Shown: positions 1-64,000, numbered from the stretch's first letter. The stretch: 64,000 nucleotides of DNA from an archaeon (GCA_035291225.1 DATDSO010000004.1:490765-554764), one strand, 5' to 3'. Translations and numbers: made by a program. The notes: generated by a model not told the origin, from the letters alone.

Positions 1-560
1 CGCCCTCCAAATTTGGCGACGAGCGCATGTAAATTATCATGTAAAGAATTGCAAGAACCGTGTCCGCCGACATGCGCGCCAAAATCACTCGGCCCTTATA
101 GTTAGGATAACTATAAGTGTAATAGGTTGCAGACAAACCGAATATCAAAACAAATATTATGAAAGCTGATCCGAGATTGAGAATAACAGACATTAATGTT
201 AGAAACATTACAAATAGAAGCACGATTATTGTGAGCGAGAAAACTCCTGTCGGAGTCGCAACCATGTAAGCAGATTTTATATCTTCATCTATTTTTTTAT
301 AATCATCTACAGACGGGCGTACATTCAAGAGCTTTCCGGAGAATGCGGTCGCTTTTTCATAAAATCCTACAGGCTTCTGGCGGACATCTTTTAGAAATTC
401 TGTATACTCTTTTGGTCTCACAGTGGCTTTCCCTGCTTTTGGCAAGCCGAACGATGGCCTAGAAGAAATTATTTTTTGCAGCTCAGATCTTCTTTCCTCT
501 GCTGCCTTTTTCTGCGCGTCCGCAAGCTTTTTTTTCTTATCATCGCCAAAAAGACCCATG
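1..560 (-). CDS. Polytopic membrane protein, possibly TadC/FlaJ-like pilus/archaellum platform protein (5' part only; gene continues off the window edge)
   Basis: Open minus-strand frame from ATG (rc of 558-560) with no stop to position 1. Translation MGLFGDDKKKKLADAQKK...SLTIIVLLFVMFLTLMSVILNLGSAFIIFVLIFGLSATYY... has a cytoplasmic basic domain then TM helices. It lies next to the FlaI/TadA-type ATPase gene. Not in the ORF track because it is truncated. Confidence 0.35.
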
Positions 561-617
561 GATAAGATTTGGTTGGCCAATTTAAAAAAGCTTTTTAAAT
601 CCCCCCCATAAATTCTC

Positions 618-1694
618 ATGAGAAAAATGCAAAATCATTTTATTGCTCTATTGCTTTTGGGAATTGTGCTGATTGCGGGGTGCACAAATACACAAATCGA
701 CGCCTTTCTAAAAGCTTATCCAGCAGCAAAAGCTTTTACTGACCAATATCCAAATGCTAAAATCAATACAGTGCTTGTGGACCAAAAAACTACTGTAGCT
801 CAATTAATTGACATTTCAAAAGAGTGCGGCGTCATCCCATTTTCAGATTACTATAAATCTGTAATAGATGATGTGGAAAGCAATACAAAACTCACAGTGT
901 GGATGGACGCAAAAACATACAAAATAGTTTGCGTAGTAAAAGATAGGATTGGCATTAAGACAATTATTGCTGCCGCGCCTACAACAACTTCTACTGTTAC
1001 ATCATCGCCCCCTCTTCAAACAACATCAACTATTCCGGCAGCCACAACAACTGTTCCTCAAACAACATCAACTGTTACAATAACCGGAGCCACAACAACA
1101 ACTGTAACAACTTCTTCCGGAGCCACAACAACTTCTACTATTTCATCAACAACTTCAACTGCCGGCACTGGATTAACGACAGTAACAACAAAACCTTCAA
1201 CAACTACAACAATCCCAGAGGGAAATGGTAGCGGTGAGTGCCGTATTAGCGGCGTTATAAATGTTAGAAAAATATTTTTAGATATTATAAAATATTATCC
1301 ACCAACTGCTAATTATGCTTTGGACACACAGCGCGAGAACGATGCTATTTCAACCATAAAAAAATTCTGCACAGAAGAGATTTTTGCTCAGCTTCAAGCT
1401 GAGTTATGTTCCAAATATTCCGGTGGATATTTTCATAGAAATTTTCTAACATATAAAAGTGACGGCAGTTATTGGATATCAATGTCAGAACCGTCTCGTT
1501 CTTGTAGCAGCGCAACAACTTCAACTGCTACAACACAATCAGGTGTGACAACTTTTACATATCAAACAACCACGACAACAAAACCGGCAGGAACTACAAC
1601 AACTGTTGGCGGCACTGCAACAACTACAACAGCACCAGCTCAAACAACAACCACAATTTCCGGCGGCATAACAACTACATCAACAACGCCGTAG
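618..1694 (+). CDS. Secreted Thr/Ser-rich protein with N-terminal signal/lipobox-like segment (LLLLGIVLIAGCTNTQ)
   Basis: 358 aa ORF. Hydrophobic N-terminus with Cys after the signal. Two long T/S/P-rich low-complexity linkers (likely O-glycosylated stalks) flank a globular Cys-containing domain. Confidence 0.6.
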   Translation: MRKMQNHFIALLLLGIVLIAGCTNTQIDAFLKAYPAAKAFTDQYPNAKINTVLVDQKTTVAQLIDISKECGVIPFSDYYKSVIDDVESNTKLTVWMDAKTYKIVCVVKDRIGIKTIIAAAPTTTSTVTSSPPLQTTSTIPAATTTVPQTTSTVTITGATTTTVTTSSGATTTSTISSTTSTAGTGLTTVTTKPSTTTTIPEGNGSGECRISGVINVRKIFLDIIKYYPPTANYALDTQRENDAISTIKKFCTEEIFAQLQAELCSKYSGGYFHRNFLTYKSDGSYWISMSEPSRSCSSATTSTATTQSGVTTFTYQTTTTTKPAGTTTTVGGTATTTTAPAQTTTTISGGITTTSTTP

Positions 1695-1719
1695 AATTTT
1701 TAAGACATAATTAGTCTGT

Positions 1720-3957
1720 TTACACTTTCGCGATTTTTTTGAACCAATCAGACCATTCGGAATAAACTCTATCAGGCACGACTTCGCCAACTTCTTTCCT
1801 AATTTTCTCAGAAATTAAATTGAACTGCTGGTTCGAGGCCACGATAGTTTCAGCTTCCAGCAGATCTTTTTTTCCGGTCTGGTTTGCGATGTCAACAATC
1901 GTTTTCAGAATTTTCGCGCGCAGATTGATATTATCCCATACGGCATCCCAGCGGCCTGCCCAACCCGGAACTCGGCGCGCAATTTCATTCAGAATTATTG
2001 ATTCGCCATTAAGAAAAACATCTGTTGGTTTCAAGGTGTCTTCTTTGCTGGAATATTCAAGCAAGTTTACAAAACCATGCTCTTCAACAGGATCTTTCTG
2101 CCAGTGCTTGCGCACTTCTGTAACTTCGACTACCCGCCTCATCGAGCGCAGGCCATCAGACGAGCGGATTTTATTTGCTACTACAACCAAATCAGTTGCC
2201 TTGAAACTTGTAGCAGGCACATTCAAGTCATTTACAACTCTGTCGAAAACCCCGTAAGCAGATTCGCCGTGGATAGTTCCTGCGACGATATTTGCAAGCG
2301 CACCAACACGCATTGCTTCGAACAGGGCTTTTGCTTCGGTGCTTCTTATTTCGCCGATGAAAAGACACGAGTCGCCTAAACGCAAAGCTGTCCTTATTGC
2401 ATCCTCTGCTGAAAGCTCGACTTCAACATGTGTTATCACGGAGCGCGATTTCAACCGTTCAATGTTGTAGCCTAAATTTCTCAGAGCTTCAACCGGCAAT
2501 TCGAGTGTATCTTCGCTTGTGATAATTCTGTAGTATGGAATCACTTGCAACATCAAACTTCCGAGAACAGAAGTTTTTCCTGCGCCTCTTGTTCCGGCAA
2601 TCAAAATAGTTCTCCCATAAGAAGTGAAAAACCACATCAGCCCTGCGAAGAGCGGATTGAACATGCCCTCGTTTATGAAAAGTGGAAAAGTCCATGGCCT
2701 GAATCTATGCCTTCTCAAAGCGAAAGCTAAACCTTCTGGGGAAAGCGTGGGACCGATTGCAGCGACTCTTGCAACGCCGCCCGGCACAGAGACCTCTGTG
2801 TCAAGCACAGGATTCGCTTCGTCCAAGGGGCGGCCGCTCAAAAGTTTGAAACGTGTCGCCCACCTATCTCCGTCGATTTTTGTTGGAACAAGATTTGTTT
2901 CACATTCATCAAATTTCTGATGCAAAACAAAAATTGGCTGTTTTCCGAGGGGGCTGTTTATGTTAATGTCTTGGATATTTTCATCTGCAAGCATAAGTTC
3001 AATAACCCCCAGACCAACTGTATATCGAGTGAGAATTTCCGCCATGTTTTCAATTTTTTCCTCGCTAATCTCAATTTTTCGGAGATCTGACAAATCTCTG
3101 AGAAGTTCGACAGAAACAAGTTTTATTATTTCTCTCGCGCGCTGCTGGTCTTTCATTTCAAGTTCGGCGGGTTTTCTCTGCTCGAGCGCGCGGCGGGCAT
3201 CATCAAGCAAAGTATACTCTGCTTCTGAAAGTTTGAACTCCGGCGGAGTCACCATGTAGTATGGCCTAACTTTCCCCGGAACACGAAAAATTTCAATTGT
3301 AGCATCTGCAACATTATATTTGGAAATAATTTCCCCTGAGGGCGGCTTTGTCAAATATTTTGTGTACATAAAATTCGGGCGCACAATCGGATGGAAAAAT
3401 TTTCTGTAAACCGACCGGTCGCCAATATTGTAGCCAGTCATATCGTCTTTTGAGAGAGAAACAAGTTTTGTATTTTCCAGAATTTCCTGTATCTGCTGCA
3501 ATGTCAATAGAAATTTTTTTGCGAAAACTTTTTGGCTTTCAGGAATTTTTCCCATCAGAATATTCAGATGTCTCACTTCTCGGACTAAATTTACGTAAGC
3601 GCCAACAGGATCTCCGCGCAGCTGGAAAGCAATTGTGTTATAAAGCCACGGATACCACTGCGGAAAAAATCTCGTTGCATCAGGTCCACCCACGGAATTA
3701 ACAGAAACAAGCTTGCGCTCGCGCATAATTTCTGTAATCGAATCCGCGATTTCTGCAAGCATTTCTGTCTGGTCAGAATCGTATTCATATTCCCGTGTTT
3801 CAACAAGAATTATTGTGCTGACCTTCCGCTCCGCAAGAATCTTGTCAATTACCTGCGCCATCACGACATCAGAATCTTCAATACTCGCGCCGAAAATCGC
3901 CCCCATCGCATCTATGCGCATTACACCCTCCTTGATTTCTATGACATCGTAGACCAT
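1720..3957 (-). CDS. Type II/IV secretion system ATPase, FlaI/TadA/VirB11 family (archaeal pilus/archaellum assembly ATPase) with long N-terminal extension
   Basis: 745 aa. Walker A GTRGAGKTSVLGSLM, Walker B/Asp and His boxes typical of secretion ATPases, and an N-terminal domain. Confidence 0.85.
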   Translation of the reverse strand: MVYDVIEIKEGVMRIDAMGAIFGASIEDSDVVMAQVIDKILAERKVSTIILVETREYEYDSDQTEMLAEIADSITEIMRERKLVSVNSVGGPDATRFFPQWYPWLYNTIAFQLRGDPVGAYVNLVREVRHLNILMGKIPESQKVFAKKFLLTLQQIQEILENTKLVSLSKDDMTGYNIGDRSVYRKFFHPIVRPNFMYTKYLTKPPSGEIISKYNVADATIEIFRVPGKVRPYYMVTPPEFKLSEAEYTLLDDARRALEQRKPAELEMKDQQRAREIIKLVSVELLRDLSDLRKIEISEEKIENMAEILTRYTVGLGVIELMLADENIQDININSPLGKQPIFVLHQKFDECETNLVPTKIDGDRWATRFKLLSGRPLDEANPVLDTEVSVPGGVARVAAIGPTLSPEGLAFALRRHRFRPWTFPLFINEGMFNPLFAGLMWFFTSYGRTILIAGTRGAGKTSVLGSLMLQVIPYYRIITSEDTLELPVEALRNLGYNIERLKSRSVITHVEVELSAEDAIRTALRLGDSCLFIGEIRSTEAKALFEAMRVGALANIVAGTIHGESAYGVFDRVVNDLNVPATSFKATDLVVVANKIRSSDGLRSMRRVVEVTEVRKHWQKDPVEEHGFVNLLEYSSKEDTLKPTDVFLNGESIILNEIARRVPGWAGRWDAVWDNINLRAKILKTIVDIANQTGKKDLLEAETIVASNQQFNLISEKIRKEVGEVVPDRVYSEWSDWFKKIAKV

Positions 3958-4013
3958 AACTTCCCCATAATTATTACGTCCGCATTTTTAAATAAAAGAA
4001 TTCAAGTGAATTT

Positions 4014-4406
4014 ATGCCCGATGCTGACCTGCAAACAATAATAAATGAAGCTTTCCGGCGGCTGAATGAGGCAGGCAGACGCTTGCGCACCCTAGAAGAA
4101 AGATTCGCTTTGATAGAAACAAACATTTCCAATGATAAGGATGTAATAATAAAAAACCAAACAGAGACGAACGCATCTGTTTCAAAAATTTTCGAACAGC
4201 TTGATGATCTTGGCGAACGCATCCGCTCGGTTGAAAACGAAATGGTTCGAATAAATAAAGTTCTCGAGAAGACCGCCAGAAAGACTGAGGTGGAGGAACT
4301 TCGCGGAACGATTTCTCTTTTCAGCCCATTCAGCTCGAAATTTGTGACAGAAGGCGATGTAAAGAAAATTATGGAAAAAGCTGCTTCTGGCGAAAAAGAG
4401 GAATAA
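4014..4406 (+). CDS. Coiled-coil protein, function unknown
   Basis: 130 aa, heptad-rich, TATA TTTTTAAATAAAAG at 3985-3998 about 25 nt upstream. Confidence 0.5.
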   Translation: MPDADLQTIINEAFRRLNEAGRRLRTLEERFALIETNISNDKDVIIKNQTETNASVSKIFEQLDDLGERIRSVENEMVRINKVLEKTARKTEVEELRGTISLFSPFSSKFVTEGDVKKIMEKAASGEKEE

Positions 4407-4438
4407 ACGTTTTTAAATAGCCTTTTTCAATTTCTGAT

Positions 4439-5212
4439 ATGGCAGAGTACATCCCAACAGATATAGTTCAAAAACTTTCCGCCACAGGAAAATCTGAACA
4501 AGAGATTGCGGCCGAGCTCCGCCTTCGCGGTTTCACTCCATCTCAAATTGATAAAGCTTTGAAAGAAGCAATTAAAATTGAAGTTTCGGGCCCGCAACCT
4601 TTGGGTATGGGGCCGGAGCCTGCACCGCCAGCCCCTTCTTCGAAAAAAGGCTCTCCAGAAATTTCAGCTGGTCAGCAAAGAGCAGAAATTTCAAGACATC
4701 CGGCGCCGCCAGTTCCTCCCGCGCCCAGGCAGCCAATGAGAGCAGTTGAGCAATTACCAATTCAGCCAATGGCGGGCCCTATGGGTGAGCCTCCTGAAAA
4801 AGTTAGAGTGCCAATTGAGCTGAAGCCTGTTGAAATTTCTGAAAATCCGCTTGCAAGGCAATTTGGATCAACACAGCCATCTACAGAAATTTCTCTTGAA
4901 GAATTGGTTGAGGCAATTGTAAATGAGCGCTGGGTTAAATTTGAAGAAAAGCTTTCAATTTTCGATAAAAGAGATTTGAATTTGCAACAACAGATTCAGG
5001 ATATGAAAAAGCAGATTGATGAGCTTGGTCAGCAGCGCGAGAAGGAAGAAAAAATGTTTATGGAAAAATTAGAGGAGTTCGGCGACGGGATTGAAAAAAC
5101 ACAATCAAGGATTGGTTCGATAGAAGGGGCGTTCAAAGAGTTTGTTCCAACTCTTGCTGAAAATGTAAAAAGCCTTGCTGATGTCGTTGACAGATTGAAA
5201 AAATCGAAATAA
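4439..5212 (+). CDS. Pro-rich / coiled-coil protein, function unknown
   Basis: 257 aa. N-terminal small helical domain, Pro-rich linker, C-terminal coiled coil. TATA at 4410-4419. Confidence 0.55.
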   Translation: MAEYIPTDIVQKLSATGKSEQEIAAELRLRGFTPSQIDKALKEAIKIEVSGPQPLGMGPEPAPPAPSSKKGSPEISAGQQRAEISRHPAPPVPPAPRQPMRAVEQLPIQPMAGPMGEPPEKVRVPIELKPVEISENPLARQFGSTQPSTEISLEELVEAIVNERWVKFEEKLSIFDKRDLNLQQQIQDMKKQIDELGQQREKEEKMFMEKLEEFGDGIEKTQSRIGSIEGAFKEFVPTLAENVKSLADVVDRLKKSK

Positions 5213-5222
5213 TTCAAAATTT

Positions 5223-5933
5223 CTAGCTCCTGTCTAAAATTCTTCTCAATGGTTTCGGCGCGGCTTCTCTCATGGAAACAGCACCGTATCCAAATGCAGA
5301 TTGCGCCTGCCTGCCTTCATAACCAAATCCTTCATGGTCTTCTTCTCCGCCTCCGCTATATTCCCCGCCGCTCATTGCACCGCTTGCGTATCCTATCAAA
5401 GTCGGTTTTTCAGAGCTTGGTGTTCCATAGACTCCACTACCTTTTCCTGACTGCGGCTGGCCATAAGTTAAGTTCACGGTCTTCATGATTTCAGAAGGAA
5501 TCTGCGCGAGTTGCCCGACAGAAAGTTGGGAGTCGGCCAGGCACGACCAATTAATTATCGCTTCGCTTATGTTAGCGCGCATCAGATCGCTTTTGCACAA
5601 ATGCGCCCACATCAAATTTGCCTTATGAAAATTTGTATTTTCAAAAATCGCGCCAGTAAAAATTGCCCACTCGAGATTTGATTTTTCAAAATTGGTCTCG
5701 CGTAAAATCGTCCCTTTGAATTGGCATCTTGCCAGATTTGCGGAAGAAAAATCTGCTTCTGAAAGATCAGAGCCGGAGAAATTCGAATTGCTCAAATTAG
5801 AACCGGAAAAATTTATTTTGCTTAAATTCATTCCAGTAAAATCAACATTCTGCAGAACTATATTTGAGAAATTCTTTTCTCCTGAGCGAAGCTTTTCCGA
5901 GAAATCATTCATTGACAGAGATGTTTTTTCCAT
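5223..5933 (-). CDS. Pentapeptide-repeat protein with Gly-rich C-terminal tail
   Basis: Consecutive A(D/N)LxX pentapeptide repeats (NLSKINFSGSNLSNSNFSGSDLSEADFSSANLARCQF...). Confidence 0.8.
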   Translation of the reverse strand: MEKTSLSMNDFSEKLRSGEKNFSNIVLQNVDFTGMNLSKINFSGSNLSNSNFSGSDLSEADFSSANLARCQFKGTILRETNFEKSNLEWAIFTGAIFENTNFHKANLMWAHLCKSDLMRANISEAIINWSCLADSQLSVGQLAQIPSEIMKTVNLTYGQPQSGKGSGVYGTPSSEKPTLIGYASGAMSGGEYSGGGEEDHEGFGYEGRQAQSAFGYGAVSMREAAPKPLRRILDRS

Positions 5934-5955
5934 AACCCGTTTATGGCTTTTAGAT

Positions 5956-6669
5956 TTAAGAAGACTGTCTTTCTAGAAATGGCTTCACACTTTCCATGAA
6001 AGCTGTTCCGGTTCTATATGTTCTAACCAATCCTCTAGAAAACCCGTAAAGCAAATCCAATCTTTGGGCAGCTTTCAAATCACGGCCTTCAAGCTCTTTA
6101 TAAAAACCAATCAAATCTTCTCCCATGTCTAAATATCTGGGGATTATTGAAACTCCTTCTGCTTCCATACCTCGGCCAGCCTGATCGTAAACAAACATGG
6201 CTGCCGCAACGCGGTGCATACAAACTCCCGGAAGAGTTTTAATGCCTTGCTGAAAGAATCCATCTTCGCATGCATGCGCAGGAATTTTTGTAGTTCCGCC
6301 TCTTTTTTTGTAATTTATTTCGCCACCTACATCTCTTATTTCATAAACTTTTCTTCCGATTAGTGCTCTATGGATAGCTTCAACCTCTTCATCTGGAACT
6401 TTTGTCAGCAAAACTCCAACAAAATATTTTTGCCCGTCCCTGCTCGCGGAATCTACATTAACTGTAACAGGCCATTGTTCATCGTCTAACTGCAGAGAAG
6501 GATTCCATCCTATTTTGACTTTCCCGGTTTCACATAAAAGCTGGCCGCGTATCATTCTGTCTATCAAACCATAATCGGTAATCATATCTGGATTCAGCCC
6601 ATGCAGCCGAATTACTTCCCAAATTTGCCTTCTTGTGTTTAGGCTGATTGAATGCGCATTGCGTGGCAT
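5956..6669 (-). CDS. Conserved-looking hypothetical protein
   Basis: 237 aa globular ORF with no low complexity; no motif I can name. Confidence 0.6.
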   Translation of the reverse strand: MPRNAHSISLNTRRQIWEVIRLHGLNPDMITDYGLIDRMIRGQLLCETGKVKIGWNPSLQLDDEQWPVTVNVDSASRDGQKYFVGVLLTKVPDEEVEAIHRALIGRKVYEIRDVGGEINYKKRGGTTKIPAHACEDGFFQQGIKTLPGVCMHRVAAAMFVYDQAGRGMEAEGVSIIPRYLDMGEDLIGFYKELEGRDLKAAQRLDLLYGFSRGLVRTYRTGTAFMESVKPFLERQSS

Positions 6670-6721
6670 TAAAATTCCTTTGGGTTAAGATTTTTAAATG
6701 CATAGATTCATGAAATTAATT

Positions 6722-6829
6722 ATGCCCAACCCAGAAGTTTTCGAGCGCGGCAGGCGCAAGAAAAAAACTTTGCGGCGCAAGCACGGCGCTTGGAGGAAAT
6801 ATGGGGTTTTGAAGGATTCGACAACTTGA
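6722..6829 (+). CDS. Small (35 aa) highly basic protein (MPNPEVFERGRRKKKTLRRKHGAWRKYGVLKDSTT), below the ORF-track threshold
   Basis: ATG preceded by TATA-like GATTTTTAAATGC at 6689-6701 (about -27). Very basic composition, like nucleic-acid-binding or ribosomal-type small proteins. Confidence 0.3.
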   Translation: MPNPEVFERGRRKKKTLRRKHGAWRKYGVLKDSTT

Positions 6830-6955
6830 CAGCTTTTTAAATCTTAAATGTAAATCAAAGATGATTCAAATGTCGCAGAAAACTCTTTCAAGCAAAGTTC
6901 TTTTAAATGGCGGCAATAATAATTTCTAGGCTCAGAATTTTTCTGAGGTGTTTCT

Positions 6956-7234
6956 ATGGATACGCAAACAGTAAAACATATTTCACGGCTCGCCCGCCTG
7001 AACCTAACAGAGGAAGAGGTAGGGAAATTCTCAAAAGAAATTTCTGAAATTTTGAAAAGTTTCGAAATTTTGAACAAAGCAGATGTTTCAAAAGTTGAGC
7101 CATCATTTCATCCAATAGAGATTGAAGGGGCAATGCGCGAGGATAAACCTGAAAAGTGCTTGCCCGCAGAAACCGCGCTCGCAAACGTGCGCACGCGCGA
7201 GAAAAATTTTATCAAAGGTCCGAGGGCGGTTTGA
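6956..7234 (+). CDS. gatC: Asp-tRNA(Asn)/Glu-tRNA(Gln) amidotransferase subunit C
   Basis: 92 aa, typical GatC sequence, immediately upstream of gatA with a 1-nt spacer. Confidence 0.85.
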   Translation: MDTQTVKHISRLARLNLTEEEVGKFSKEISEILKSFEILNKADVSKVEPSFHPIEIEGAMREDKPEKCLPAETALANVRTREKNFIKGPRAV

Positions 7235-8530
7235 ATGATGGAAAAAGTTTTGCAGGAGGCACGCGAGCTGGATAAAAAATTTGGATTTTTTATTTCTATA
7301 AATGAAAGCGCAAGCGAAGGCCAACCAATAGCAGTGAAAGACAACATTTGCACAGCTGGCTTGCGCACAACAGCTGGCTCAAAAATTTTGGAAAATTATG
7401 TGCCGCCGTTTGATGCAACTGTTATCGCTCGCTTGAAAAAATCTGGTTTTTCAGTAATTGGAAAAACCGCGATGGACGAATTCGGTTTTGGGACTTTCTC
7501 TGCAAACTGCGCGTACAAAATTCCAAAAAACCCGTACAATCCGCAGCGCGCATGCGGTGGCTCTTCTGGAGGGAGCGCGGGCTATATCGCTGCTTCAAAA
7601 TTCACGCGCGCCGCGCTCGCGCAATCAACAGGCGGCTCGATTTCCTGTCCTGCAAGCTTTTGTGGAGTTGTGGGGCTAACGCCAACTTACGGCCTTGTCA
7701 GCAGATGTGGTTTAATTGATTATGGAAATTCTCTTGACAAAATTGGAGTTATCGGAAAAAATGTTTCTGATTGCACAGACGTTTTAGCAATTATTGCCGG
7801 TCATGATGAGCGAGATTCCACAACAGTTGAAATAAAAAAACTTCCTGAAGTTGAAGTCCCGAAAAAAATAAAAATTGGCGTTCCGAAAGAATATTTTTCT
7901 GAAGGTGTTGATGGAAAAATTTCAAAGCTTGTCTGGCAAACGATTAAAAAATTTGAAAGCGAGGGCGCGAGCTACGAAGAAATTTCCTTGTCAACAACAA
8001 GATTCGCTCTCGCCTCCTACTACATAATTGCGATGTGCGAGGCTTCCACAAATCTTGCGAAGTTTTGCGGCCTGCGCTATGGACTCCAAGGAGAACCTGA
8101 GAGTAAAGGCTTCAACGAATATTTTTCAGAGATTCGCACGCAAGGATTTGGAGCAGAGGCAAAGCGCAGAATAATTTTAGGAACTTACGCGCGCGCAGCA
8201 GGATATCGCTACCAGTATTACTTGCGCGCGCTAAAAGTGCGCACGCTTGTGATAAATGATTTTAGGAAAGCTTTTAAAAAATTTGACTTACTTGCTGCGC
8301 CAACAATGCCTATTTTTCCCCCGAAATTTTCTGAAATTGAAAAAATGACTCCTGCGCAGATTTACGCAGCAGATGTTCTCACAGTCCCAGCAAACTTGGC
8401 AGGCATTCCACAGATAAGTTTGCCCTGCGGAAAAATAGGAAAATTGCCAGTTGGTTTGCATTTGCTCGGAGATCATTTTTCAGAGAGAAAAATAATTTCA
8501 TTCGCGCAAGGGGCTGAAAAGATTTTGTGA
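7235..8530 (+). CDS. gatA: Asp-tRNA(Asn)/Glu-tRNA(Gln) amidotransferase subunit A (amidase signature family)
   Basis: Amidase signature GGSSGGSAG, Ser-cisSer-Lys context. Overlaps gatB by 4 nt (operon). Confidence 0.9.
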   Translation: MMEKVLQEARELDKKFGFFISINESASEGQPIAVKDNICTAGLRTTAGSKILENYVPPFDATVIARLKKSGFSVIGKTAMDEFGFGTFSANCAYKIPKNPYNPQRACGGSSGGSAGYIAASKFTRAALAQSTGGSISCPASFCGVVGLTPTYGLVSRCGLIDYGNSLDKIGVIGKNVSDCTDVLAIIAGHDERDSTTVEIKKLPEVEVPKKIKIGVPKEYFSEGVDGKISKLVWQTIKKFESEGASYEEISLSTTRFALASYYIIAMCEASTNLAKFCGLRYGLQGEPESKGFNEYFSEIRTQGFGAEAKRRIILGTYARAAGYRYQYYLRALKVRTLVINDFRKAFKKFDLLAAPTMPIFPPKFSEIEKMTPAQIYAADVLTVPANLAGIPQISLPCGKIGKLPVGLHLLGDHFSERKIISFAQGAEKIL

Positions 8531-9948
8531 TAAATATGGAAGGAAAAATAAAAATTGGCTTGGAAACTCATGTACAATTAAACACGCGCACAAAACTTTT
8601 CTGCGGCTGCTCGCTTGAAAAGCTTTCAGAAGCAGAGCCAAATGCGCGCACATGTGAAACCTGCTTGGGAATGCCAGGCTCAAAACCGCGCTTGAACAAA
8701 GGAGCTGTTGAAGTTGGAATAAAAATCGCAACAGCTCTCGGCTGCAAGCTTCCGGCAAAAATGTTTTTTTCGCGAAAAATTTATCTCTATCCTGACATGA
8801 GCAAAAATTTTCAGATAACTCAGTATGAAATTCCGATTGCTTCCGCGGGCGCGGTGGAATCTGTTGATGAAACCGGAAAAAGAAAAATTGTGGAAATTTC
8901 TAGAATGAATTTAGAAGAAGATCCGGCGAAAATTCAGCACGTGGGCGGGAATATTACAACTGCACGCTATACTCTGATAGACTACAACCGCTCCGGAGTT
9001 CCATTGTGCGAAATTGTTACAGCCCCAATTTTCAAAAGCCCGCGTGAGGCGAGAATTTATTTGCAGAGGTTGATGGCAATCCTCCGCTACATTAATGCTT
9101 TTGTTGAAGATGAATTTGCTTTGAAGACAGATGCAAATATTTCTATTGAAGGCGGCGAGCGCGTTGAGGTAAAAAATATTACAGGCTTCCGCGAAGTTGA
9201 AAAAGCGCTTGCCTATGAAATTGTGCGCCAGCGCTCGCTTGTGAGGAAGGGGGAAAAAATCTCGCAGGAAACGCGCACGTGGGATGCGGACGCGAAAGTT
9301 ACGCGTCCCCTTAGGAAAAAAGAAACAGCAGAAGATTATGGATATATTTTTGAGCCAGATTTGCGCATGATTGCTTTGCAAAAAGAATGGATAGAAAAAA
9401 TCAGAAAAAATCTGCCCGAGCTTCCGCACCAGAAAGCTGAGCGTTACCAGAAAAATTTTAAGCTTTCAAAAGAACTCGCTGCTGCGCTCACAAGCGATTT
9501 AGAGGTCGCGCAGTCTTTTGAATCAGCGGCGAAAAAAGAAGATCCGCAATTGTGCGCGCGCTGGGTGGAGCTTTTGCGGAAAACTTTATTTCATAATGAT
9601 ATTTCGCTTGCTGAAACAAAATTAAAACTTGAGCAGTTTCTGGAACTTCTGCATTTGGTAAAGAAAAAATCTCTGGAGCCGCGCGCCGCAGAAATGATTT
9701 TGCGTGAAATAATTTTCACGCCAGATAAGTTTGACTCTCTTGTGAAAAAATATTCAAAATTATCAGAGAAGAATATTTCTGAAATAATTGCGAAGGTTCT
9801 GAGAGATGAAAAATCCGCGGTTGCTGCTTACAAAAGTGGCGACAAAAAAGTTTTGGATTTCTTGATAGGGCAGGTGCAGAAAGCTTCAGACTTGAGGACA
9901 GACGCAAAAGTTGTAAAAACACTGATAAAGAAAAAACTTGCGGGCTAA
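8527..9948 (+). CDS. gatB: Asp-tRNA(Asn)/Glu-tRNA(Gln) amidotransferase subunit B
   Basis: N-terminal KIGLETHVQLNTRTKLFCGC motif characteristic of GatB/GatE, and a C-terminal YqeY-like domain. Confidence 0.9.
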   Translation: MINMEGKIKIGLETHVQLNTRTKLFCGCSLEKLSEAEPNARTCETCLGMPGSKPRLNKGAVEVGIKIATALGCKLPAKMFFSRKIYLYPDMSKNFQITQYEIPIASAGAVESVDETGKRKIVEISRMNLEEDPAKIQHVGGNITTARYTLIDYNRSGVPLCEIVTAPIFKSPREARIYLQRLMAILRYINAFVEDEFALKTDANISIEGGERVEVKNITGFREVEKALAYEIVRQRSLVRKGEKISQETRTWDADAKVTRPLRKKETAEDYGYIFEPDLRMIALQKEWIEKIRKNLPELPHQKAERYQKNFKLSKELAAALTSDLEVAQSFESAAKKEDPQLCARWVELLRKTLFHNDISLAETKLKLEQFLELLHLVKKKSLEPRAAEMILREIIFTPDKFDSLVKKYSKLSEKNISEIIAKVLRDEKSAVAAYKSGDKKVLDFLIGQVQKASDLRTDAKVVKTLIKKKLAG

Positions 9949-9958
9949 GAATCAATAC

Positions 9959-11422
9959 CTACGCACGCTCTGCATATCTCCAAACCTCCCATGGAGAAGG
10001 TCTTATTGCCGCCTGAACATGCTCTTCCATTTTCAATCCCACCCAAGTTCCAATTAAATCTGGGGTGAAAACTTCTCCTCGCAAAAGAAAATCATAATCC
10101 CTTTCCAGTTCTTCCACAGATTCCCGCAGAGAACCTGGAAGTTCTCTTATGCCAAGAGATTCTCTTTCAGGTTTTGTTAGATGATAAATATCTTTATCAA
10201 CAGGATTTCCCGGTTCAATTTTCTTTCTAATCCCATCCAGACCAGCCATAAGCATCGCGGCTTCAGCCAAATAAATATTGCAGCTTGGGTCAGGAGTTCT
10301 GAATTCCACTCGGACAGCAGCGGGGTTTCCTTTTTCATATCTTGGGATTCTGATATTTGCAGATCTATTTCCTCGGCTCCATGCAATAAAAATTGGAGCC
10401 TCATATCCTGGCACAAGCCTGCGGTAAGAGTTGGGCGTCGGATTTGTTATTGCGCAAAGCGCGCGCGAGTGCTCCATCAAGCCGCCGATATAGTATCTGG
10501 CTTCCTGAGAAAGCTCTGCATATTCATCGCTGGGGTCAGACATTACATTAACAGCACTTGAATCTTTCGCATCGGGATCTCCTTTCCACAAGGACTGGTG
10601 GACATGCATACCGCTTCCATTGTCTCCGAAGAATGGCTTTGGCATAAAAGTGGCTGTCATTCCATTTTGCTTTGCGACATGCGTTACAACCATTTTGTAT
10701 GTTGTCACCATGTCGCCCATTCTAACCAAGCTGTCGCGCCTCAAATTTATTTCGCATTGAGCGGATGCAACTTCGTGGTGATGGGCGTCAACGCTTATTC
10801 CTGCATTATCTCTTAGAATTTTGCAAATTTCGGCTCTGATATCAGAAAGCGTATCAGGCGTATCAGGATAATAGCTTCCTTTCCTCGGAGCAGACGAGCC
10901 TCGCTCTCCCTGCCATGGCGCCTCTCTTGACAAAATTCTCGCACCACTGCCTCCCATTGGTAATTCGGGGGCTTGCGGATGCGGCCAGAATTCAACACTA
11001 TCAAAAACAAAAAATTCCAGCTCGGGTCCCCACAGAGTTCTGTATCCTAAACTTTCAGCATGCGCTTCTGCTTTCTGCGCAACATATCTCGGATCGCGCG
11101 AAAATCTTTTTCCTCCGAGGCCCGCGCCGTCATAACAATCTACAATAAATCTTCCTGCGGGATATTTTCCCCAAGGAAGCTTCATAAAAGTTGAAGGGTC
11201 CGGAACCATCACCATGTCAGATTCTTCTATGCCTTTGAAACCTGTGATAGAACTTCCGTCTAATTTCGCAACGCCTCTTTCAAAAGATTTTTCGCTCACC
11301 TCATAAACCGGAACTGCGATGTGCTGCAAGTTTCCAGGCAAATCCAAAAAATGTAATTCTACAAACTCCACACCACTGTCCTTCAGGGCTCTCATTCCCG
11401 CGGCCCCGTCATATGCTGTCAT
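9959..11422 (-). CDS. glnA: Glutamine synthetase, type I
   Basis: 487 aa. Motifs FMPKPFFGDNGSGMHVHQSLW and the N-terminal beta-grasp. Divergent from the lrp gene. Confidence 0.92.
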   Translation of the reverse strand: MTAYDGAAGMRALKDSGVEFVELHFLDLPGNLQHIAVPVYEVSEKSFERGVAKLDGSSITGFKGIEESDMVMVPDPSTFMKLPWGKYPAGRFIVDCYDGAGLGGKRFSRDPRYVAQKAEAHAESLGYRTLWGPELEFFVFDSVEFWPHPQAPELPMGGSGARILSREAPWQGERGSSAPRKGSYYPDTPDTLSDIRAEICKILRDNAGISVDAHHHEVASAQCEINLRRDSLVRMGDMVTTYKMVVTHVAKQNGMTATFMPKPFFGDNGSGMHVHQSLWKGDPDAKDSSAVNVMSDPSDEYAELSQEARYYIGGLMEHSRALCAITNPTPNSYRRLVPGYEAPIFIAWSRGNRSANIRIPRYEKGNPAAVRVEFRTPDPSCNIYLAEAAMLMAGLDGIRKKIEPGNPVDKDIYHLTKPERESLGIRELPGSLRESVEELERDYDFLLRGEVFTPDLIGTWVGLKMEEHVQAAIRPSPWEVWRYAERA

Positions 11423-11550
11423 ACCTCCATTTTATCATACTTCAGGATAAATACTTTTATACAAAGATAATGATACTTTGTAGCTGTAATAAGCTTTAAA
11501 TATATACAAATGTCTATTTTATAATAAAAAAAGATTAAATTTGTGAACAT
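11423..11550. promoter_or_regulatory. Divergent glnA / lrp promoter region
   Basis: AT-rich 128-bp spacer with GCTTTAAATATATAC (plus strand) and TGTATAAAAG (minus strand) TATA-like boxes. Confidence 0.5.
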
Positions 11551-12003
11551 ATGTCAATTGAAATTGATAAGATAGATAGGGAAATACTGCGCGAACTGCT
11601 ATCGGGCGCGCGAAAATCCTACAGGGAAATCGCGCGAAAAGTTGGAGTCACCACAACGACTGTAATAAAGCGCGTTGCGAAGCTGAAAAAAGAAAAGGCC
11701 ATAAAAGGCGATACAGTAATTCTTGATCCGGAAAAGCTTGGCTTCAGCTTTACTGTAATGATTGAGATTATTTTTTCCAAAGGGAGATTGCTTGAAACAG
11801 AAGAAACGATAGCAAAGCACTACAATGTTTTCGCTGTTTATGATTTGACAGGAGAGCGCGATGCGGTGATTCTTGCGCGCTTCAGGGACAGGGCAGAGCT
11901 GAATGCTTTTGTGAAAAATCTTTTAAAAAATCCTTCTGTCGAGCGCACGAACACACATATAGTTTTGAACACAATTAAAGAAGACTGGAGAGTGCCTGTT
12001 TGA
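11551..12003 (+). CDS. lrp: Lrp/AsnC-family transcriptional regulator
   Basis: 150 aa. N-terminal HTH (LRELLSGARKSYREIARKVGVTTTTVIKRV) plus C-terminal RAM domain. Divergent promoter region shared with glnA (11423-11550). Confidence 0.85.
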   Translation: MSIEIDKIDREILRELLSGARKSYREIARKVGVTTTTVIKRVAKLKKEKAIKGDTVILDPEKLGFSFTVMIEIIFSKGRLLETEETIAKHYNVFAVYDLTGERDAVILARFRDRAELNAFVKNLLKNPSVERTNTHIVLNTIKEDWRVPV

Positions 12004-12037
12004 ATTTTTTTAAATAGCCGTGCACAGCTTTATTTCT

Positions 12038-13294
12038 ATGCAAGATTTCATTAGAGTGACAGATGTCTCATCTCATGTAGGCAAGGAAGTTTCCCTCCGC
12101 GGCTGGGTTTATCGCAAGCGCGAGCAGAAAGAAATTGTTTTTCTTGTTCTCAGGGACGCGAGCGGAACTGTTCAAGTTGCCTGCAAAAATATTCCCGAAG
12201 CAGCTGCGGCAACAATTGAGTCAAGCATTGAAATTTTTGGGGAAGTGAAAGAAGACAAGCGCGCCCCCGGAGGCTTTGAAATTTCCGCGAGCAAAATAAA
12301 AATTATCGGGCTCGCTGAAAGATTTCCAATTGGAAAAGATTTAAGCGAGGAATTTTTGCGCGATGTGCGCCATCTTTGGATTCGCTCGCGCAAGCTTACA
12401 GAAATTTTCAAAATCCGCTCTGCGGTTTTTCAGGCTATCAGAGAATTCTACACAAGCAGGGGATTTTACGAAGTGCAGTCTCCAAGCTTTACAGCAAATG
12501 CAGTTGAGGGCGGCTCAACTTTGTTTGAAGTGAAATTTCCCGGAAAGAAAGTTTTTCTCTCGCAGAGCTGGCAGCTTTATGCCGAGGCAATGATTTTTTC
12601 TCTGGAGAAAATTTTTACAATCGCGCCGAGCTTCCGCGCGGAAAAATCCAGAACTATAAGGCATTTGGCAGAATACTGGCATCATGAAATGGAAGCCGCA
12701 TGGATGGGTTTTGATGAGCTTTTGAAATTTGAAGAGGATCTAATTTTGTTTGTTGTGGATTATGTTTTGAAAAATTGCGGAAAAGAATTGAAAGAATTGG
12801 GGCGCGACATAGAGGAATTAAAAAGTTTGAAAGCTCCATTCAGCAGACTGACTTATGAAAAAATGCTGAAAGAAACCGGGAAAAAATGGGGCGATGACAT
12901 TACAGACGCAGAGGAACGCGAGCTTGTGAAAAAACTCGGAGGCGCGCCGATTTTTCTCACGCACTTCCCGCGGGACATGAAAGCTTTTTACATGCGTCCG
13001 GACCCGAAAAATCCAAAAGTTGTTTTAGCAGCTGATTTGCTTTTGCCCGGAGTTGGCGAGACAACCGGAGGCTCTGAGCGCATAGAAACAGTAGAAGATT
13101 TGCTGGACTCTCTGAAAATTTTCAAGCTCAACAAAAAAGATTATGAGTGGTACATTGATTTGCGCAGATACGGCTCTGTTCCGCATTCAGGATTCGGCTT
13201 GGGAATTGAAAGGCTTGTGATGTGGCTTACAGGAACAGGGCACATTTTTGACACAATTCCGTTTCCAAGGACAATGGACAGGGTTTATCCTTAA
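12038..13294 (+). CDS. asnS: Asparaginyl-tRNA synthetase (class IIb)
   Basis: Matches AsnRS-specific blocks (FRAEKSRTIRHLAEYW, KAFYMR, GGSERIE, DYEWYIDLRRYGSVPHSGFGLGIERL, IPFPRT). The track ORF starts at GTG 12020, but ATG 12038 sits 28 nt downstream of TATA TTTTTAAATAG (12006-12016). Confidence 0.9.
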   Translation: MQDFIRVTDVSSHVGKEVSLRGWVYRKREQKEIVFLVLRDASGTVQVACKNIPEAAAATIESSIEIFGEVKEDKRAPGGFEISASKIKIIGLAERFPIGKDLSEEFLRDVRHLWIRSRKLTEIFKIRSAVFQAIREFYTSRGFYEVQSPSFTANAVEGGSTLFEVKFPGKKVFLSQSWQLYAEAMIFSLEKIFTIAPSFRAEKSRTIRHLAEYWHHEMEAAWMGFDELLKFEEDLILFVVDYVLKNCGKELKELGRDIEELKSLKAPFSRLTYEKMLKETGKKWGDDITDAEERELVKKLGGAPIFLTHFPRDMKAFYMRPDPKNPKVVLAADLLLPGVGETTGGSERIETVEDLLDSLKIFKLNKKDYEWYIDLRRYGSVPHSGFGLGIERLVMWLTGTGHIFDTIPFPRTMDRVYP

Positions 13295-13350
13295 GCAGGA
13301 TTCTAAAAACCTTTAAAAACTCTACTAATTAGTGAGATACTTCTGATAAA

Positions 13351-13731
13351 ATGTACAGAGATATAAGAGTTAAACGGAAAGGAACAGATTTGAAAAGATT
13401 CTATCCACAAGATATTTGGATTGATGTGCTTGCGAACGTGGAGAGAGACGAATACAATCAACTTCCATGCAATAGAGTTAACAAATATAATGTTGGAGCC
13501 GGCTGCGAAGGCTGTTTATATCTTAGAGAAAGATTTTCAATTCCAGGAGAGCTTCAGGAAGGCATGTCCGAAGCCAAAAAAGTTTCGGAATCCTGCCTCG
13601 TGTCAGAAGCAGAAGCAAGGCTTAAAAAAAGAGAATCAAAAAGCATTCGGGCAGTTGAAGACAGCAAATTGGGAATATATGCTGAAGAAGACGAAAAACA
13701 CGGCTTTGGTTTTGTTTTTCTTCAAATTTAA
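13351..13731 (+). CDS. Hypothetical small Cys-containing protein
   Basis: 126 aa ORF. An overlapping alternative frame (13421..13771) makes the call uncertain. Confidence 0.35.
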   Translation: MYRDIRVKRKGTDLKRFYPQDIWIDVLANVERDEYNQLPCNRVNKYNVGAGCEGCLYLRERFSIPGELQEGMSEAKKVSESCLVSEAEARLKKRESKSIRAVEDSKLGIYAEEDEKHGFGFVFLQI

Positions 13732-13756
13732 ATCCGTCCATACAAATTCTTTCTGT

Positions 13757-13977
13757 GGGCCCTTAGCATAGCCTGGATTTTTTGGAAAGGCAAATAGTGC
13801 GGCTGGCTTCGGCGCAGGGTGCAAACTTCGTTTACACCCCGCACCCCTATTATGGGATGCGATGAAACCAGCAGATCGGGGGTTCAAATGAAATGTCGCG
13901 AAGCGATAATTTCGGGAGAATAAACCCTTAAGGAGGGCGGAGCCCTTCTTGGGGTGAAATTCCCTCAGGGCTCACCA
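13757..13977 (+). tRNA. tRNA-Arg (anticodon UCG) with three introns: D-loop (13778-13794), anticodon 37/38 (13813-13866), T-loop 60/61 (13890-13961); CCA encoded
   Basis: Exons assemble to GGGCCCT-TA-GCAT-AGCCTGGA..TA-GTGC-G-GCTGG-CTTCGG..A-CCAGC-AGATC-GGGGG-TTCAAAT..CCCTC-AGGGCTC-A-CCA with all stems base-paired. TATA CAAATTTAAATCC at 13723-13735 (about -27). Confidence 0.6.
13813..13866 (+). ncRNA. Conserved about 55-nt element, copy 1 (identical with the 37/38 intron of tRNA-Arg)
   Basis: CGCAGGGTGCAAACTTCGTTTACACCCCGCACCCCTATTATGGGATGCGATGAAA. About 80% identical to copy 2. Internal hairpin GGGTGCAAAC-TTCG-TTTACACCC. Confidence 0.5.
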
Positions 13978-14126
13978 ATCCACCTTCTCTTTCTTTTCTG
14001 TTCTGAACTTGAAAAAGAAAGAGAATGTAGGCTTCAGTAAAAATCTGAAAGATTTTTACGCGCAGAAAAATTCCCTGAAGGAATTATTTCTGTTACCAAG
14101 AGAAAGAAAAAATTTCATAACTTCTT

Positions 14127-14158
14127 CGTGAAACCATTTTATTTTAAAGCCGACAAAA
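14127..14158 (+). promoter_or_regulatory. Promoter with upstream CGTGAAACC element plus TATA (TTTATTTTAAAG) for gene 14171
   Basis: Near-identical motif repeated upstream of gene 14785. TATA centred about -27. Confidence 0.55.
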
Positions 14159-14170
14159 TTAAATTTTAAT

Positions 14171-14671
14171 ATGCCAGAACAAGCAAAACGTTATTTAAAC
14201 GAGTCATCATTAAAGGATATGAGAGAATCCTCAAAGATTGCATTTGATTGGATTGCCGGGTTTACGCCAGAGAAGAAAGTTAAAGTTTTTTCTTCTGACA
14301 GTGTCAAGTTAACTGAAGAATTTATTACTTTTTGTTTATCAAAGGATACAAAACTTGCGAGAGCGATAAAAGCCGCCAAAGAAGGAAAGGCAACTGCAGA
14401 CGAGAAAGAATCTATTGATAACATGATATTATGTTTGGGTGCTTATCTGGGAGAGACTGTAATAAAGAATTTTGGCGGAAAATGGACATTTGATGATAGT
14501 AGAAAAACTTTTTCAGTAACTGAAATCCCTCGGAATGCCGGCGGGCTTATCACAGTATTTCCAATGTCAAAAATCACTAAAAGATTTTTTCTTGGTAAAG
14601 AGGATTCAATAGCGTGGTGGTATCAAGGTACAGAAATTTCTATAAAAGAGAAAGTTTATTATAAAATTTGA
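14171..14671 (+). CDS. Hypothetical protein
   Basis: 166 aa. Promoter motif CGTGAAACC-N-TTTATTTTAAAGCC at 14127-14158, shared with the next gene. Confidence 0.55.
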   Translation: MPEQAKRYLNESSLKDMRESSKIAFDWIAGFTPEKKVKVFSSDSVKLTEEFITFCLSKDTKLARAIKAAKEGKATADEKESIDNMILCLGAYLGETVIKNFGGKWTFDDSRKTFSVTEIPRNAGGLITVFPMSKITKRFFLGKEDSIAWWYQGTEISIKEKVYYKI

Positions 14672-14740
14672 TGATTCGCCAGAGCCAGATTTTTGAGCAG
14701 AAATCTCAACTAAACCGCTTAGCGTTTTTATCCACCTCTC

Positions 14741-14772
14741 CGTGAAACCGCTTTATTTTAAAGCCAGTAAAA
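14741..14772 (+). promoter_or_regulatory. Promoter with upstream CGTGAAACC element plus TATA for gene 14785
   Basis: CGTGAAACCGCTTTATTTTAAAGCCAGTAAAA versus CGTGAAACCATTTTATTTTAAAGCCGACAAAA. Confidence 0.55.
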
Positions 14773-14784
14773 CCAAATTATTTT

Positions 14785-15390
14785 ATGCCCAAGCGCGCAA
14801 AGCATTCTAAATTGAAAAGAAAAGTTTCTCATGCAAAGCATAAAGTTTCCCGTGCGGCGAAGAAAGTCAGAAAAATCGCGCACAAGAAAATTTCTGTAGT
14901 AAAGAAAGAGATTTCTTCTACGACCAAAAAATTCAAATCCTCTGTTACAGAATTTCTGGAAAAGCACAAAATTTCATTTGAAGTCCAGCCGCACAAGAAA
15001 GATGTTTGGTCCGCAGAAGATATTGCGGCCCAGAGAAAAGTTCCGCTCAAGCAGGTTGTGAAATGCCTGGTTTTGACAGACGGTACAAATCATGTTGTCG
15101 CGTGCGTGCCTGGGGACAGAAAAGTAAAAGCAGGATTAGTAAAGCAAACTGCCGGCACAGGAAAATTAGAATTTTTACACGAGAAGCATTTGAAAAAAGT
15201 TACAGGGCATCCTTTGGGAACAACTTCTCCAATAGGGCTCGCGAGCAAAGTTCCTGTTGTAATTGATGAGCGCTTGGCAAAATTAAAACATGTTTCCATT
15301 TCCAGCGGGCACAAAAAATTTGGAATAAAAGTTTCCACAAAAGATTTGCTGAAAGTTTCCGGCGCGCAGGTTGCGAAGATTTCTGAGTGA
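14785..15390 (+). CDS. YbaK/ProX-type aminoacyl-tRNA deacylase domain protein with Lys-rich N-terminal extension
   Basis: C-terminal about 150 aa resembles the YbaK family (VTGHPLGTTSPIGL...VVIDERL). The N-terminal 60 aa is extremely K/R-rich (possible tRNA-binding tail). Confidence 0.7.
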   Translation: MPKRAKHSKLKRKVSHAKHKVSRAAKKVRKIAHKKISVVKKEISSTTKKFKSSVTEFLEKHKISFEVQPHKKDVWSAEDIAAQRKVPLKQVVKCLVLTDGTNHVVACVPGDRKVKAGLVKQTAGTGKLEFLHEKHLKKVTGHPLGTTSPIGLASKVPVVIDERLAKLKHVSISSGHKKFGIKVSTKDLLKVSGAQVAKISE

Positions 15391-15452
15391 TTTCTGTTTT
15401 TCCAGATAGATTTAAATGTTTTTCAATTTAATTATTACAGTGAGTTGATTAA

Positions 15453-16022
15453 ATGACAGATGAAGCTATCGAAGCCTTTCCTGAGCCAGATCCAGAGCTT
15501 GCTGCACTTATTTCATGTATAGCCCCAATGCAATTTGTGCGTTGGGCCAGAGAAGAAACAAATAAAAAAAGAATAGAACTTCGTGAGGCCCCAATTTCAC
15601 CAACCGATATGGAAGATAGCAGCCTTATGTGGATTCACATAACAGGAATGTTAGGCATGACTGCTGTTGGCTTTGGCAGAGGAGCTCATCAATATTTAAT
15701 TCTGAAAATTGATAATGAAAGAGCAAGGCTTTATGATCCGATGAGGGGCAAAAGGCAAGTGGCTGCATCTGAAGTAAGTTATGATAGCGTTAGATTCTCG
15801 AAAAATATTTTTTCTAGAGCCAATAAAGCAAGAGGGGCTGGTGCGGTATTAAAAGACTTTCTATCTGCTGAAGAATATGAGCTTGATGTTAGTTTGGGTA
15901 GAATACAAGAAGACAGGTATAACTGTTGCCCGCTTGCTCTTTATGCCGCATTGCTTGCAAACGCAAAAAGCCCAAGATACGCACGGGAGCTTAATGTTGA
16001 AGAAATAAAGAGAATCGCCTAG
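15453..16022 (+). CDS. Hypothetical protein
   Basis: 189 aa globular ORF. Confidence 0.55.
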   Translation: MTDEAIEAFPEPDPELAALISCIAPMQFVRWAREETNKKRIELREAPISPTDMEDSSLMWIHITGMLGMTAVGFGRGAHQYLILKIDNERARLYDPMRGKRQVAASEVSYDSVRFSKNIFSRANKARGAGAVLKDFLSAEEYELDVSLGRIQEDRYNCCPLALYAALLANAKSPRYARELNVEEIKRIA

Positions 16023-16063
16023 AGAAGAATTATTTAAATCTATGTTTGTTATCTTTTAATTGG

Positions 16064-16234
16064 GCTCCCATCGTCTAGTCCGGTCAAATTTGCCGAGAGG
16101 ATCAGAGCTTCTCAAGCTCTTGACATGGGTGGCGTATTTCAATTTCAGATTTGCGCCCATGAATTCAAACTAAGTGAAGCAAGTTTCACACGCTTTCAAA
16201 AGCTTCGCTTTCAAAAATCCCGTTGGGGGCACCA
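16064..16234 (+). tRNA. tRNA-Glu (anticodon CUC), intron-containing with unresolved non-canonical insertions (D-loop about 11 nt, T-arm about 80 nt); CCA encoded
   Basis: Acceptor GCTCCCA/TGGGGGC-A-CCA. Archaeal tRNA-Glu D-loop signature TAGTCCGGTCAA. Anticodon arm AGAGC-TTCTCAA-GCTCT. T-stem ATGGG/CCCGT separated by an insert. TATA ATTATTTAAATC at 16029-16040 (-28). Confidence 0.45.
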
Positions 16235-16256
16235 GTTTTATCTAATTTCAAAAAAA

Positions 16257-16496
16257 TTATTTCGCGTACTCTGCTGCTTTTGCGACATAATCCCCGGAAG
16301 AAATATCAGTAGGCTCAATTGTGCAATCAAAGCAATGCTGATTAGTTTGCACGCCACAGTACCTTATTTTTGGATCCCAGCCGATCTTTCCTTCTTGCAG
16401 GCACAACTCCTGCAAAGTCAATTCTATGAAATCCTTCTCATTTTCACTTAAATGAGGGTTGTCGGTATGATGCAAAAAACCAACGCGCCTTGCCAT
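16257..16496 (-). CDS. Small hypothetical Cys-containing protein
   Basis: Likely start MARRVGF. Globular sequence ...HTDNPHLSENEKDFIELTLQELCLQEGKIGWDPKIRYCGVQTNQHCFDC... Confidence 0.4.
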   Translation of the reverse strand: MARRVGFLHHTDNPHLSENEKDFIELTLQELCLQEGKIGWDPKIRYCGVQTNQHCFDCTIEPTDISSGDYVAKAAEYAK

Positions 16497-16546
16497 GATT
16501 TTAATTACCAGAAAAACTTTATAAAGTGGTGTGCAGAAAATAAATA

Positions 16547-17380
16547 ATGCGAAAGCGCACAAATTATTTCAAGATTTTCTTTGTGACAGCAGTTTTTGCC
16601 TTGGCTATATATGCGAGCGTTATTAGCGCGCAGACTTATGGCGGTGGGAAAATTTCGATTCAAGGAAAACTTTCTGACGCAGACGGAAAGCCGCTTGATG
16701 GAAATTTTCAGCTGAAATTTGATTTTCTAAGTGCCGCGAATAATGTTTTGATAAAATCTGTTGGGCCTCAGGCTGTTAGTGTTAAAAAAGGATTTTTCAC
16801 TGCTCAGATTGATCCAACAGGTTTGAGCTTTACTATTCCGTATTTAGTTGATGTTTCAGTTGAGGGGCAGAAGCTTTCTCCAAGTTTTATTCTTTCTTAT
16901 GCGCCTTACGCTTTGAGGGCTGTGAATGCTGATTCTGCGGTTAGTGCTGCAAGTGCTGCTGCGCTTTCTGGGAATTTGGATGCCTCAAAAATTTCTGGTC
17001 AAATCACAAACACGCAAATACAAAATTTGGACGCCTCAAAACTTACTGGCAGCTTAAGCGTTGACAGAATTTCTGATGGCTCTGTAACTGGCGCGAAAAT
17101 AAAGGATGGGGATGTTTCTTTGAGCGATGTGGGGTTTGTTGCCGGCGGGAAAAAATCTGGACAAAATAGCTATGGAATTCAATTTGCAATAGATTCTCAA
17201 TATGGAAGGAGAAATGCTTTTTCTCTCGGAACAACTCCTCTTGTAGTTTGCAGCACAGAAACCGCGAAAACATTTTGTGTAGCTGGAGCAATTACTAACA
17301 ACGGCTTCACTGCGATTGTTTATGATAATAATGGAGCTCTGACATCTGCGCCCATAAATTGGATCGCCATTGGCAGCTAA
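16547..17380 (+). CDS. Secreted beta-rich protein with tail-fibre/collar-like short repeats
   Basis: Signal peptide (FFVTAVFALAIYASVISAQT). Repeats LDASKISGQITNTQIQNLDASKLTGSLSVDRISDGSVTGAKIKDGDVS resemble the short collar repeats of phage tail fibres and adhesins (resemblance only; nothing was aligned). Confidence 0.65.
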   Translation: MRKRTNYFKIFFVTAVFALAIYASVISAQTYGGGKISIQGKLSDADGKPLDGNFQLKFDFLSAANNVLIKSVGPQAVSVKKGFFTAQIDPTGLSFTIPYLVDVSVEGQKLSPSFILSYAPYALRAVNADSAVSAASAAALSGNLDASKISGQITNTQIQNLDASKLTGSLSVDRISDGSVTGAKIKDGDVSLSDVGFVAGGKKSGQNSYGIQFAIDSQYGRRNAFSLGTTPLVVCSTETAKTFCVAGAITNNGFTAIVYDNNGALTSAPINWIAIGS

Positions 17381-17430
17381 TTTCTTCAAATTCAATCAAT
17401 TTAAAAAGTTTACTATACAAATAATTTCCT

Positions 17431-20400
17431 ATGAGTAATGCCTCTGTGGAAAGAAACATCGCCCCAGAAATTTTGCATGAAGCAGCCAGAGAAGCTGGAT
17501 ATTCTCTCGAACAGAGAGATGGGAGATATATTTTGAAAGGAGCAGGAAGAGTTGGAAGCGAAGTTTATCAAAGAAAAGTAGAAGAAGTAATGGCAAATGT
17601 TTCTGATGCTCTTGCAGATAAAGGAGTTTGGAATTCTCCTCAGGCTCATGAAACCTTGGAAACTCTTTCGCATTCTTTTCGCGGGTTTGATCCTGATTCT
17701 CCTGATAATGGAAATTATGGAAGCGAAAGCCACGAAACAAAATGGGGTTTTCCGAGTTTAGTTGCCGGCTTGTTTGGGGCGGCCGCAATTACTGGAGTTG
17801 CTTACGGGCTCGCAAAAGAATTTGCTCCGCATCTGCCGGATTTAGGACATTTAAGTTTTACAATGGGGGCGAGCGGAGAGTCAGCAAGAAGCTATCAGTC
17901 GGGAGATATTCATGATTACCCTGATATGGTTTCTAATTTAGAAAAATTTAAAACAGATTCTCAGGCTGCGATCGCAGATGCAAGCTTGGACCAAACAGAT
18001 GTTCAAAATTTGCATTCGGATATTTCTGATGTTAATGCAGGAATGCAAATTGTTTTTTCTCCAATTAACAATTCTGATTTTAATCAGACTGCGAAACAGA
18101 TTAGAGGCGATATGGAGAAGTTGCAAACACCCAACGAAGGAGACCCCATACCGCTTGTGATCGATCCTGAAAAGAACGCAGCATTCCAATCTCTCAAAAC
18201 AAATCTCTTTCCAAAAGTTAACCAAACTTTAATAGACTGGAAAATCACAAACCGTGGAATTGAGCATCTAAATTATCCTGACAACGGAACTGCCGCGGGC
18301 CAGATGATGAGTAGCCTGCTTTCGGAAATTTCTCAGGACTATGGATTTTACAGGCAAGTTGAACAAACTCAAAAAACAATAACAGGAATTTCTGATTTGG
18401 GAAAAGATGACGCGCATACAGATTTGCCGCTGAAAGAATTTCTGAGAAAACTTTACACAGACACGCAGGAAATCCAAACTTGGCTGAATCCTAATGACCA
18501 ATCGCAGAGAGCAAAGAGCAATCAGATAGATAAATACTTCTCCCCATTTGTCGCGCCGTCGCAAGCAAATAAATATGCGCAATTTTTTGAAACAACTGCC
18601 CAAGTCTTGAACAGCGCTTTGAGATTAATAGAAACTCCTGATGAAAATGTTCCGTATCCTGAAATGGATTTGACTCCGCCGCACATTATTTCAATAGAAG
18701 GATTGCTGGAAATCGAAGCAGGGACAGTTTGGAATGGAAGAATTTTTGCAGATGACCCCGGTCCGATAAGAACTGCAGGAGTTGATTATTTCAGTATTTC
18801 TGTTTTAAAACCTGACATCAGAACAGATTCTTTGAATGTCAGCGCAAACGGAATTTTCAATTATACCCCAGATTTGGCTGGAGATTATTTGTTTTCTATT
18901 TTCCCAACAGATAAATCTGGAAACAGAGCTTCAAATAATTTTGATTGGAACTTTTCTGCTTGGAAAGACAAAAAAGCTCCAACAGTTTCGGTGAAAAATG
19001 ATTTCAGAAAAAGTTTGTATGAGAACGAAACCCAGTGGATAAATTTCACAGCTTCAGATGACAGAACTGGGATAAGTGAAATCAAAGTTTTGTTTGGCGG
19101 AAATTATTACAATGCTACACCAACAGGTGGAATTAATTATCAGGCAAAATTCAAAATTGGAGCGCCGGGGAATAAAACTGCGCAGATTTTCGCAAGAGAT
19201 GGAAGGAATAATACAGCAAACGCTTCTATAAATTTTTCTGTTTTGGAAATCCCAGACACAATACCGCCTAAAATTTTCGAACTGCAGGGAGTTTCTGAAG
19301 GGCAAATTCTTGCGCCGGGAAATGTCACAATTACTGCAGGTGCGCGCGATAACATAATAGATAGCCAGAGGGGAAACAAGCCGCTCGACAACGTGGAATT
19401 TATTTTAGATGGAAAGGTTTATGCTGGGGAGCATATGCTTGATGACTGCACATTATCTATCTGCAATGAAGTTTGGATGTTAAGGACAAATCTTGGCGAG
19501 GGAAAACACACCATTTCTGCCCGCGCATATGATTTGGCTGGAAATGTCGGCGTAGATTATCCTACAATTAACTTCACTGCTAAAGAGCCTGTGCCGGATA
19601 ATAAAAATGTCCGTTCTGATGGAAGCCCGAGTCCGTTGCCATTTGTCGCCCTCGGAGCTTTGGGTGCAGTTGGGGGCGGATTATATCTCGGCATGAGAGA
19701 TGGGGTTGGAATAGAAAGAGTAGTTTATGTTCATAATGATGGAAGAATGATAAAAAGAAGGAAATGGGTTGATACTTCTGGAACAGATGAGGAAATAGAA
19801 ATGGGAATGATTAGCGCCGTGGGCACATTTATCAGAGATGCTTACGGCGGCGCAACAAGAAAGCATCAAATAAGCATACCTCTAAAAGATGGTCGGCTAC
19901 ACAACACAAATCTGCTTTTTGCGCGCGGAAGAGATTCTACATTAGTTGCAAGTGTTTCTGGAAGTGATGGCGAAAATGTTGTCAGAAGAATGGAAAAGGC
20001 AATCTATCCTTTGGAAGAAAATTTCAAGCCCGCTGAATGGGATGGAGATATAAATCCTGGCAGAACAGCGATGGTTGATCCATTTTTAGAGGGGATAAAA
20101 TCTCCTACAGTTCCTGATAGATTCTCAGTACTTTGGGATAGAATTTCTGGAAGGAATAGTTATAGAGCAGGAAAGCCAAGAGGAACAGTTGTCCTGACGC
20201 CAGCGAGAAGAGGACCATCCCAGAGGGAAATTGAATTGGCGCAACAGCTTGCGGCAATGCAGCAACAACTCGCAGCAGCAGAACAATCTGCTGGCGAGGC
20301 AATGATATTGAGAAGCCAGCTTGCGCAGAAAGAAGAGCAGTTGAGATGGTTTGAAAGCGAAGTTTTCAGATTAAATTCGGTTGCGCAGGATATAAGCAGG

Positions 20401-20529
20401 CCGCAGGAAGAGAGAGATGATGCAGGAGCTAGCGCAGCAAGACTTGGAGAGGAACTTAGAAGGACACGCAGCCTTATGGAGAAATTGGCGCAATCAGATG
20501 TGGGGGCAACCGAGACGGAGCAGAAATAA
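17431..20529 (+). CDS. Large (1032 aa) membrane-associated protein with Ig-like repeat region and C-terminal coiled coil
   Basis: Two predicted TM helices (around aa 110 and 740), a beta-rich middle (possible CARDB/Ig-like folds), a C-terminal Q/E-rich coiled coil. Confidence 0.7.
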   Translation: MSNASVERNIAPEILHEAAREAGYSLEQRDGRYILKGAGRVGSEVYQRKVEEVMANVSDALADKGVWNSPQAHETLETLSHSFRGFDPDSPDNGNYGSESHETKWGFPSLVAGLFGAAAITGVAYGLAKEFAPHLPDLGHLSFTMGASGESARSYQSGDIHDYPDMVSNLEKFKTDSQAAIADASLDQTDVQNLHSDISDVNAGMQIVFSPINNSDFNQTAKQIRGDMEKLQTPNEGDPIPLVIDPEKNAAFQSLKTNLFPKVNQTLIDWKITNRGIEHLNYPDNGTAAGQMMSSLLSEISQDYGFYRQVEQTQKTITGISDLGKDDAHTDLPLKEFLRKLYTDTQEIQTWLNPNDQSQRAKSNQIDKYFSPFVAPSQANKYAQFFETTAQVLNSALRLIETPDENVPYPEMDLTPPHIISIEGLLEIEAGTVWNGRIFADDPGPIRTAGVDYFSISVLKPDIRTDSLNVSANGIFNYTPDLAGDYLFSIFPTDKSGNRASNNFDWNFSAWKDKKAPTVSVKNDFRKSLYENETQWINFTASDDRTGISEIKVLFGGNYYNATPTGGINYQAKFKIGAPGNKTAQIFARDGRNNTANASINFSVLEIPDTIPPKIFELQGVSEGQILAPGNVTITAGARDNIIDSQRGNKPLDNVEFILDGKVYAGEHMLDDCTLSICNEVWMLRTNLGEGKHTISARAYDLAGNVGVDYPTINFTAKEPVPDNKNVRSDGSPSPLPFVALGALGAVGGGLYLGMRDGVGIERVVYVHNDGRMIKRRKWVDTSGTDEEIEMGMISAVGTFIRDAYGGATRKHQISIPLKDGRLHNTNLLFARGRDSTLVASVSGSDGENVVRRMEKAIYPLEENFKPAEWDGDINPGRTAMVDPFLEGIKSPTVPDRFSVLWDRISGRNSYRAGKPRGTVVLTPARRGPSQREIELAQQLAAMQQQLAAAEQSAGEAMILRSQLAQKEEQLRWFESEVFRLNSVAQDISRPQEERDDAGASAARLGEELRRTRSLMEKLAQSDVGATETEQK

Positions 20530-20562
20530 AAACTTTTTAAATTGCCGCATGGAAACTGATTC

Positions 20563-21774
20563 ATGAAACAGAATGAAAACAGCAGGCTTTCTGCAAAAAA
20601 ATTTCCGATTCCGCTAATTTCTTTTCTGGCGGGAATTCTTTTCATCGCGATTTCATCTGCAGGATTTTCATCTTATCAGTCTCCGAATTATAGCGGAGAG
20701 TTTTCTTCGGGATATTTTGATTCTCCAAAGAATTCAAATTATAGCTTGCAAATAAGGACAGGAGATTCTTTAACCGGAGTTGCGGCAAATTCAAATTACA
20801 CCCTAAGTCTGGGAAGCATTTATTCTTTTTCTGAGGATTTGGCTCCACAGTTTTCTAATATTTCTCAAAGCTCAAGCACGCCAAAAGAGGGTGGACAAGT
20901 TATTTTGTCAGCATATTTTTCAGATGATAAGGGCCTAGCCGGAGCAATAATTTCTACTAATGAGAGCGGCACATTTGTTAATGAAAGTATTCAAATTTCC
21001 GGATTAGAAAAGCAGACTGATTACGTTTGGAATAAGCAAACTAAAGCCGGCACAACTGTGACATGGAAATTTTTTGTTTCTGATAGTGCGGGAAATTACA
21101 ACGCCACCCCAGAAATCTCTTTTTTCGTGGGAGCAACTGATTTGAATCCTCCTCAAATATTGTCCACAGAAATTTATCCCACCCAACCTTCTGCAGGAGA
21201 ACAGGCAGGATTTATGGCAGATGTTTCAGATGATTTCGGTCTGGCTTCTGCTGTGCTGGAATTAAATGGAAAAAATGTGAGCACTGTTAATTTAGCCGGA
21301 AAAAAGTTGATTGCTGAATTTAGAGTTATTCCGGAGGGTTCTGCCGGCGACAAGTTATCATGGAAAATATTTATCCGCGACTCAACGGGAAAAGAAGTAG
21401 TTTCTGAAGCGAAAACTTTTACACTCTTAACCGCACCACCCAAAACATCGGGATCTGGAGAATGCAAAGAATCGGAAAAGCCAAAACCGCTGCCGATAGA
21501 GTGCACCGGCGGCATGAGAAAGGCTTTCGATGTTTCGTGTGATGCCATTACAGGAAAATGGGTTGTTACGGGCAGAAATGTAATTTGTACACCAGAGGAA
21601 GAGCAAAAGCAGAAAAGCGCAAATTATGTTTTGATAATTGTTGTGATTATTATTTTGGCGGTTATCGGCGGGGCAGGATATCATATTTACATCAAAAACA
21701 AAAAAGTAGAAAAAGATAAAAAAGAAGAAAAAAGTGAAAATGCCGAAAGTGAAGAAATTGAGTCTGGGGCTTAA
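20563..21774 (+). CDS. Surface protein: N-terminal signal, two Ig-like modules, C-terminal TM anchor plus K/E-rich cytoplasmic tail
   Basis: 403 aa. A module starting DLAPQFSNISQSS...SGLEKQ...TWKFFVSDSAGNYNATP is paralogous to modules in the next gene. Confidence 0.7.
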   Translation: MKQNENSRLSAKKFPIPLISFLAGILFIAISSAGFSSYQSPNYSGEFSSGYFDSPKNSNYSLQIRTGDSLTGVAANSNYTLSLGSIYSFSEDLAPQFSNISQSSSTPKEGGQVILSAYFSDDKGLAGAIISTNESGTFVNESIQISGLEKQTDYVWNKQTKAGTTVTWKFFVSDSAGNYNATPEISFFVGATDLNPPQILSTEIYPTQPSAGEQAGFMADVSDDFGLASAVLELNGKNVSTVNLAGKKLIAEFRVIPEGSAGDKLSWKIFIRDSTGKEVVSEAKTFTLLTAPPKTSGSGECKESEKPKPLPIECTGGMRKAFDVSCDAITGKWVVTGRNVICTPEEEQKQKSANYVLIIVVIIILAVIGGAGYHIYIKNKKVEKDKKEEKSENAESEEIESGA

Positions 21775-21805
21775 TCTTTTTAAAATCAGAAAGTTAGTTC
21801 TTCTA

Positions 21806-23137
21806 ATGAAAATTTTTGGATTGGTACTTTTTGTTTTCTTGGCAATGGCAATTACAGCAACCGCGCAGGCGGATTCTAGCCAGTCTCCCGCAGCGCTGAA
21901 CTACACACCCGCAGAAAATACTTTTTGGGATATGGACTCTGTTCTAGAATTTTCAGCATGCTGGAATAAACCCATAGACAAGGCGGAGTTTTGGACAAAT
22001 AATTCCGGTGCGCTGCAAAAAAATATTTCAGCAAGAATTTCTGGAAATTGCAGTTATGCGACATATAGAACGCCGAACACGACAACTTCAATACAATGGT
22101 TCCTGAATGCCAGCGATGCATTCGATCTGACAGGAAAAACAGATACCGCACTATTATTCGTAAAAGATTTGCCGCCACAGTTTTCAGAAATTTCCCAGAA
22201 TGCTACAGAGGCTAAAGTCGGCGGCGGGGTTATGGTTTCAGCCAGAATAAAAGACAAAACAGGCCTGTCATCGGTGATTTTGTCTGTAAATGATACAGGA
22301 GAATTCAGGAATGTTTCGCAGAAAAAAATCAGCGGGTTGGAATATATTGCGAGTTTTGCATATTCACTCTCCGCAGATTTAGAGCCTGAAAACACTGTTG
22401 TGTGGAAACTTTTCTCAAATGATACAAAAAATAATTTCAATACAACCAATCTTGGTTATTTCTATATTTCGGCGTGCCCTGAAACTTGCGAAGGTCAGCC
22501 TGTTGGTTCCTGCACAGAATATAGCGACTGCTCTAGTGGAAACCAGAACAAAGTTTGCTTTGCCTGCGATAAATCCACAGGATATTCATGCGAACGCAAA
22601 ATAGAAACGAAATCTTGCGAGATTACAGAAGGAAAGGATGATGCACAAAATGAAATAGCATCTGCTGAGGATCAAATAATTTCTGTAAAATCCAGTGAGC
22701 CACCCCGCAATACAAGTGCTGCGGAAGAATTTTTAAGCGAGGCAAAAAAAGCTTTCAGCGCAGGAAACTATCAGAAAGCTCTTGAGAGGACAGCTGCTGC
22801 AAAAAACGCTGCAATTTCTGCGCCGATAATTACAACAAAGGAAGAGGGCTCGGACCAGACAGGGCTTATTGTTGCTGCTGTTGTTTTAATTTTGATTATA
22901 GGCATGGCGTTTCTTTTCAGAGAGAAAATATCAGCCTCTCTGCAAAAATTCAAACCATCAGCAAAGGAAGAAAAGAAAAAAATTGAGGCCCCGCCAACTT
23001 GTGAGATATGTGGCAATCTTTCAGAAAAACTTTATGAATGCGAGGAATGTGGAAAAAAGGTTTGCTTTGACCATGCGCGCAGCTTTAAGGGGCATTCATT
23101 TTGCTCAGATTGTTTGAAGAAAAGAGGGTTAATGTAA
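21806..23137 (+). CDS. Surface protein paralogue with Cys-rich stalk, C-terminal TM anchor and cytoplasmic C4 zinc-ribbon tail
   Basis: Signal peptide MKIFGLVLFVFLAMAITATAQA. A DLPPQFSEISQNA... module paralogous to the previous gene. TM (LIVAAVVLILIIGMAFLF), then CEICGNLSEKLYECEECGKKVCFDHARSFKGHSFCSDCLKK. The track ORF starts at 21734 and overlaps the upstream gene. Confidence 0.7.
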   Translation: MKIFGLVLFVFLAMAITATAQADSSQSPAALNYTPAENTFWDMDSVLEFSACWNKPIDKAEFWTNNSGALQKNISARISGNCSYATYRTPNTTTSIQWFLNASDAFDLTGKTDTALLFVKDLPPQFSEISQNATEAKVGGGVMVSARIKDKTGLSSVILSVNDTGEFRNVSQKKISGLEYIASFAYSLSADLEPENTVVWKLFSNDTKNNFNTTNLGYFYISACPETCEGQPVGSCTEYSDCSSGNQNKVCFACDKSTGYSCERKIETKSCEITEGKDDAQNEIASAEDQIISVKSSEPPRNTSAAEEFLSEAKKAFSAGNYQKALERTAAAKNAAISAPIITTKEEGSDQTGLIVAAVVLILIIGMAFLFREKISASLQKFKPSAKEEKKKIEAPPTCEICGNLSEKLYECEECGKKVCFDHARSFKGHSFCSDCLKKRGLM

Positions 23138-23168
23138 ACATATTTAAAATACAAAAAATAGATAGTTT

Positions 23169-23696
23169 TTGATTGGTATGGCTGGATACAGAAGAGAAAC
23201 CATGACATTTGCTGTTTCGAGCATGGAAAAATTTGTGAAGACAGGAAGTATTGCCGTTTCTTCCTACGCGGGCGGCGGAGGCAAAAATTCTTACAGAAAT
23301 GTCGAAGAAGCTTCTTCTGCCATAAAAGAAGCATTGAAATCGGGAACTAATGTTGACATTGTTGCTCCAAAGGGGTCCAGCGGGGAATTATTCAGAGACA
23401 TAATAAGAAAAGATTTTCCTCAGGCAAGAATCCGCGAGGACGCTTCAATGACAGAAATTTATATAAGCGGCGTCCCAAAACCAAAAATAGTACGTGAATT
23501 TGTTTCTTCTCCCACAAGTTCACATTATAAAGCTCCTATAGTTGTTCGAGAACTTTCTTCAGAAGAACCTTCTAGAGGGCACAGAGCTCCTGTAATTGTT
23601 TCTGCAGAAGAACCCGGTGTTTTAGATTCTATAGCAAAAACTTTCAGAGATTTGGACGCAGCTTACAGAAAAGGAAGAGCCCCCGCAAGAGCTTAA
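23169..23696 (+). CDS. Hypothetical protein
   Basis: 175 aa. Confidence 0.5.
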   Translation: MIGMAGYRRETMTFAVSSMEKFVKTGSIAVSSYAGGGGKNSYRNVEEASSAIKEALKSGTNVDIVAPKGSSGELFRDIIRKDFPQARIREDASMTEIYISGVPKPKIVREFVSSPTSSHYKAPIVVRELSSEEPSRGHRAPVIVSAEEPGVLDSIAKTFRDLDAAYRKGRAPARA

Positions 23697-23727
23697 CAAA
23701 TATAAACAGACTCTGAGAAATAATCTT

Positions 23728-24996
23728 ATGCCACTTGAAGAAATTATTGTTGGGCGCGAGCCTTCTGATGTTGATAAATACGGAAAGGCCGGATGCGTTT
23801 TTCTCGGAAAGCATGTTGTTGGCACGGGCTTTGACACGCATATGGCGAATCCAGTTTTGCTTGATGTTGTTCGGCCGCATATTTATCTGATTGTTGGAAA
23901 AAGAGGGAGTGGAAAATCTTATTCGGGAGCGATAATTTCTGAGGAGATTATGAAACTACCGGATGAAGTGAAGCAAAATCTTTCTGTGCTTATGGTTGAT
24001 ATAATGGGTATTTTTTGGAGCATGAAAAATTCGAATGAAAGAGATTTGCTCTTGCTGAAAAGCTGGGGGCTTGATCCCAGAGGGTTTTCGATAGAAAGCG
24101 TTGTGCCAATCGGTTTGGAGGATTTATACAAAACTTCTGGCGTGCCTTACGATTCAACATTTTCAGTCAGGCCGTCTGAACTTTCTATTGGCGACTGGCT
24201 CACCACATTTGATCTTAACCTTTTTAGCCCGCTGGGAATTTTGCTTGACAGAATAATAAAAAAATTTTCAGATACAAATTTTTCCATAGAAAATATTGTT
24301 GATATGATAGGGAGAGATGAGCGCGCAGAAGAAAAGGAGAAGCTAGCTCTTCAGAACAGATTTTTGTCTGCGAAAGAATGGGGGATTTTTTCTGACAAAG
24401 CAACGCCTATAGAAAATTTTCTTAAGCCGGGGATTACAGTTGTTTTAGATGTGAGTCTGATGGAATGGTCTGTCAGAAATCTTGCTCTAGGAATTCTGGC
24501 AAGAAAAATTTACGCATCGAGGACTGCAGCACGCCGCGAGGAGGAGGCTTCCATAATTGCAGGCGAGGAAACAAAAAAAGTTCCCATGAGCTGGATAATA
24601 ATCGATGAAGCGCATAACTTTATCCCTTCTGACGGAAAAACTTCTGCAACCGAGCCAATGCTGACTTTAATCAGGCAGGGGAGACAGCCGGGAATTTCTC
24701 TTGTGCTAATTACGCAACGTCCGAACAAACTGCATGAAGATGCGATTTCCCAGAGTGATCTGATACTTGCTCACAGGCTAACTGCAAAGCCAGATTTGGA
24801 TGCACTTTCTTCTGTAATGCAAACCTACCTTCTGGAGGACATAAAGAAAAGCATCGCGGATATGCCGAAAACCAAAGGGGCTGCGGTTGTGCTTGATGAT
24901 AATTCTGAAAGGCTATTTTCAATACAAGTCAGGCCAAGGCAGAGCTGGCACGCCGGCGGCTCTCCGATTGCGCTAAAAGAGAAAAAGCAGTTCTGA
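23728..24996 (+). CDS. HerA/FtsK-superfamily P-loop ATPase (DUF87-like)
   Basis: Walker A GKRGSGKSYS, Walker B IIIDEAHNF, arginine-finger region LIRQGRQPGISLVLITQRP. Confidence 0.8.
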   Translation: MPLEEIIVGREPSDVDKYGKAGCVFLGKHVVGTGFDTHMANPVLLDVVRPHIYLIVGKRGSGKSYSGAIISEEIMKLPDEVKQNLSVLMVDIMGIFWSMKNSNERDLLLLKSWGLDPRGFSIESVVPIGLEDLYKTSGVPYDSTFSVRPSELSIGDWLTTFDLNLFSPLGILLDRIIKKFSDTNFSIENIVDMIGRDERAEEKEKLALQNRFLSAKEWGIFSDKATPIENFLKPGITVVLDVSLMEWSVRNLALGILARKIYASRTAARREEEASIIAGEETKKVPMSWIIIDEAHNFIPSDGKTSATEPMLTLIRQGRQPGISLVLITQRPNKLHEDAISQSDLILAHRLTAKPDLDALSSVMQTYLLEDIKKSIADMPKTKGAAVVLDDNSERLFSIQVRPRQSWHAGGSPIALKEKKQF

Positions 24997-25020
24997 TTAT
25001 TTTTATATCGAATATAAATT

Positions 25021-28000
25021 TCATTCTGAGTTTGTGTGAGGCACTCTCCAAGGGCGCGGACTAACCGAAGAAATTATTTGCCTGCGATAGGTGAGAATTA
25101 AAATCAATACAACCACACCACCGATTATTAAAACAAGAGTTCCAAAATCAATCGGGGGAGATTCTTTCCCGCTTTCTTGTGTTATTTTCCCGCTTTCTAC
25201 TCTAGGAACAATCTTTCTGATATTAGATGTTGTAATTTTTGGGGCTGTCGGGGGAGTTGCGCCCGTTGGTGCTTCCTTTAGGCTGACGGTAAAACTTTTT
25301 GTTTCTGTTTTCACTTCATTTCCATTCGAATCCTTCACAACCAAGTACCACCCAATATTCCCTTCAATAAGATTTTCATTTTTCCATTCGAATGCTGTTG
25401 AAGCTTCTAGACCATTAAGATTTTGAGATGCATAGAATTTGAAATCAGCATCAACAGGTTCTTTTATGTAGATGGTCGCTGATTCGAGTTCTATATCATC
25501 GCGCCCTTTGAATCTCAAAAAGTTAGACCAGCTTTTGTAAATTTCATCTGCCGACTGTCCCAACTCGAGAATTTCTGGCGCTGCGATGTCTTCCCCTACT
25601 CCTATTTCAGGATCTGATTCACCCACATTTCCAAATACATCTTCAACTTTCATCTGCCAAGTTATATTTTTTTCAGATATCTTCGGCATTTTTTGCTCGA
25701 AGTTCACCCAGCCTTCTGTGATGGGTTTTTCAAAAACAAATGTCTGAACTTTATGCAGTCCCGAACCAAAATCCATCCAAAATTCTGCTTTTTTCAATGG
25801 GCTGTCATCTTTCCAGTATTTTGAGAAAACAATATTCTGATTTGGTTTTGCTTTTTGTGGCGAGCGGTTTTCTGTCCATTGAGGAGGATTCATCACACGA
25901 ACTTTCTGATTTTTCAATGCCCGATTTCCAGCAGAATCGACTGCCGTGAACGTGAAAAGCAGTTCGGAATTTTCTTTCAGGTTAGAATCAGTAACATATT
26001 CAACTATATCACAATCTTCGGTGCCGCTGCTTGTTGTAAGGTTTATGTCTTTTGAGAAGAGTCTGCTGCCGCCGACAAGAGCTTCAATTTTAGAAGTCGC
26101 TGAAGCGCGATTCCAATCACTTACGCAAATTTTAATTTTAAGCGCCTGTGAGGATGAAACCTTTTCAGGCAGGCCTTCAAATCTTATTATAGGAGATTCG
26201 GAATCTTTTACTTTAAAATACTTTTCATCCGTCTCGATGGAATTTCCAGACGCATCCCATGCTTTTATTTTCCATGAAACAATATCGCCTGGCATAAGGT
26301 TTTCTTCGGCCGAGGGTTTTGGTAAAGTTATTTCAAAATCCGCTGCTTCAAGTGAACCCGATGGAGTGGTCCCAGACAGAAGTTTCAGGGTTCCATCAGA
26401 AGTTGTTGCATTAAGTTTTAACATGGCTGCTACAAGAGCGCCGCAATCTGAATTCGGTTCTGTATAATTGTTTTTGAAACTCGCTGAAAAAGAGATTTTA
26501 TCGCCCGGATTATATTCTGCTGCATTCGTTGAAGTTAGGTCCAGATAACTTATAGATTTCCTTTCTGCACAGGACGGCTTTACATTAAATGTTCCTGAGT
26601 AATCGGTCTGTATTGTGTTTCCTTCTTTATCAGAAAGATATAATTTCCATTCGAATTCTGTCTGTCCGGAAAGCTTTTGCGAGTACCATGAAGCCGGAAT
26701 TTCCAAAGGAAAATTCCAAACTTTTTTTCTTATGAGATTAAAAGATTGGACATCTTCAAAGTTTCCCCCGATTTTTCTTGCCTGAATTTTCACTAATCCC
26801 AATTCAACATTGTCCGATGCTGTGAGAAAGACAGAAAAGTTCGCTCCATCAAAAATTATTTTTCTTACACTGTCTATTTTTTCAACGCGCGGCGGTTCAA
26901 AATCTTTCACAATTATCGAACCGTAGATAGGAACGTTTGCGAAATTTCCATCATTATCTTCTGCAGAAATATACCAAATTACTTTGGAATTGCTTTTTGC
27001 ATCAGCTGGAATCTGGACTGCGAATTCGATTACCTGCTGCGGGTTGTTGTTTTGCAATGAAAATGGAGTTCCGTCGCTTTCTTTTTCAGTTCCATCTTGT
27101 TTTACATAATCAGCATAAAATCTGATTTTTTTCAGTGACAGGTTGTCAAAGCATTTTGTGTGAACAATGACCTTCTCTCCGCGCCCCGCCTTTACAGGAG
27201 CGCTATTTATATCGCCTTCGGTGTTGTAGTAGATGGAGCAGGTTGGCGGCTGCACATCTTTGACTCTAAATTCAGTTTCAAACTTCTCGAAATGTCCAGC
27301 AAAGTCTTTAACAAAAACTTTATATGTGAAATTTTGTTCCTGTTGGTCACCTCCGAAAACTTTTTGCCTGCAATCTCTTCCGCAGGAAAATTCCCCATCA
27401 AAGATATTTGTACCAATAGGTTTTTGACTTCCGATTTTTGATATGGATTCTTCCAAGCTTCCAGAAACAACAAAGACTTCAATAGAGCCCAACTGACCTA
27501 TCAAATCTCCCTCTGTTTTATAATCATCTTCACAGGAAATGCGGAGTGTGGCTGGATCGTTTGGGGTAACGCTGTTTGATTCACCGCGGCCAACTGAAAG
27601 GACGCAACGTGGTGGTTTTGTATCTGTGTCTGCAGGTTTGCCTACGATTGAAACATTAGTTTCATAAGAGTTTTTTTTGCCTGCGGTATTTGAAGCAGAA
27701 ATTTTGAATTTGAGATCTTTGCCTACATCGGAGCTCCTTGTTTTGCAGTTCTTGAATTCAACATTGTAGAGTGAAGGTTGTTTCGCTACAATCTGTGTCG
27801 AGCCGCATCTTTGTTCAAGATTTGCTGTTGCAACGATGGTGTCAGAATTTAGTTTTCCCACATCTTCCCGAATTGAAAATTTAACAGAAAAATCTGTATC
27901 ATACCATGCTGTTGCCGGCGCGCTTAACAAAATAATTTCAGGCGGGGTTTTATCGGCAACTGCAGGAACTGTTTCCTCAACTCTTTCCTCTTTTTTGCTT

Positions 28001-28806
28001 AGGCTTGCCGGCGCGCACAGACCACGGCCAGTTGGATTATTCCATACACATTCATCTCCGTAATTCTGACAAAATCTTCCGCGGCCACATGGAATATTTC
28101 CCATCTCGCTGATTGAAGAAAGGTTTATTTGCGATGCATCTTCGAAGTCCACTATAGTTATTGGAACTTTTATCTGGGTAAATTTGGGCCCCAGAGAGCT
28201 AGGTAAAAGCTCTGAGTCAATGAAATCTTCTCGCGGTCCGCATCCCGCCGTTACACAATAAGCCCCCGATTCTGCAGGTAAAATAAAATTACCGGCTTCT
28301 GCATCAAGGCCTTCTTTTCCCGAGCTTGTGTCGGTGTCTTTACAATCCTTCCACCCAGCAATGTTGCATCCATCGCCCATAAATTGTTTCATAACAAGAG
28401 CATTCATGCCAAAATCCCCACCCTCACTCGGACAAAAGCCCTTTACAATTGAAATTCCTGCACGCATTTCTTTTTGAGAACCTTTATTGCAGTTTAGATT
28501 GAATGCATTTATCTTGACATTTTCGCCAGCATCGAATATTTTGAGGTCACCTGTTGGGTTGAACTGGCGCTTTGAAGGCGGAATTATTTCAATTCTATGC
28601 CTGTCGGTCGCAAATGTAAAAAAGCCCGCCGACTCAGAGAAACTTTCTTTAGCCGGTGCAGGAGCGTTGAGATGATTTTTTCCAAAGCTGGCGAAGTCTT
28701 CAGAATTTCCGAAAATAAATGCGGCCGCAGCAAAAATTGCAATAACAATTGTTGCAATAGCAACCGGATTGTGTTTTTCAGGTACTCCACTGCTCATAGA
28801 CATCAT
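25021..28806 (-). CDS. Giant (1261 aa) cell-surface protein: N-terminal signal/TM, Cys-rich head, many Ig/fibronectin-like beta modules, C-terminal TM anchor
   Basis: N-terminal hydrophobic IATIVIAIFAAAAFIF. C-terminal LVLIIGGVVVLILILTYRRQ with a short tail. Long beta-rich repeats. Confidence 0.8.
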   Translation of the reverse strand: MMSMSSGVPEKHNPVAIATIVIAIFAAAAFIFGNSEDFASFGKNHLNAPAPAKESFSESAGFFTFATDRHRIEIIPPSKRQFNPTGDLKIFDAGENVKINAFNLNCNKGSQKEMRAGISIVKGFCPSEGGDFGMNALVMKQFMGDGCNIAGWKDCKDTDTSSGKEGLDAEAGNFILPAESGAYCVTAGCGPREDFIDSELLPSSLGPKFTQIKVPITIVDFEDASQINLSSISEMGNIPCGRGRFCQNYGDECVWNNPTGRGLCAPASLSKKEERVEETVPAVADKTPPEIILLSAPATAWYDTDFSVKFSIREDVGKLNSDTIVATANLEQRCGSTQIVAKQPSLYNVEFKNCKTRSSDVGKDLKFKISASNTAGKKNSYETNVSIVGKPADTDTKPPRCVLSVGRGESNSVTPNDPATLRISCEDDYKTEGDLIGQLGSIEVFVVSGSLEESISKIGSQKPIGTNIFDGEFSCGRDCRQKVFGGDQQEQNFTYKVFVKDFAGHFEKFETEFRVKDVQPPTCSIYYNTEGDINSAPVKAGRGEKVIVHTKCFDNLSLKKIRFYADYVKQDGTEKESDGTPFSLQNNNPQQVIEFAVQIPADAKSNSKVIWYISAEDNDGNFANVPIYGSIIVKDFEPPRVEKIDSVRKIIFDGANFSVFLTASDNVELGLVKIQARKIGGNFEDVQSFNLIRKKVWNFPLEIPASWYSQKLSGQTEFEWKLYLSDKEGNTIQTDYSGTFNVKPSCAERKSISYLDLTSTNAAEYNPGDKISFSASFKNNYTEPNSDCGALVAAMLKLNATTSDGTLKLLSGTTPSGSLEAADFEITLPKPSAEENLMPGDIVSWKIKAWDASGNSIETDEKYFKVKDSESPIIRFEGLPEKVSSSQALKIKICVSDWNRASATSKIEALVGGSRLFSKDINLTTSSGTEDCDIVEYVTDSNLKENSELLFTFTAVDSAGNRALKNQKVRVMNPPQWTENRSPQKAKPNQNIVFSKYWKDDSPLKKAEFWMDFGSGLHKVQTFVFEKPITEGWVNFEQKMPKISEKNITWQMKVEDVFGNVGESDPEIGVGEDIAAPEILELGQSADEIYKSWSNFLRFKGRDDIELESATIYIKEPVDADFKFYASQNLNGLEASTAFEWKNENLIEGNIGWYLVVKDSNGNEVKTETKSFTVSLKEAPTGATPPTAPKITTSNIRKIVPRVESGKITQESGKESPPIDFGTLVLIIGGVVVLILILTYRRQIISSVSPRPWRVPHTNSE

Positions 28807-28880
28807 AAACAGATTTAATCGGCGCGTTTATAAAGATTTGGAGATTTCTTGGAAGTTTTATCAGAAGATTTACTACATAT

Positions 28881-30239
28881 TTAAAAATCTCGATTGCCTA
28901 TATGTGAAACTTTTCCAACCAAGTGTTTGTTCTCAACTCCGGAAATTTTCGCATCCACAAACTCCCCCAACAAATTCTTTTCGATTTCAATCAGCACAGG
29001 CCTGTAAGCAAAATTCCTTCCGATGAATTGCCCTGCTGATTTCCCTTTTTCTGAAACCAAAATTTCTCCCGACCATCTAATCCAAGCCTTATTTTTTTCC
29101 GCAGAAATTCTGTCGCATAATTCTGTGGCCGCGCGCGTCCTGTCCTTCACAATTTCTGTTGGAACTTTTTTCATTTTTGCCGCTGCTGTTCCACCCCTAT
29201 GACCATAGGCGGAAATATTAACATAATCAAATTTTATTTTTTCCAGAACTTTTAGAGTATCTTCGAATTGCTTTTCTGTTTCTTCTGGAAAGCCCACGAT
29301 TATATCTGTCCATATTGTAATCTGCGGAAACTCTTTTCTGAAAGCGGAAACTATTTTCTGGAATTGTGAAACAGTATAATGGCGGTTCATTCTTGCCAGA
29401 ACTCTGTCATTTCCAGATTGAATTGGCAGATGCAAAAATTTGTAAATTTTTTCGCTCTTGTAAGCTTTTATAAGTTGCGGAAGAATTTTCAGAATTCCGT
29501 CGGGGTTTGCCATTCCATTTCGTACGCGAAAGTTTCCTTGTATCGAGCAAACATTTTTTAAAAGCTCTGGTAGGCTGAATGCACTTCTATCAGAACCATA
29601 AACGGCATTATCCTGTGAAGTGAGCCAGACTTCCCTGCAACCCTGTTTCAGCGAATTTTTTACGTCTTTAACAATCGCACCCTGAGAAAAACTTTTTGTA
29701 TTTCCTTTCGCAAGCTTTGTTGCGCAAAAGGTGCAGCGGCTGTTGCAGCCATCCAAAATCTGAACAATATTGACAATTGGATTGAAGCGGATTTTTGGAA
29801 GCAAAGGCTTTTCTAATTCTGATTTTTCTAAAAATTCCACGCGGCCGCCGGAAAAAGTTTTTTGCGCAATTTCAACAACTTTATCAATATTATGCGTGCT
29901 CAACAAACTTGCATTCGGAGAGGCTTTTAAAATTTTTTCTTTTCCAGGTTGAGCCATGCAGCCGGCAACAATAATCTTTTTGCTTCCATTGAGCTTGCGC
30001 AGGCGGTGCAAAATTTTCTGCTCGGTCACATGCTTTACATAGCAAGTATTAAGCAAAATTGTATCAGCTTCATTTTCATTTTTCACGATTTGAAAATTTT
30101 CTTTTGCAAGCAGGCCAGCCATTGCCTCGCTCTCAGCTTGGTTTGCAGAGCAGCCATAAGTTTCCAGAAAAATCTTTTGAGGGTTTTTCTGCCTCGCAGA
30201 ATCTTTCAGATTCTGCCGATCCAGAAGAATTTTTTTCAT
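28881..30239 (-). CDS. Radical-SAM methylthiotransferase, MiaB/RimO/MtaB family (likely tRNA t6A37 methylthiotransferase)
   Basis: N-terminal MTTase domain (ETYGCSANQAESE), radical SAM CNSRCTFC, C-terminal TRAM. Confidence 0.88.
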   Translation of the reverse strand: MKKILLDRQNLKDSARQKNPQKIFLETYGCSANQAESEAMAGLLAKENFQIVKNENEADTILLNTCYVKHVTEQKILHRLRKLNGSKKIIVAGCMAQPGKEKILKASPNASLLSTHNIDKVVEIAQKTFSGGRVEFLEKSELEKPLLPKIRFNPIVNIVQILDGCNSRCTFCATKLAKGNTKSFSQGAIVKDVKNSLKQGCREVWLTSQDNAVYGSDRSAFSLPELLKNVCSIQGNFRVRNGMANPDGILKILPQLIKAYKSEKIYKFLHLPIQSGNDRVLARMNRHYTVSQFQKIVSAFRKEFPQITIWTDIIVGFPEETEKQFEDTLKVLEKIKFDYVNISAYGHRGGTAAAKMKKVPTEIVKDRTRAATELCDRISAEKNKAWIRWSGEILVSEKGKSAGQFIGRNFAYRPVLIEIEKNLLGEFVDAKISGVENKHLVGKVSHIGNRDF

Positions 30240-30245
30240 AGCAAT

Positions 30246-30812
30246 CTATTTTTCTTTCTGCTCTTTCGCGGGCTTTGAAATGCGGCCTTTTTCATAAGTG
30301 TGTATGAGCTTCTCAAGTTCAAGCGCGATTTTTCTCGGGTTTTTAATACCAAGCATTTGAATTGCTTCCGAGCCTGATGTTGGACCGATGGCAATGGTAC
30401 CGTAATTCAAAAACCGCGCGAAGTATCCCTGCTTTACATTCACATCTGAAATGCTGCTGAGGAAAACGCTGTCACGTTTTTTTTGTATTATGCCATGCTC
30501 AATTACAACTTGGCTCGGCGTGATTTTGTATGAGTGGCTGAAGCGGAAAACTTCGACATAAACTATAAAAAATGCGATTACACCGAAAATCGCGTATGCA
30601 GTAAGTGCATGCATTGCAAAGCCAAGAGCCGGCAGGAAAAAATATAGAGCTGCGAAAACCGCTGCTATCAAATAATCTTTAAGAAAAAATATTCGGCTGG
30701 GTTTTATGCTGTAGATTGGAACTTCAATTGGCATGGGAATTTTTGATTTTCTGAAAATATAAATACATGAAAGTGGATGAGTTTCTATGCAATCTGCGAA
30801 AATCGCAATCAT
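30246..30812 (-). CDS. Membrane protein with bacterial-type PH (YdbS/DUF304-like) domain
   Basis: Two TM helices then a PH-like beta domain. Confidence 0.6.
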   Translation of the reverse strand: MIAIFADCIETHPLSCIYIFRKSKIPMPIEVPIYSIKPSRIFFLKDYLIAAVFAALYFFLPALGFAMHALTAYAIFGVIAFFIVYVEVFRFSHSYKITPSQVVIEHGIIQKKRDSVFLSSISDVNVKQGYFARFLNYGTIAIGPTSGSEAIQMLGIKNPRKIALELEKLIHTYEKGRISKPAKEQKEK

Positions 30813-31602
30813 CGGCGGCTCTGGAGTTTACGCTATTGAGGATTTGAAAAATGTTGAAGAGGTTTCTGTTGAAACTCCATTTGGCCCGCCATCGGACAAA
30901 ATTATTCTCGGAGATATTGGGAGCAGGCGAGTTGCTTTTCTGAGCAGGCACGGGCGCGGGCATATTTTCCCGCCGCATTTGGTGAATTACCGCGCAAATA
31001 TTTATGCGCTGAAAAAACTTGGAGTGGAAAGGATTTTTGCTGTAAATGCGTGCGGCTCTCTAAGGGAAGATTTTGTTCCGGGAGAAATTGTAATACTTGA
31101 CCAATTTATTGACTGTACGAAATCGCGTGTGTCAACTTTTTTTGAGGGAAAAAATAAAGAAGGCGAGTTCAATGGAGCATGCCATATTTCTGTCGCAGAT
31201 CCATTTTGTCCGGGCTTGAGGAAAAAATTAATTTCAGCGGCGGAAAAATTAAATATTTCGCACAAGCCTGCCGGCACTTACATTTGCATTGAGGGCCCGC
31301 GTTTTTCAACGCGCGCGGAAAGTAAAGCTTTCCAAAAAATGGGCGCGGATATTATTGGAATGACTCTTGTGCCGGAAGCTGTTTTGGCAAGAGAAATGGA
31401 AATATGCTATGTTTCGCTCGCGCTCAATACAGACTATGATTGCTGGAAAACTGACCGCGAGCCTGTTTCGCACCATGAAGTTTTGGAAATGGTTAAGGGA
31501 AATGTTTCAAAAGCAAAAAAACTTTTATTTTATGTTATTCCAGAGCTGCCGGAAGAGCGCGCGTGCGGCTGTGGGAAAGCGCGTGAGAATGCGATGATGT
31601 GA
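30787..31602 (+). CDS. mtnP: 5'-methylthioadenosine/purine nucleoside phosphorylase
   Basis: PNP/MTAP family motifs (IAIIGGSGVY, NACGSL, IGMT). C-terminal Cys cluster as in archaeal MTAP. Confidence 0.88.
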   Translation: MQSAKIAIIGGSGVYAIEDLKNVEEVSVETPFGPPSDKIILGDIGSRRVAFLSRHGRGHIFPPHLVNYRANIYALKKLGVERIFAVNACGSLREDFVPGEIVILDQFIDCTKSRVSTFFEGKNKEGEFNGACHISVADPFCPGLRKKLISAAEKLNISHKPAGTYICIEGPRFSTRAESKAFQKMGADIIGMTLVPEAVLAREMEICYVSLALNTDYDCWKTDREPVSHHEVLEMVKGNVSKAKKLLFYVIPELPEERACGCGKARENAMM

Positions 31603-31705
31603 TCTGTAGAAAGCTTCTTAAAGATTTTCTTTCTCGGCAGCTGACGTTGCAGTGTCAGATAGGTTTAAATAGAATCAAATCAATTACTATATTGAGGTAA
31701 TAAGT

Positions 31706-32572
31706 ATGTCACGCCAGATGATTGAAAACGCCACCTTTTACCTGACTCCTGAGCTTACCAAAGTGAGGGAGAAGGTAATTCACAGCAGCGGCGAAGAGAA
31801 GTTTGCGGCAGAAGACATTTTGAGAAGATATGAAGAGCTTACCCAATCAGAGGAAAGAATAAATAAGGATATCTTATATCGCTTGGCGCAAGATGTAGTC
31901 GGCTTTGATGCGCAGGATTGCAGATTCGAAAGAAGTGAGGAATATAGAAGAGTTAAAGATGATTTATACGAGCAAAGAGGAATGCAGGAGAAAAAAATAG
32001 AAGAAAATAAAAAACGGGCGCTGGATGATTTGACTGCCGAGAAAACAATGTGGGACAAATTCAGCCCGTGGGCAACGAGAGGAATAGCGGCGCTTGTCGG
32101 TTACTTCGGTACAAAACTTGCTGTGGCGGGCGGAGGTAAAGTAGTTTCTGACATTGAAGACCTGCCAGTCATGACAGCTCTTGCTGCGGTTGGAGCAATT
32201 GAGGGAGGTCTGCGAATTTCCAGAAATCGCGCTCAAAGGAGAATAACGAATAATTATTATAAGCAGATGCAGGAGCTTGAAAAAGAATTTTCAGAAGGAA
32301 CATCAAATATTGATTCTTGGCTTTCTGAACAAAAAAGAAAAATATATTTACGCTCAGATGAAAAGCTTAGAAAAGTTTATGAAATATGTTATGGTCTCGA
32401 GGCGGCGAAAAATTTACCACCACAGAGCGCGGTTGAATTTGATGAAGCAGCGCTCCATAAGCATCGTGTGGAGGATGAAGCTCCGGAAGCTGCAGCTTTG
32501 AAAAAAGTTAGGCCGGAAGACATTTCAGCAAGAGCCAGGGCTATAAGGGAAGATTTAAAAAGAGGGAAATGA
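31706..32572 (+). CDS. Hypothetical coiled-coil protein with central hydrophobic segment
   Basis: 288 aa. Confidence 0.55.
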   Translation: MSRQMIENATFYLTPELTKVREKVIHSSGEEKFAAEDILRRYEELTQSEERINKDILYRLAQDVVGFDAQDCRFERSEEYRRVKDDLYEQRGMQEKKIEENKKRALDDLTAEKTMWDKFSPWATRGIAALVGYFGTKLAVAGGGKVVSDIEDLPVMTALAAVGAIEGGLRISRNRAQRRITNNYYKQMQELEKEFSEGTSNIDSWLSEQKRKIYLRSDEKLRKVYEICYGLEAAKNLPPQSAVEFDEAALHKHRVEDEAPEAAALKKVRPEDISARARAIREDLKRGK

Positions 32573-32583
32573 AGTGATTAATT

Positions 32584-32955
32584 ATGGGGCTTTACTTAAT
32601 TGGTTTCTCAGATTCGCCAAAAAGGTCGTCAGAAGTTGTGGGTGAAACAGTTAAAGCCATACGAGAGGCTCAGCAGGCGTTGCGAGAAAGATTAAGACCT
32701 TACGAAGTTGTCGGACAACCGGGAGTTTATGCAAATGGCGCACATAAAGAAACCGTCGCAGCTGGCGGAACCGCCCCTTACTTGAGGCCGGCGCAGGCAG
32801 ATCCTCAAGCAGAAGCATGCTCCACAGAACTTATGAGGCAGATAAGAGATTTGAGGAAATATTGCGAAAGAGAGCAGATACCGATTCCTACTGAACTTGC
32901 AGATGCTGAACTCACTCAAAGAAGAATGTGCGGCCTGCTCGCAGATGGATTGTAA
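32584..32955 (+). CDS. Hypothetical protein
   Basis: 123 aa. Confidence 0.45.
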   Translation: MGLYLIGFSDSPKRSSEVVGETVKAIREAQQALRERLRPYEVVGQPGVYANGAHKETVAAGGTAPYLRPAQADPQAEACSTELMRQIRDLRKYCEREQIPIPTELADAELTQRRMCGLLADGL

Positions 32956-32958
32956 TTT

Positions 32959-33645
32959 TTATTTCTCCACCAATCTCGCGTCCGCAACCAAATATCCAGA
33001 AGAAGTTTTTCTGTCCCAAATTTTTTCTTTTGCTTCAAAGGAAATTTTTTTATTGTAAAGCGGGCAGTCCAGAACAAGAGATTCAAATTCCCCGCCCTCG
33101 CCCACCGGGCTTATTCCGGTTTTTTTATTTAGCTCTAAAAGTTCCTCAACTGCTTTTGAGTCAAGTTCGCGGCCGAGCCATTTTTCTCCAAGACCGTCAG
33201 CGGAAACGCTTACGAAAATAATTTTAAATCCCTCGGACAAAAGCCCGAGCAAATGCTCTTTCGGGTTAATTCCCCAGAGCGGTGCTATCATTTTCAATCC
33301 AAGCTCATTGCAAATTTTTTCAATTCTGCTTCCTTGGTATTTTGAAGAAAGCCCGCCGCAAATAATTCCCTCAACATTAAATTTTTTCTTTGCGTTGGAA
33401 ATTAAATTTTTCAAATCCTCAAGCTCTTCCTCTTTTTTTCCCGCGCTCTCGGCTGTCAAGTGCGGCATGCCCATTGCTTCTGCCGCGAGCCTGCTGAGCT
33501 CAATGTTGCGCGTGTGAAACATGTAGCTGTCTTCGTTCCTGCTGAAAATTGTAAGGCAGGCGCAAACCTCATGCCCCATTTTTTTCGCAAGATAAATCGC
33601 GCGGACGCTGTCTTTCCCGCCGGACAAAAGAGCTGCGCATTTCAT
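32959..33645 (-). CDS. dph6: Diphthine-ammonia ligase (diphthamide synthase), PP-loop ATP pyrophosphatase
   Basis: N-terminal SGGKDS PP-loop, MJ0570-like sequence. Confidence 0.8.
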   Translation of the reverse strand: MKCAALLSGGKDSVRAIYLAKKMGHEVCACLTIFSRNEDSYMFHTRNIELSRLAAEAMGMPHLTAESAGKKEEELEDLKNLISNAKKKFNVEGIICGGLSSKYQGSRIEKICNELGLKMIAPLWGINPKEHLLGLLSEGFKIIFVSVSADGLGEKWLGRELDSKAVEELLELNKKTGISPVGEGGEFESLVLDCPLYNKKISFEAKEKIWDRKTSSGYLVADARLVEK

Positions 33646-33699
33646 AGAAAATTTTATTGGAGAAGAAAGTTATAAAGATTTTAATTTCTCCTGCCGCGT

Positions 33700-33732
33700 G
33701 AAAACAAGCTTTATAAATCCCCTTTATAAACC
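33700..33732 (+). promoter_or_regulatory. tbp promoter: CGTGAAAAC element followed by two tandem TATA boxes (GCTTTATAAATCC, CCTTTATAAACC)
   Basis: Located 30-55 nt upstream of ATG 33761. Confidence 0.5.
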
Positions 33733-33760
33733 TTTATTGCGCAGTAAAATCGGTGTTCTC

Positions 33761-34309
33761 ATGAGTTATCATATAAAAATTGAAAACGTTGTTGCTTCTG
33801 CAATTCTCCACTGCACAATAAAGCTGGAGAAAGTTGTTTCCATGATGGAGGGAATTGAATACGAGCCTGAGCAGTTTCCGGGGGTTGTCTACAGAATGAA
33901 AAATCCGAAAGCGGCTGCGCTGATTTTCGGCTCGGGAAAACTTGTCTGCACAGGAACAACAAGCCCCGGAATGGCAAAGGAAGTTGTCGCGCGAGTTGTG
34001 CGCGACCTGCGAAAAATCGGTACAAAAGTTCCGCATAAATATGATGTGCGCATGGAAAATATTGTCGCGTCCGCAAAAATTGAGCAGGAAGTAAATCTGG
34101 ATGAGATCGCTTTCACTTTGGAAAATACTGAATATGAACCCGAGCAGTTCCCAGGATTGGTTTTCAGAATGACTGAGCCGAAAGTTACTTTCCTTCTTTT
34201 CACTTCCGGAAAAGTTATCTGCACGGGGGCGCGCTCTGTTGCTGATGTCGGGCGCGCTGTTGAAAAATTGGATAAGAGACTAAGGCTGATGAAGAGGACT
34301 GGGAAGTAG
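33761..34309 (+). CDS. tbp: TATA-box binding protein
   Basis: Two direct TBP repeats (VENVVASA... / MENIVASA...). Tandem TATA boxes at 33708-33732. The track ORF begins upstream at 33698, but 33761 fits TBP length and the promoter. Confidence 0.9.
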   Translation: MSYHIKIENVVASAILHCTIKLEKVVSMMEGIEYEPEQFPGVVYRMKNPKAAALIFGSGKLVCTGTTSPGMAKEVVARVVRDLRKIGTKVPHKYDVRMENIVASAKIEQEVNLDEIAFTLENTEYEPEQFPGLVFRMTEPKVTFLLFTSGKVICTGARSVADVGRAVEKLDKRLRLMKRTGK

Positions 34310-34404
34310 AATTTCTATTAACCACTCTTCCGCCTCAACTTCTTATGGAAAGAAAACTTAAATACTTTGAGCCCGCAATAATTTCTGTTTGAATGAAGCT
34401 CGCA

Positions 34405-34460
34405 CGCAGGGTGCTCACTTCGTTCACACCCCGCACCCCTATCATATGCGTGTTCGCAAA
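34405..34460 (+). ncRNA. Conserved about 55-nt element, copy 2 (free-standing in the tbp-mcm spacer, own TATA about 40 nt upstream)
   Basis: CGCAGGGTGCTCACTTCGTTCACACCCCGCACCCCTATCATATGCGTGTTCGCAAA. TATA AACTTAAATAC at 34356-34366. No tRNA exons around it. Confidence 0.45.
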
Positions 34461-34493
34461 CTGATGTGTAAAAAATATTAAAAAAAGATTTCT

Positions 34494-36524
34494 ATGCCAG
34501 CTATAGCAAAAGTTTCCGAGGGTGGCGAAGTTTTGCAGTTTGAAGAATTTTTCCGGCAGTTTTACGAAAAAGAATTTCTGGAAGCCGCGCGCGAAGGAAG
34601 AAAAGCAGTTTCAATTGATTTTTCCCTTCTGGATAAATTTGACCCAAACCTTGCGGACAAACTTTTGAATGACCCGAAAAATATTTTGGAAGCTGCAGGG
34701 CTTGCTGTGCAGGGATTGGACTTTCCAGAGGAAAATGTAAAAATTATTCCGCGATTCAAAAATTTTCCAGAAGCTGCTCAAGTGCGCATAAGGGATTTGC
34801 GCGCCCAGCATATTGGAAAATTTATTCAGGTTGATGGAATTGTCAGGCGCGCGAGCGAGGTTCTGCCGGAAGTTTCTGTTGCAATTTTTTCCTGCCCAGA
34901 CTGCGGAAATAAAATTTCCGTTGAGCAGAATGAAAAATTTATAAAACCGCCAGCCTACTGCGACAATGATTCCTGCGGATACAAAGGGAAATTTGAGCTT
35001 GCTGCGCAAAAATTAATTGACTCGCGCAGAATTGTTTTGGAAGAGCCTTATGAAACAACAACAGGCTCGCGCTCCGGAGAAGTTACAATTTATCTTATCG
35101 GCGACATGACAACTCCAGAAATGCAAAGGAAAACTGATCCGGGAAACAGATTGAAAATTACAGGAATAGTAACAGAATTGAGAAAAATTATCAAGGGCTC
35201 AATGAAGCGCCAGTTGGATATTTTTATAGAGGCAAACCATGCAGAGTCTGCTGATATTGAATGGGATGAGGTTACGATTTCAGACGAGGACAAGAAAAGA
35301 ATTTTAGATCTTGCACAAAGGCCAGATGTTTATGACAAACTTGTTGGCTCGCTTGCCCCTTCAATTTTCGGACTGAAAGAAGTCAAGGAGGCAATTCTTC
35401 TGCAGATGTTCGGAGGCGTCCAGCACATTCTTCCCGACAGCACGCGCATCCGCGGGGACATTCACATTTTGCTTTTAGGAGATCCATCAGTAGCAAAATC
35501 TCAATTATTAAAATTAGCAAGCTCAACAATCCCACGCGGAAAATATGCAAGCGGCGGCGGAGTTACAGGGACCGGATTGACCGCGACTGTTTTCAAAGAT
35601 GAGGAGCTTGGGGATTGGGTTTTGGAGGCCGGTGCCTTAGTTCTAGCAAATAAAAGTTTAATGGCGATTGACGAGTTTGATAAAATTGATAGAGAAGATT
35701 TATCCCGTTTGCACGAGGCTCTTGAGCAGCAAACGATTTCAATTGCAAAAGCTTCCATTGTCGCAACACTGCCTGCGCAGGTTTCTGTTCTTGCCGGCGC
35801 GAATCCAACATTCGGAAGGTTTGATCCGCTGAAGCCTATGGCAGAGCAAACAAAAATTCCAGAAACTTTGCTTTCGCGTTTTGATGTGAAATTTGCTTTG
35901 CGCGATGTGCCGGACCGCGAGCGCGACGAGCGCTTGGCATCGCACATTTTGGAAACGCGCATGCACCCGGAAAAAATTGAGCCGGAAATTTCCACTGATT
36001 TGTTGAGAAAATATATTGCTTACGCGCGAAAATTCTGCCATCCTAAAATGACGCGCGATGCAATTGAAATGCTGAAAAAATTTTACTTGGATATGCGCGG
36101 AATGTCTGGAGGCTCTGGAACAATTGCAATTACTCTCAGGCAAAATGAAGCTCTCATGAGATTGTCCGAGGCTTCTGCAAAAATTCGGCTGGGAGAGAAT
36201 GTCGAAGTGGCTGATGCAGAGCGCGCGATTTACATCATGAAAGAAAGTTTGCGCCAGCTCGCGCTTGATACAGAAACAGGAAAAATTGACATTGATAGGG
36301 TTGAGGGAATTACTCCTGGCTCCCAGCGCCAAAAGATTCACAATGTTATTGACATTATTGAGCGTTTGAGCAAGAGCATGGGAAAGCAAGTGCCGCGCGA
36401 AGAAATTTTGGCTGTTGCGCAGGATGAGGGAATTAAAGAAGAGGATGCGGATGAATTATTGAACAGGCTAAAGAGAGAAGGAATTATTTTCGAGCCAAAG
36501 CAGGGATTTGTGCAGAAGATTTAG
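34494..36524 (+). CDS. mcm: MCM replicative helicase
   Basis: N-terminal C4 zinc finger (CPDCGN...CDNDSCGY), AAA+ Walker A GDPSVAKSQLLK, Walker B IDEFDK, arginine finger, C-terminal winged helix. Confidence 0.93.
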   Translation: MPAIAKVSEGGEVLQFEEFFRQFYEKEFLEAAREGRKAVSIDFSLLDKFDPNLADKLLNDPKNILEAAGLAVQGLDFPEENVKIIPRFKNFPEAAQVRIRDLRAQHIGKFIQVDGIVRRASEVLPEVSVAIFSCPDCGNKISVEQNEKFIKPPAYCDNDSCGYKGKFELAAQKLIDSRRIVLEEPYETTTGSRSGEVTIYLIGDMTTPEMQRKTDPGNRLKITGIVTELRKIIKGSMKRQLDIFIEANHAESADIEWDEVTISDEDKKRILDLAQRPDVYDKLVGSLAPSIFGLKEVKEAILLQMFGGVQHILPDSTRIRGDIHILLLGDPSVAKSQLLKLASSTIPRGKYASGGGVTGTGLTATVFKDEELGDWVLEAGALVLANKSLMAIDEFDKIDREDLSRLHEALEQQTISIAKASIVATLPAQVSVLAGANPTFGRFDPLKPMAEQTKIPETLLSRFDVKFALRDVPDRERDERLASHILETRMHPEKIEPEISTDLLRKYIAYARKFCHPKMTRDAIEMLKKFYLDMRGMSGGSGTIAITLRQNEALMRLSEASAKIRLGENVEVADAERAIYIMKESLRQLALDTETGKIDIDRVEGITPGSQRQKIHNVIDIIERLSKSMGKQVPREEILAVAQDEGIKEEDADELLNRLKREGIIFEPKQGFVQKI

Positions 36525-36533
36525 TTTAAATAT
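36524..36533 (+). promoter_or_regulatory. TATA box (GTTTAAATAT) for the OB-fold gene
   Basis: About -29 from ATG 36554. The (G/C)TTTAAATA consensus recurs upstream of many genes (37304, 45612, 51816, 53563, 58954, 41509). Confidence 0.5.
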
Positions 36534-36553
36534 TTTAAAATTATGTTGATGTT

Positions 36554-37309
36554 ATGGAAAACCGCCGCCTAACCGCAAAAAAAGTTTCTATTGCAGAATT
36601 AATGAGCGGACGCTTTGTGAAAAAAACCGGATTTGACAGCAGCTATGTTCTCACAAATCTTGGAAGAAGGCTGAGCCGTGTGCGCTTGCTCGGGCTGATA
36701 GTTGACAAGTTCAAGCCCGCAGAAGGAACTTGGGCTGCGATAACTTTGGACGATGGCAACGACACGACCCGCGCAAAGGCTTTCCAGAATGTAAAAGTTT
36801 TTGACAAAGTTCTGCCTGGGGATTTGGTTGATGTTATAGGGAAAACCCGCGAGTTCAATGGGGAAATTTATATCGCTCCGGAAATTGTCAGAAAAGTTGA
36901 AGCGAATTTTGAAACTCTCAGGCTTTTGGAATTAAAAAAAATTCAGGAGGTTCAGAAGGAAAAAGTTAAAAAAATCAGCGAGCTGAAAAAGCAGACTGCA
37001 GATGGAGCTGAGCTGAAAACTTTGGCGAAGAAATTTAATTTGTCTGCCGAGGATGTTGACGGAATTTTGGAGGTTGGAGAAATTGCCGAGTCCGCAGAAA
37101 CTGTTGTGGAAAAAAAGGATGAGGCTGCTGAAATAAAAAAGAAAGTCCTTGAGCTTATTTCCACATTAGATAAAGGCGAGGGCGCGGACTACGCGGAAAT
37201 TTCAAAAACTGCTGGAGCGGATGAATCTGTTGTTGATAACGCAATTCAAACTTTGCTTGAAGAGGGAATTTTAATTGAGCCGAAAGCTGGGAGATTGAAG
37301 AAGCTTTAA
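36554..37309 (+). CDS. OB-fold nucleic-acid-binding protein with C-terminal winged helix (RPA32/SSB-like)
   Basis: OB-fold-like region (RVRLLGLIVDKF...ITLDDGNDTTRAKAF...DLVDVIGKTREFNGEIYI), acidic linker, C-terminal wH. Sits immediately downstream of mcm. Confidence 0.55.
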   Translation: MENRRLTAKKVSIAELMSGRFVKKTGFDSSYVLTNLGRRLSRVRLLGLIVDKFKPAEGTWAAITLDDGNDTTRAKAFQNVKVFDKVLPGDLVDVIGKTREFNGEIYIAPEIVRKVEANFETLRLLELKKIQEVQKEKVKKISELKKQTADGAELKTLAKKFNLSAEDVDGILEVGEIAESAETVVEKKDEAAEIKKKVLELISTLDKGEGADYAEISKTAGADESVVDNAIQTLLEEGILIEPKAGRLKKL

Positions 37310-37334
37310 ATAAACTGAATTTAATTCTCATTCC

Positions 37335-37742
37335 ATGCAAACCTACGAAGAGCTTTTAGCAAGGGCAATGGAAAAAGTCCCGAAAGGCGCAGGCACAGGA
37401 GAGCGTTTTGAAATGCCTGCTGCAGATATTGCTTTGCAGGGCAACCAAACGATTTTCAAAAACTTTTCTGTTGTTGCGGAAAAGCTCAGGCGCGAACCAA
37501 AGCACTTGCTAAAATTTCTTTCAAAAGAGCTTGCGATCCCGGGAGCAATTGATGGGGGGCGCGCTTTGTTTGATACAAAACTGCAGGCCGCAGCTGTGCA
37601 GAAAAAGCTCGAGTCCTATGTGAAAGAATTTATAATCTGCAAAAGCTGCGGTAGGCCTGACACAAAATTGGTGACTGAAAACAGAATTGCAATGGCAAAG
37701 TGCGAGGCATGCGGGGCGAGGAATTCTGTGAGGGAGATTTGA
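37335..37742 (+). CDS. Translation initiation factor 2 beta subunit
   Basis: eIF2B/eIF5-type domain plus C4 zinc ribbon CKSCGRPDT...CEACGARN. Confidence 0.88.
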   Translation: MQTYEELLARAMEKVPKGAGTGERFEMPAADIALQGNQTIFKNFSVVAEKLRREPKHLLKFLSKELAIPGAIDGGRALFDTKLQAAAVQKKLESYVKEFIICKSCGRPDTKLVTENRIAMAKCEACGARNSVREI

Positions 37743-37831
37743 TTTTGCCGATTGCATGAAGAGCTTTCCATAAATTATGTGTTGCAAAAATATTGCCAAA
37801 AAAAGTTTTAGTAAACTAATTTTCTTTTCCC

Positions 37832-37875
37832 ACATTAGTTAGCGAGGCTCATGGGTTTACCCTGAGCCGAGCTTC
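37832..37875. ncRNA. Conserved hairpin element, copy A (at the rfc stop codon)
   Basis: ACATTAGTTAGCGAGGCTCATGGGTTTACCCTGAGCCGAGCTTC. Stem GGCTCA-T-GGG / CCC-TGAGCC with TTTA loop. Confidence 0.45.
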
Positions 37876-38893
37876 ATTTAATTAAATTTAAAATCCTCTC
37901 CTCTCCCGCAAACTTCCTAACCGAGCAATGATTCTCCCTCGCTGCTGACAAAATTTCCTCAACAGCTTTAGCGGCCCAAAATCTTGCAGGCGGCTTGAAA
38001 GCGACATAAGTTGTAGATTTTTTTATTGTTGAAATCGAAAGCAAAACCTCCATAAAGTTTTTGCTTTTTCTTCTCAAAATATCCGCGCGGCTTATAATTT
38101 CAAAAGCCTCTGCTCGTGCGGCCGGAGTTGTGAAAACCGCAGAAGCATTTTCTCGCACCCAAGCAAAAATCTCATCCGAATCAGAAGAGCAGTTTTCTAT
38201 TGCTTCGCGCGCCTGCTCTCTTGGGCCGAAAAATATTTTCCTTAAAGTGTCATAAATATTTTTTTCTCTTTCTCTTAAACCAGAAAGATTTTTTGTCAGA
38301 GAAAAAGTTTCCAAATCTATTAGCGCGGCACGACAGTCTCCCTCTTCTGAGAAAATTTCAGCCTCGCCCGCTAGGGAAATTTTCTCCAGCTCTGCAATTT
38401 TTTTCACAAGCTTTTCCAAAGGTAGAGCAGGAATTTTTTTCATGTTTATAATTTCGCACGCCTGCTTTAGCGTTTTTAGTTTTGGCTCGTAAATATCGTT
38501 TGCTGTTAGGATTACAGGGAAGCTGCTGGTTTGAATAATTTTCAAAATGGCAGGCGCGCCCCCGCGGTCGCCAGCTGAAAGTCCATCCACTTCGTCAATC
38601 AAAACAATTTTTCCGCGCCTGAAAAGGCTTTGCTGGCGAACAGCCTGGCCAATTGTTTTTTCTATTTCATCCGCGGAGCGCTCATCAGAAGCATTTAGCT
38701 CAATCAAATCCCAGCCTTTTTCCAAAGCAAGCGCGCGGCAGAGCGAGCTTTTTCCAACTCCGGGCGGGCCGTGCAGAAATAATCCTTTGCCTTTTTTCCA
38801 GTGCTCGAGCCAGAAAAGAATTTTCACAATTGCTTCCTCTTGGCCGATTAAATCAGAAACTTTTTTCGGGGAGTATTTGTTAAGGAGGCGCAT
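37874..38893 (-). CDS. rfc: Replication factor C subunit (GPPGVGKS P-loop resembles RFC large subunits, but only 339 aa)
   Basis: AAA+ clamp-loader motifs: GPPGVGKSSL, RFC box ELNASDERS, DEVD Walker B, SRC-like sensor. Confidence 0.85.
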   Translation of the reverse strand: MRLLNKYSPKKVSDLIGQEEAIVKILFWLEHWKKGKGLFLHGPPGVGKSSLCRALALEKGWDLIELNASDERSADEIEKTIGQAVRQQSLFRRGKIVLIDEVDGLSAGDRGGAPAILKIIQTSSFPVILTANDIYEPKLKTLKQACEIINMKKIPALPLEKLVKKIAELEKISLAGEAEIFSEEGDCRAALIDLETFSLTKNLSGLREREKNIYDTLRKIFFGPREQAREAIENCSSDSDEIFAWVRENASAVFTTPAARAEAFEIISRADILRRKSKNFMEVLLSISTIKKSTTYVAFKPPARFWAAKAVEEILSAARENHCSVRKFAGEERILNLIK

Positions 38894-38924
38894 GGTTTTG
38901 TATGGGAGTTAAAGAATAAATAGA

Positions 38925-39482
38925 TTATGCGCCTAAAGGAATTCCTGCGTCAACGCGCTGCGGGCGGAATCTTTCAAACAAAATTCTTTTTGCTTCTTCG
39001 AAATCTTTTTCATCATCGCCTTTTAATTCAATAACATCATAGCCAGCATTTATTTCTGGTTCTTCCCAAACTCTTATCCAATCATCTAATGTGTAAGGGC
39101 TGTTGACATCATAACCACTTTGCTTCCATCTTTCTCTTAAAACTTCTTTGTCAGCTCTAACTACAATCAAAGTTTTTTTGGAAGGATTTTCTCCAAAAAA
39201 TAAATCTCTATAACGTTTATTCCAATTTGTGGAATCAACTACAACATCTTCTTCACAATCTATTGTAGCCCAATTTGCAAGATGTTTCATTGCATAAAAA
39301 AGTCTATCATCGCTTTTTGCGGCATAGCTTGTGGGCCACTCCGGTCCGTAAACGCTTTCGCGGATATCGTCGCTTCCAACTCTGTAGAAGCCAAATTCTT
39401 CTCTCAGAAATCTGGCTATCCGCGTTTTGCCTGCCCTTGGCAGTGAGCTCATTACAGCGAGATTAACTGGTTGCCCTTCCAT
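38925..39482 (-). CDS. P-loop kinase-like protein (AAA_33/zeta-toxin-like fold)
   Basis: Walker A SSLPRAGKT. Size and motif spacing resemble small nucleotide/polynucleotide kinases. Confidence 0.6.
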   Translation of the reverse strand: MEGQPVNLAVMSSLPRAGKTRIARFLREEFGFYRVGSDDIRESVYGPEWPTSYAAKSDDRLFYAMKHLANWATIDCEEDVVVDSTNWNKRYRDLFFGENPSKKTLIVVRADKEVLRERWKQSGYDVNSPYTLDDWIRVWEEPEINAGYDVIELKGDDEKDFEEAKRILFERFRPQRVDAGIPLGA

Positions 39483-39636
39483 GATAATTATTTGAGCAGA
39501 AGTTCTATATAAAGCTTTGCCACTTATTAATAGTTAAGATATTTCTCAGGGTTTCAATTCCACGCAAAGTATAATAGCTCGCGCTCAGGCTAAAGCCGTG
39601 AGCGCTCGCAGTCATCATGTAAGAATATTTTTGTTC

Positions 39637-39681
39637 CATATTAGTTTGCAAGGCGCATAGGTTTACCTCGCGCCGAGCTTC
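39637..39681. ncRNA. Conserved hairpin element, copy B (upstream of the kinase-rfc operon, next to the hjc TATA)
   Basis: CATATTAGTTTGCAAGGCGCATAGGTTTACCTCGCGCCGAGCTTC. Stem GGCGC/GCGCC + AGG/CCT with the same TTTA loop. Base-pair covariation relative to copy A. Confidence 0.45.
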
Positions 39682-39713
39682 TGTTTTATAAATTCCCCTG
39701 CAAAAATTTCTTT

Positions 39714-40040
39714 ATGGCGCAAAGTGTGAAAGGCTCTCGTCGCGAGCGGGAACTTCTTAGAATTTTGCAGGAGCAAGGATTTATTGTTCACCGCGTGGCA
39801 GGCTCTGGAGTCGGGGAAAAAGCAATCTGCGATTTGGTTGCTGTGAAAGAAGGAAAAGCTTTTTTCTATGAATGCAAGAGCAGGAAAAAATATTATTATC
39901 CGCGGGAGGACAGCGAGCAATTGCGCGCGCTGATTGATTCTGCGAAAAAAGCCGGTGCAGCTGCCGTGCTTGCTGTGAAAATAAATCACAAGGATTGGAA
40001 GTTCTTGGAATTGGGGGAGGAAGTTCCGGAGAAGATTTAA
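39714..40040 (+). CDS. hjc: Holliday junction resolvase Hjc
   Basis: Archaeal Hjc catalytic motifs (RERE, AGSG, CDLVA, YECKS). Confidence 0.85.
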   Translation: MAQSVKGSRRERELLRILQEQGFIVHRVAGSGVGEKAICDLVAVKEGKAFFYECKSRKKYYYPREDSEQLRALIDSAKKAGAAAVLAVKINHKDWKFLELGEEVPEKI

Positions 40041-40070
40041 ATACATTCTTCAGTAAATTTTTACGATTTT

Positions 40071-40604
40071 ATGGAAGAAGATGTTGCCACACCAGTCAGC
40101 GAACAGGTTTACGAGAGGCCGGGTGATTTCTCCTTCGGAGGCTCTTATGAAGTTTTAGATGCTGGAGACGGAATAACTCATGTAAAACCGGAAGCAGAAC
40201 TTTCTGATGGAAGGCAGGATTATGATATTGTAGATCAAAACGGCAACAGGCTTTTCTGGTTTTTTGTTGAGGAAGTTATACCAAAGACCATCGTAAGAGG
40301 TCCGACTTCGCTGCAAATCCATGAAAGAAATTTTAATGAATATATTTTTAGTATGCTCAAAGGGTATACTTATTGCGAAAAGCCTGCGAGGAGAATTACC
40401 AAGAAATACAGATTTGACAGCAAGGAGATTGATGATGCTTTGAGAGTGGGGGCGTGTTGCATGGATCTGCATATTGAAATAGATGGGGCTGAACAAGAAA
40501 GATTGGAACGGGGAATTGAAGTGCAAGTTGTGAAAGATTTGAACGGAAATGAACTTGTTAGATTCGTGGGAAATCCTGCGCCTTACAAGCATGAAACTAA
40601 ATAA
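40071..40604 (+). CDS. Hypothetical protein
   Basis: 177 aa. Confidence 0.5.
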   Translation: MEEDVATPVSEQVYERPGDFSFGGSYEVLDAGDGITHVKPEAELSDGRQDYDIVDQNGNRLFWFFVEEVIPKTIVRGPTSLQIHERNFNEYIFSMLKGYTYCEKPARRITKKYRFDSKEIDDALRVGACCMDLHIEIDGAEQERLERGIEVQVVKDLNGNELVRFVGNPAPYKHETK

Positions 40605-40712
40605 GTTATTTGAGAGCGCAGGAAAGGCAGGCTAAAAAAATCCTAAAAGGTTGTGGAAAAAATTGGCTCAGAAATCTTAAGTATTTAAAATCTTCTTCCT
40701 AACTGCAATCAC

Positions 40713-40861
40713 AGCGGGATGGGGCAGCCTGGAGTGCCCGTCGGGCTCATAACCCGAAGGTCCTCAGTTCAAATCCCAAGCCTTTTTCTCGAAAAAGGCT
40801 AGGGCTTATCCAAAAAGGAAAATTGCAATATTAGGATAAAAAAATCTGAGTCCCGCTACCA
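40713..40861 (+). tRNA. Initiator-type tRNA-Met (CAU) with a 71-nt intron between T-loop and 3' T-stem (40775-40845); CCA encoded
   Basis: AGCGGGA-TG-GGGC-AGCCTGGAGT-GCCC-G-TCGGG-CTCATAA-CCCGA-AGGTC-CTCAG-TTCAAAT-[intron]-CTGAG-TCCCGCT-A-CCA. A1-U72 pair and three G-C pairs in the anticodon stem (initiator hallmarks). TATA TATTTAAAATC at 40682-40692. Confidence 0.8.
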
Positions 40862-40899
40862 AATTAAATCTTTTTATCCTCCCGAAACATATATTTTCT

Positions 40900-41487
40900 A
40901 TGCCAATTGTTTCTGAAGAGCACGGCAATTATCTTTTGAGAGTCAGCCGCGTTGCGATTCAAAATTATATTCAGCACAACAGAAAAATCGCAAAGCCTGT
41001 AAATACACCTCCTGAATTAGAATTGTCAGCGGGAATTTTTTTGAATCTTTACAAAAAAGTTCCAATTGCGGAATCTGGCGAATTAAGGGGGAGCGCTGGG
41101 ATTCCTTTTGCGCAAAAAGATTTGATAGAAGCTGTGATAGAATCTTCTGTCGATGCGGCCGCGCATTCGAAATTTTCTCCAGTAACAATGCAGGAAATGC
41201 CTGTGGTAAAAATTGAGCTGCATATTCTGAACGAGCCGCAGCTTCTCCAATACAAAAATGATGTTGACTTTTTTGGAAAAATAAAAATTGGTACACATGG
41301 ATTTCTTTTGAATAAGGCTGGAAAAACCGGAATAATGCTTCCCTCAGTTCCGCTAAAGAAAAAATGGAGCGCGCGCGAGGCTTTGGATAATTTGTGCGTT
41401 GACTATGGGTTAAAGCCCGAAAGTTGGAAGGATCCGTCCGCGCGCGTTTGGATTTTTTCCACGCAGGTTTTCAGGGATAAGAATTAA
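40900..41487 (+). CDS. AMMECR1-domain protein
   Basis: About 195 aa with an LRGSAG variant of the LRGCIG motif. Confidence 0.65.
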   Translation: MPIVSEEHGNYLLRVSRVAIQNYIQHNRKIAKPVNTPPELELSAGIFLNLYKKVPIAESGELRGSAGIPFAQKDLIEAVIESSVDAAAHSKFSPVTMQEMPVVKIELHILNEPQLLQYKNDVDFFGKIKIGTHGFLLNKAGKTGIMLPSVPLKKKWSAREALDNLCVDYGLKPESWKDPSARVWIFSTQVFRDKN

Positions 41488-41546
41488 AAAATCTTAGTTT
41501 TTCAAAAGCTTTAAATACTAGAAGGTAGTATTAATTTTAGATAAAT

Positions 41547-41945
41547 ATGCCACGAATTTTGATTGTTGAAGACGATGATACTTTTCAACGCGTCTATAAA
41601 GAAATGTTAGGCCCACTCGTTGGAGGAAAAGGTAATGTGGATATCGCGGGCGATTATGAAACTGCAATTTCTATGCTTGATAGAAATGTTTATGATGCTC
41701 ATGTTCTTGATGGAAATTTTCCTCGAAACTCTCAGAGCGGGGCGCAACGATTAGGAATTGAAATGGCAAATGAAATTAAAGGAAGAACAGGAACATATGA
41801 GAGGATAGTCATGTGCACTGGCGATTCTCGGATGGTGAGTGAAGCAGAGCGTTTGGGCATTAAGGCAGTCGATAAAGGTAGAGCTGAAAAACTGCCGCAA
41901 GTTGTAGAATCAATTTTACAAATTCAAGCTAAAGATGGCGCTTAA
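41547..41945 (+). CDS. Stand-alone response-regulator receiver (CheY-like) domain protein
   Basis: ILIVEDDD...D...K pattern. 132 aa, no output domain. Confidence 0.75.
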   Translation: MPRILIVEDDDTFQRVYKEMLGPLVGGKGNVDIAGDYETAISMLDRNVYDAHVLDGNFPRNSQSGAQRLGIEMANEIKGRTGTYERIVMCTGDSRMVSEAERLGIKAVDKGRAEKLPQVVESILQIQAKDGA

Positions 41946-41954
41946 TTTTTAAAA

Positions 41955-42422
41955 TTGATACGCGCCAAAATTTCTAAAATTTATAACACCGCAATTTTCT
42001 GGCATAAGCTTTATAAATGGGTAATTCTAAGAGAAATTATGCCAGCAAAAGGTCCAAATCAATGGGTACAAATCAGTGGCTACCTGTTCATACTGGGAGT
42101 CTTAGTCTCAGTTGTCGCAGGTGTCATGCCTGGTGTGATCCCGAGCGCCGATGTAATCCTAGTCATACTAGGAGCTGTCGTTGGTCTGCTCGGAGCACTT
42201 GGAACTGGCTCAATAGATAGAGGAGAGGCAGAAAGCTTCCTGCTTGCAGCAGTAGGTCTTATTGCTGTCGGAGCATCAGGAGCTGCGTTATCAAACTTCC
42301 CTGGAATCGGTGAAACATACTTGAAGCCGATTGTCCAGAACATCGCAGTCTTCGTCGCACCTGCAGTAGTCTTAGTTGCCTTGGAAACTATCTGGAGAGC
42401 AGGCTCAGTAAGACTGAGCTAA
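41955..42422 (+). CDS. Small membrane protein (3-4 TM)
   Basis: 155 aa, hydrophobic, Gly/Ala-rich helices. Confidence 0.5.
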   Translation: MIRAKISKIYNTAIFWHKLYKWVILREIMPAKGPNQWVQISGYLFILGVLVSVVAGVMPGVIPSADVILVILGAVVGLLGALGTGSIDRGEAESFLLAAVGLIAVGASGAALSNFPGIGETYLKPIVQNIAVFVAPAVVLVALETIWRAGSVRLS

Positions 42423-42487
42423 TTTGAATTTTAATTTTTCTTATTTTTTTGTTGCCTAGGCTTGCCAATATTTTTCTTTTTTAATTC

Positions 42488-43345
42488 ATGCGCAAATATC
42501 ATTTTATGTCGTTCAAAGAAAAATTGTCATTGGAATTGAAAGGGAGAATGGATGAAAAAGAACTAAAGCTTCTGCCAGCCGGCTGCCGCTTTATAGGTAG
42601 TGTTATTATTCTAAAGCTGCCGCCCGCACTTTTGAAAAGGAAAAAAATCATCTGCTCTGAAGTTTTAAAATTTTTTCCTTATATGAAAACTGCCTGCATA
42701 GAGGAAAAAATTTTTGGCTCAAGAAGACAACCGAAAATAGAAGTTATTGCTGGCGCGCGCAAAACTGAAACAATTTTAACCGAGCATGGCTGCCGCTTGA
42801 TTATGGATCCTGCGAAAGTCATGTTTTCTGTTGGAAACAAATTTGAGAAAGAGCGCCTGCTAAAAATCTGCAAACCAAATGAAACAGTAGTGGATATGTT
42901 TGCAGGAATTGGCTATTGGACAGTTCCGATTGCAGAATTCTGCCGGCCAAAGAAAATTTTTGCGATAGACAAAAATAAAATTGCTGTGGAATATTTGGAA
43001 AAAAACTGCAAGCTGAATAAAGTTTCTGGGAAAGTTGAAATTTTGCAGGGTGATTGCAGGAAATTTTCACATATTCTAGAGTCAAAAGCTGATAGAATAA
43101 TAATGGGCTGGATTTTTGAAACGGAAAAGTTCCTTCCTTTTGCTTTGAGAATAGCAAAAAAGAAATGTACGATACATTTTCACAGGATTTTGCACCCTAG
43201 CGATTTGCCGGCTTTGAAGAAAAGGATTTTGCTTATAGCAAAAAAACAAAAATGCAAAATTAAATTTTCTGCTGTGCGGCAGGTTAAAACTTATTCGCCG
43301 AGGCAGAGGCATTTTGTTTTGGATATTATAGCTTTAAAATCCTAA
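42488..43345 (+). CDS. Class I SAM-dependent tRNA methyltransferase, Trm5/Taw2(TYW2) family
   Basis: Met-10+ fold motifs VVDMFAGIGYWTVPIA, DKN. Confidence 0.8.
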   Translation: MRKYHFMSFKEKLSLELKGRMDEKELKLLPAGCRFIGSVIILKLPPALLKRKKIICSEVLKFFPYMKTACIEEKIFGSRRQPKIEVIAGARKTETILTEHGCRLIMDPAKVMFSVGNKFEKERLLKICKPNETVVDMFAGIGYWTVPIAEFCRPKKIFAIDKNKIAVEYLEKNCKLNKVSGKVEILQGDCRKFSHILESKADRIIMGWIFETEKFLPFALRIAKKKCTIHFHRILHPSDLPALKKRILLIAKKQKCKIKFSAVRQVKTYSPRQRHFVLDIIALKS

Positions 43346-44141
43346 AATCAATCCTAACTTTCTGCAGCCGCGGCGCATAAGGCAGAACTTTCTGCCGGCC
43401 AATAAATTTTATTTTTGTTTTATGGCTGGCGCAGATTTTCTTTATTTTTGCTTCGACATCAGCAAACAAATTTTTCTGTTCAGAAATCGCATAGACTTGA
43501 ATAGTTGCTCTCTCTTTTGTTCCACGCTTCGCCCATGCGAGCGCTTCGGGCAGAAATTCTAGGCTGCTTTCAGGAAGTGGCATAATAATTCTGTCAAATT
43601 TATAAACCTGTTTAGAAAGACACTCTCCATCGCTAACATCTCCATAAATATTTTCCGCGTTGCTAATTTTATTTAGTTTCAAATTTTCATCAGCATACTT
43701 TACAGCAATTTTGTTAAGTTCAATTCCAACAACTTCACACGATGGGCGGGCTTTTCCAATATACACCAACAAAGGCCCGATGCCGGAAAACATTACAAGA
43801 ACTCTTTCTTTCGGCTTTACTAAAGCAGCAATACGCGCCCGCTCCTCTGATTCTCGTGGGGAAAAATAAACTTTTCGCGGATCCAGCTTGAAAAGAAATC
43901 CATGCTCCTTATGCAAAACTTCTGTATTCTTAGAGCCAGCCAGAAGTTTTAATTTATAAATCCTGAATGCGCCAGCGCGGCCGGAAGTTTTTCCCAAAAC
44001 TGTTTTCACGTGCGCGTGGCGGCGTAAAATTTCACGCGCAATTTCTTTTGTGTTTTTCTTTTTGTAAATGTCTACAACAGCAACAGCTCTGCCGGCTGAG
44101 CCGATTAAATCGTATGCAATTCTGGTAGCGGGGTTTCGCAT
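43326..44141 (-). CDS. Second Trm5/Taw2(TYW2)-family methyltransferase paralogue (convergent with the first)
   Basis: Motifs VLVMFSGIGPLLVYIG, ELNK. Paralogous to 42488..43345. Confidence 0.78.
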   Translation of the reverse strand: MRNPATRIAYDLIGSAGRAVAVVDIYKKKNTKEIAREILRRHAHVKTVLGKTSGRAGAFRIYKLKLLAGSKNTEVLHKEHGFLFKLDPRKVYFSPRESEERARIAALVKPKERVLVMFSGIGPLLVYIGKARPSCEVVGIELNKIAVKYADENLKLNKISNAENIYGDVSDGECLSKQVYKFDRIIMPLPESSLEFLPEALAWAKRGTKERATIQVYAISEQKNLFADVEAKIKKICASHKTKIKFIGRQKVLPYAPRLQKVRIDFRILKL

Positions 44142-44848
44142 GAACGAACTTGAGGCGCAGTGTTAAAAGCTTTTTGCTTTCTACATGGAACATCAATTCC
44201 CAAGAATGATTCTGGTGAAATAACATTTAGAGGGTTAGTTTCTCCTCTAGAATTGTATTGTAAAGACATATTATCACCATCGACCTTTATTTCAAGCCTG
44301 CGTCTAACTATACCTAGAAATGCCGGATCATATGTCATTATAGTAACATCTCCGCATGCCCTCGCAATAAAAGCATGAATATCATCTTCTACTCTTTCCA
44401 TGAATTCGCGCCCCACATCAGTTTCATATAATTTTTCAAAAAGTTTTCTTGCCATAAGATTTTTCTTTCCTAATTTCATTTTCTTATAACCATCCAGACC
44501 GCCTATGCACAAATCAAAATATTCTTGCAGAGAGGCGCAGGGTCCATCACGTCTTTTCTGTGCTTTTGACACGATGGAACTATAAGTTTGTTCCGCGCAT
44601 AATTCAGAAATAAATATTGTTCTTTTTTCTTCAACTAGCCTGTCAAATGCTCTGGCAACATTTTCGTAATTTTTTGCATGCTCGCAGCTTTCCATTTTCA
44701 GAAGAGTTAGCAATACAGAAGCGTCTACATAGACAGATTTTACTTCCCCTCTCGGTAAATACGATATATCCATCTTTTTGCATGGGCGCGTTTCTTCAGT
44801 AATGTTTGGCAGAACAACTGCCCGATAAAAATCTGTCCCAAAAGGCAT
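44105..44848 (-). CDS. PIN-domain protein (putative ribonuclease) with C-terminal extension
   Basis: Acidic residues in PIN order: VYVDASVLL, ISELCAE, EDDIHAFIA, TYDPAF. The true start is probably internal (MDISY...). Confidence 0.6.
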   Translation of the reverse strand: MPFGTDFYRAVVLPNITEETRPCKKMDISYLPRGEVKSVYVDASVLLTLLKMESCEHAKNYENVARAFDRLVEEKRTIFISELCAEQTYSSIVSKAQKRRDGPCASLQEYFDLCIGGLDGYKKMKLGKKNLMARKLFEKLYETDVGREFMERVEDDIHAFIARACGDVTIMTYDPAFLGIVRRRLEIKVDGDNMSLQYNSRGETNPLNVISPESFLGIDVPCRKQKAFNTAPQVRSCETPLPELHTI

Positions 44849-44890
44849 TGAATGCGTTTAATTTAAAACCTTAAAAATCCATTTTTCTCT

Positions 44891-45616
44891 ATGCTTTACC
44901 TAATAGGTCTTGGTATTGGGAATGAGAAAGATTTGACTCTGCGGGAAATAGAAATCGCGCGCACGTGCGAGTGCTTTGCAGAGCTCTACACAAGCAAGTG
45001 GGTAGGCTCGCTTGCAGAGCTTGAGAGAATGATAGGGAAAAAAATAAATCTATTGAAAAGAAATGAAGTTGAAATAAAAGTTTCTGATATTCTAGATATG
45101 GCAGAAAAAAAAGATGTTGCTGTATTTTTTCCCGGCGATCCGCTTGCTGCAACAACTCATACGGAATTTTTAATTTCTGCCAGAGAAAGAAAAATCCCTG
45201 TAAAGGTTTTGCACAACAGCTCGATTTTTTCCGCTGTTGCTGAAACAGGCTTGCAGCTTTACAAATTCGGAAAAACTGCTACAATTCCTTTTTCAGGAAA
45301 GCTTGAGAATATGAAAAATATTTTGAAAGAAAATAAAAAAGTTGGGGCGCATACGCTCCTGCTTTTGGATTTGGATGCAGAGGCAGGCTTGTATATGAGC
45401 GCAGCGGATGCCGTAAAAATTCTTTTGAAAGAAAAAATTCTGAAACCTTCTGACAAAATCGTTGCAGCGGGCGCGCTCGGGACAGAAAATTCTGAAATTG
45501 TTTTTGCGCCGGCAAAAACTTTACTGGAGAAAGAAATTTCAACGCCTGCTGTGCTAGTTGTTTCCGGGAAACTTCATTTCAGGGAGAAAGATTTTTTGGA
45601 AACGATTAAGGTTTAA
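44891..45616 (+). CDS. dph5: Diphthine synthase
   Basis: Tetrapyrrole-methylase fold, N-terminal MLYLIGLGIGNEKDLT. Confidence 0.88.
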   Translation: MLYLIGLGIGNEKDLTLREIEIARTCECFAELYTSKWVGSLAELERMIGKKINLLKRNEVEIKVSDILDMAEKKDVAVFFPGDPLAATTHTEFLISARERKIPVKVLHNSSIFSAVAETGLQLYKFGKTATIPFSGKLENMKNILKENKKVGAHTLLLLDLDAEAGLYMSAADAVKILLKEKILKPSDKIVAAGALGTENSEIVFAPAKTLLEKEISTPAVLVVSGKLHFREKDFLETIKV

Positions 45617-45648
45617 ATACCTATAATTAGAAATCAGGATGTGAAATT

Positions 45649-45885
45649 ATGTCAACGAGAGCATTGCACCCTGTTCCTATGAATTTAACTCCAGAAGAAA
45701 TTACAGCAAGAATGAATATTCTTGGAGGAGGACGTATGGTGAGGCGGGTTTATTTGGAAGCCGCGCCTCCATCTTACGAAAGAGACGGCGTGCCTATGCA
45801 AAATGTTATTGTTGTTGAATACCATGACAAGCCAAAAGATTTCAGACCTCAACCTCGAATAGATGGCATAGATTATGTGAGGTAA
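45649..45885 (+). CDS. Hypothetical small protein
   Basis: 78 aa, first gene of a co-directional block. TATA at 45612-45619. Confidence 0.4.
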   Translation: MSTRALHPVPMNLTPEEITARMNILGGGRMVRRVYLEAAPPSYERDGVPMQNVIVVEYHDKPKDFRPQPRIDGIDYVR

Positions 45886-45917
45886 TTTTTCTGTCAAATA
45901 TTGTAAAGCCTGAAGAT

Positions 45918-46148
45918 GTGACAAAATGGCTTGAAAGAATTGAGAATGTTTTGGAAAATATTTCTTCGCTTTCAGAAAAAGGTGAGGAAGTAATTGAAAA
46001 TGCGCGCGCTTATGTTTCTGACTGCAGGCATTTTTTTGAAAAGGAAAATTTAGTTCTGGCTTTCGAATGCATGGTGCATGCCTGGGCAATTTTGGAAACC
46101 GCGCGCGAGCTTGGGGCAGTTGATTTCGAAAACAACAAAACTTTATGA
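45918..46148 (+). CDS. Hypothetical small helical protein
   Basis: 76 aa. Confidence 0.45.
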   Translation: MTKWLERIENVLENISSLSEKGEEVIENARAYVSDCRHFFEKENLVLAFECMVHAWAILETARELGAVDFENNKTL

Positions 46149-46294
46149 ATTCTTTCACTCCCAATTGGTGCCGAAAGCTTTAAATACTACCTCTGTACAT
46201 ATATTTGATAGAGTTTTGTTATCCTTTCAGGATGATAAAACTTCAGCGGCTTTAGGTTTAAATCCTTTGCCACTGAACGAAATTAAAACAAAAT

Positions 46295-47065
46295 GTGATT
46301 AAAATGCCACAAAATCAATCGGTCAATATTGCAATGCCGGCTGGAATGGTCGAAGCTTTACTGGAAAGAATAGATGCTCTAGGGCAGCCAAAGAAAGTTG
46401 AAGACTTCAGAGATGTAGAAGTTTTGGATAAAATCGGAAATGTAGAAAAACATATTATTAATCCTTTAATAGGAAGAGACAGGCCGGGGTTAGATTATGG
46501 CGACTGGATAAATGCATTAAGGCCAGCTGCTTATTTTGATCCTAGGAGTGGCGCTAGACTTCCTGGTTGGAAAGGAACTGAATCTTTTGAGGAATGGGGA
46601 ACACGTTTGGGTGCTTCAAGTCTTGTAGCAATCCCTGTTTTGGGAGCGGCTGCGGTAGTTTACGGTTTCGAGACTGGAGGCAAACCTTCGAAGGCAGAAC
46701 AGGTGATAAGTAAATTGAAATACGAGCTTGATGAAAATGGAAAACCTGTTGCTGACAAGCTTTCTCCAGAATATATTTCAGGAAAAGTAAAATCAAATGC
46801 AACATTCATGGCGATTTATGGAAATGAAGAGGAAAGAGAAAACAGTCTTTCAATTCTTGCCGAACTTAAAGCATATGAAGGTGATTTGAAAGCTGTTCTT
46901 GAAGGTGGTGGAGCAAGCGCTGCTTACAGTGTTGGGCAGGAAGATGAAGAAGGCGGTTCAGCTACTTACGGAACAACTTCAGGAGAACTCCCGTTGACTT
47001 ACGGGAATGTTGATTTAATGCCTGCGATGAAACATATTTTGGAATGGCAGGCAAACTTAGAATAA
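46295..47065 (+). CDS. Hypothetical protein with one TM segment
   Basis: 256 aa. GTG start in the track; ATG at 46304 is also possible. Confidence 0.55.
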   Translation: MIKMPQNQSVNIAMPAGMVEALLERIDALGQPKKVEDFRDVEVLDKIGNVEKHIINPLIGRDRPGLDYGDWINALRPAAYFDPRSGARLPGWKGTESFEEWGTRLGASSLVAIPVLGAAAVVYGFETGGKPSKAEQVISKLKYELDENGKPVADKLSPEYISGKVKSNATFMAIYGNEEERENSLSILAELKAYEGDLKAVLEGGGASAAYSVGQEDEEGGSATYGTTSGELPLTYGNVDLMPAMKHILEWQANLE

Positions 47066-47093
47066 TAAATTTTTAAAAAAGGAGGTAATAAAA

Positions 47094-48764
47094 ATGCAAA
47101 ATCAAAACCAAGGTCAAAGAAATCAGGTGGATCCTGTTTTATGGAGAGATGCCCTAGCTCAGGTGAACGCGAGAGAGATCTATTTTTCTAGGAGACATGG
47201 ACAGGGTGCGGAAACTTATGTTACACAACACTCTCAGGAAATAAAAGCAGAGATAGAGAGGGCGGCAAAAAAAGATTTTGAAGATTATCAACGAATGCAT
47301 CCGGGTGCCAAACCGGGAGAAAAGGCAAACCGCCTTAGAGCAATGGTTGGGGACGCTGTTGAAACAGTTGTTCCAAAATATTTGAGAACCGGCTTGGGTG
47401 TTTCAGATCCGTGGATGGAAAGATTTGCAAAAAGTTATTTCAATGAGCTTGAATGGATTGATGTTGGAATCGAAGAAAATGGGCAAGCTGAATTTACGAC
47501 CGGAACTTTGCTCAAACCTGGTGCAAAACCTGTTGGTGAATTGTATGATGAAGAATATTCAGCATACATTACCCAGGCTGTTGCCGGAGTCTATCAAAAT
47601 TTGTTCCAGCAAAGACAAGCAGTTCAAGCACAGGCTGCGGCAGCCGCGCCTCGCAGAGGCCGCGGACGCAGAGAACGTTCTGCTGCTGATACATACAGAG
47701 CTGAATTAAGAGAAGATCTTGGAGTTGGAACTCAGAATGGAAGAGCTTCCTACAAATCAGATGAGCAGGTTTTCAGATATCTTTTGAAGCTGATAAACAG
47801 CGATGTGGATGGAGTTGAGGTAACTCGCGCAGATGGTGTTGCTCACGAAACAGCAGATTTCCTTAACACAGTTGCAAAAGCAAAAATCGAGCCTATAACA
47901 GGAAGAAAAGGAAAGCATTATCTGCTTAAACTTTATGACGACGAGAGAAAATTGGTTGGAGTCGGCTATAAAGTTGGAAACGAAGTTAAATTCAGAAAGT
48001 ACAGCACACCAGTTGAACGGGATGAGGAATTTTTACACATAAGATACGACGGTTCAAGCGGAGTGAAAGTTAAAACAAAGCAGCTTGAAGCCCGCGGAGC
48101 AAGGAGAGATAAAGACTTTGTGGTTTTGGAAGAGGGTGGAATATTCAAAGCTCCTTTGATAATTCCTTTGACAGACAAAGGATACAGGATGGCAGAAAAA
48201 GTTTACGATAGAAACAAAAGAAATAAGAAAGCCTTTAAATGGGGATACGGAGTTGGCAGCGGTACTGGCCTTGGTTTACTTGGAGCAACAGTAGCAGCAG
48301 GCGTAACAGGTGGAACACTGGCATTTCTGATTCCGCTTTATGCGGCAGTTGGTTCAGCAGCCGGTGCTGTGGCTCGTGGAGAAAGTCTGATAAACGACCG
48401 CGAAAACAGAACATTAATTCGTGTAGCGCAATCTCTCGGTACCACCTTCAATCCTCGACAGCAAAGTGAAGAGGACGGAGGCAACGAAGCTCCTGCACCT
48501 CAAGCACCTATAGTTCAACCGCCAACGCAAGAGCCTCCAACACCACCGGCGCCTCCAGCACGCAGACCAAGAACTTTGATAGATAGAAATGGCGAAACTG
48601 AAAACCAGCCTGGAGAAACAGACCCGAGAGAAGCAGCTATGGAAGCCTTAAGAAGTGTAGATGGCCTAGTTAACGAAACAGCACCAAAAGCTCTGGTAAG
48701 AAGAATTAGAAGAGAAGTTCGTAGACCAATTGCTGAAGATGTGGAAGCTGCGGCAGCTCAATAA
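47094..48764 (+). CDS. Hypothetical protein (556 aa) with Gly/Ala-rich hydrophobic segment and Pro-rich C-terminal region
   Basis: SD-like GGAGG upstream. Locally elevated GC. Confidence 0.6.
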   Translation: MQNQNQGQRNQVDPVLWRDALAQVNAREIYFSRRHGQGAETYVTQHSQEIKAEIERAAKKDFEDYQRMHPGAKPGEKANRLRAMVGDAVETVVPKYLRTGLGVSDPWMERFAKSYFNELEWIDVGIEENGQAEFTTGTLLKPGAKPVGELYDEEYSAYITQAVAGVYQNLFQQRQAVQAQAAAAAPRRGRGRRERSAADTYRAELREDLGVGTQNGRASYKSDEQVFRYLLKLINSDVDGVEVTRADGVAHETADFLNTVAKAKIEPITGRKGKHYLLKLYDDERKLVGVGYKVGNEVKFRKYSTPVERDEEFLHIRYDGSSGVKVKTKQLEARGARRDKDFVVLEEGGIFKAPLIIPLTDKGYRMAEKVYDRNKRNKKAFKWGYGVGSGTGLGLLGATVAAGVTGGTLAFLIPLYAAVGSAAGAVARGESLINDRENRTLIRVAQSLGTTFNPRQQSEEDGGNEAPAPQAPIVQPPTQEPPTPPAPPARRPRTLIDRNGETENQPGETDPREAAMEALRSVDGLVNETAPKALVRRIRREVRRPIAEDVEAAAAQ

Positions 48765-48803
48765 TAAATTTTTATTTTTTAAATTTTTTTACCTAAAAAA
48801 TAA

Positions 48804-50852
48804 TTGGTGTTTTTCATGGCCGAACAAAAATTAGTTTCACAAAAAGCAGCAGGCGTTATGTCCAGGCTTAGAGGCAATTCTTTTTACAATCTTCAAGATC
48901 CAACGGCGGATAGAAGATTTCTTTCTGAAGCGACTGCATATGTTGAAGATGGGCTCGGCAGAAATATTCCGTCAGGGCAAATCGCAGACGGGCTTGTCGG
49001 ATTAAGAAATGCGCATTATGGTTCTCAAAGGGCCACAGCAGTTTATGTTGTGAATGCTAGACAAGCGAAACCTTTGGCGGATTCTATAAAAAATGTAAAA
49101 GGCGAGAAGCCAACTGAAGTTTACAACTTTCATTTCAAGGAGCTTCCGGATGGAAAATTCAGAGTGAGCGTTGAAGCTTCTCTTGATGGCGCGATTCAAA
49201 TTAAAAATAGATTTCAATCTCAGTTAATCGACGCAGGTTTTGCCGATCTTGGAAAAAAGAAAGCGGAATTTTCTAAGGTTCAGCAAGGATTGGCTGAGCA
49301 CCAGGAAAAACTTTCTAAAAGGGAAAAAGCCCTTGCTCAGAAAGAAAAAGAAGTTAAAGATGCTGAAGCGCTTGTTGTTGAAAAGGGAAAATTTATTGAA
49401 GATGAAAAAACCGCCAAAGACGAGATACAATTTCCTTCTTACATAAGAAAGAGGCTGGATGCGGAGGCAAAAGATAAAAAATTCAAAACAAAACTAGACT
49501 ACTTAATGAGCGAAGATGGAAAGAAAAGAGTTGAGCAGATAGGCGAGGCTCTAAAAGCACTTGACGAATACGAGCCAATAATTCGCAAAAATTTAAATGG
49601 AGAATATAGCAGAAGTGGTGCTTATGATGAAATTTTGTCAGATGCTCCAAAAGCTGCTGAAAGACTAAATCAGTTCGGCCCGCTTGCTAAGAAAATGAGC
49701 AGAATGACAAAAGGCCAGAAAGGGGTTTTGAGGCAGAGATTGAAAGTTGATACTGAAGAAATTTTTAATGCTGATCCCAGCAAAGCTCTGGATGAAGCGA
49801 AAAAAATCAGAGGGGCAAAACTAACAAGCCTGAAAAGTTTTGGCGGGTGGAATGTCGAAGCGGTTGATTATTTGCTCAGCATGTTAGGAGACCAGAAGAA
49901 TAACGCTAATGCTGATGAATATAAAATTTATTTAGAAGCTTCTCTTAAACGCGGAGTTTTCGGAAGATATAATTTTAGAGAAGATGTTCCTGTTGGAATT
50001 GCGGAATGGTTTAGAAGTGAATATCAAGAAGCTAAAGATTATTTGAAAGCTGGCGGGACTGAGCCTGTTGTACAGACTGTTGCCAAAACACCTGCTCCAG
50101 CTGTTCAACCGCAGAAAATGAGAAAAGCTTTGAAAGGAACTTGGGCGAAGACTCATCCTGCAGAGAAACCGGTTTACAGAGTTGATGTTGATTTGGGCCC
50201 TTTGAAAGCTTACATAAAGCGCAAAAATACATTCCCAGATGATGTGAAAGTTGTTACTGAAAAAGATGGTTCAAATTATGTTACTGGAGATAAACAGAAA
50301 GTTGATGCTTTTGTAAAAGAATTGAACAAACCTCAGCAACCCAATCAAGAAGCGGAAACTAAAAAAGGAAAGAGAACATTTACAATGAAACAAGAAGATG
50401 CTGAAAAAATAAAAAGGCGCGACAAAACTTTTGGCCAATATGTTGTCGGCATTAAAGATGGAAGAGTCAGACTTGCTGTTCCAGAAGGAGAATATGAACA
50501 ATTCGTAGGAAGATATAATCTGCGTTCGGTAAAACCTGCGGCAACTAAAAAGAGAGAACCTGCAGCTGTAAAAAAAGAGGTGCGAAAACCAATTATAGCG
50601 TATGTTCCAAAAATTAAAGTTCTTGAAGCGGCAAAAAGAGATGATGGAATATTTTCTCATTTCAAAGGACCTATTGATAAAAAAGGAAGAATTCCGTTAG
50701 AGATAGAAGCTGGCGGATTGGAAGCTTTTGAAAAAAGATATGGCATCCAATTTGGAACAGCTCAAAGAAAAGTCAAAGAAGTTTCTGATGCAGATGCCCA
50801 AAAACTTTTAGAGCGAGCAGGAAAAGCTGCATTAGCAGATAAAGGAAAGTGA
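48804..50852 (+). CDS. Hypothetical K/E-rich coiled-coil protein (682 aa) carrying an RDKTFGQYV module
   Basis: C-terminal KIKRRDKTFGQYVVGIKDGRVRLAVPEGEYEQFVGRYNL is paralogous to the C-terminus of the next gene. Confidence 0.6.
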   Translation: MVFFMAEQKLVSQKAAGVMSRLRGNSFYNLQDPTADRRFLSEATAYVEDGLGRNIPSGQIADGLVGLRNAHYGSQRATAVYVVNARQAKPLADSIKNVKGEKPTEVYNFHFKELPDGKFRVSVEASLDGAIQIKNRFQSQLIDAGFADLGKKKAEFSKVQQGLAEHQEKLSKREKALAQKEKEVKDAEALVVEKGKFIEDEKTAKDEIQFPSYIRKRLDAEAKDKKFKTKLDYLMSEDGKKRVEQIGEALKALDEYEPIIRKNLNGEYSRSGAYDEILSDAPKAAERLNQFGPLAKKMSRMTKGQKGVLRQRLKVDTEEIFNADPSKALDEAKKIRGAKLTSLKSFGGWNVEAVDYLLSMLGDQKNNANADEYKIYLEASLKRGVFGRYNFREDVPVGIAEWFRSEYQEAKDYLKAGGTEPVVQTVAKTPAPAVQPQKMRKALKGTWAKTHPAEKPVYRVDVDLGPLKAYIKRKNTFPDDVKVVTEKDGSNYVTGDKQKVDAFVKELNKPQQPNQEAETKKGKRTFTMKQEDAEKIKRRDKTFGQYVVGIKDGRVRLAVPEGEYEQFVGRYNLRSVKPAATKKREPAAVKKEVRKPIIAYVPKIKVLEAAKRDDGIFSHFKGPIDKKGRIPLEIEAGGLEAFEKRYGIQFGTAQRKVKEVSDADAQKLLERAGKAALADKGK

Positions 50853-50859
50853 TTATTCT

Positions 50860-51768
50860 ATGAAACGAGCAGAACTCGCTCGTCAGATGCTTGATGTTTT
50901 TCTTAAAGAACAGCCGCATTTGAAATGTTTGTTTGATTACGTACCTAGGGGAGATATTGAAACTTACGTAGCTGAAGAATTAAAAAAGAAAGTCCCGGTT
51001 GAAAATATTTATTCTGGATTGAAAGAAAAATTGGATAAAGCGCGAGCAGAGCAAAGCGTTGAGCTTCCTCCTTACCAGGCGAGTTTAGACGAGATCAGAA
51101 TGCAATTGGAAAGTGAAGGTATAAATGACATTTTTCTTAGGCAAGATGATGAAGGCAAAGTTATTGCACGCGTTTCGAGAAGTTACGCAAAAGCAGGAAA
51201 GTTGGCTTTGGAAAATATGGAGCTTCAAAGAAAAGTTGACCTCCTTGCTTCTGAAACTGAAGATCGGAAACTTCGGTTAGTGGAAGCTAAAGATGAAACA
51301 AAAAAAATGAAAGAGTACTCTGAAAGATTTCTCACAAGTGTTTATGCTAATTTCTTTAGAAGAGGAAAAAATTTTGTTGTAGATGGTTTGCGCAGACTTT
51401 ACAAAGTTAAAGAGAGAGAAGCAGAAGCGGGCGAAGCAGCTAAAAAAGCGACAGCGGAGAAAGAAAGATTGGAAGCGGAAGGAAGCAGATTAGAAGCAGA
51501 AAAAAAGCAGTTAAATGCTTTAAGCCAACAACTTGGTGAAAGAGAGTCTGCGGTCTCTGCTGCTGAAAAAAAACTGCCGAAAGAAGGAAAAATAATTTTT
51601 AGAATGGAACAGAATGTTGCAAGAGGCATTGCCCAGCGCGACAAAACTTTTGGCCAATATGTTGCCAGCACCAAAGATGGGCTCGCTGAAATTAGAGTCA
51701 ATCCCAGCGAATTAAGTTCATTTATGGAAAAATACAGACTGCAGTTGGCAGAGCAGGCGGCCGCTTAA
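50860..51768 (+). CDS. Hypothetical coiled-coil protein with the RDKTFGQYV module
   Basis: IAQRDKTFGQYVASTKDGLAEIRVNPSELSSFMEKYRL. Confidence 0.6.
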   Translation: MKRAELARQMLDVFLKEQPHLKCLFDYVPRGDIETYVAEELKKKVPVENIYSGLKEKLDKARAEQSVELPPYQASLDEIRMQLESEGINDIFLRQDDEGKVIARVSRSYAKAGKLALENMELQRKVDLLASETEDRKLRLVEAKDETKKMKEYSERFLTSVYANFFRRGKNFVVDGLRRLYKVKEREAEAGEAAKKATAEKERLEAEGSRLEAEKKQLNALSQQLGERESAVSAAEKKLPKEGKIIFRMEQNVARGIAQRDKTFGQYVASTKDGLAEIRVNPSELSSFMEKYRLQLAEQAAA

Positions 51769-51845
51769 GAAATAAAATTCTTTTGAATTTTAACAGAATT
51801 TCGTGGTACAATAAGGTTTAAATCCTTTTCGTTCCTATTAATTCT

Positions 51846-52700
51846 ATGCCACCACGAGGTAGTTTAGGGTTTTCAAATGAGACCGCAAGGAATATTTTTC
51901 AGTCAGCGGCGCGCGGAGATTCGAAAAGGAATTATTCTTACGGTATTGGAAGAATCCCAGAAGCAGTTGGAACAAAGTTTGTTTTTTATTATTTGAGAAA
52001 TCATGGAGAAAATCCAAATGAAATCGTGGATTTTCTCCGCAATCGTGCGCTTCACGGGCAGGGAGAAAGAATTGTTTATCCAACTGAACTTAGAGAACAT
52101 CTGGAAGCCGCGCTGAAATTTTATAAAATTCCTGTTGGAGTTGAAGATGAGCATGCGGGCATTTCCATTATTTCTGTTCCAAAAGGCTCTGTTCACATTG
52201 CGCGTGAAATCGGCGGGTATCTGATGATTGACAGTTTGAAAAAAAGAGGGCAGGATATTCCGAAGAATGTAGAAACAGAAATCGCGGCAGAACTGCTTTT
52301 TGTCCTGCAGGAAAGGAAGGAAGCCGATGATATTTCTAAAGTTTTAAAAGAAGCTTTAGGCTTACAAAAAAAACAAGGAGGAGATGATATGGTAACAAGA
52401 CAAGAGGCTGAGGCAATCGCATCAGCTTTCAAGGAAAGGGCTAGACGAGTGTATCGTGGACAAGAGGAAGTGAAAAAAGGAAGAGAAGGTTTGGATGCAT
52501 ACGAGAAGCAAATGGCAGTTGATTTGGGTCAGGCGCTTGGCGCTGTTCCCGGAGTTCCGCCAGTTGCTGATGGAGAAACAGTAAGAACTTATGCAGCCAG
52601 AGCTATTCCGGCCGCGGTACAAGAGCTCGATGCAGTTGCAAAAGCACTAAAAGATGCAGCAGAATTCGATCCGAGCCAAGAACCACCTAAAGAAAAATAA
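51846..52700 (+). CDS. Hypothetical protein
   Basis: 284 aa. TATA GTTTAAATCC at 51816-51825. Confidence 0.55.
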   Translation: MPPRGSLGFSNETARNIFQSAARGDSKRNYSYGIGRIPEAVGTKFVFYYLRNHGENPNEIVDFLRNRALHGQGERIVYPTELREHLEAALKFYKIPVGVEDEHAGISIISVPKGSVHIAREIGGYLMIDSLKKRGQDIPKNVETEIAAELLFVLQERKEADDISKVLKEALGLQKKQGGDDMVTRQEAEAIASAFKERARRVYRGQEEVKKGREGLDAYEKQMAVDLGQALGAVPGVPPVADGETVRTYAARAIPAAVQELDAVAKALKDAAEFDPSQEPPKEK

Positions 52701-52718
52701 TAATAAAATTGATTTAAA

Positions 52719-53549
52719 ATGGCAGCAGAGGGAAGCTCGCTCTTAGAAAGAGCTAGGGAAGCTGCGCGCAGCTTTGTAGAAGGGCGGCGCGCGCTTTATC
52801 AAACTGAACAAGATTTGGCTAGACGCGAGGCTGATTTAGAACGACGCGCAAGAGTTTTGTCAGAAGGAACTGCTGCCATTGTTAATGAATTAGAAGGATT
52901 AGGAATTTCTCCGGGAGGAGAAACATTTCCAAATTATCTGAAAAGGGGTTTTGAAGAGATTAGAGCAAGATTAGAATCTCTTCCGTACAGCGGACCTGCA
53001 GAAAAAAGATATCCAGAACCGCCACCCTTTTCACCACCTACTACATCTCCGGCGCCCGGATTCGAAGTTGATTCGTCACCTGCAGCAGTGGATGAAGTCG
53101 CGCATGGCGCTGCAGGCAGCGCGAAAAAAGAAGAAATGCCCGAAGGTTTTGTTATGGGTGGGGTCGATACTGGAATGGTTTATGGGCCAACAGGAATTGA
53201 CGAAACTGCAGTTTATGAAGATTTGATAAGCAGAATGCATTCAGCTCTAACTGGCGTTGAAGGTGCTCCTCCTAAAAAAGATGGAGAGCCGAAAGAGAAA
53301 TATTTTGCAAGGCTTTCGCAATTTTTGATTTCACACGCTCCAGAAATCGAAAAAACCTTCAGTGACGAGATATCTCTTCTTGAAATATCTCGCGAAGATT
53401 TAAAAAGTATTTCTAAAGAACATCCTGAGGTATCCAACTTCAAAAGCGTAAAAAAATTAGATAAAAGTCGGTCTGTACAACTTTTTGTGCCATCAGCATT
53501 AGAAAGGCTTTACAAAAATAGATTTGGATTTGGAGACGACTCCAGTTAG
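52719..53549 (+). CDS. Hypothetical protein with Pro-rich linker
   Basis: 276 aa. Confidence 0.55.
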   Translation: MAAEGSSLLERAREAARSFVEGRRALYQTEQDLARREADLERRARVLSEGTAAIVNELEGLGISPGGETFPNYLKRGFEEIRARLESLPYSGPAEKRYPEPPPFSPPTTSPAPGFEVDSSPAAVDEVAHGAAGSAKKEEMPEGFVMGGVDTGMVYGPTGIDETAVYEDLISRMHSALTGVEGAPPKKDGEPKEKYFARLSQFLISHAPEIEKTFSDEISLLEISREDLKSISKEHPEVSNFKSVKKLDKSRSVQLFVPSALERLYKNRFGFGDDSS

Positions 53550-53591
53550 CATCGTTCTAAAGCTTTTAAATAATATCCGCAGGATATTTTC

Positions 53592-54203
53592 ATGGCAGAT
53601 GTTGTAAATATCTCAAGCTTGATTTTTCAGATTCTGAAAATTTCCCCGCAGCTGATAAGCAAGTATCCGAATTTTCAGGACCAGCTTTTGAATTTGGTTT
53701 TCATTCCACATATAATTCTTATACTTTTTCTGATGGCTTTTTCCGGAATGCTGATTTCAAGAATTTTGAAAACCCCTCACATGGGAATGAAAATTTTAAT
53801 TGGCATCGCCGCCTACTTATACATAGTGTGGGCGGGTTGGTATGGAACATGGTTGCTGCCTTTGGTCAATGCCTATTTCCAAATTGCGCTGATAGCCGCA
53901 ATAATATTTTTCGGAATAAGCATTTTCTGGCATCCAGCTTCGCATGAAGCAACTTTGAAACTTTTGCAGGCAGGAGCAGAGGAGGTCGGCAAGAGAACAA
54001 TTGGAAAATCAAAGGACAGGGAAAGGCTGGAAAAAGAATTGAGGTCTGTAAGAGAATCAATAAAGACTGCTGAAACTAAGCTAGAAAATTTAGAGGCTCA
54101 GGGAATGGGCGGCTCTTATCAGGCTGCTGCACTGCAGCAGAGAATTGAAGAGTATGAAGAAATGGCGCGAAAATTGAAAAGAGCAATAGAGGAGAATGAA
54201 TGA
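53592..54203 (+). CDS. Membrane protein (4 TM) with C-terminal coiled coil
   Basis: TATA at 53563-53573. Confidence 0.55.
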   Translation: MADVVNISSLIFQILKISPQLISKYPNFQDQLLNLVFIPHIILILFLMAFSGMLISRILKTPHMGMKILIGIAAYLYIVWAGWYGTWLLPLVNAYFQIALIAAIIFFGISIFWHPASHEATLKLLQAGAEEVGKRTIGKSKDRERLEKELRSVRESIKTAETKLENLEAQGMGGSYQAAALQQRIEEYEEMARKLKRAIEENE

Positions 54204-54684
54204 AATGGCCGCATTCGCATTTGATTTTTCAAACCAGCAGTTCCTGATTACTTTTCTTTTTACGCTCGCGGTGATTTTCGGGGTTCTTGAATTGGGCGGG
54301 CCGTTCAAAAAAAATCGCGCAGTAAATGCTGTGATTGCATTTGCGATTGCTGTTTTTGGCGCAAGCTATGGGCCGTTCCAGACCGCTTTGTGGGGCGTGC
54401 TTCCAAACATAACTTGGTTTTTTATTGTAATGTTTTTCATCGCTTTCACCCTTGAACTTTTTGGCGCAAGAAAAGCCGGAGGCGGCGGACTGGAAGGGAT
54501 GATTACAACAGCTGGGGTGTTGATAGTTTTGATGGCTTTGGGCTGGACAATTTTACGGCAGTTTCCGGTTCAGCTTCCTTTTATCGGCGGCGGAGAGAAC
54601 TTGCTTTTCCTGATAGGATTCCTTTTCGTTATTTCGCTTTTTTGGGCAGCAATGAAAATGGGCGGCGGGAAGGGCGGAGAATGA
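54196..54684 (+). CDS. Small polytopic membrane protein, member of a tandem paralogue array
   Basis: 162 aa, 4 TM, Gly-rich C-terminus. Confidence 0.55.
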   Translation: MNEMAAFAFDFSNQQFLITFLFTLAVIFGVLELGGPFKKNRAVNAVIAFAIAVFGASYGPFQTALWGVLPNITWFFIVMFFIAFTLELFGARKAGGGGLEGMITTAGVLIVLMALGWTILRQFPVQLPFIGGGENLLFLIGFLFVISLFWAAMKMGGGKGGE

Positions 54685-54714
54685 AAGAATTTAAACACAG
54701 AGAATAATTAATTT

Positions 54715-55239
54715 GTGATAAAAATGGCAGGCATTGTTGAATTTGTTGAAACTTTAAGGAGCGCGGGCTTTGGGCTGGTTTTCCTTTGGCTGCTTACGCT
54801 TTCAATTGTTTACGGGATACTTTCGCATATCGGAGGAGGACTGCCGCGCTCAGTCAGTGCGCGAGGAATAATTTCAATTTCAATTTCATTTTTGGTTTTG
54901 CTTGCAGCAAGCGGGCCCGCAACTGCTGCTTTTCTTTCCAATTTAACAAGCTCGCTTGTTATAATCGCTTTTGGAATTTTGATCACAATGATTTTCCTTG
55001 AGATGGCTGGGGTAAAAGTTGGAGAGAAAGGGTTGCATATTTTCCACCAGCATGGAACCATATTCGGAATTGCGCTGATTGTACTTATTGTTTTAATTTT
55101 CATCGGCGCGGGCGGATTGAAGTTGGTTGGGCTCCCGACAATAAACATAACCGGAGAAATCGCCGCGCTGGCGCTTTTCATAATAGTTATGGTAGCTGCG
55201 ATTTATCTTTTATATACTGAAACAACAAAAAATAAGTGA
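54715..55239 (+). CDS. Small polytopic membrane protein, paralogue 2
   Basis: Shares LWLLT-x-SIVYGILSH...R-x-IISI block with the next two genes. Confidence 0.6.
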   Translation: MIKMAGIVEFVETLRSAGFGLVFLWLLTLSIVYGILSHIGGGLPRSVSARGIISISISFLVLLAASGPATAAFLSNLTSSLVIIAFGILITMIFLEMAGVKVGEKGLHIFHQHGTIFGIALIVLIVLIFIGAGGLKLVGLPTINITGEIAALALFIIVMVAAIYLLYTETTKNK

Positions 55240-55817
55240 ATATTATGGCATTAGAAACTTTAACTCAACTTGAGAGATTGGGATTTCCGGATTTGCTTTT
55301 GTGGTTGTTGACTTTTGCGATTGTTTATGGAGTCTTGAGCCAAATCAAGATGCCAAAATCTGCGGCCTCGCGCGCAATTATCGGAATTGTTTCTGGGCTT
55401 TTTGTTTTGATGTTCGCGCCCGCAACTCTGATTTCTATTATTTCGAAAATGTCTACAAATTTGATTTTGCTGGTTTTAGGGTTGCTTGTTGTGATTATTT
55501 TCTTGGAAGCGAGCGGGGTTAAAGTTGCTCATGGGGAAATCGTTGCGTCACAGGGCGGTAAACCTGTCTACGTGAAAAATAAGAAAGTTAGCAGAGGCGC
55601 AGAATCTGTTTTCAGAAAACACTCAGTTGAATTTGGGATTTTAATTCTGATTTTGGTGGCTTTGGTATTTATTGGATCTGGCGGATTAAGTATCCTAGGA
55701 ATACAAAATATAAATTTCAGTGAAGGCAATATATTACCTATAGGAGTAATTGTTCTGGTTCTGTTAGCAGTATTATTCTTATACTCTGAAAAATCTGGAG
55801 ACGAGGGTGAGGAGTGA
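55236..55817 (+). CDS. Small polytopic membrane protein, paralogue 3
   Basis: LWLLTFAIVYGVLSQIKMPKSAASRAIIGIV... Confidence 0.6.
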   Translation: MNIMALETLTQLERLGFPDLLLWLLTFAIVYGVLSQIKMPKSAASRAIIGIVSGLFVLMFAPATLISIISKMSTNLILLVLGLLVVIIFLEASGVKVAHGEIVASQGGKPVYVKNKKVSRGAESVFRKHSVEFGILILILVALVFIGSGGLSILGIQNINFSEGNILPIGVIVLVLLAVLFLYSEKSGDEGEE

Positions 55818-56361
55818 TTTTATGGCTATAGATTTATCAACTTTGCAAAGTTTAGGTCTGCCGGAAATAACTTTATGGCTACTCAGCTTTGCGATTCTTT
55901 ACGGATTAATGAGTCAGGTAAAGATTCCGGAATCTCAGGCAGCGCGCGCAATAATTTCGATTGTGATTGCATTTTTTGTAATTCTTTCCGCGCCCCTTGC
56001 TTTAACAAATGTCCTTTCCAAAATGACATCGAGTCTAGTCATCGTGTTGATAGGAATAATTGTACTGCTTATTTTTGTAGAAGTGGCGGGAATAAAATCA
56101 TATAAAACAGTTCCCGTTATTGATGAAAAGGGAAAAGAAACAGGAAAACTGGAGCATGTAAAAGTCCCCATTTTTGAAGCGTATGGATATCTTTTTGTTG
56201 CGGCATTTCTTGCAATAGCTGCTCTTATTTTTGTAAATTCTGGCGGCCTCCAACTTTTAGGTTGGAATTTTAACTTAAGCCCAGTAGCTAGCACAACAAC
56301 AATATTTTTAATTATTATAATCATCGCAATTGTATGGATGGTAGGCGAGCGCAAGAAATAA
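55807..56361 (+). CDS. Small polytopic membrane protein, paralogue 4
   Basis: LWLLSFAILYGLMSQVKIPESQAARAIISIV... Confidence 0.6.
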   Translation: MRSDFMAIDLSTLQSLGLPEITLWLLSFAILYGLMSQVKIPESQAARAIISIVIAFFVILSAPLALTNVLSKMTSSLVIVLIGIIVLLIFVEVAGIKSYKTVPVIDEKGKETGKLEHVKVPIFEAYGYLFVAAFLAIAALIFVNSGGLQLLGWNFNLSPVASTTTIFLIIIIIAIVWMVGERKK

Positions 56362-56398
56362 AAGCTTCTTTTATAAACCGCCGTGCAAATAACTTTCC

Positions 56399-57511
56399 AT
56401 GCACCCAGAAGCGGTTGAATCTCTCAAAGAAATTTCTGAAGATTTGCTGAAAGAATTTCCCGGAGCTATAAAAGCAATCTGGGTTTATGGCTCGGCTGCG
56501 CGCGGAACAGCAAAGCCGACTTCTGATATTGACATGATGGTTTTGCTTGATGATGTGCAGAAAGAAATTTCTTCCGGAATAATTGAAATGATTGACGGGC
56601 GTCTGCTTGAACTTACGAAGAAAATGCAAAAAGAGAAAAAGGTAAACTTTCACGCGCAGGCACCGAAAAAATTGAGCGACTGGTGGGATCTGCTCAGAAG
56701 CGGCGAGCCGTGGGTTTTCACTTCAATGAGAGATGCGATCCCAATTTACGACCCTTCTGGATATATTGAACCAATTCAACGCCTGCTTTCCGCAGGAAGA
56801 ATGCACGGAACTTGGGAGCGCAGCCACATGCTTATTGAGCGCGCGCCCTTCCGCTTGCAAAGCGCGAGAAAAATCTTTATTGAGGAAATTACAGCAGATT
56901 TGCTTTCCGCAATGGTTGATTCATCGCATGCAGTTTTAATGTACGCCGGCACTGCGCCGCCATCTGCTCCACAGATAGGGGCTGAGATGAGAAGGCAGTT
57001 CTGCGAAAAGAATTTATTGGAGCCCGGCTTTCCTGAATTATATGAAGACTTTTTCGAAACTGTGAAGAAGATAGAGCATGGTGAGATGACTAAAGTTTCT
57101 GGGAAAGAATTGGACAAATGGATTGGCCGTACAAAAGCTTTTATTATTCGCATGGAAGGTTTGTTCGCTGTGCTCGAAACGGAGAAGAAAAAGGAATTAA
57201 TAGAGGAAGCTTACAAGGAAAGCACAGAAGCCTGCAGTTCTGCTTTGGGAAAGCTCGGAGTCTCTGTTGAGGAGGAAAAAGAAATTTTAAAATTCGTGGA
57301 GAGCCATCTGATAAAGCCGGGGCATGTTTCAAAAGCTTACATGGAAATTCTGAAAAAGATTTTCTCAATGAAGGATGCGCTCGAGTCTGGAAAACTTTCT
57401 GAACTGAGCGAAAAGGATATATACAGCTCGCATATGTACGCGAAAAATCTGCACTCTGCATTAGACGAAATAAAAATAAAACCGAGGGATAAACATGGAA
57501 AGCAAAGATAA
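56399..57511 (+). CDS. Pol-beta-superfamily nucleotidyltransferase with C-terminal helical (HEPN/KNTase_C-like) domain
   Basis: GS-x9-DID motif (YGSAARGTAKPTSDIDMMVLLDD). Confidence 0.7.
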   Translation: MHPEAVESLKEISEDLLKEFPGAIKAIWVYGSAARGTAKPTSDIDMMVLLDDVQKEISSGIIEMIDGRLLELTKKMQKEKKVNFHAQAPKKLSDWWDLLRSGEPWVFTSMRDAIPIYDPSGYIEPIQRLLSAGRMHGTWERSHMLIERAPFRLQSARKIFIEEITADLLSAMVDSSHAVLMYAGTAPPSAPQIGAEMRRQFCEKNLLEPGFPELYEDFFETVKKIEHGEMTKVSGKELDKWIGRTKAFIIRMEGLFAVLETEKKKELIEEAYKESTEACSSALGKLGVSVEEEKEILKFVESHLIKPGHVSKAYMEILKKIFSMKDALESGKLSELSEKDIYSSHMYAKNLHSALDEIKIKPRDKHGKQR

Positions 57512-58265
57512 AAAAATATCTATTATAAAAGATTTTTCAACAAGAATTCATAGAAACTACTCCAGACTGATAAAGGCTATCTGGTTTGTTCCTAATGGAG
57601 TCCAGAGCGTGATGTTTCTTATAGACGACACAAAGCCTTTGGACCTTACTTCTGTTGAGAGAATGAAAATTGATGCGAATTCCATTGAAAAAGAATTTGA
57701 AGAAAAAAAAGGCATGAAAATTGAAACTATATTTTATAATCTTACGGACTACTGGGAACTTGTACGGCACGGCTCGCCTGTGACTTTTACTGAAATTAGA
57801 GATGGGATTCCATTATTTGACCCGACAGGATTTTTTGTTCCAATAAAAAAACTTTTGCTGCAGGGAAGAATTCCTGGGACAAAGGAAGCAATGAAAAGTT
57901 TATTGGAGGAAGCCCCTCTGAGACTTTTAAGGATAGAGCGCTCGCACATGAACAGAATTGTGAATGAGCTTGCTGCAGCTGTTGTTGATGCTGGGCAGGC
58001 ACCTTTGCTTTTAGTTGGAGTTGCGCCGCCGACTGCGCGTGAGCTTGGAGAAAAATTAAAAATTCATTTAGTTGACAAAGGATTTCTTGAAGCCGAATAT
58101 GTGCGCTACTATGAGGAAGTTTTTGGATATATGAAAGCTGTTGAGCACGGAGAGGTTCAGCACATTTCTCCGGAAGAGCTTGAAAAGTTTTTGGACAAAA
58201 CAGAAAAATTTGTTGAGAGAATGGAAAAGCTGATGGGGGAGTTAGGGAAGAAAGGTAATTTATAA
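57495..58265 (+). CDS. Nucleotidyltransferase-like paralogue with degenerate catalytic motif
   Basis: Paralogous C-terminal region to the upstream gene. The GS/DxD motif is replaced (VPNGVQSVMFLIDD). Confidence 0.6.
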   Translation: MESKDKKISIIKDFSTRIHRNYSRLIKAIWFVPNGVQSVMFLIDDTKPLDLTSVERMKIDANSIEKEFEEKKGMKIETIFYNLTDYWELVRHGSPVTFTEIRDGIPLFDPTGFFVPIKKLLLQGRIPGTKEAMKSLLEEAPLRLLRIERSHMNRIVNELAAAVVDAGQAPLLLVGVAPPTARELGEKLKIHLVDKGFLEAEYVRYYEEVFGYMKAVEHGEVQHISPEELEKFLDKTEKFVERMEKLMGELGKKGNL

Positions 58266-58287
58266 ATTATAAAATGTTATACTTTTT

Positions 58288-58677
58288 ATGGCAAATAAAA
58301 TTTATTTAATTCCAAAACCAGAAACATTAAGAGCCGAGTTGAAAAAAGGAAAACTGACCGACAAGCAAGCTTATTCTATAGTTTCCAGTTTTGGGCGCGC
58401 AGCAAAAAATAATGTAGGCCTCGCTCAGCAAAGATCTGATGAGTATAGAGAATCTCTTAAAGACGAAGAGCTTGAAACTCTTGTTAAGAAAGCATCTGGT
58501 TATGCGAAACAAAATAATGAAAATCGGGGCGTAATAGGAGATGCAATTGTTTTATTGGGAATTAAAGGAGATGCACAGGCGTATGGCTGGCATGCTGACC
58601 TTAGAGAAGGCATTCCTGTGATTACAATATCTGCTCTAAAAAATATAGCGAAAAATGGAAGAGGTGAAGAAGCGTAA
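58288..58677 (+). CDS. Hypothetical protein
   Basis: 129 aa. Confidence 0.45.
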   Translation: MANKIYLIPKPETLRAELKKGKLTDKQAYSIVSSFGRAAKNNVGLAQQRSDEYRESLKDEELETLVKKASGYAKQNNENRGVIGDAIVLLGIKGDAQAYGWHADLREGIPVITISALKNIAKNGRGEEA

Positions 58678-58683
58678 AGAGCT

Positions 58684-58923
58684 GTGCAGCAATTAATTGA
58701 TGTGGTTGAAAAAAACAAACCCGGAAGACAAAAATTAGTTGATGATATCTATGAACACATTTCTCCAGAAGAAAGAGGAAAACTTGTAGACGAAGTTGTG
58801 AGTTTCGCAGCAGAGCAAAAAATCGAAGGTTCAAAAGAATTTGCTAGAGATACAATACAACTTTTAGAAGCTGCAGGGCACAAAGGTAAAAAAGTTACAT
58901 ATAATTACGCTAATCAAAAATAG
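58684..58923 (+). CDS. Hypothetical small protein
   Basis: 79 aa. Confidence 0.4.
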   Translation: MQQLIDVVEKNKPGRQKLVDDIYEHISPEERGKLVDEVVSFAAEQKIEGSKEFARDTIQLLEAAGHKGKKVTYNYANQK

Positions 58924-58983
58924 AAAATTTCAAAATCTCCGCAGAATTTAAAGCTTTAAATATAATGAATATCTAAAAATTTT

Positions 58984-59592
58984 ATGCCAAAAGCAGAAAG
59001 TGGTATTTTAAATCCGAAAAAGGTTTTAGAAAAATTAAAATCACTTCCTGGGAAGTATGAAAGCACAGACCAGTACAAAGAAGCGATTGAGTTTGGCTAT
59101 AATGTTGTTTCTGAAATTATGAAGCTTTGCCGCGAGGGCAGCGGACAGAAAGCAAAAAAAACAGTTAATAAATTCTACAGAACTCTGGGGGCCGAAGAAA
59201 GGCATAGTTTAGTTACATTAGCCGAAACTTACGCTCAGCATAACAGGGGGACAGAAAAAGACATTGAAGGCGCGCAAGATGTTTTGGCAATTGATCGCAA
59301 AGTGGAGTTGATCAGATCAACCCCGGATGTCATGAGAGCGCAAGGATTTGATGAAAAGTATGTAAAGAAATCTTCTTACAGTGCAGTTGAAACTCTTGTA
59401 ACAGCAGCAACTCGCTACCCAGCTGTTGCTGGATTAGTTTCCTCTTTGGCAAGAAAAGAACCTGCTTCTGATCGAGCCAGCCTATTGGCTGAAGCGCAAG
59501 CTTATGTCAGAGAAGAACATCCGACTGGCGGTGAAAAAGTTCTTTCCCAAGCAGGTTTCCTAACAGCAGAAAATAAAAAGAAAAAATCTTAA
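58984..59592 (+). CDS. Hypothetical helical protein
   Basis: 202 aa. TATA CTTTAAATAT at 58954-58963. Confidence 0.5.
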   Translation: MPKAESGILNPKKVLEKLKSLPGKYESTDQYKEAIEFGYNVVSEIMKLCREGSGQKAKKTVNKFYRTLGAEERHSLVTLAETYAQHNRGTEKDIEGAQDVLAIDRKVELIRSTPDVMRAQGFDEKYVKKSSYSAVETLVTAATRYPAVAGLVSSLARKEPASDRASLLAEAQAYVREEHPTGGEKVLSQAGFLTAENKKKKS

Positions 59593-60236
59593 AATTTTAA
59601 AATCTCCGCGCCTGCTAAAGCTTTCCTTTCCAGCTCTTCCAAACTCTTCACTCCCTCCTCCAAACCTTTTACATAATTCAAATTCGCGTTTGTCTCAGGA
59701 TATTCTCCAACCAAAAAATTGCAGCAGTCTGGATAAGGCTTTATAGAAATTTCATAAGTCCCGAATTCTTTCGCGAGTTTTGTGATTTCTTCTTTGTCAA
59801 ATCCTACCAACGGTCTAAAAACTTTTTTTCCTGCAGCAGCCTCGTTTATCACAAACATATTCTGCAAAGTCTGCGAGGCAACTTGAGCTAAGCAATCTCC
59901 TGTGAGAAAACCTTTTGCTTTTTCTTTTTTTAGAATTTCTCCGGCAATTCTGAACATTGAGCGGCGGTACAAAATCATTCTAACATTGCTCGGCACAAGC
60001 TTTACAATTTCCATCTGCAGCTCGCGAAAGGGGATTAAATAAATTTTTTCGCATGGGATTTTTTTCGCAAGCTCAATAACTTTTTCCCGCACGCCCTCGC
60101 GCGCGCTTGTGTAATTGAAAAAATGCGCGCCAATAATTTTCCAGCCAAGATTTTTCATCATGGCCGAGGCGACTGGAGAGTCTATGCCGCCGGAGAGAAG
60201 AGAAATGAGTTTGCCTTTAGGTTTCATAAAAATCAT
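59589..60236 (-). CDS. ThiI-like PP-loop ATP pyrophosphatase (tRNA thiolation; lacks THUMP domain)
   Basis: SGGIDS PP-loop at the N-terminus, 215 aa. Confidence 0.75.
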   Translation of the reverse strand: MIFMKPKGKLISLLSGGIDSPVASAMMKNLGWKIIGAHFFNYTSAREGVREKVIELAKKIPCEKIYLIPFRELQMEIVKLVPSNVRMILYRRSMFRIAGEILKKEKAKGFLTGDCLAQVASQTLQNMFVINEAAAGKKVFRPLVGFDKEEITKLAKEFGTYEISIKPYPDCCNFLVGEYPETNANLNYVKGLEEGVKSLEELERKALAGAEILKF

Positions 60237-60240
60237 TTGG

Positions 60241-60516
60241 CGCCCAGGACAGGAATTTCTTTTCCTGATTTTGAATGCAGTCCACCTTTAATTTTTTCCC
60301 TTTTCCAATAAAAAAGAAAAGGTGGAAACCTGCGACCTGCTGGTGTCTTTTGCGCTCGCTTCGGTAAACCGAAGCTCGCAATAAATCATGTGACAAAATT
60401 ATTCGCCACGAAATTTATGGCAACTTATTTTCACATAATGACAGCGAGCGTGAAAAAATTATTTTTCACGCGAGCTCAATAACAGCCAGCCGCTCTTCCG
60501 GCTGAGCTACCTGGGC
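60241..60516 (-). tRNA. tRNA-Asn (GUU) with about 135-nt canonical 37/38 intron and a second about 80-nt insertion in the T-arm (boundaries unresolved)
   Basis: Minus strand: GCCCAGG-TA-GCTC-AGCCGGAA-GAGC-G-GCTGG-CTGTTA[intron]A-CCAGC-AGGTC-GCAGG...[insert]...CCTGT-CCTGGGC-G. TATA CTTTATAAATTT about 30 nt upstream on the minus strand. Confidence 0.55.
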
Positions 60517-60675
60517 ATAGACAAAATTCGGTGGGGGTAAATTTATAAAGAAAGTTTTACAGAAAACTTTTTTTGTAGGTTTAAGTCCTGGTATCAGCGT
60601 CAAAATTCTTCACTTCCCATAGGTAACGAAAGCTTTATATACTAGTTATGCGCATATATTTGTAGGTGAAAACAT

Positions 60676-61287
60676 ATGCCAGAATATCATTTCCAAAGTC
60701 CCGTGCCCGATGGTGTTATGAGATCTGTGGCGCGAAGAGCTGGGCGACAACGTCTCCTAATAGATACAACTAAGAATAAATATCCATTTTCAGATAAGAA
60801 GGAAAATCCATTTCTAGATAAATATCCATTTTCAGATAAGGAGAAAGGTCTATCTCCAGGTGAGAAGAAATATCCATTTCAAGATAAGAATAAAGATCCA
60901 TTTCTAGATAAGAAGAAATATCCATTTCAAGATAAGAATAAAGATCCATTTCAAGATGAGAATAAAGATCCACCTAAATATTTTTTAACTAAAGAGCCTC
61001 CTAAAGAAAGATTTGTCGTAGTCGATGGCAGGCAAGTTCTTGTTCTTGATGACGGGTGCGGAACACTTACAGTAAAAGGATATGTTGAAAGAATAGTAGA
61101 AACGCCGAAAGGAGCTGTTGGAGATGTTGAGCCTGTGAGTATGTCTAATAGAAGAGTAGTGGAATATGCTATTTTATTTGATTCAACACCATACATACCA
61201 TCAAATTTTGTGAAGGGAATTACTAGAGAACCTACAAGAGTTAGGTTTGATGAACCGACAGATGAATTTTTTTTGAGATTTAGATAA
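60676..61287 (+). CDS. Protein with tandem KYPF(S/Q)DK-x-K-x-PFLDK oligopeptide repeats and a C-terminal globular domain
   Basis: 203 aa. Repeats encoded by tandem DNA repeats at about 60772-60957. Confidence 0.6.
   Translation: MPEYHFQSPVPDGVMRSVARRAGRQRLLIDTTKNKYPFSDKKENPFLDKYPFSDKEKGLSPGEKKYPFQDKNKDPFLDKKKYPFQDKNKDPFQDENKDPPKYFLTKEPPKERFVVVDGRQVLVLDDGCGTLTVKGYVERIVETPKGAVGDVEPVSMSNRRVVEYAILFDSTPYIPSNFVKGITREPTRVRFDEPTDEFFLRFR
60772..60957 (+). repeat. In-frame tandem DNA repeat (about 30-60 nt units) encoding the K/D/F-rich peptide repeats
   Basis: Recurring AAATATCCATTT(T/C)(C/A)AGATAAG...GATCCATTTCTAGATAAG units. Confidence 0.6.
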
Positions 61288-61816
61288 AGCATAAAAATTA
61301 AATCTTTTTTCCGAAAATTTCGGAAGTTTCGAAATTTTTCTCATTTTCTCCGCGCAAACCTAAATCCAAAAACATATTTTCCACAATAGAAATGCTTTAA
61401 ATACCCTATCAAGAAATTAAATTATTGAATTGGCTTTGATTTGCGCGATTGGCGTCGTTCAAATCGCGGTTTCATTTCCTTGGCGGGAAATAAAACCAAA
61501 CATTGGCTTTTGTCCGTTGGATTCTTACAAACAGTGTTAAGTATCTTTCTCAAAAAACCTTGGCGGGTCTTTTAAAAAACAATTTCTCAACGCAGATAAG
61601 TAGCATTCATGCTTTAAAAGCATTTCGCTTTTTGAAAATATACATTTTTGCGCGGAATGTCGGAGAAGAATTTGGAAATTGCTCCGAGATTTTTGCGCTG
61701 CGTGCTTGCACGCTTTGCTTTTGCTCAAAAAAATTTTAAACGCGCGGGAAACCGTGTTCCGCTTACAGAAAAATTTTGCGGGAGAAACTTTCGCAAAAAT
61801 AATTTGGTGGTAAAAT

Positions 61817-62977
61817 ATGGTACAAACAGGAATACAATCCGCTTTTGAAAGAGCATTCGGCTCTGGCGGGCAATCACCAGCGCGCAACAACGCGCCGGGC
61901 GTGCAGGGAAGAATTGAGGACGCAGAGAAAGTCGATTGGGAAAAAAGAGTAGAGGAAGAATTCGACTTGCAAATGCACAAAGCGAAAATCATGGTTGTGG
62001 GCTGCGGTGGCGCAGGATGCAATACAGTGACTCGCTTAACAGAAATGGGCGCAACAGGCGCTGACATTTTAGCAATCAACACAGACGCAAAACATTTGGC
62101 AATCACAAAAGCGCACAAGAAAATTTTGATTGGAAAGGACACTACAAGAGGATTGGGCGCTGGAGGATATCCAGAAGTTGGAAGAAAAGCTGCAGAGGAA
62201 AACCGAACGCAGTTGAAGCAGGCTCTGGAAGGAGCTGACTTGGTTTTCATCACAGCAGGAATGGGCGGCGGAACCGGAACAGGCTCGGCCTCAGTTGTTT
62301 CGGAAATCGCAAAGTCAATGGGAGCAATTGTAATCGGAGCTGTCACAATGCCGTTCAAAATGGAAGGAACAAGAATCAACAAAGCAGAAGACGGGCTTTC
62401 CAAATTGCGCACTGTTTCAGACACAGTAGTTGTAATAGAAAACCAAAAACTTTTAGAATACGCGGGAAGCATGCCGCTGGCGCAGGCGTTTGCATTAGCA
62501 GACGAATTGATCTCAATGATGATCAAGGGAATAACTGAGACAATAACTGTCCCATCGCTTGTAAACTTGGACTTTGCGGATGTGAAAGCAATAATGAAGT
62601 GCGGCGGAGTTTCAGCAATCTGCGTTGGCGAATCAGACTCGCAGACTCGCGTGAAAGACGCTGTGCTAAAAGCAATCAACCACCCGCTTTTGGAAGTAGA
62701 TTACCAGGGAGCTCTCGGCGCGCTGGTTCACGTAGTATGCGGCCCAGACTGCACACTTGCTGAGATAAACGAGGCAGGCGAGCTAATCTCAAAGAGATTG
62801 AGCCCAGAAGCTCAAGTAATTTGGGGAGCGCGCGTTTTGCCAGAATACACAGGCAAAGTGCAAGTAATAGCAATCGTAACTGGAGTAAAAAGCCCGTACC
62901 TGCTCGGACCAATGGAAAGAACAGAAGCAGCAAGAGCAGCAGAGAATGAGCTTGGAATCCCTGTGCTTCTCAGATAA
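61817..62977 (+). CDS. ftsZ: Cell division GTPase FtsZ
   Basis: Tubulin signature GGGTGTG, GCGGAGCN T1 loop, 386 aa. Confidence 0.92.
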   Translation: MVQTGIQSAFERAFGSGGQSPARNNAPGVQGRIEDAEKVDWEKRVEEEFDLQMHKAKIMVVGCGGAGCNTVTRLTEMGATGADILAINTDAKHLAITKAHKKILIGKDTTRGLGAGGYPEVGRKAAEENRTQLKQALEGADLVFITAGMGGGTGTGSASVVSEIAKSMGAIVIGAVTMPFKMEGTRINKAEDGLSKLRTVSDTVVVIENQKLLEYAGSMPLAQAFALADELISMMIKGITETITVPSLVNLDFADVKAIMKCGGVSAICVGESDSQTRVKDAVLKAINHPLLEVDYQGALGALVHVVCGPDCTLAEINEAGELISKRLSPEAQVIWGARVLPEYTGKVQVIAIVTGVKSPYLLGPMERTEAARAAENELGIPVLLR

Positions 62978-63484
62978 AATCTGAGAAGTTGGGAACTCAA
63001 AACACAAAATCAAAAATCACACTCGCAAGAGCACACATGACTTTATGTGGTGTGTGAATATTAGCAAAACTGATATTGACACGCCTTATAAAGTCAGAAA
63101 ATAATAGATGACGCGAAATAAAGTACCGTCCCTATTATTTTCATAAAAAATATTTGGCGGGCGGCCGACTGCGCAATTTTTTTCAAACTTTGCACGGCCC
63201 CCGCTTTCTATATTTTTACTCAGAGGCAAATGAAAACAAATGATGATAAAAATGACTGATAGAAAATTTTTGCTTGAGTGTTTTGAGAAATATTTCCCCG
63301 GTGATACAAATGCCGTCGGAAATCCAGAAGTCGCAGGAAGAGCAGCCTGAGGATCCGCCATTCTTTTTAGTGCTTGGTGGAGAAAGGCACAATTAATCTC
63401 ATTTGAGCGAGCAAGCAGCTTTCTTACGCTGCAAGCAATGAGCTCTCATTTTTGTTTTTTAAATTAGATAAACAAAATTTTTAT

Positions 63485-63889
63485 ATGCATTCAAAAGGTC
63501 AAACATCATTTGAGTACATGGCTATTGTTGCGATTGTTCTTGTTCTGCTTGTTCCGATTTCGACTTATGTCTACCAGCAGTCAGAAACTTCAAATCGCGC
63601 GAAACAGGCAGAAATTGCAGTGAATTCAATTGCAGCAGCCGCTGATGCTTTATACTCTCAGGGAGAGAGCGCGAAAACAACTCTGAATGTAAATCTCCCC
63701 GCAGGCTATTTGCCGAAAGAAAGCTATATTAAAAATAGCATTATTTTAATTGCTTACACAACGCCGCTGGGAAAGCAGTCTGCTGTTTCGCACTCAAGAG
63801 CAAATATTACTGGCGGTTTCTCAGCGGGATTTGGTTTCAAAGCATTTACATTGAAAGTCATATCTGGTCAGGTAAACATAAGCGGGTGA
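63485..63889 (+). CDS. Archaeal type IV pilin-like protein with class III signal peptide
   Basis: MHSKG|QTSFEY with Glu at +5, then a hydrophobic helix MAIVAIVLVLLVPI. TATA TTTTTTAAATTAG at 63455-63467. The track ORF starts further upstream at 63452. Confidence 0.7.
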   Translation: MHSKGQTSFEYMAIVAIVLVLLVPISTYVYQQSETSNRAKQAEIAVNSIAAAADALYSQGESAKTTLNVNLPAGYLPKESYIKNSIILIAYTTPLGKQSAVSHSRANITGGFSAGFGFKAFTLKVISGQVNISG

Positions 63890-63952
63890 AATTATGATGT
63901 TTAAAATCTATGATTTTAAACAGCTTGTTGAAAACCATAGGAGGTTTTTAAC

Positions 63953-64000
63953 ATGAAAGCCCAGGCTTCGTTTGAATTTCTGTCTTCTGTAATCGTTGTA
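63953..64000 (+). CDS. Second type IV pilin-like gene (5' end only)
   Basis: MKA|QASFEFLSSVIVV, Glu at +5. SD-like GGAGG at 63940-63944. Confidence 0.5.
   Translation, partial: MKAQASFEFLSSVIVV

What the first reader, a model, noticed from the sequence alone, without database searches (positions are those of the whole stretch)
45649..53549. Compact co-directional block of eight uncharacterised proteins with a duplicated RDKTFGQYV module and locally elevated GC
Genes are tightly spaced, often with less than 40 nt between them, and all are on the plus strand. The 682-aa and 302-aa proteins share a C-terminal module: RDKTFGQYV-x-(I/T)KDG-x-(V/A)-x-(L/I)-x-V-x-P-x-E...F-x-(G/E)(R/K)Y-x-L. Several members are K/E-rich coiled coils, two have single hydrophobic segments, and one has a Pro-rich tail. 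Parts of the block (about 47.6-48.7 kb) are visibly more GC-rich than the surroundings. No protein in the block carries a motif I can name. The block sits between dph5 and a membrane-protein array. Candidate roles include a cytoskeletal or envelope scaffold, a secretion substrate set, or a degraded integrated element. I saw no integrase or capsid.
Basis: partly seen in the sequence, partly recalled or inferred. Interest (0 to 1): 0.7.

Follow-up and report, generated by a model that had tools for sequence, protein, structure and literature searches.

The report
Lineage-specific orphan gene island, DPANN archaeon
Six of the eight genes are real protein-coding genes with no detectable relatives, found only in this one small groundwater archaeon, where they fill a gap that holds a single gene in related genomes; this is a tidy example of genomic "dark matter", not a recognisable new machine.

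Summary
g1 and g2 (g2 is Pfam DUF357) belong to the conserved dph5 neighbourhood. Only g3-g8 (46295-53549) are the unusual part.

In 8 related Aenigmatarchaeota-like loci the gene order is TYW2, Trm5b, dph5, DUF357, then one 247-288 aa protein, then the membrane array m1-m5. The window instead has six genes (7.4 kb) in that slot, and none of them is detectably related to the protein the relatives carry there.

g4 and g5 have no homologues in 5.8 billion proteins. An exhaustive HMMER search of 1.84 billion cluster representatives with g5 returned only g5 itself and g6. Pfam, PHROGs, NCBIfam, PADLOC, PDB, IMG/VR and phage searches were all negative.

The GC "elevation" reflects amino-acid composition: block GC and window GC are both 0.414, and codon usage is native. 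There is no integrase, att repeat or tRNA.

Best reading: a native, lineage-specific accessory island encoding two membrane-anchored and four soluble proteins. Function is unknown. Interest is modest.

The parts
44891..45616 (+). dph5 (diphthine synthase). Conserved left anchor, not part of the island.
   Evidence: Pfam TP_methylase on the called gene. Named diphthine synthase by NCBI. 55-85% identical orthologues sit in the same position in relatives.
45649..45885 (+). g1: a 78-aa small ORF between dph5 and DUF357. It is a variable micro-slot.
   Evidence: No family match. It is absent from the 8 distant relatives, where DUF357 starts about 20-30 nt after dph5. L007 and L008 carry unrelated 86- and 96-aa ORFs here. 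A TATA-like AGGTTTAAAT lies at 45609-45618.
45918..46148 (+). g2: a DUF357 family protein. It is a conserved neighbour of dph5, not part of the island.
   Evidence: Pfam PF04010, E=3.4e-14, 53 bits against a cut-off of 29.4. 42-82% identical orthologues sit in the same place in L007-L009, L012-L014, L017-L019 and L022.
46295..47065 (+). g3: 256 aa from the GTG start, or 253 aa from the ATG at 46304 that gene callers use. It has one transmembrane segment (aa 104-128) and is acidic. It occupies the position of the relatives' slot protein.
   Evidence: hhalign against the slot family gives E=0.043-0.15, which is not significant, although the aligned order is collinear. A promoter-like AGGTTTAAAT lies at 46254-46263. 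No Pfam, PHROG, NCBIfam, PADLOC, PDB, IMG/VR or phage match.
47094..48764 (+). g4: 556 aa, with a Gly-rich hydrophobic hairpin at aa 393-427 and an Arg/Gly/Ala-rich linker. It also has a Pro-rich stretch at about aa 455-500. A GGAGGT ribosome-binding site precedes it.
   Evidence: The only match among 5.8 billion proteins is the protein itself, NCBI VI933_03200 [archaeon]. No IMG/VR relative. Its low-complexity segments account for the GC peaks.
48804..50852 (+). g5: 682 aa from the TTG start, or 678 aa from the ATG at 48816. It is very basic (net charge +33), with a long predicted helix at aa 127-193 and two C-terminal modules.
   Evidence: Only self matches in the word-indexed search. The exhaustive HMMER search of 1.84 billion representatives returned only a g5 fragment and g6.
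50364..50543 (+). Module copy 1 (g5 aa 521-580). Predicted topology is beta-alpha-alpha-beta-beta-alpha, with RDKTFGQYV at the alpha1-alpha2 junction.
50583..50753 (+). Module copy 2 (g5 aa 594-650), divergent.
   Evidence: Smith-Waterman z=6.6 against copy 1, with 0 of 200 shuffles reaching the score. AF2 gives the same predicted topology at pLDDT 80-87. It is weak in the two-copy HMM (score 4.3), so support comes from the shuffle test plus the fold.
50860..51768 (+). g6: 302 aa, starting 7 nt after g5. It is K/E-rich and carries a C-terminal module, making it a partial paralogue of g5.
   Evidence: P0004 is g6 read from a later start. No family match.
51580..51762 (+). Module copy 3 (g6 aa 241-301).
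   Evidence: phmmer domain E=1.3e-13.
50417..50445 (+). 29-nt exact DNA repeat, copy A. It encodes RDKTFGQYV in g5.
   Evidence: (D3). There are exactly two copies in 64 kb, against 0 expected.
51636..51664 (+). 29-nt exact DNA repeat, copy B. It has the same codons and the same frame in g6.
   Evidence: All 9 codons are identical (P about 5-8e-4). Outside the core, only 9 of 18 conserved residues share a codon.
51846..52700 (+). g7: 284 aa, soluble, with its own promoter-like AGGTTTAAAT at 51814-51823.
   Evidence: No family, PDB, IMG/VR or phage match. It was not searched against the large protein collections.
52719..53549 (+). g8: 276 aa, soluble and acidic, with a Pro-rich middle. It has a weak similarity to g7.
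   Evidence: The g7-g8 match is BLASTP E=0.012 and phmmer domain i-E=0.05, which is not significant. No family, PDB, IMG/VR or phage match.
53592..56361 (+). m1-m5: the conserved membrane-protein array. It is the right anchor and not part of the island.
   Evidence: Orthologues at 37-52% identity occur in the same order in 12 metagenome loci and L009. m3, m4 and m5 are paralogues of each other. No Pfam or NCBIfam family.

Best explanation
g3-g8 (46295-53549) are a lineage-specific accessory gene island. It fills a conserved variable slot in an Aenigmatarchaeota-related DPANN archaeon from aquifer groundwater.

Shown:
- Relatives keep the order TYW2, Trm5b, dph5, DUF357, one 247-288 aa slot protein, then m1-m5.
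- This genome instead has six genes in the slot, with no detectable relatives there or anywhere else that was searched.
- The six are genuine genes adapted to the host genome. They are long ORFs with native codon usage, host-type TATA-like promoters before g3 and g7, and a Shine-Dalgarno site before g4.
- g5 and g6 are partial paralogues. They share a roughly 60-aa module present three times, and its core is identical at the nucleotide level.

Inferred:
- The island grew at least partly in place by tandem duplication and rapid divergence.
- Its products form a complex on the cytoplasmic face of the membrane. g3 and g4 would be anchored by internal hydrophobic segments. g5-g8 would be soluble, helix-rich and strongly charged: g5 +33, against -13 for g3 and -11 for g8.
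- This complex extends or replaces the role of the single slot protein of relatives, presumably together with the adjacent m1-m5 membrane proteins.
- The module, a small beta-alpha-alpha-beta-beta-alpha domain in tandem, is the likely interaction unit. It would bind nucleic acid or acidic partners, or mediate oligomerisation.

The biochemical function remains unknown.
For: Synteny and slot size. DUF357 and m1 lie 0.85-1.3 kb apart in L009, L012-L014, L017-L019 and L022, against 7.4 kb here.

No g3-g8 relatives within +/-10 kb in those loci.

Orphan status. Family scans were negative.

Real, native genes: block GC equals window GC, GC1>GC2>GC3, and synonymous usage scores of -0.93 to -1.07 fall within the range of the rest.

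Stability: the island is present and 99.995-100% identical in contigs from several independent samples.

Duplication.

Membrane anchors, charge and absence of signal peptides.

Module fold.

The slot is variable elsewhere too. Extra 87-110 aa ORFs and hypervariable C-terminal tails occur in the relatives' slot proteins. The nearest relative, L007 (dph5 85% identical, DUF357 82%), has an unrelated 186-aa ORF after DUF357.
Against: - There is no direct evidence of expression, of any protein-protein interaction, or of any link to m1-m5 beyond adjacency and shared strand.
- g3 could not be linked to the slot family (hhalign E=0.15), so the idea that it replaces the slot protein rests on position only.
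- In-place origin is supported only for the g5/g6 pair. The g7/g8 similarity is not significant.
- Horizontal acquisition from an unsampled element cannot be excluded.
- The AF2 models are single-sequence, and everything outside the modules is low confidence (mean pLDDT 52.6).
- All available copies are clonal, so purifying selection could not be measured.
Confidence: 0.4

Rival explanations
1. The island is the remnant, or a domesticated part, of an integrated mobile element or virus of this DPANN lineage. It would have been inserted between DUF357 and m1, displacing the slot gene, and have since lost its integrase and ends.
For: - The pattern is presence here and absence in all relatives, at a fixed site.
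- All six genes are orphans, as is typical of archaeal virus genomes.
- g3 and g7 have their own promoters.
- The canonical slot gene is missing from the slot.
- g4 gives a very weak tape-measure hit, PHROG 305 at E=0.1, which is not significant.
Against: - No integrase, recombinase, capsid, terminase or replication family was found in the block or next to it.
- There are no flanking direct repeats and no tRNA in 64 kb.
- GC and codon usage are indistinguishable from the host's.
- There are no relatives in IMG/VR for any of g3-g8.
- Phage tblastn with g3, g7 and g8 found nothing, and BFVD fold matches were not significant.
- The promoters match the genome's general consensus.
Confidence: 0.22
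2. The block is a nucleic-acid-binding system. g5 and g6 would be KH-like RNA- or ssDNA-binding proteins tethered near the membrane, for example for RNA localisation, nucleoid attachment or DNA uptake during symbiosis.
For: - The modules are in tandem, as KH domains often are.
- g5 has a net charge of +33.
- The most conserved motif, RDKTFGQYV, sits at the alpha1-alpha2 junction. In KH domains the nucleic-acid-binding loop lies there (plus general knowledge of KH domains).
Against: - There is no GXXG loop.
- No Pfam KH match appears even when the module is scanned alone at E<=10.
- The model comes from a single sequence.
Confidence: 0.15
3. The ORFs are non-functional: decaying or spurious reading frames in a rapidly evolving intergenic region.
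For: There are no homologues anywhere, the proteins contain low-complexity segments, and the block is absent from relatives.
Against: - Six consecutive ORFs of 253-682 codons with no frameshift or stop lie in a 41% GC genome, where about 6% of random codons are stops.
- The GC1>GC2>GC3 pattern and native codon usage are those of coding sequence.
- Gene spacing is tight, and promoter and SD signals sit at the expected distances.
- The module is conserved at the protein level between g5 and g6 despite divergent codons outside the core.
- AF2 folds the modules at pLDDT 83-87 from single sequences.
Confidence: 0.04

Closest known systems
Strain- or lineage-specific variable gene islands of orphan genes, such as flexible genomic islands at fixed syntenic hotspots in prokaryotes
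   Same: The island sits at a fixed position between conserved anchors, DUF357 and m1. Gene content at that position differs completely between lineages, and the content is all orphan genes. The neighbouring micro-slots (g1, and the 247-aa ORF at 44105-44848) vary in the same way.
   Different: There is no mobility gene, no tRNA or repeat boundary and no compositional deviation. The content is not the usual surface-glycosylation, defence or transporter cargo. It is embedded co-directionally in what looks like a conserved membrane-protein gene cluster.
Aenigmatarchaeota slot protein family (alignment A3; 29 unnamed members, one of them from Candidatus Aenigmatarchaeota)
   Same: g3 lies in exactly the same position, directly after DUF357. 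It is of similar length (253 against 244-288 aa), with a helical N-terminus, a 'PGL' motif near residue 60 and a hydrophobic segment near residues 105-128. hhalign aligns 97 columns in collinear order.
   Different: The match is not statistically supported (hhalign E=0.043-0.15, hmmsearch score below 0). The family's invariant MDLRG..WNYG.GW.SALKGG.N core is absent from g3. The family was not found anywhere in the 64-kb window.
Type I KH domain (beta-alpha-alpha-beta-beta-alpha nucleic-acid-binding fold)
Pfam DUF357 (PF04010), for g2 only
   Same: g2 matches over its full length above the gathering threshold and is syntenic with DUF357 genes in the relatives.
   Different: Nothing differs. g2 is an ordinary member, and this removes it from the 'uncharacterised novel block'.

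Membership tests
Pfam DUF357 (g2) | Match to the PF04010 profile above the gathering score | tested here: met
   53 bits against a cut-off of 29.4, E=3.4e-14, profile positions 2-72 of 73.
Aenigmatarchaeota slot-protein family A3 (g3) | Significant profile match, including the invariant MDLRG-WNYG-GW-SALKGG-N core | tested here: not met
   hhalign E=0.15 and probability 0.4%. hmmsearch score -1.5. The core motif is absent from the g3 sequence.
Aenigmatarchaeota slot-protein family A3 (g3) | Genomic position immediately downstream of DUF357 and upstream of m1 | tested here: inconclusive
   g3 directly follows DUF357, as the family does in 8 loci. However, five further genes separate it from m1.
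Type I KH domain (g5/g6 module) | beta-alpha-alpha-beta-beta-alpha topology | tested here: met
   In the AF2 single-sequence model: E9-15, H16-25, H29-32, E33-37, E40-46, H47-56, and the same again for copy 2, at pLDDT 80-87. This is a prediction only.
Type I KH domain (g5/g6 module) | Significant structural match to solved KH domains | tested here: inconclusive
Type I KH domain (g5/g6 module) | GXXG loop between alpha1 and alpha2 | tested here: not met
   The junction reads R-R-D-K-T-F-G-Q in g5 and Q-R-D-K-T-F-G-Q in g6, with no GXXG.
Type I KH domain (g5/g6 module) | Match to Pfam KH profiles | tested here: not met
   No KH family appears even at E<=10 when each module is scanned alone.
Integrated provirus or mobile genetic element | Integrase, recombinase or transposase in or beside the element | tested here: not met
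   None in Pfam, PHROGs or NCBIfam for g1-g8 and flanking genes.
Integrated provirus or mobile genetic element | Flanking direct repeats (att) and/or a tRNA target | tested here: not met
   No boundary repeat pair in 44800-54400. No tRNA gene in the 64-kb window.
Integrated provirus or mobile genetic element | Hallmark structural or replication genes, or relatives on viral contigs | tested here: not met
   The best PHROGs hit is E=0.029, to a family of unknown function. None of g3-g8 has a relative in IMG/VR. Phage tblastn was negative for g3, g7 and g8. BFVD gave no hit at E<=1e-3.
Integrated provirus or mobile genetic element | Compositional deviation from the host | tested here: not met
   GC is 0.414 against 0.414, and codon usage is within the host range.
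Integrated provirus or mobile genetic element | Presence/absence polymorphism relative to related genomes | tested here: met
   Absent from all 8 relatives that cover the slot, and not collinear with L007.
Known anti-phage defence systems (PADLOC) | Match to any defence-system protein model | tested here: not met
   Only one insignificant hit, g6 at E=0.035.
Sec/Tat-secreted substrate set | N-terminal hydrophobic signal segment | tested here: not met
   No 19-residue window with Kyte-Doolittle mean >=1.5 occurs near any N-terminus of g3-g8. The only hydrophobic segments are internal ones in g3 and g4. This is a crude test, and no dedicated predictor was available.

The most novel reading that the evidence does not exclude
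The island is either the first glimpse of a virus or mobile element specific to this Aenigmatarchaeota-like lineage, now fixed in the chromosome, or a set of proteins born and expanded de novo at a recombination-prone slot. In the second case it would include a new KH-like domain family that tethers nucleic acid to the membrane complex m1-m5 of a DPANN symbiont.
Probability: 0.15. Interest if true: 0.65.

Novelty: new member of a known kind. Interest (0 to 1): 0.3.

Why it matters
If the reading is right, the locus is a clean natural example of how a very small (about 0.87 Mb) symbiont-type archaeal genome still invests 7 kb in proteins found nowhere else. These genes sit at a defined hotspot between conserved anchors and show an internal duplication caught in the act.

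That makes the locus a usable case for studying gene birth and turnover in DPANN archaea. It could also give a handle on the unknown but conserved DUF357, slot protein and m1-m5 cluster of Aenigmatarchaeota.

It does not reveal a recognisable new machine.

Tried and rejected
1. Sequence homology. Word-indexed searches with g5 and g4 found only the proteins themselves. The exhaustive HMMER search with g5 found only g5 and g6.

2. Family libraries. Pfam, PHROGs, NCBIfam and PADLOC gave nothing for full-length proteins. Pfam on ten separate domain-sized pieces at E<=10 also gave nothing.

3. PDB sequence searches with g3-g8 and with the slot family found nothing.

4. Viral origin. Six IMG/VR scans, three phage tblastn searches and a BFVD fold search were all negative.

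5. Linking g3 or the L007 186-aa ORF to the conserved slot family with 8- and 29-sequence profiles was not significant. Shuffle-tested Smith-Waterman of g1 and g3 against their L007/L008 positional counterparts was also not significant.

6. I looked for the module in g8, g4, g7, in the relatives' slot proteins and in their extra small ORFs. Nothing passed the shuffle tests.

7. My by-eye impression of a shared N-terminal helix-turn-helix-like domain in g5, g6 and g7 was not supported by Smith-Waterman or phmmer.

8. dN/dS from strain variants could not be done. Every other copy recovered (L001-L006, L023) is 99.975-100% identical.

9. Diversity-generating retroelement. The only repeat is the 45-nt D3, and its four mismatches are not adenine-specific, so I rejected this idea. 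I did not scan the whole window for a reverse transcriptase.

10. The Foldseek search against AFDB50 was unavailable.

11. Rfam found no RNA family in the window.

12. Literature searches on DUF357 and on DPANN hypervariable regions returned nothing relevant.

Full report
**What is there**

The window is archaeal. The same sequence occurs in contigs from aquifer-groundwater metagenomes (record names such as ANAN16-1, SRR2090155 and SRR3989338) and on an 873,710-bp contig that NCBI labels only '[archaeon]'. The nearest named relatives of its dph5 and of the neighbouring gene family are Candidatus Aenigmatarchaeota.

Eight + strand ORFs occupy 45649-53549:
- g1, 78 aa
- g2, 76 aa
- g3, 256 aa (253 from the ATG start)
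- g4, 556 aa
- g5, 682 aa (678 from the ATG start)
- g6, 302 aa
- g7, 284 aa
- g8, 276 aa

Gaps between them are 7-155 nt. The ORFs are clearly coding. About 6% of random codons are stops at this composition, so 682 open codons have a probability of about 1e-19 (my inference). GC1>GC2>GC3 and synonymous codon usage match the rest of the window.

**Checking the stated features**

The module shared by the 682-aa and 302-aa proteins is real: BLASTP E=4e-12, 36% identity over 98 aa, and phmmer domain E=1.3e-13.

g5 contains a second, more divergent copy at aa 594-650. Smith-Waterman gives z=6.6, with 0 of 200 shuffles reaching the score. The predicted fold is the same as copy 1. The module therefore occurs three times.

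I found no further copy in g3, g4, g7 or g8, in the rest of the window, or in relatives.

Within the module, the RDKTFGQYV core is encoded by a 29-nt stretch that is identical in g5 and g6. It occurs exactly twice in 64 kb, in the same codon phase. All nine codons agree, with a chance probability of about 5-8e-4. Outside the core, only 9 of 18 conserved residues share a codon. The simplest explanation is a short gene-conversion tract between tandem paralogues. A constraint at the nucleotide level cannot be excluded.

Hydropathy shows one internal transmembrane segment in g3 (aa 104-128) and a Gly-rich hydrophobic hairpin in g4 (aa 393-427). g5-g8 have none, and no protein has an N-terminal signal-like segment. 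g5 is very basic (net +33), while g3 (-13) and g8 (-11) are acidic.

The 'elevated GC' is local. It reaches 0.47-0.52 at 47.45-48.65 kb and 0.48 at 52.4-53.3 kb. These peaks coincide with the Ala/Pro/Gly/Arg-rich low-complexity stretches of g4, g7 and g8. Averaged over the block, GC is 0.414, the same as the window, and GC3 is if anything lower than elsewhere. It says nothing about foreign origin.

**The block is not one unit**

g2 is an ordinary DUF357 protein (Pfam, 53 bits against a cut-off of 29.4).

I used dph5 as an anchor in the species-representative genomes and m1 as an anchor in metagenomes. This recovered 15 related loci.

In the eight loci that cover the region (L009, L012, L013, L014, L017, L018, L019, L022; dph5 55-58% identical), the order is TYW2, Trm5b(-), dph5, DUF357, one protein of 247-288 aa, then m1, m2 and m3/m4/m5. 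DUF357 and m1 lie only 0.85-1.3 kb apart there, against 7.4 kb in the window.

g1 is absent from these loci. L007 and L008 have unrelated small ORFs in its place.

g1 and g2 therefore belong to the conserved dph5 neighbourhood. The anomalous part is g3-g8.

**The slot**

The single protein of the relatives defines a small family of 29 members, all unnamed. It has a coiled-coil N-terminus and an invariant core, EPGLQDD..AFRMFT...MDLRGLIWNYGLGWISALKGGYN. Its C-terminal half is hypervariable, and three loci have an extra 87-110 aa ORF.

g3 sits in the same position and has a comparable layout, but profile comparisons are not significant (hhalign E=0.043 and 0.15). The family is not found anywhere in the window.

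The closest relative, L007, has dph5 85%, DUF357 82% and Trm5b 76% identical to the window's. It loses all similarity about 57 nt after DUF357 and carries an unrelated 186-aa ORF there.

This position is therefore a hotspot of gene turnover, or of extremely fast divergence, in the whole clade. The window's lineage has the largest content seen.

**Homology and structure**

g4 and g5 find only themselves among 5.8 billion proteins. An exhaustive HMMER scan of 1.84 billion cluster representatives with g5 returns only a g5 fragment and g6.

The following gave nothing significant for any of g3-g8:
- Pfam, PHROGs, NCBIfam and PADLOC, full length and by domain
- PDB sequences
- IMG/VR

Phage genomes gave nothing for g3, g7 and g8, the three proteins searched there.

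AF2 on g5 alone is poor overall (mean pLDDT 52.6) but folds both modules at 72-84. Run in isolation, aa 515-655 give pLDDT 80-87 per module, each with beta-alpha-alpha-beta-beta-alpha order.

**Mobile element?**

Only the presence/absence pattern and the orphan status of the genes support this idea.

Against it:
- no integrase or other mobility or viral family
- no boundary repeats
- no tRNA in 64 kb
- native composition
- no viral relatives

g1, g3 and g7 are preceded at 27-45 nt by AGGTTTAAAT. One-mismatch variants of this motif occur elsewhere in the window, some of them just upstream of other genes. g4 has a GGAGGT site. The likely transcription units are g1-g2, g3-g6 and g7-g8 (inferred).

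**Mechanism I commit to (confidence 0.4)**

This is a native, lineage-specific accessory island. It arose at least partly by tandem duplication (g5/g6).

Its products would assemble at the cytoplasmic face of the membrane. g3 and g4 would act as anchors. g5-g8 would be soluble, helix-rich, oppositely charged partners. The tandem small alpha/beta modules would serve as interaction units.

The complex would extend or replace the role of the relatives' single slot protein next to the conserved m1-m5 membrane proteins.

Shown: synteny, orphan status, coding quality, the duplication, the hydrophobic segments and the charges.
Inferred: the assembly, the link to m1-m5 and any ligand.

Rivals:
- mobile-element remnant, 0.22
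- KH-like nucleic-acid-binding system, 0.15 (this can overlap with the main model)
- junk, 0.04

**Limits**

- AFDB50 was unavailable.
- All other copies of the locus are 99.975-100% identical, so selection could not be measured.

**Verdict**

It is a well-delimited example of DPANN genomic dark matter at a variable hotspot. It is of modest interest unless expression data, interaction data or a mobile relative turn up.

Noticed in passing
window 53592-56361; L009, L011-L022: The gene cluster DUF357, a roughly 250-aa slot protein (invariant MDLRG..WNYG.GW.SALKGG.N core), m1 (3 TM segments plus a C-terminal coiled coil), m2 and two to three paralogous membrane proteins of about 175-190 aa is conserved in order across 12+ Aenigmatarchaeota-like loci. 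None of these proteins has a Pfam or NCBIfam family. It looks like an undescribed conserved membrane system of this clade.
   Followed up: partly
window 44105-44848 (-): A 247-aa ORF with no family match lies between Trm5b and dph5. It is absent from all relatives, where Trm5b and dph5 are adjacent. L007 instead has an unrelated 198-aa ORF between TYW2 and Trm5b. This is a second small variable slot in the same neighbourhood.
   Followed up: partly
window 42488-43345 (+) and 43326-44141 (-): Two paralogous Trm5/TYW2-type methyltransferase genes converge and overlap by 20 nt at their 3' ends. The arrangement is conserved in the relatives.
   Followed up: no
window 60771-60972, inside the ORF at 60676-61287: There is an imperfect tandem repeat of a 24-nt unit, also scored with periods of 48 and 72 nt. 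It has about 8.7 copies at 76-78% match, inside a 203-aa ORF with no family. This gives a repetitive 8-residue (KKKDPFQD-like) protein segment.
   Followed up: no
window 45609, 46254, 51814, 31661 (exact); 41507, 46176, 40033, 60577 and others (1 mismatch): The motif RGGTTTAAAT(N)C lies 27-45 nt upstream of start codons and looks like this organism's BRE/TATA promoter consensus. Three of the four exact copies of the AGGTTTAAAT core lie in the block, before g1, g3 and g7.
   Followed up: partly
window 56399-59592: Downstream of the membrane array there is a nucleotidyltransferase (NTP_transf_2/Polbeta) followed by four more ORFs with no family (256, 129, 79 and 202 aa). None was found within 10 kb of m1 in the relatives' loci. 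The dark, poorly conserved region therefore extends well beyond the reported block. ThiI (59589-60236, -) and FtsZ (61817-62977, +) follow.
   Followed up: partly
L012 6023-7861: In relative L012 the Trm5b homologue appears as two pieces, tblastn hits at 6023-6274 and 7373-7861, separated by about 1.1 kb. This suggests an insertion or disruption there.
   Followed up: no
L012 9686-9949; L013 967-1299; L017 1504-1821: Extra small ORFs (87-110 aa) sit between the slot protein and m1 in three relatives. The L013 and L017 copies look homologous by eye and contain an internally repeated '...VPLA.KP...QY' motif. This is further evidence that the position accumulates new small genes.
   Followed up: partly
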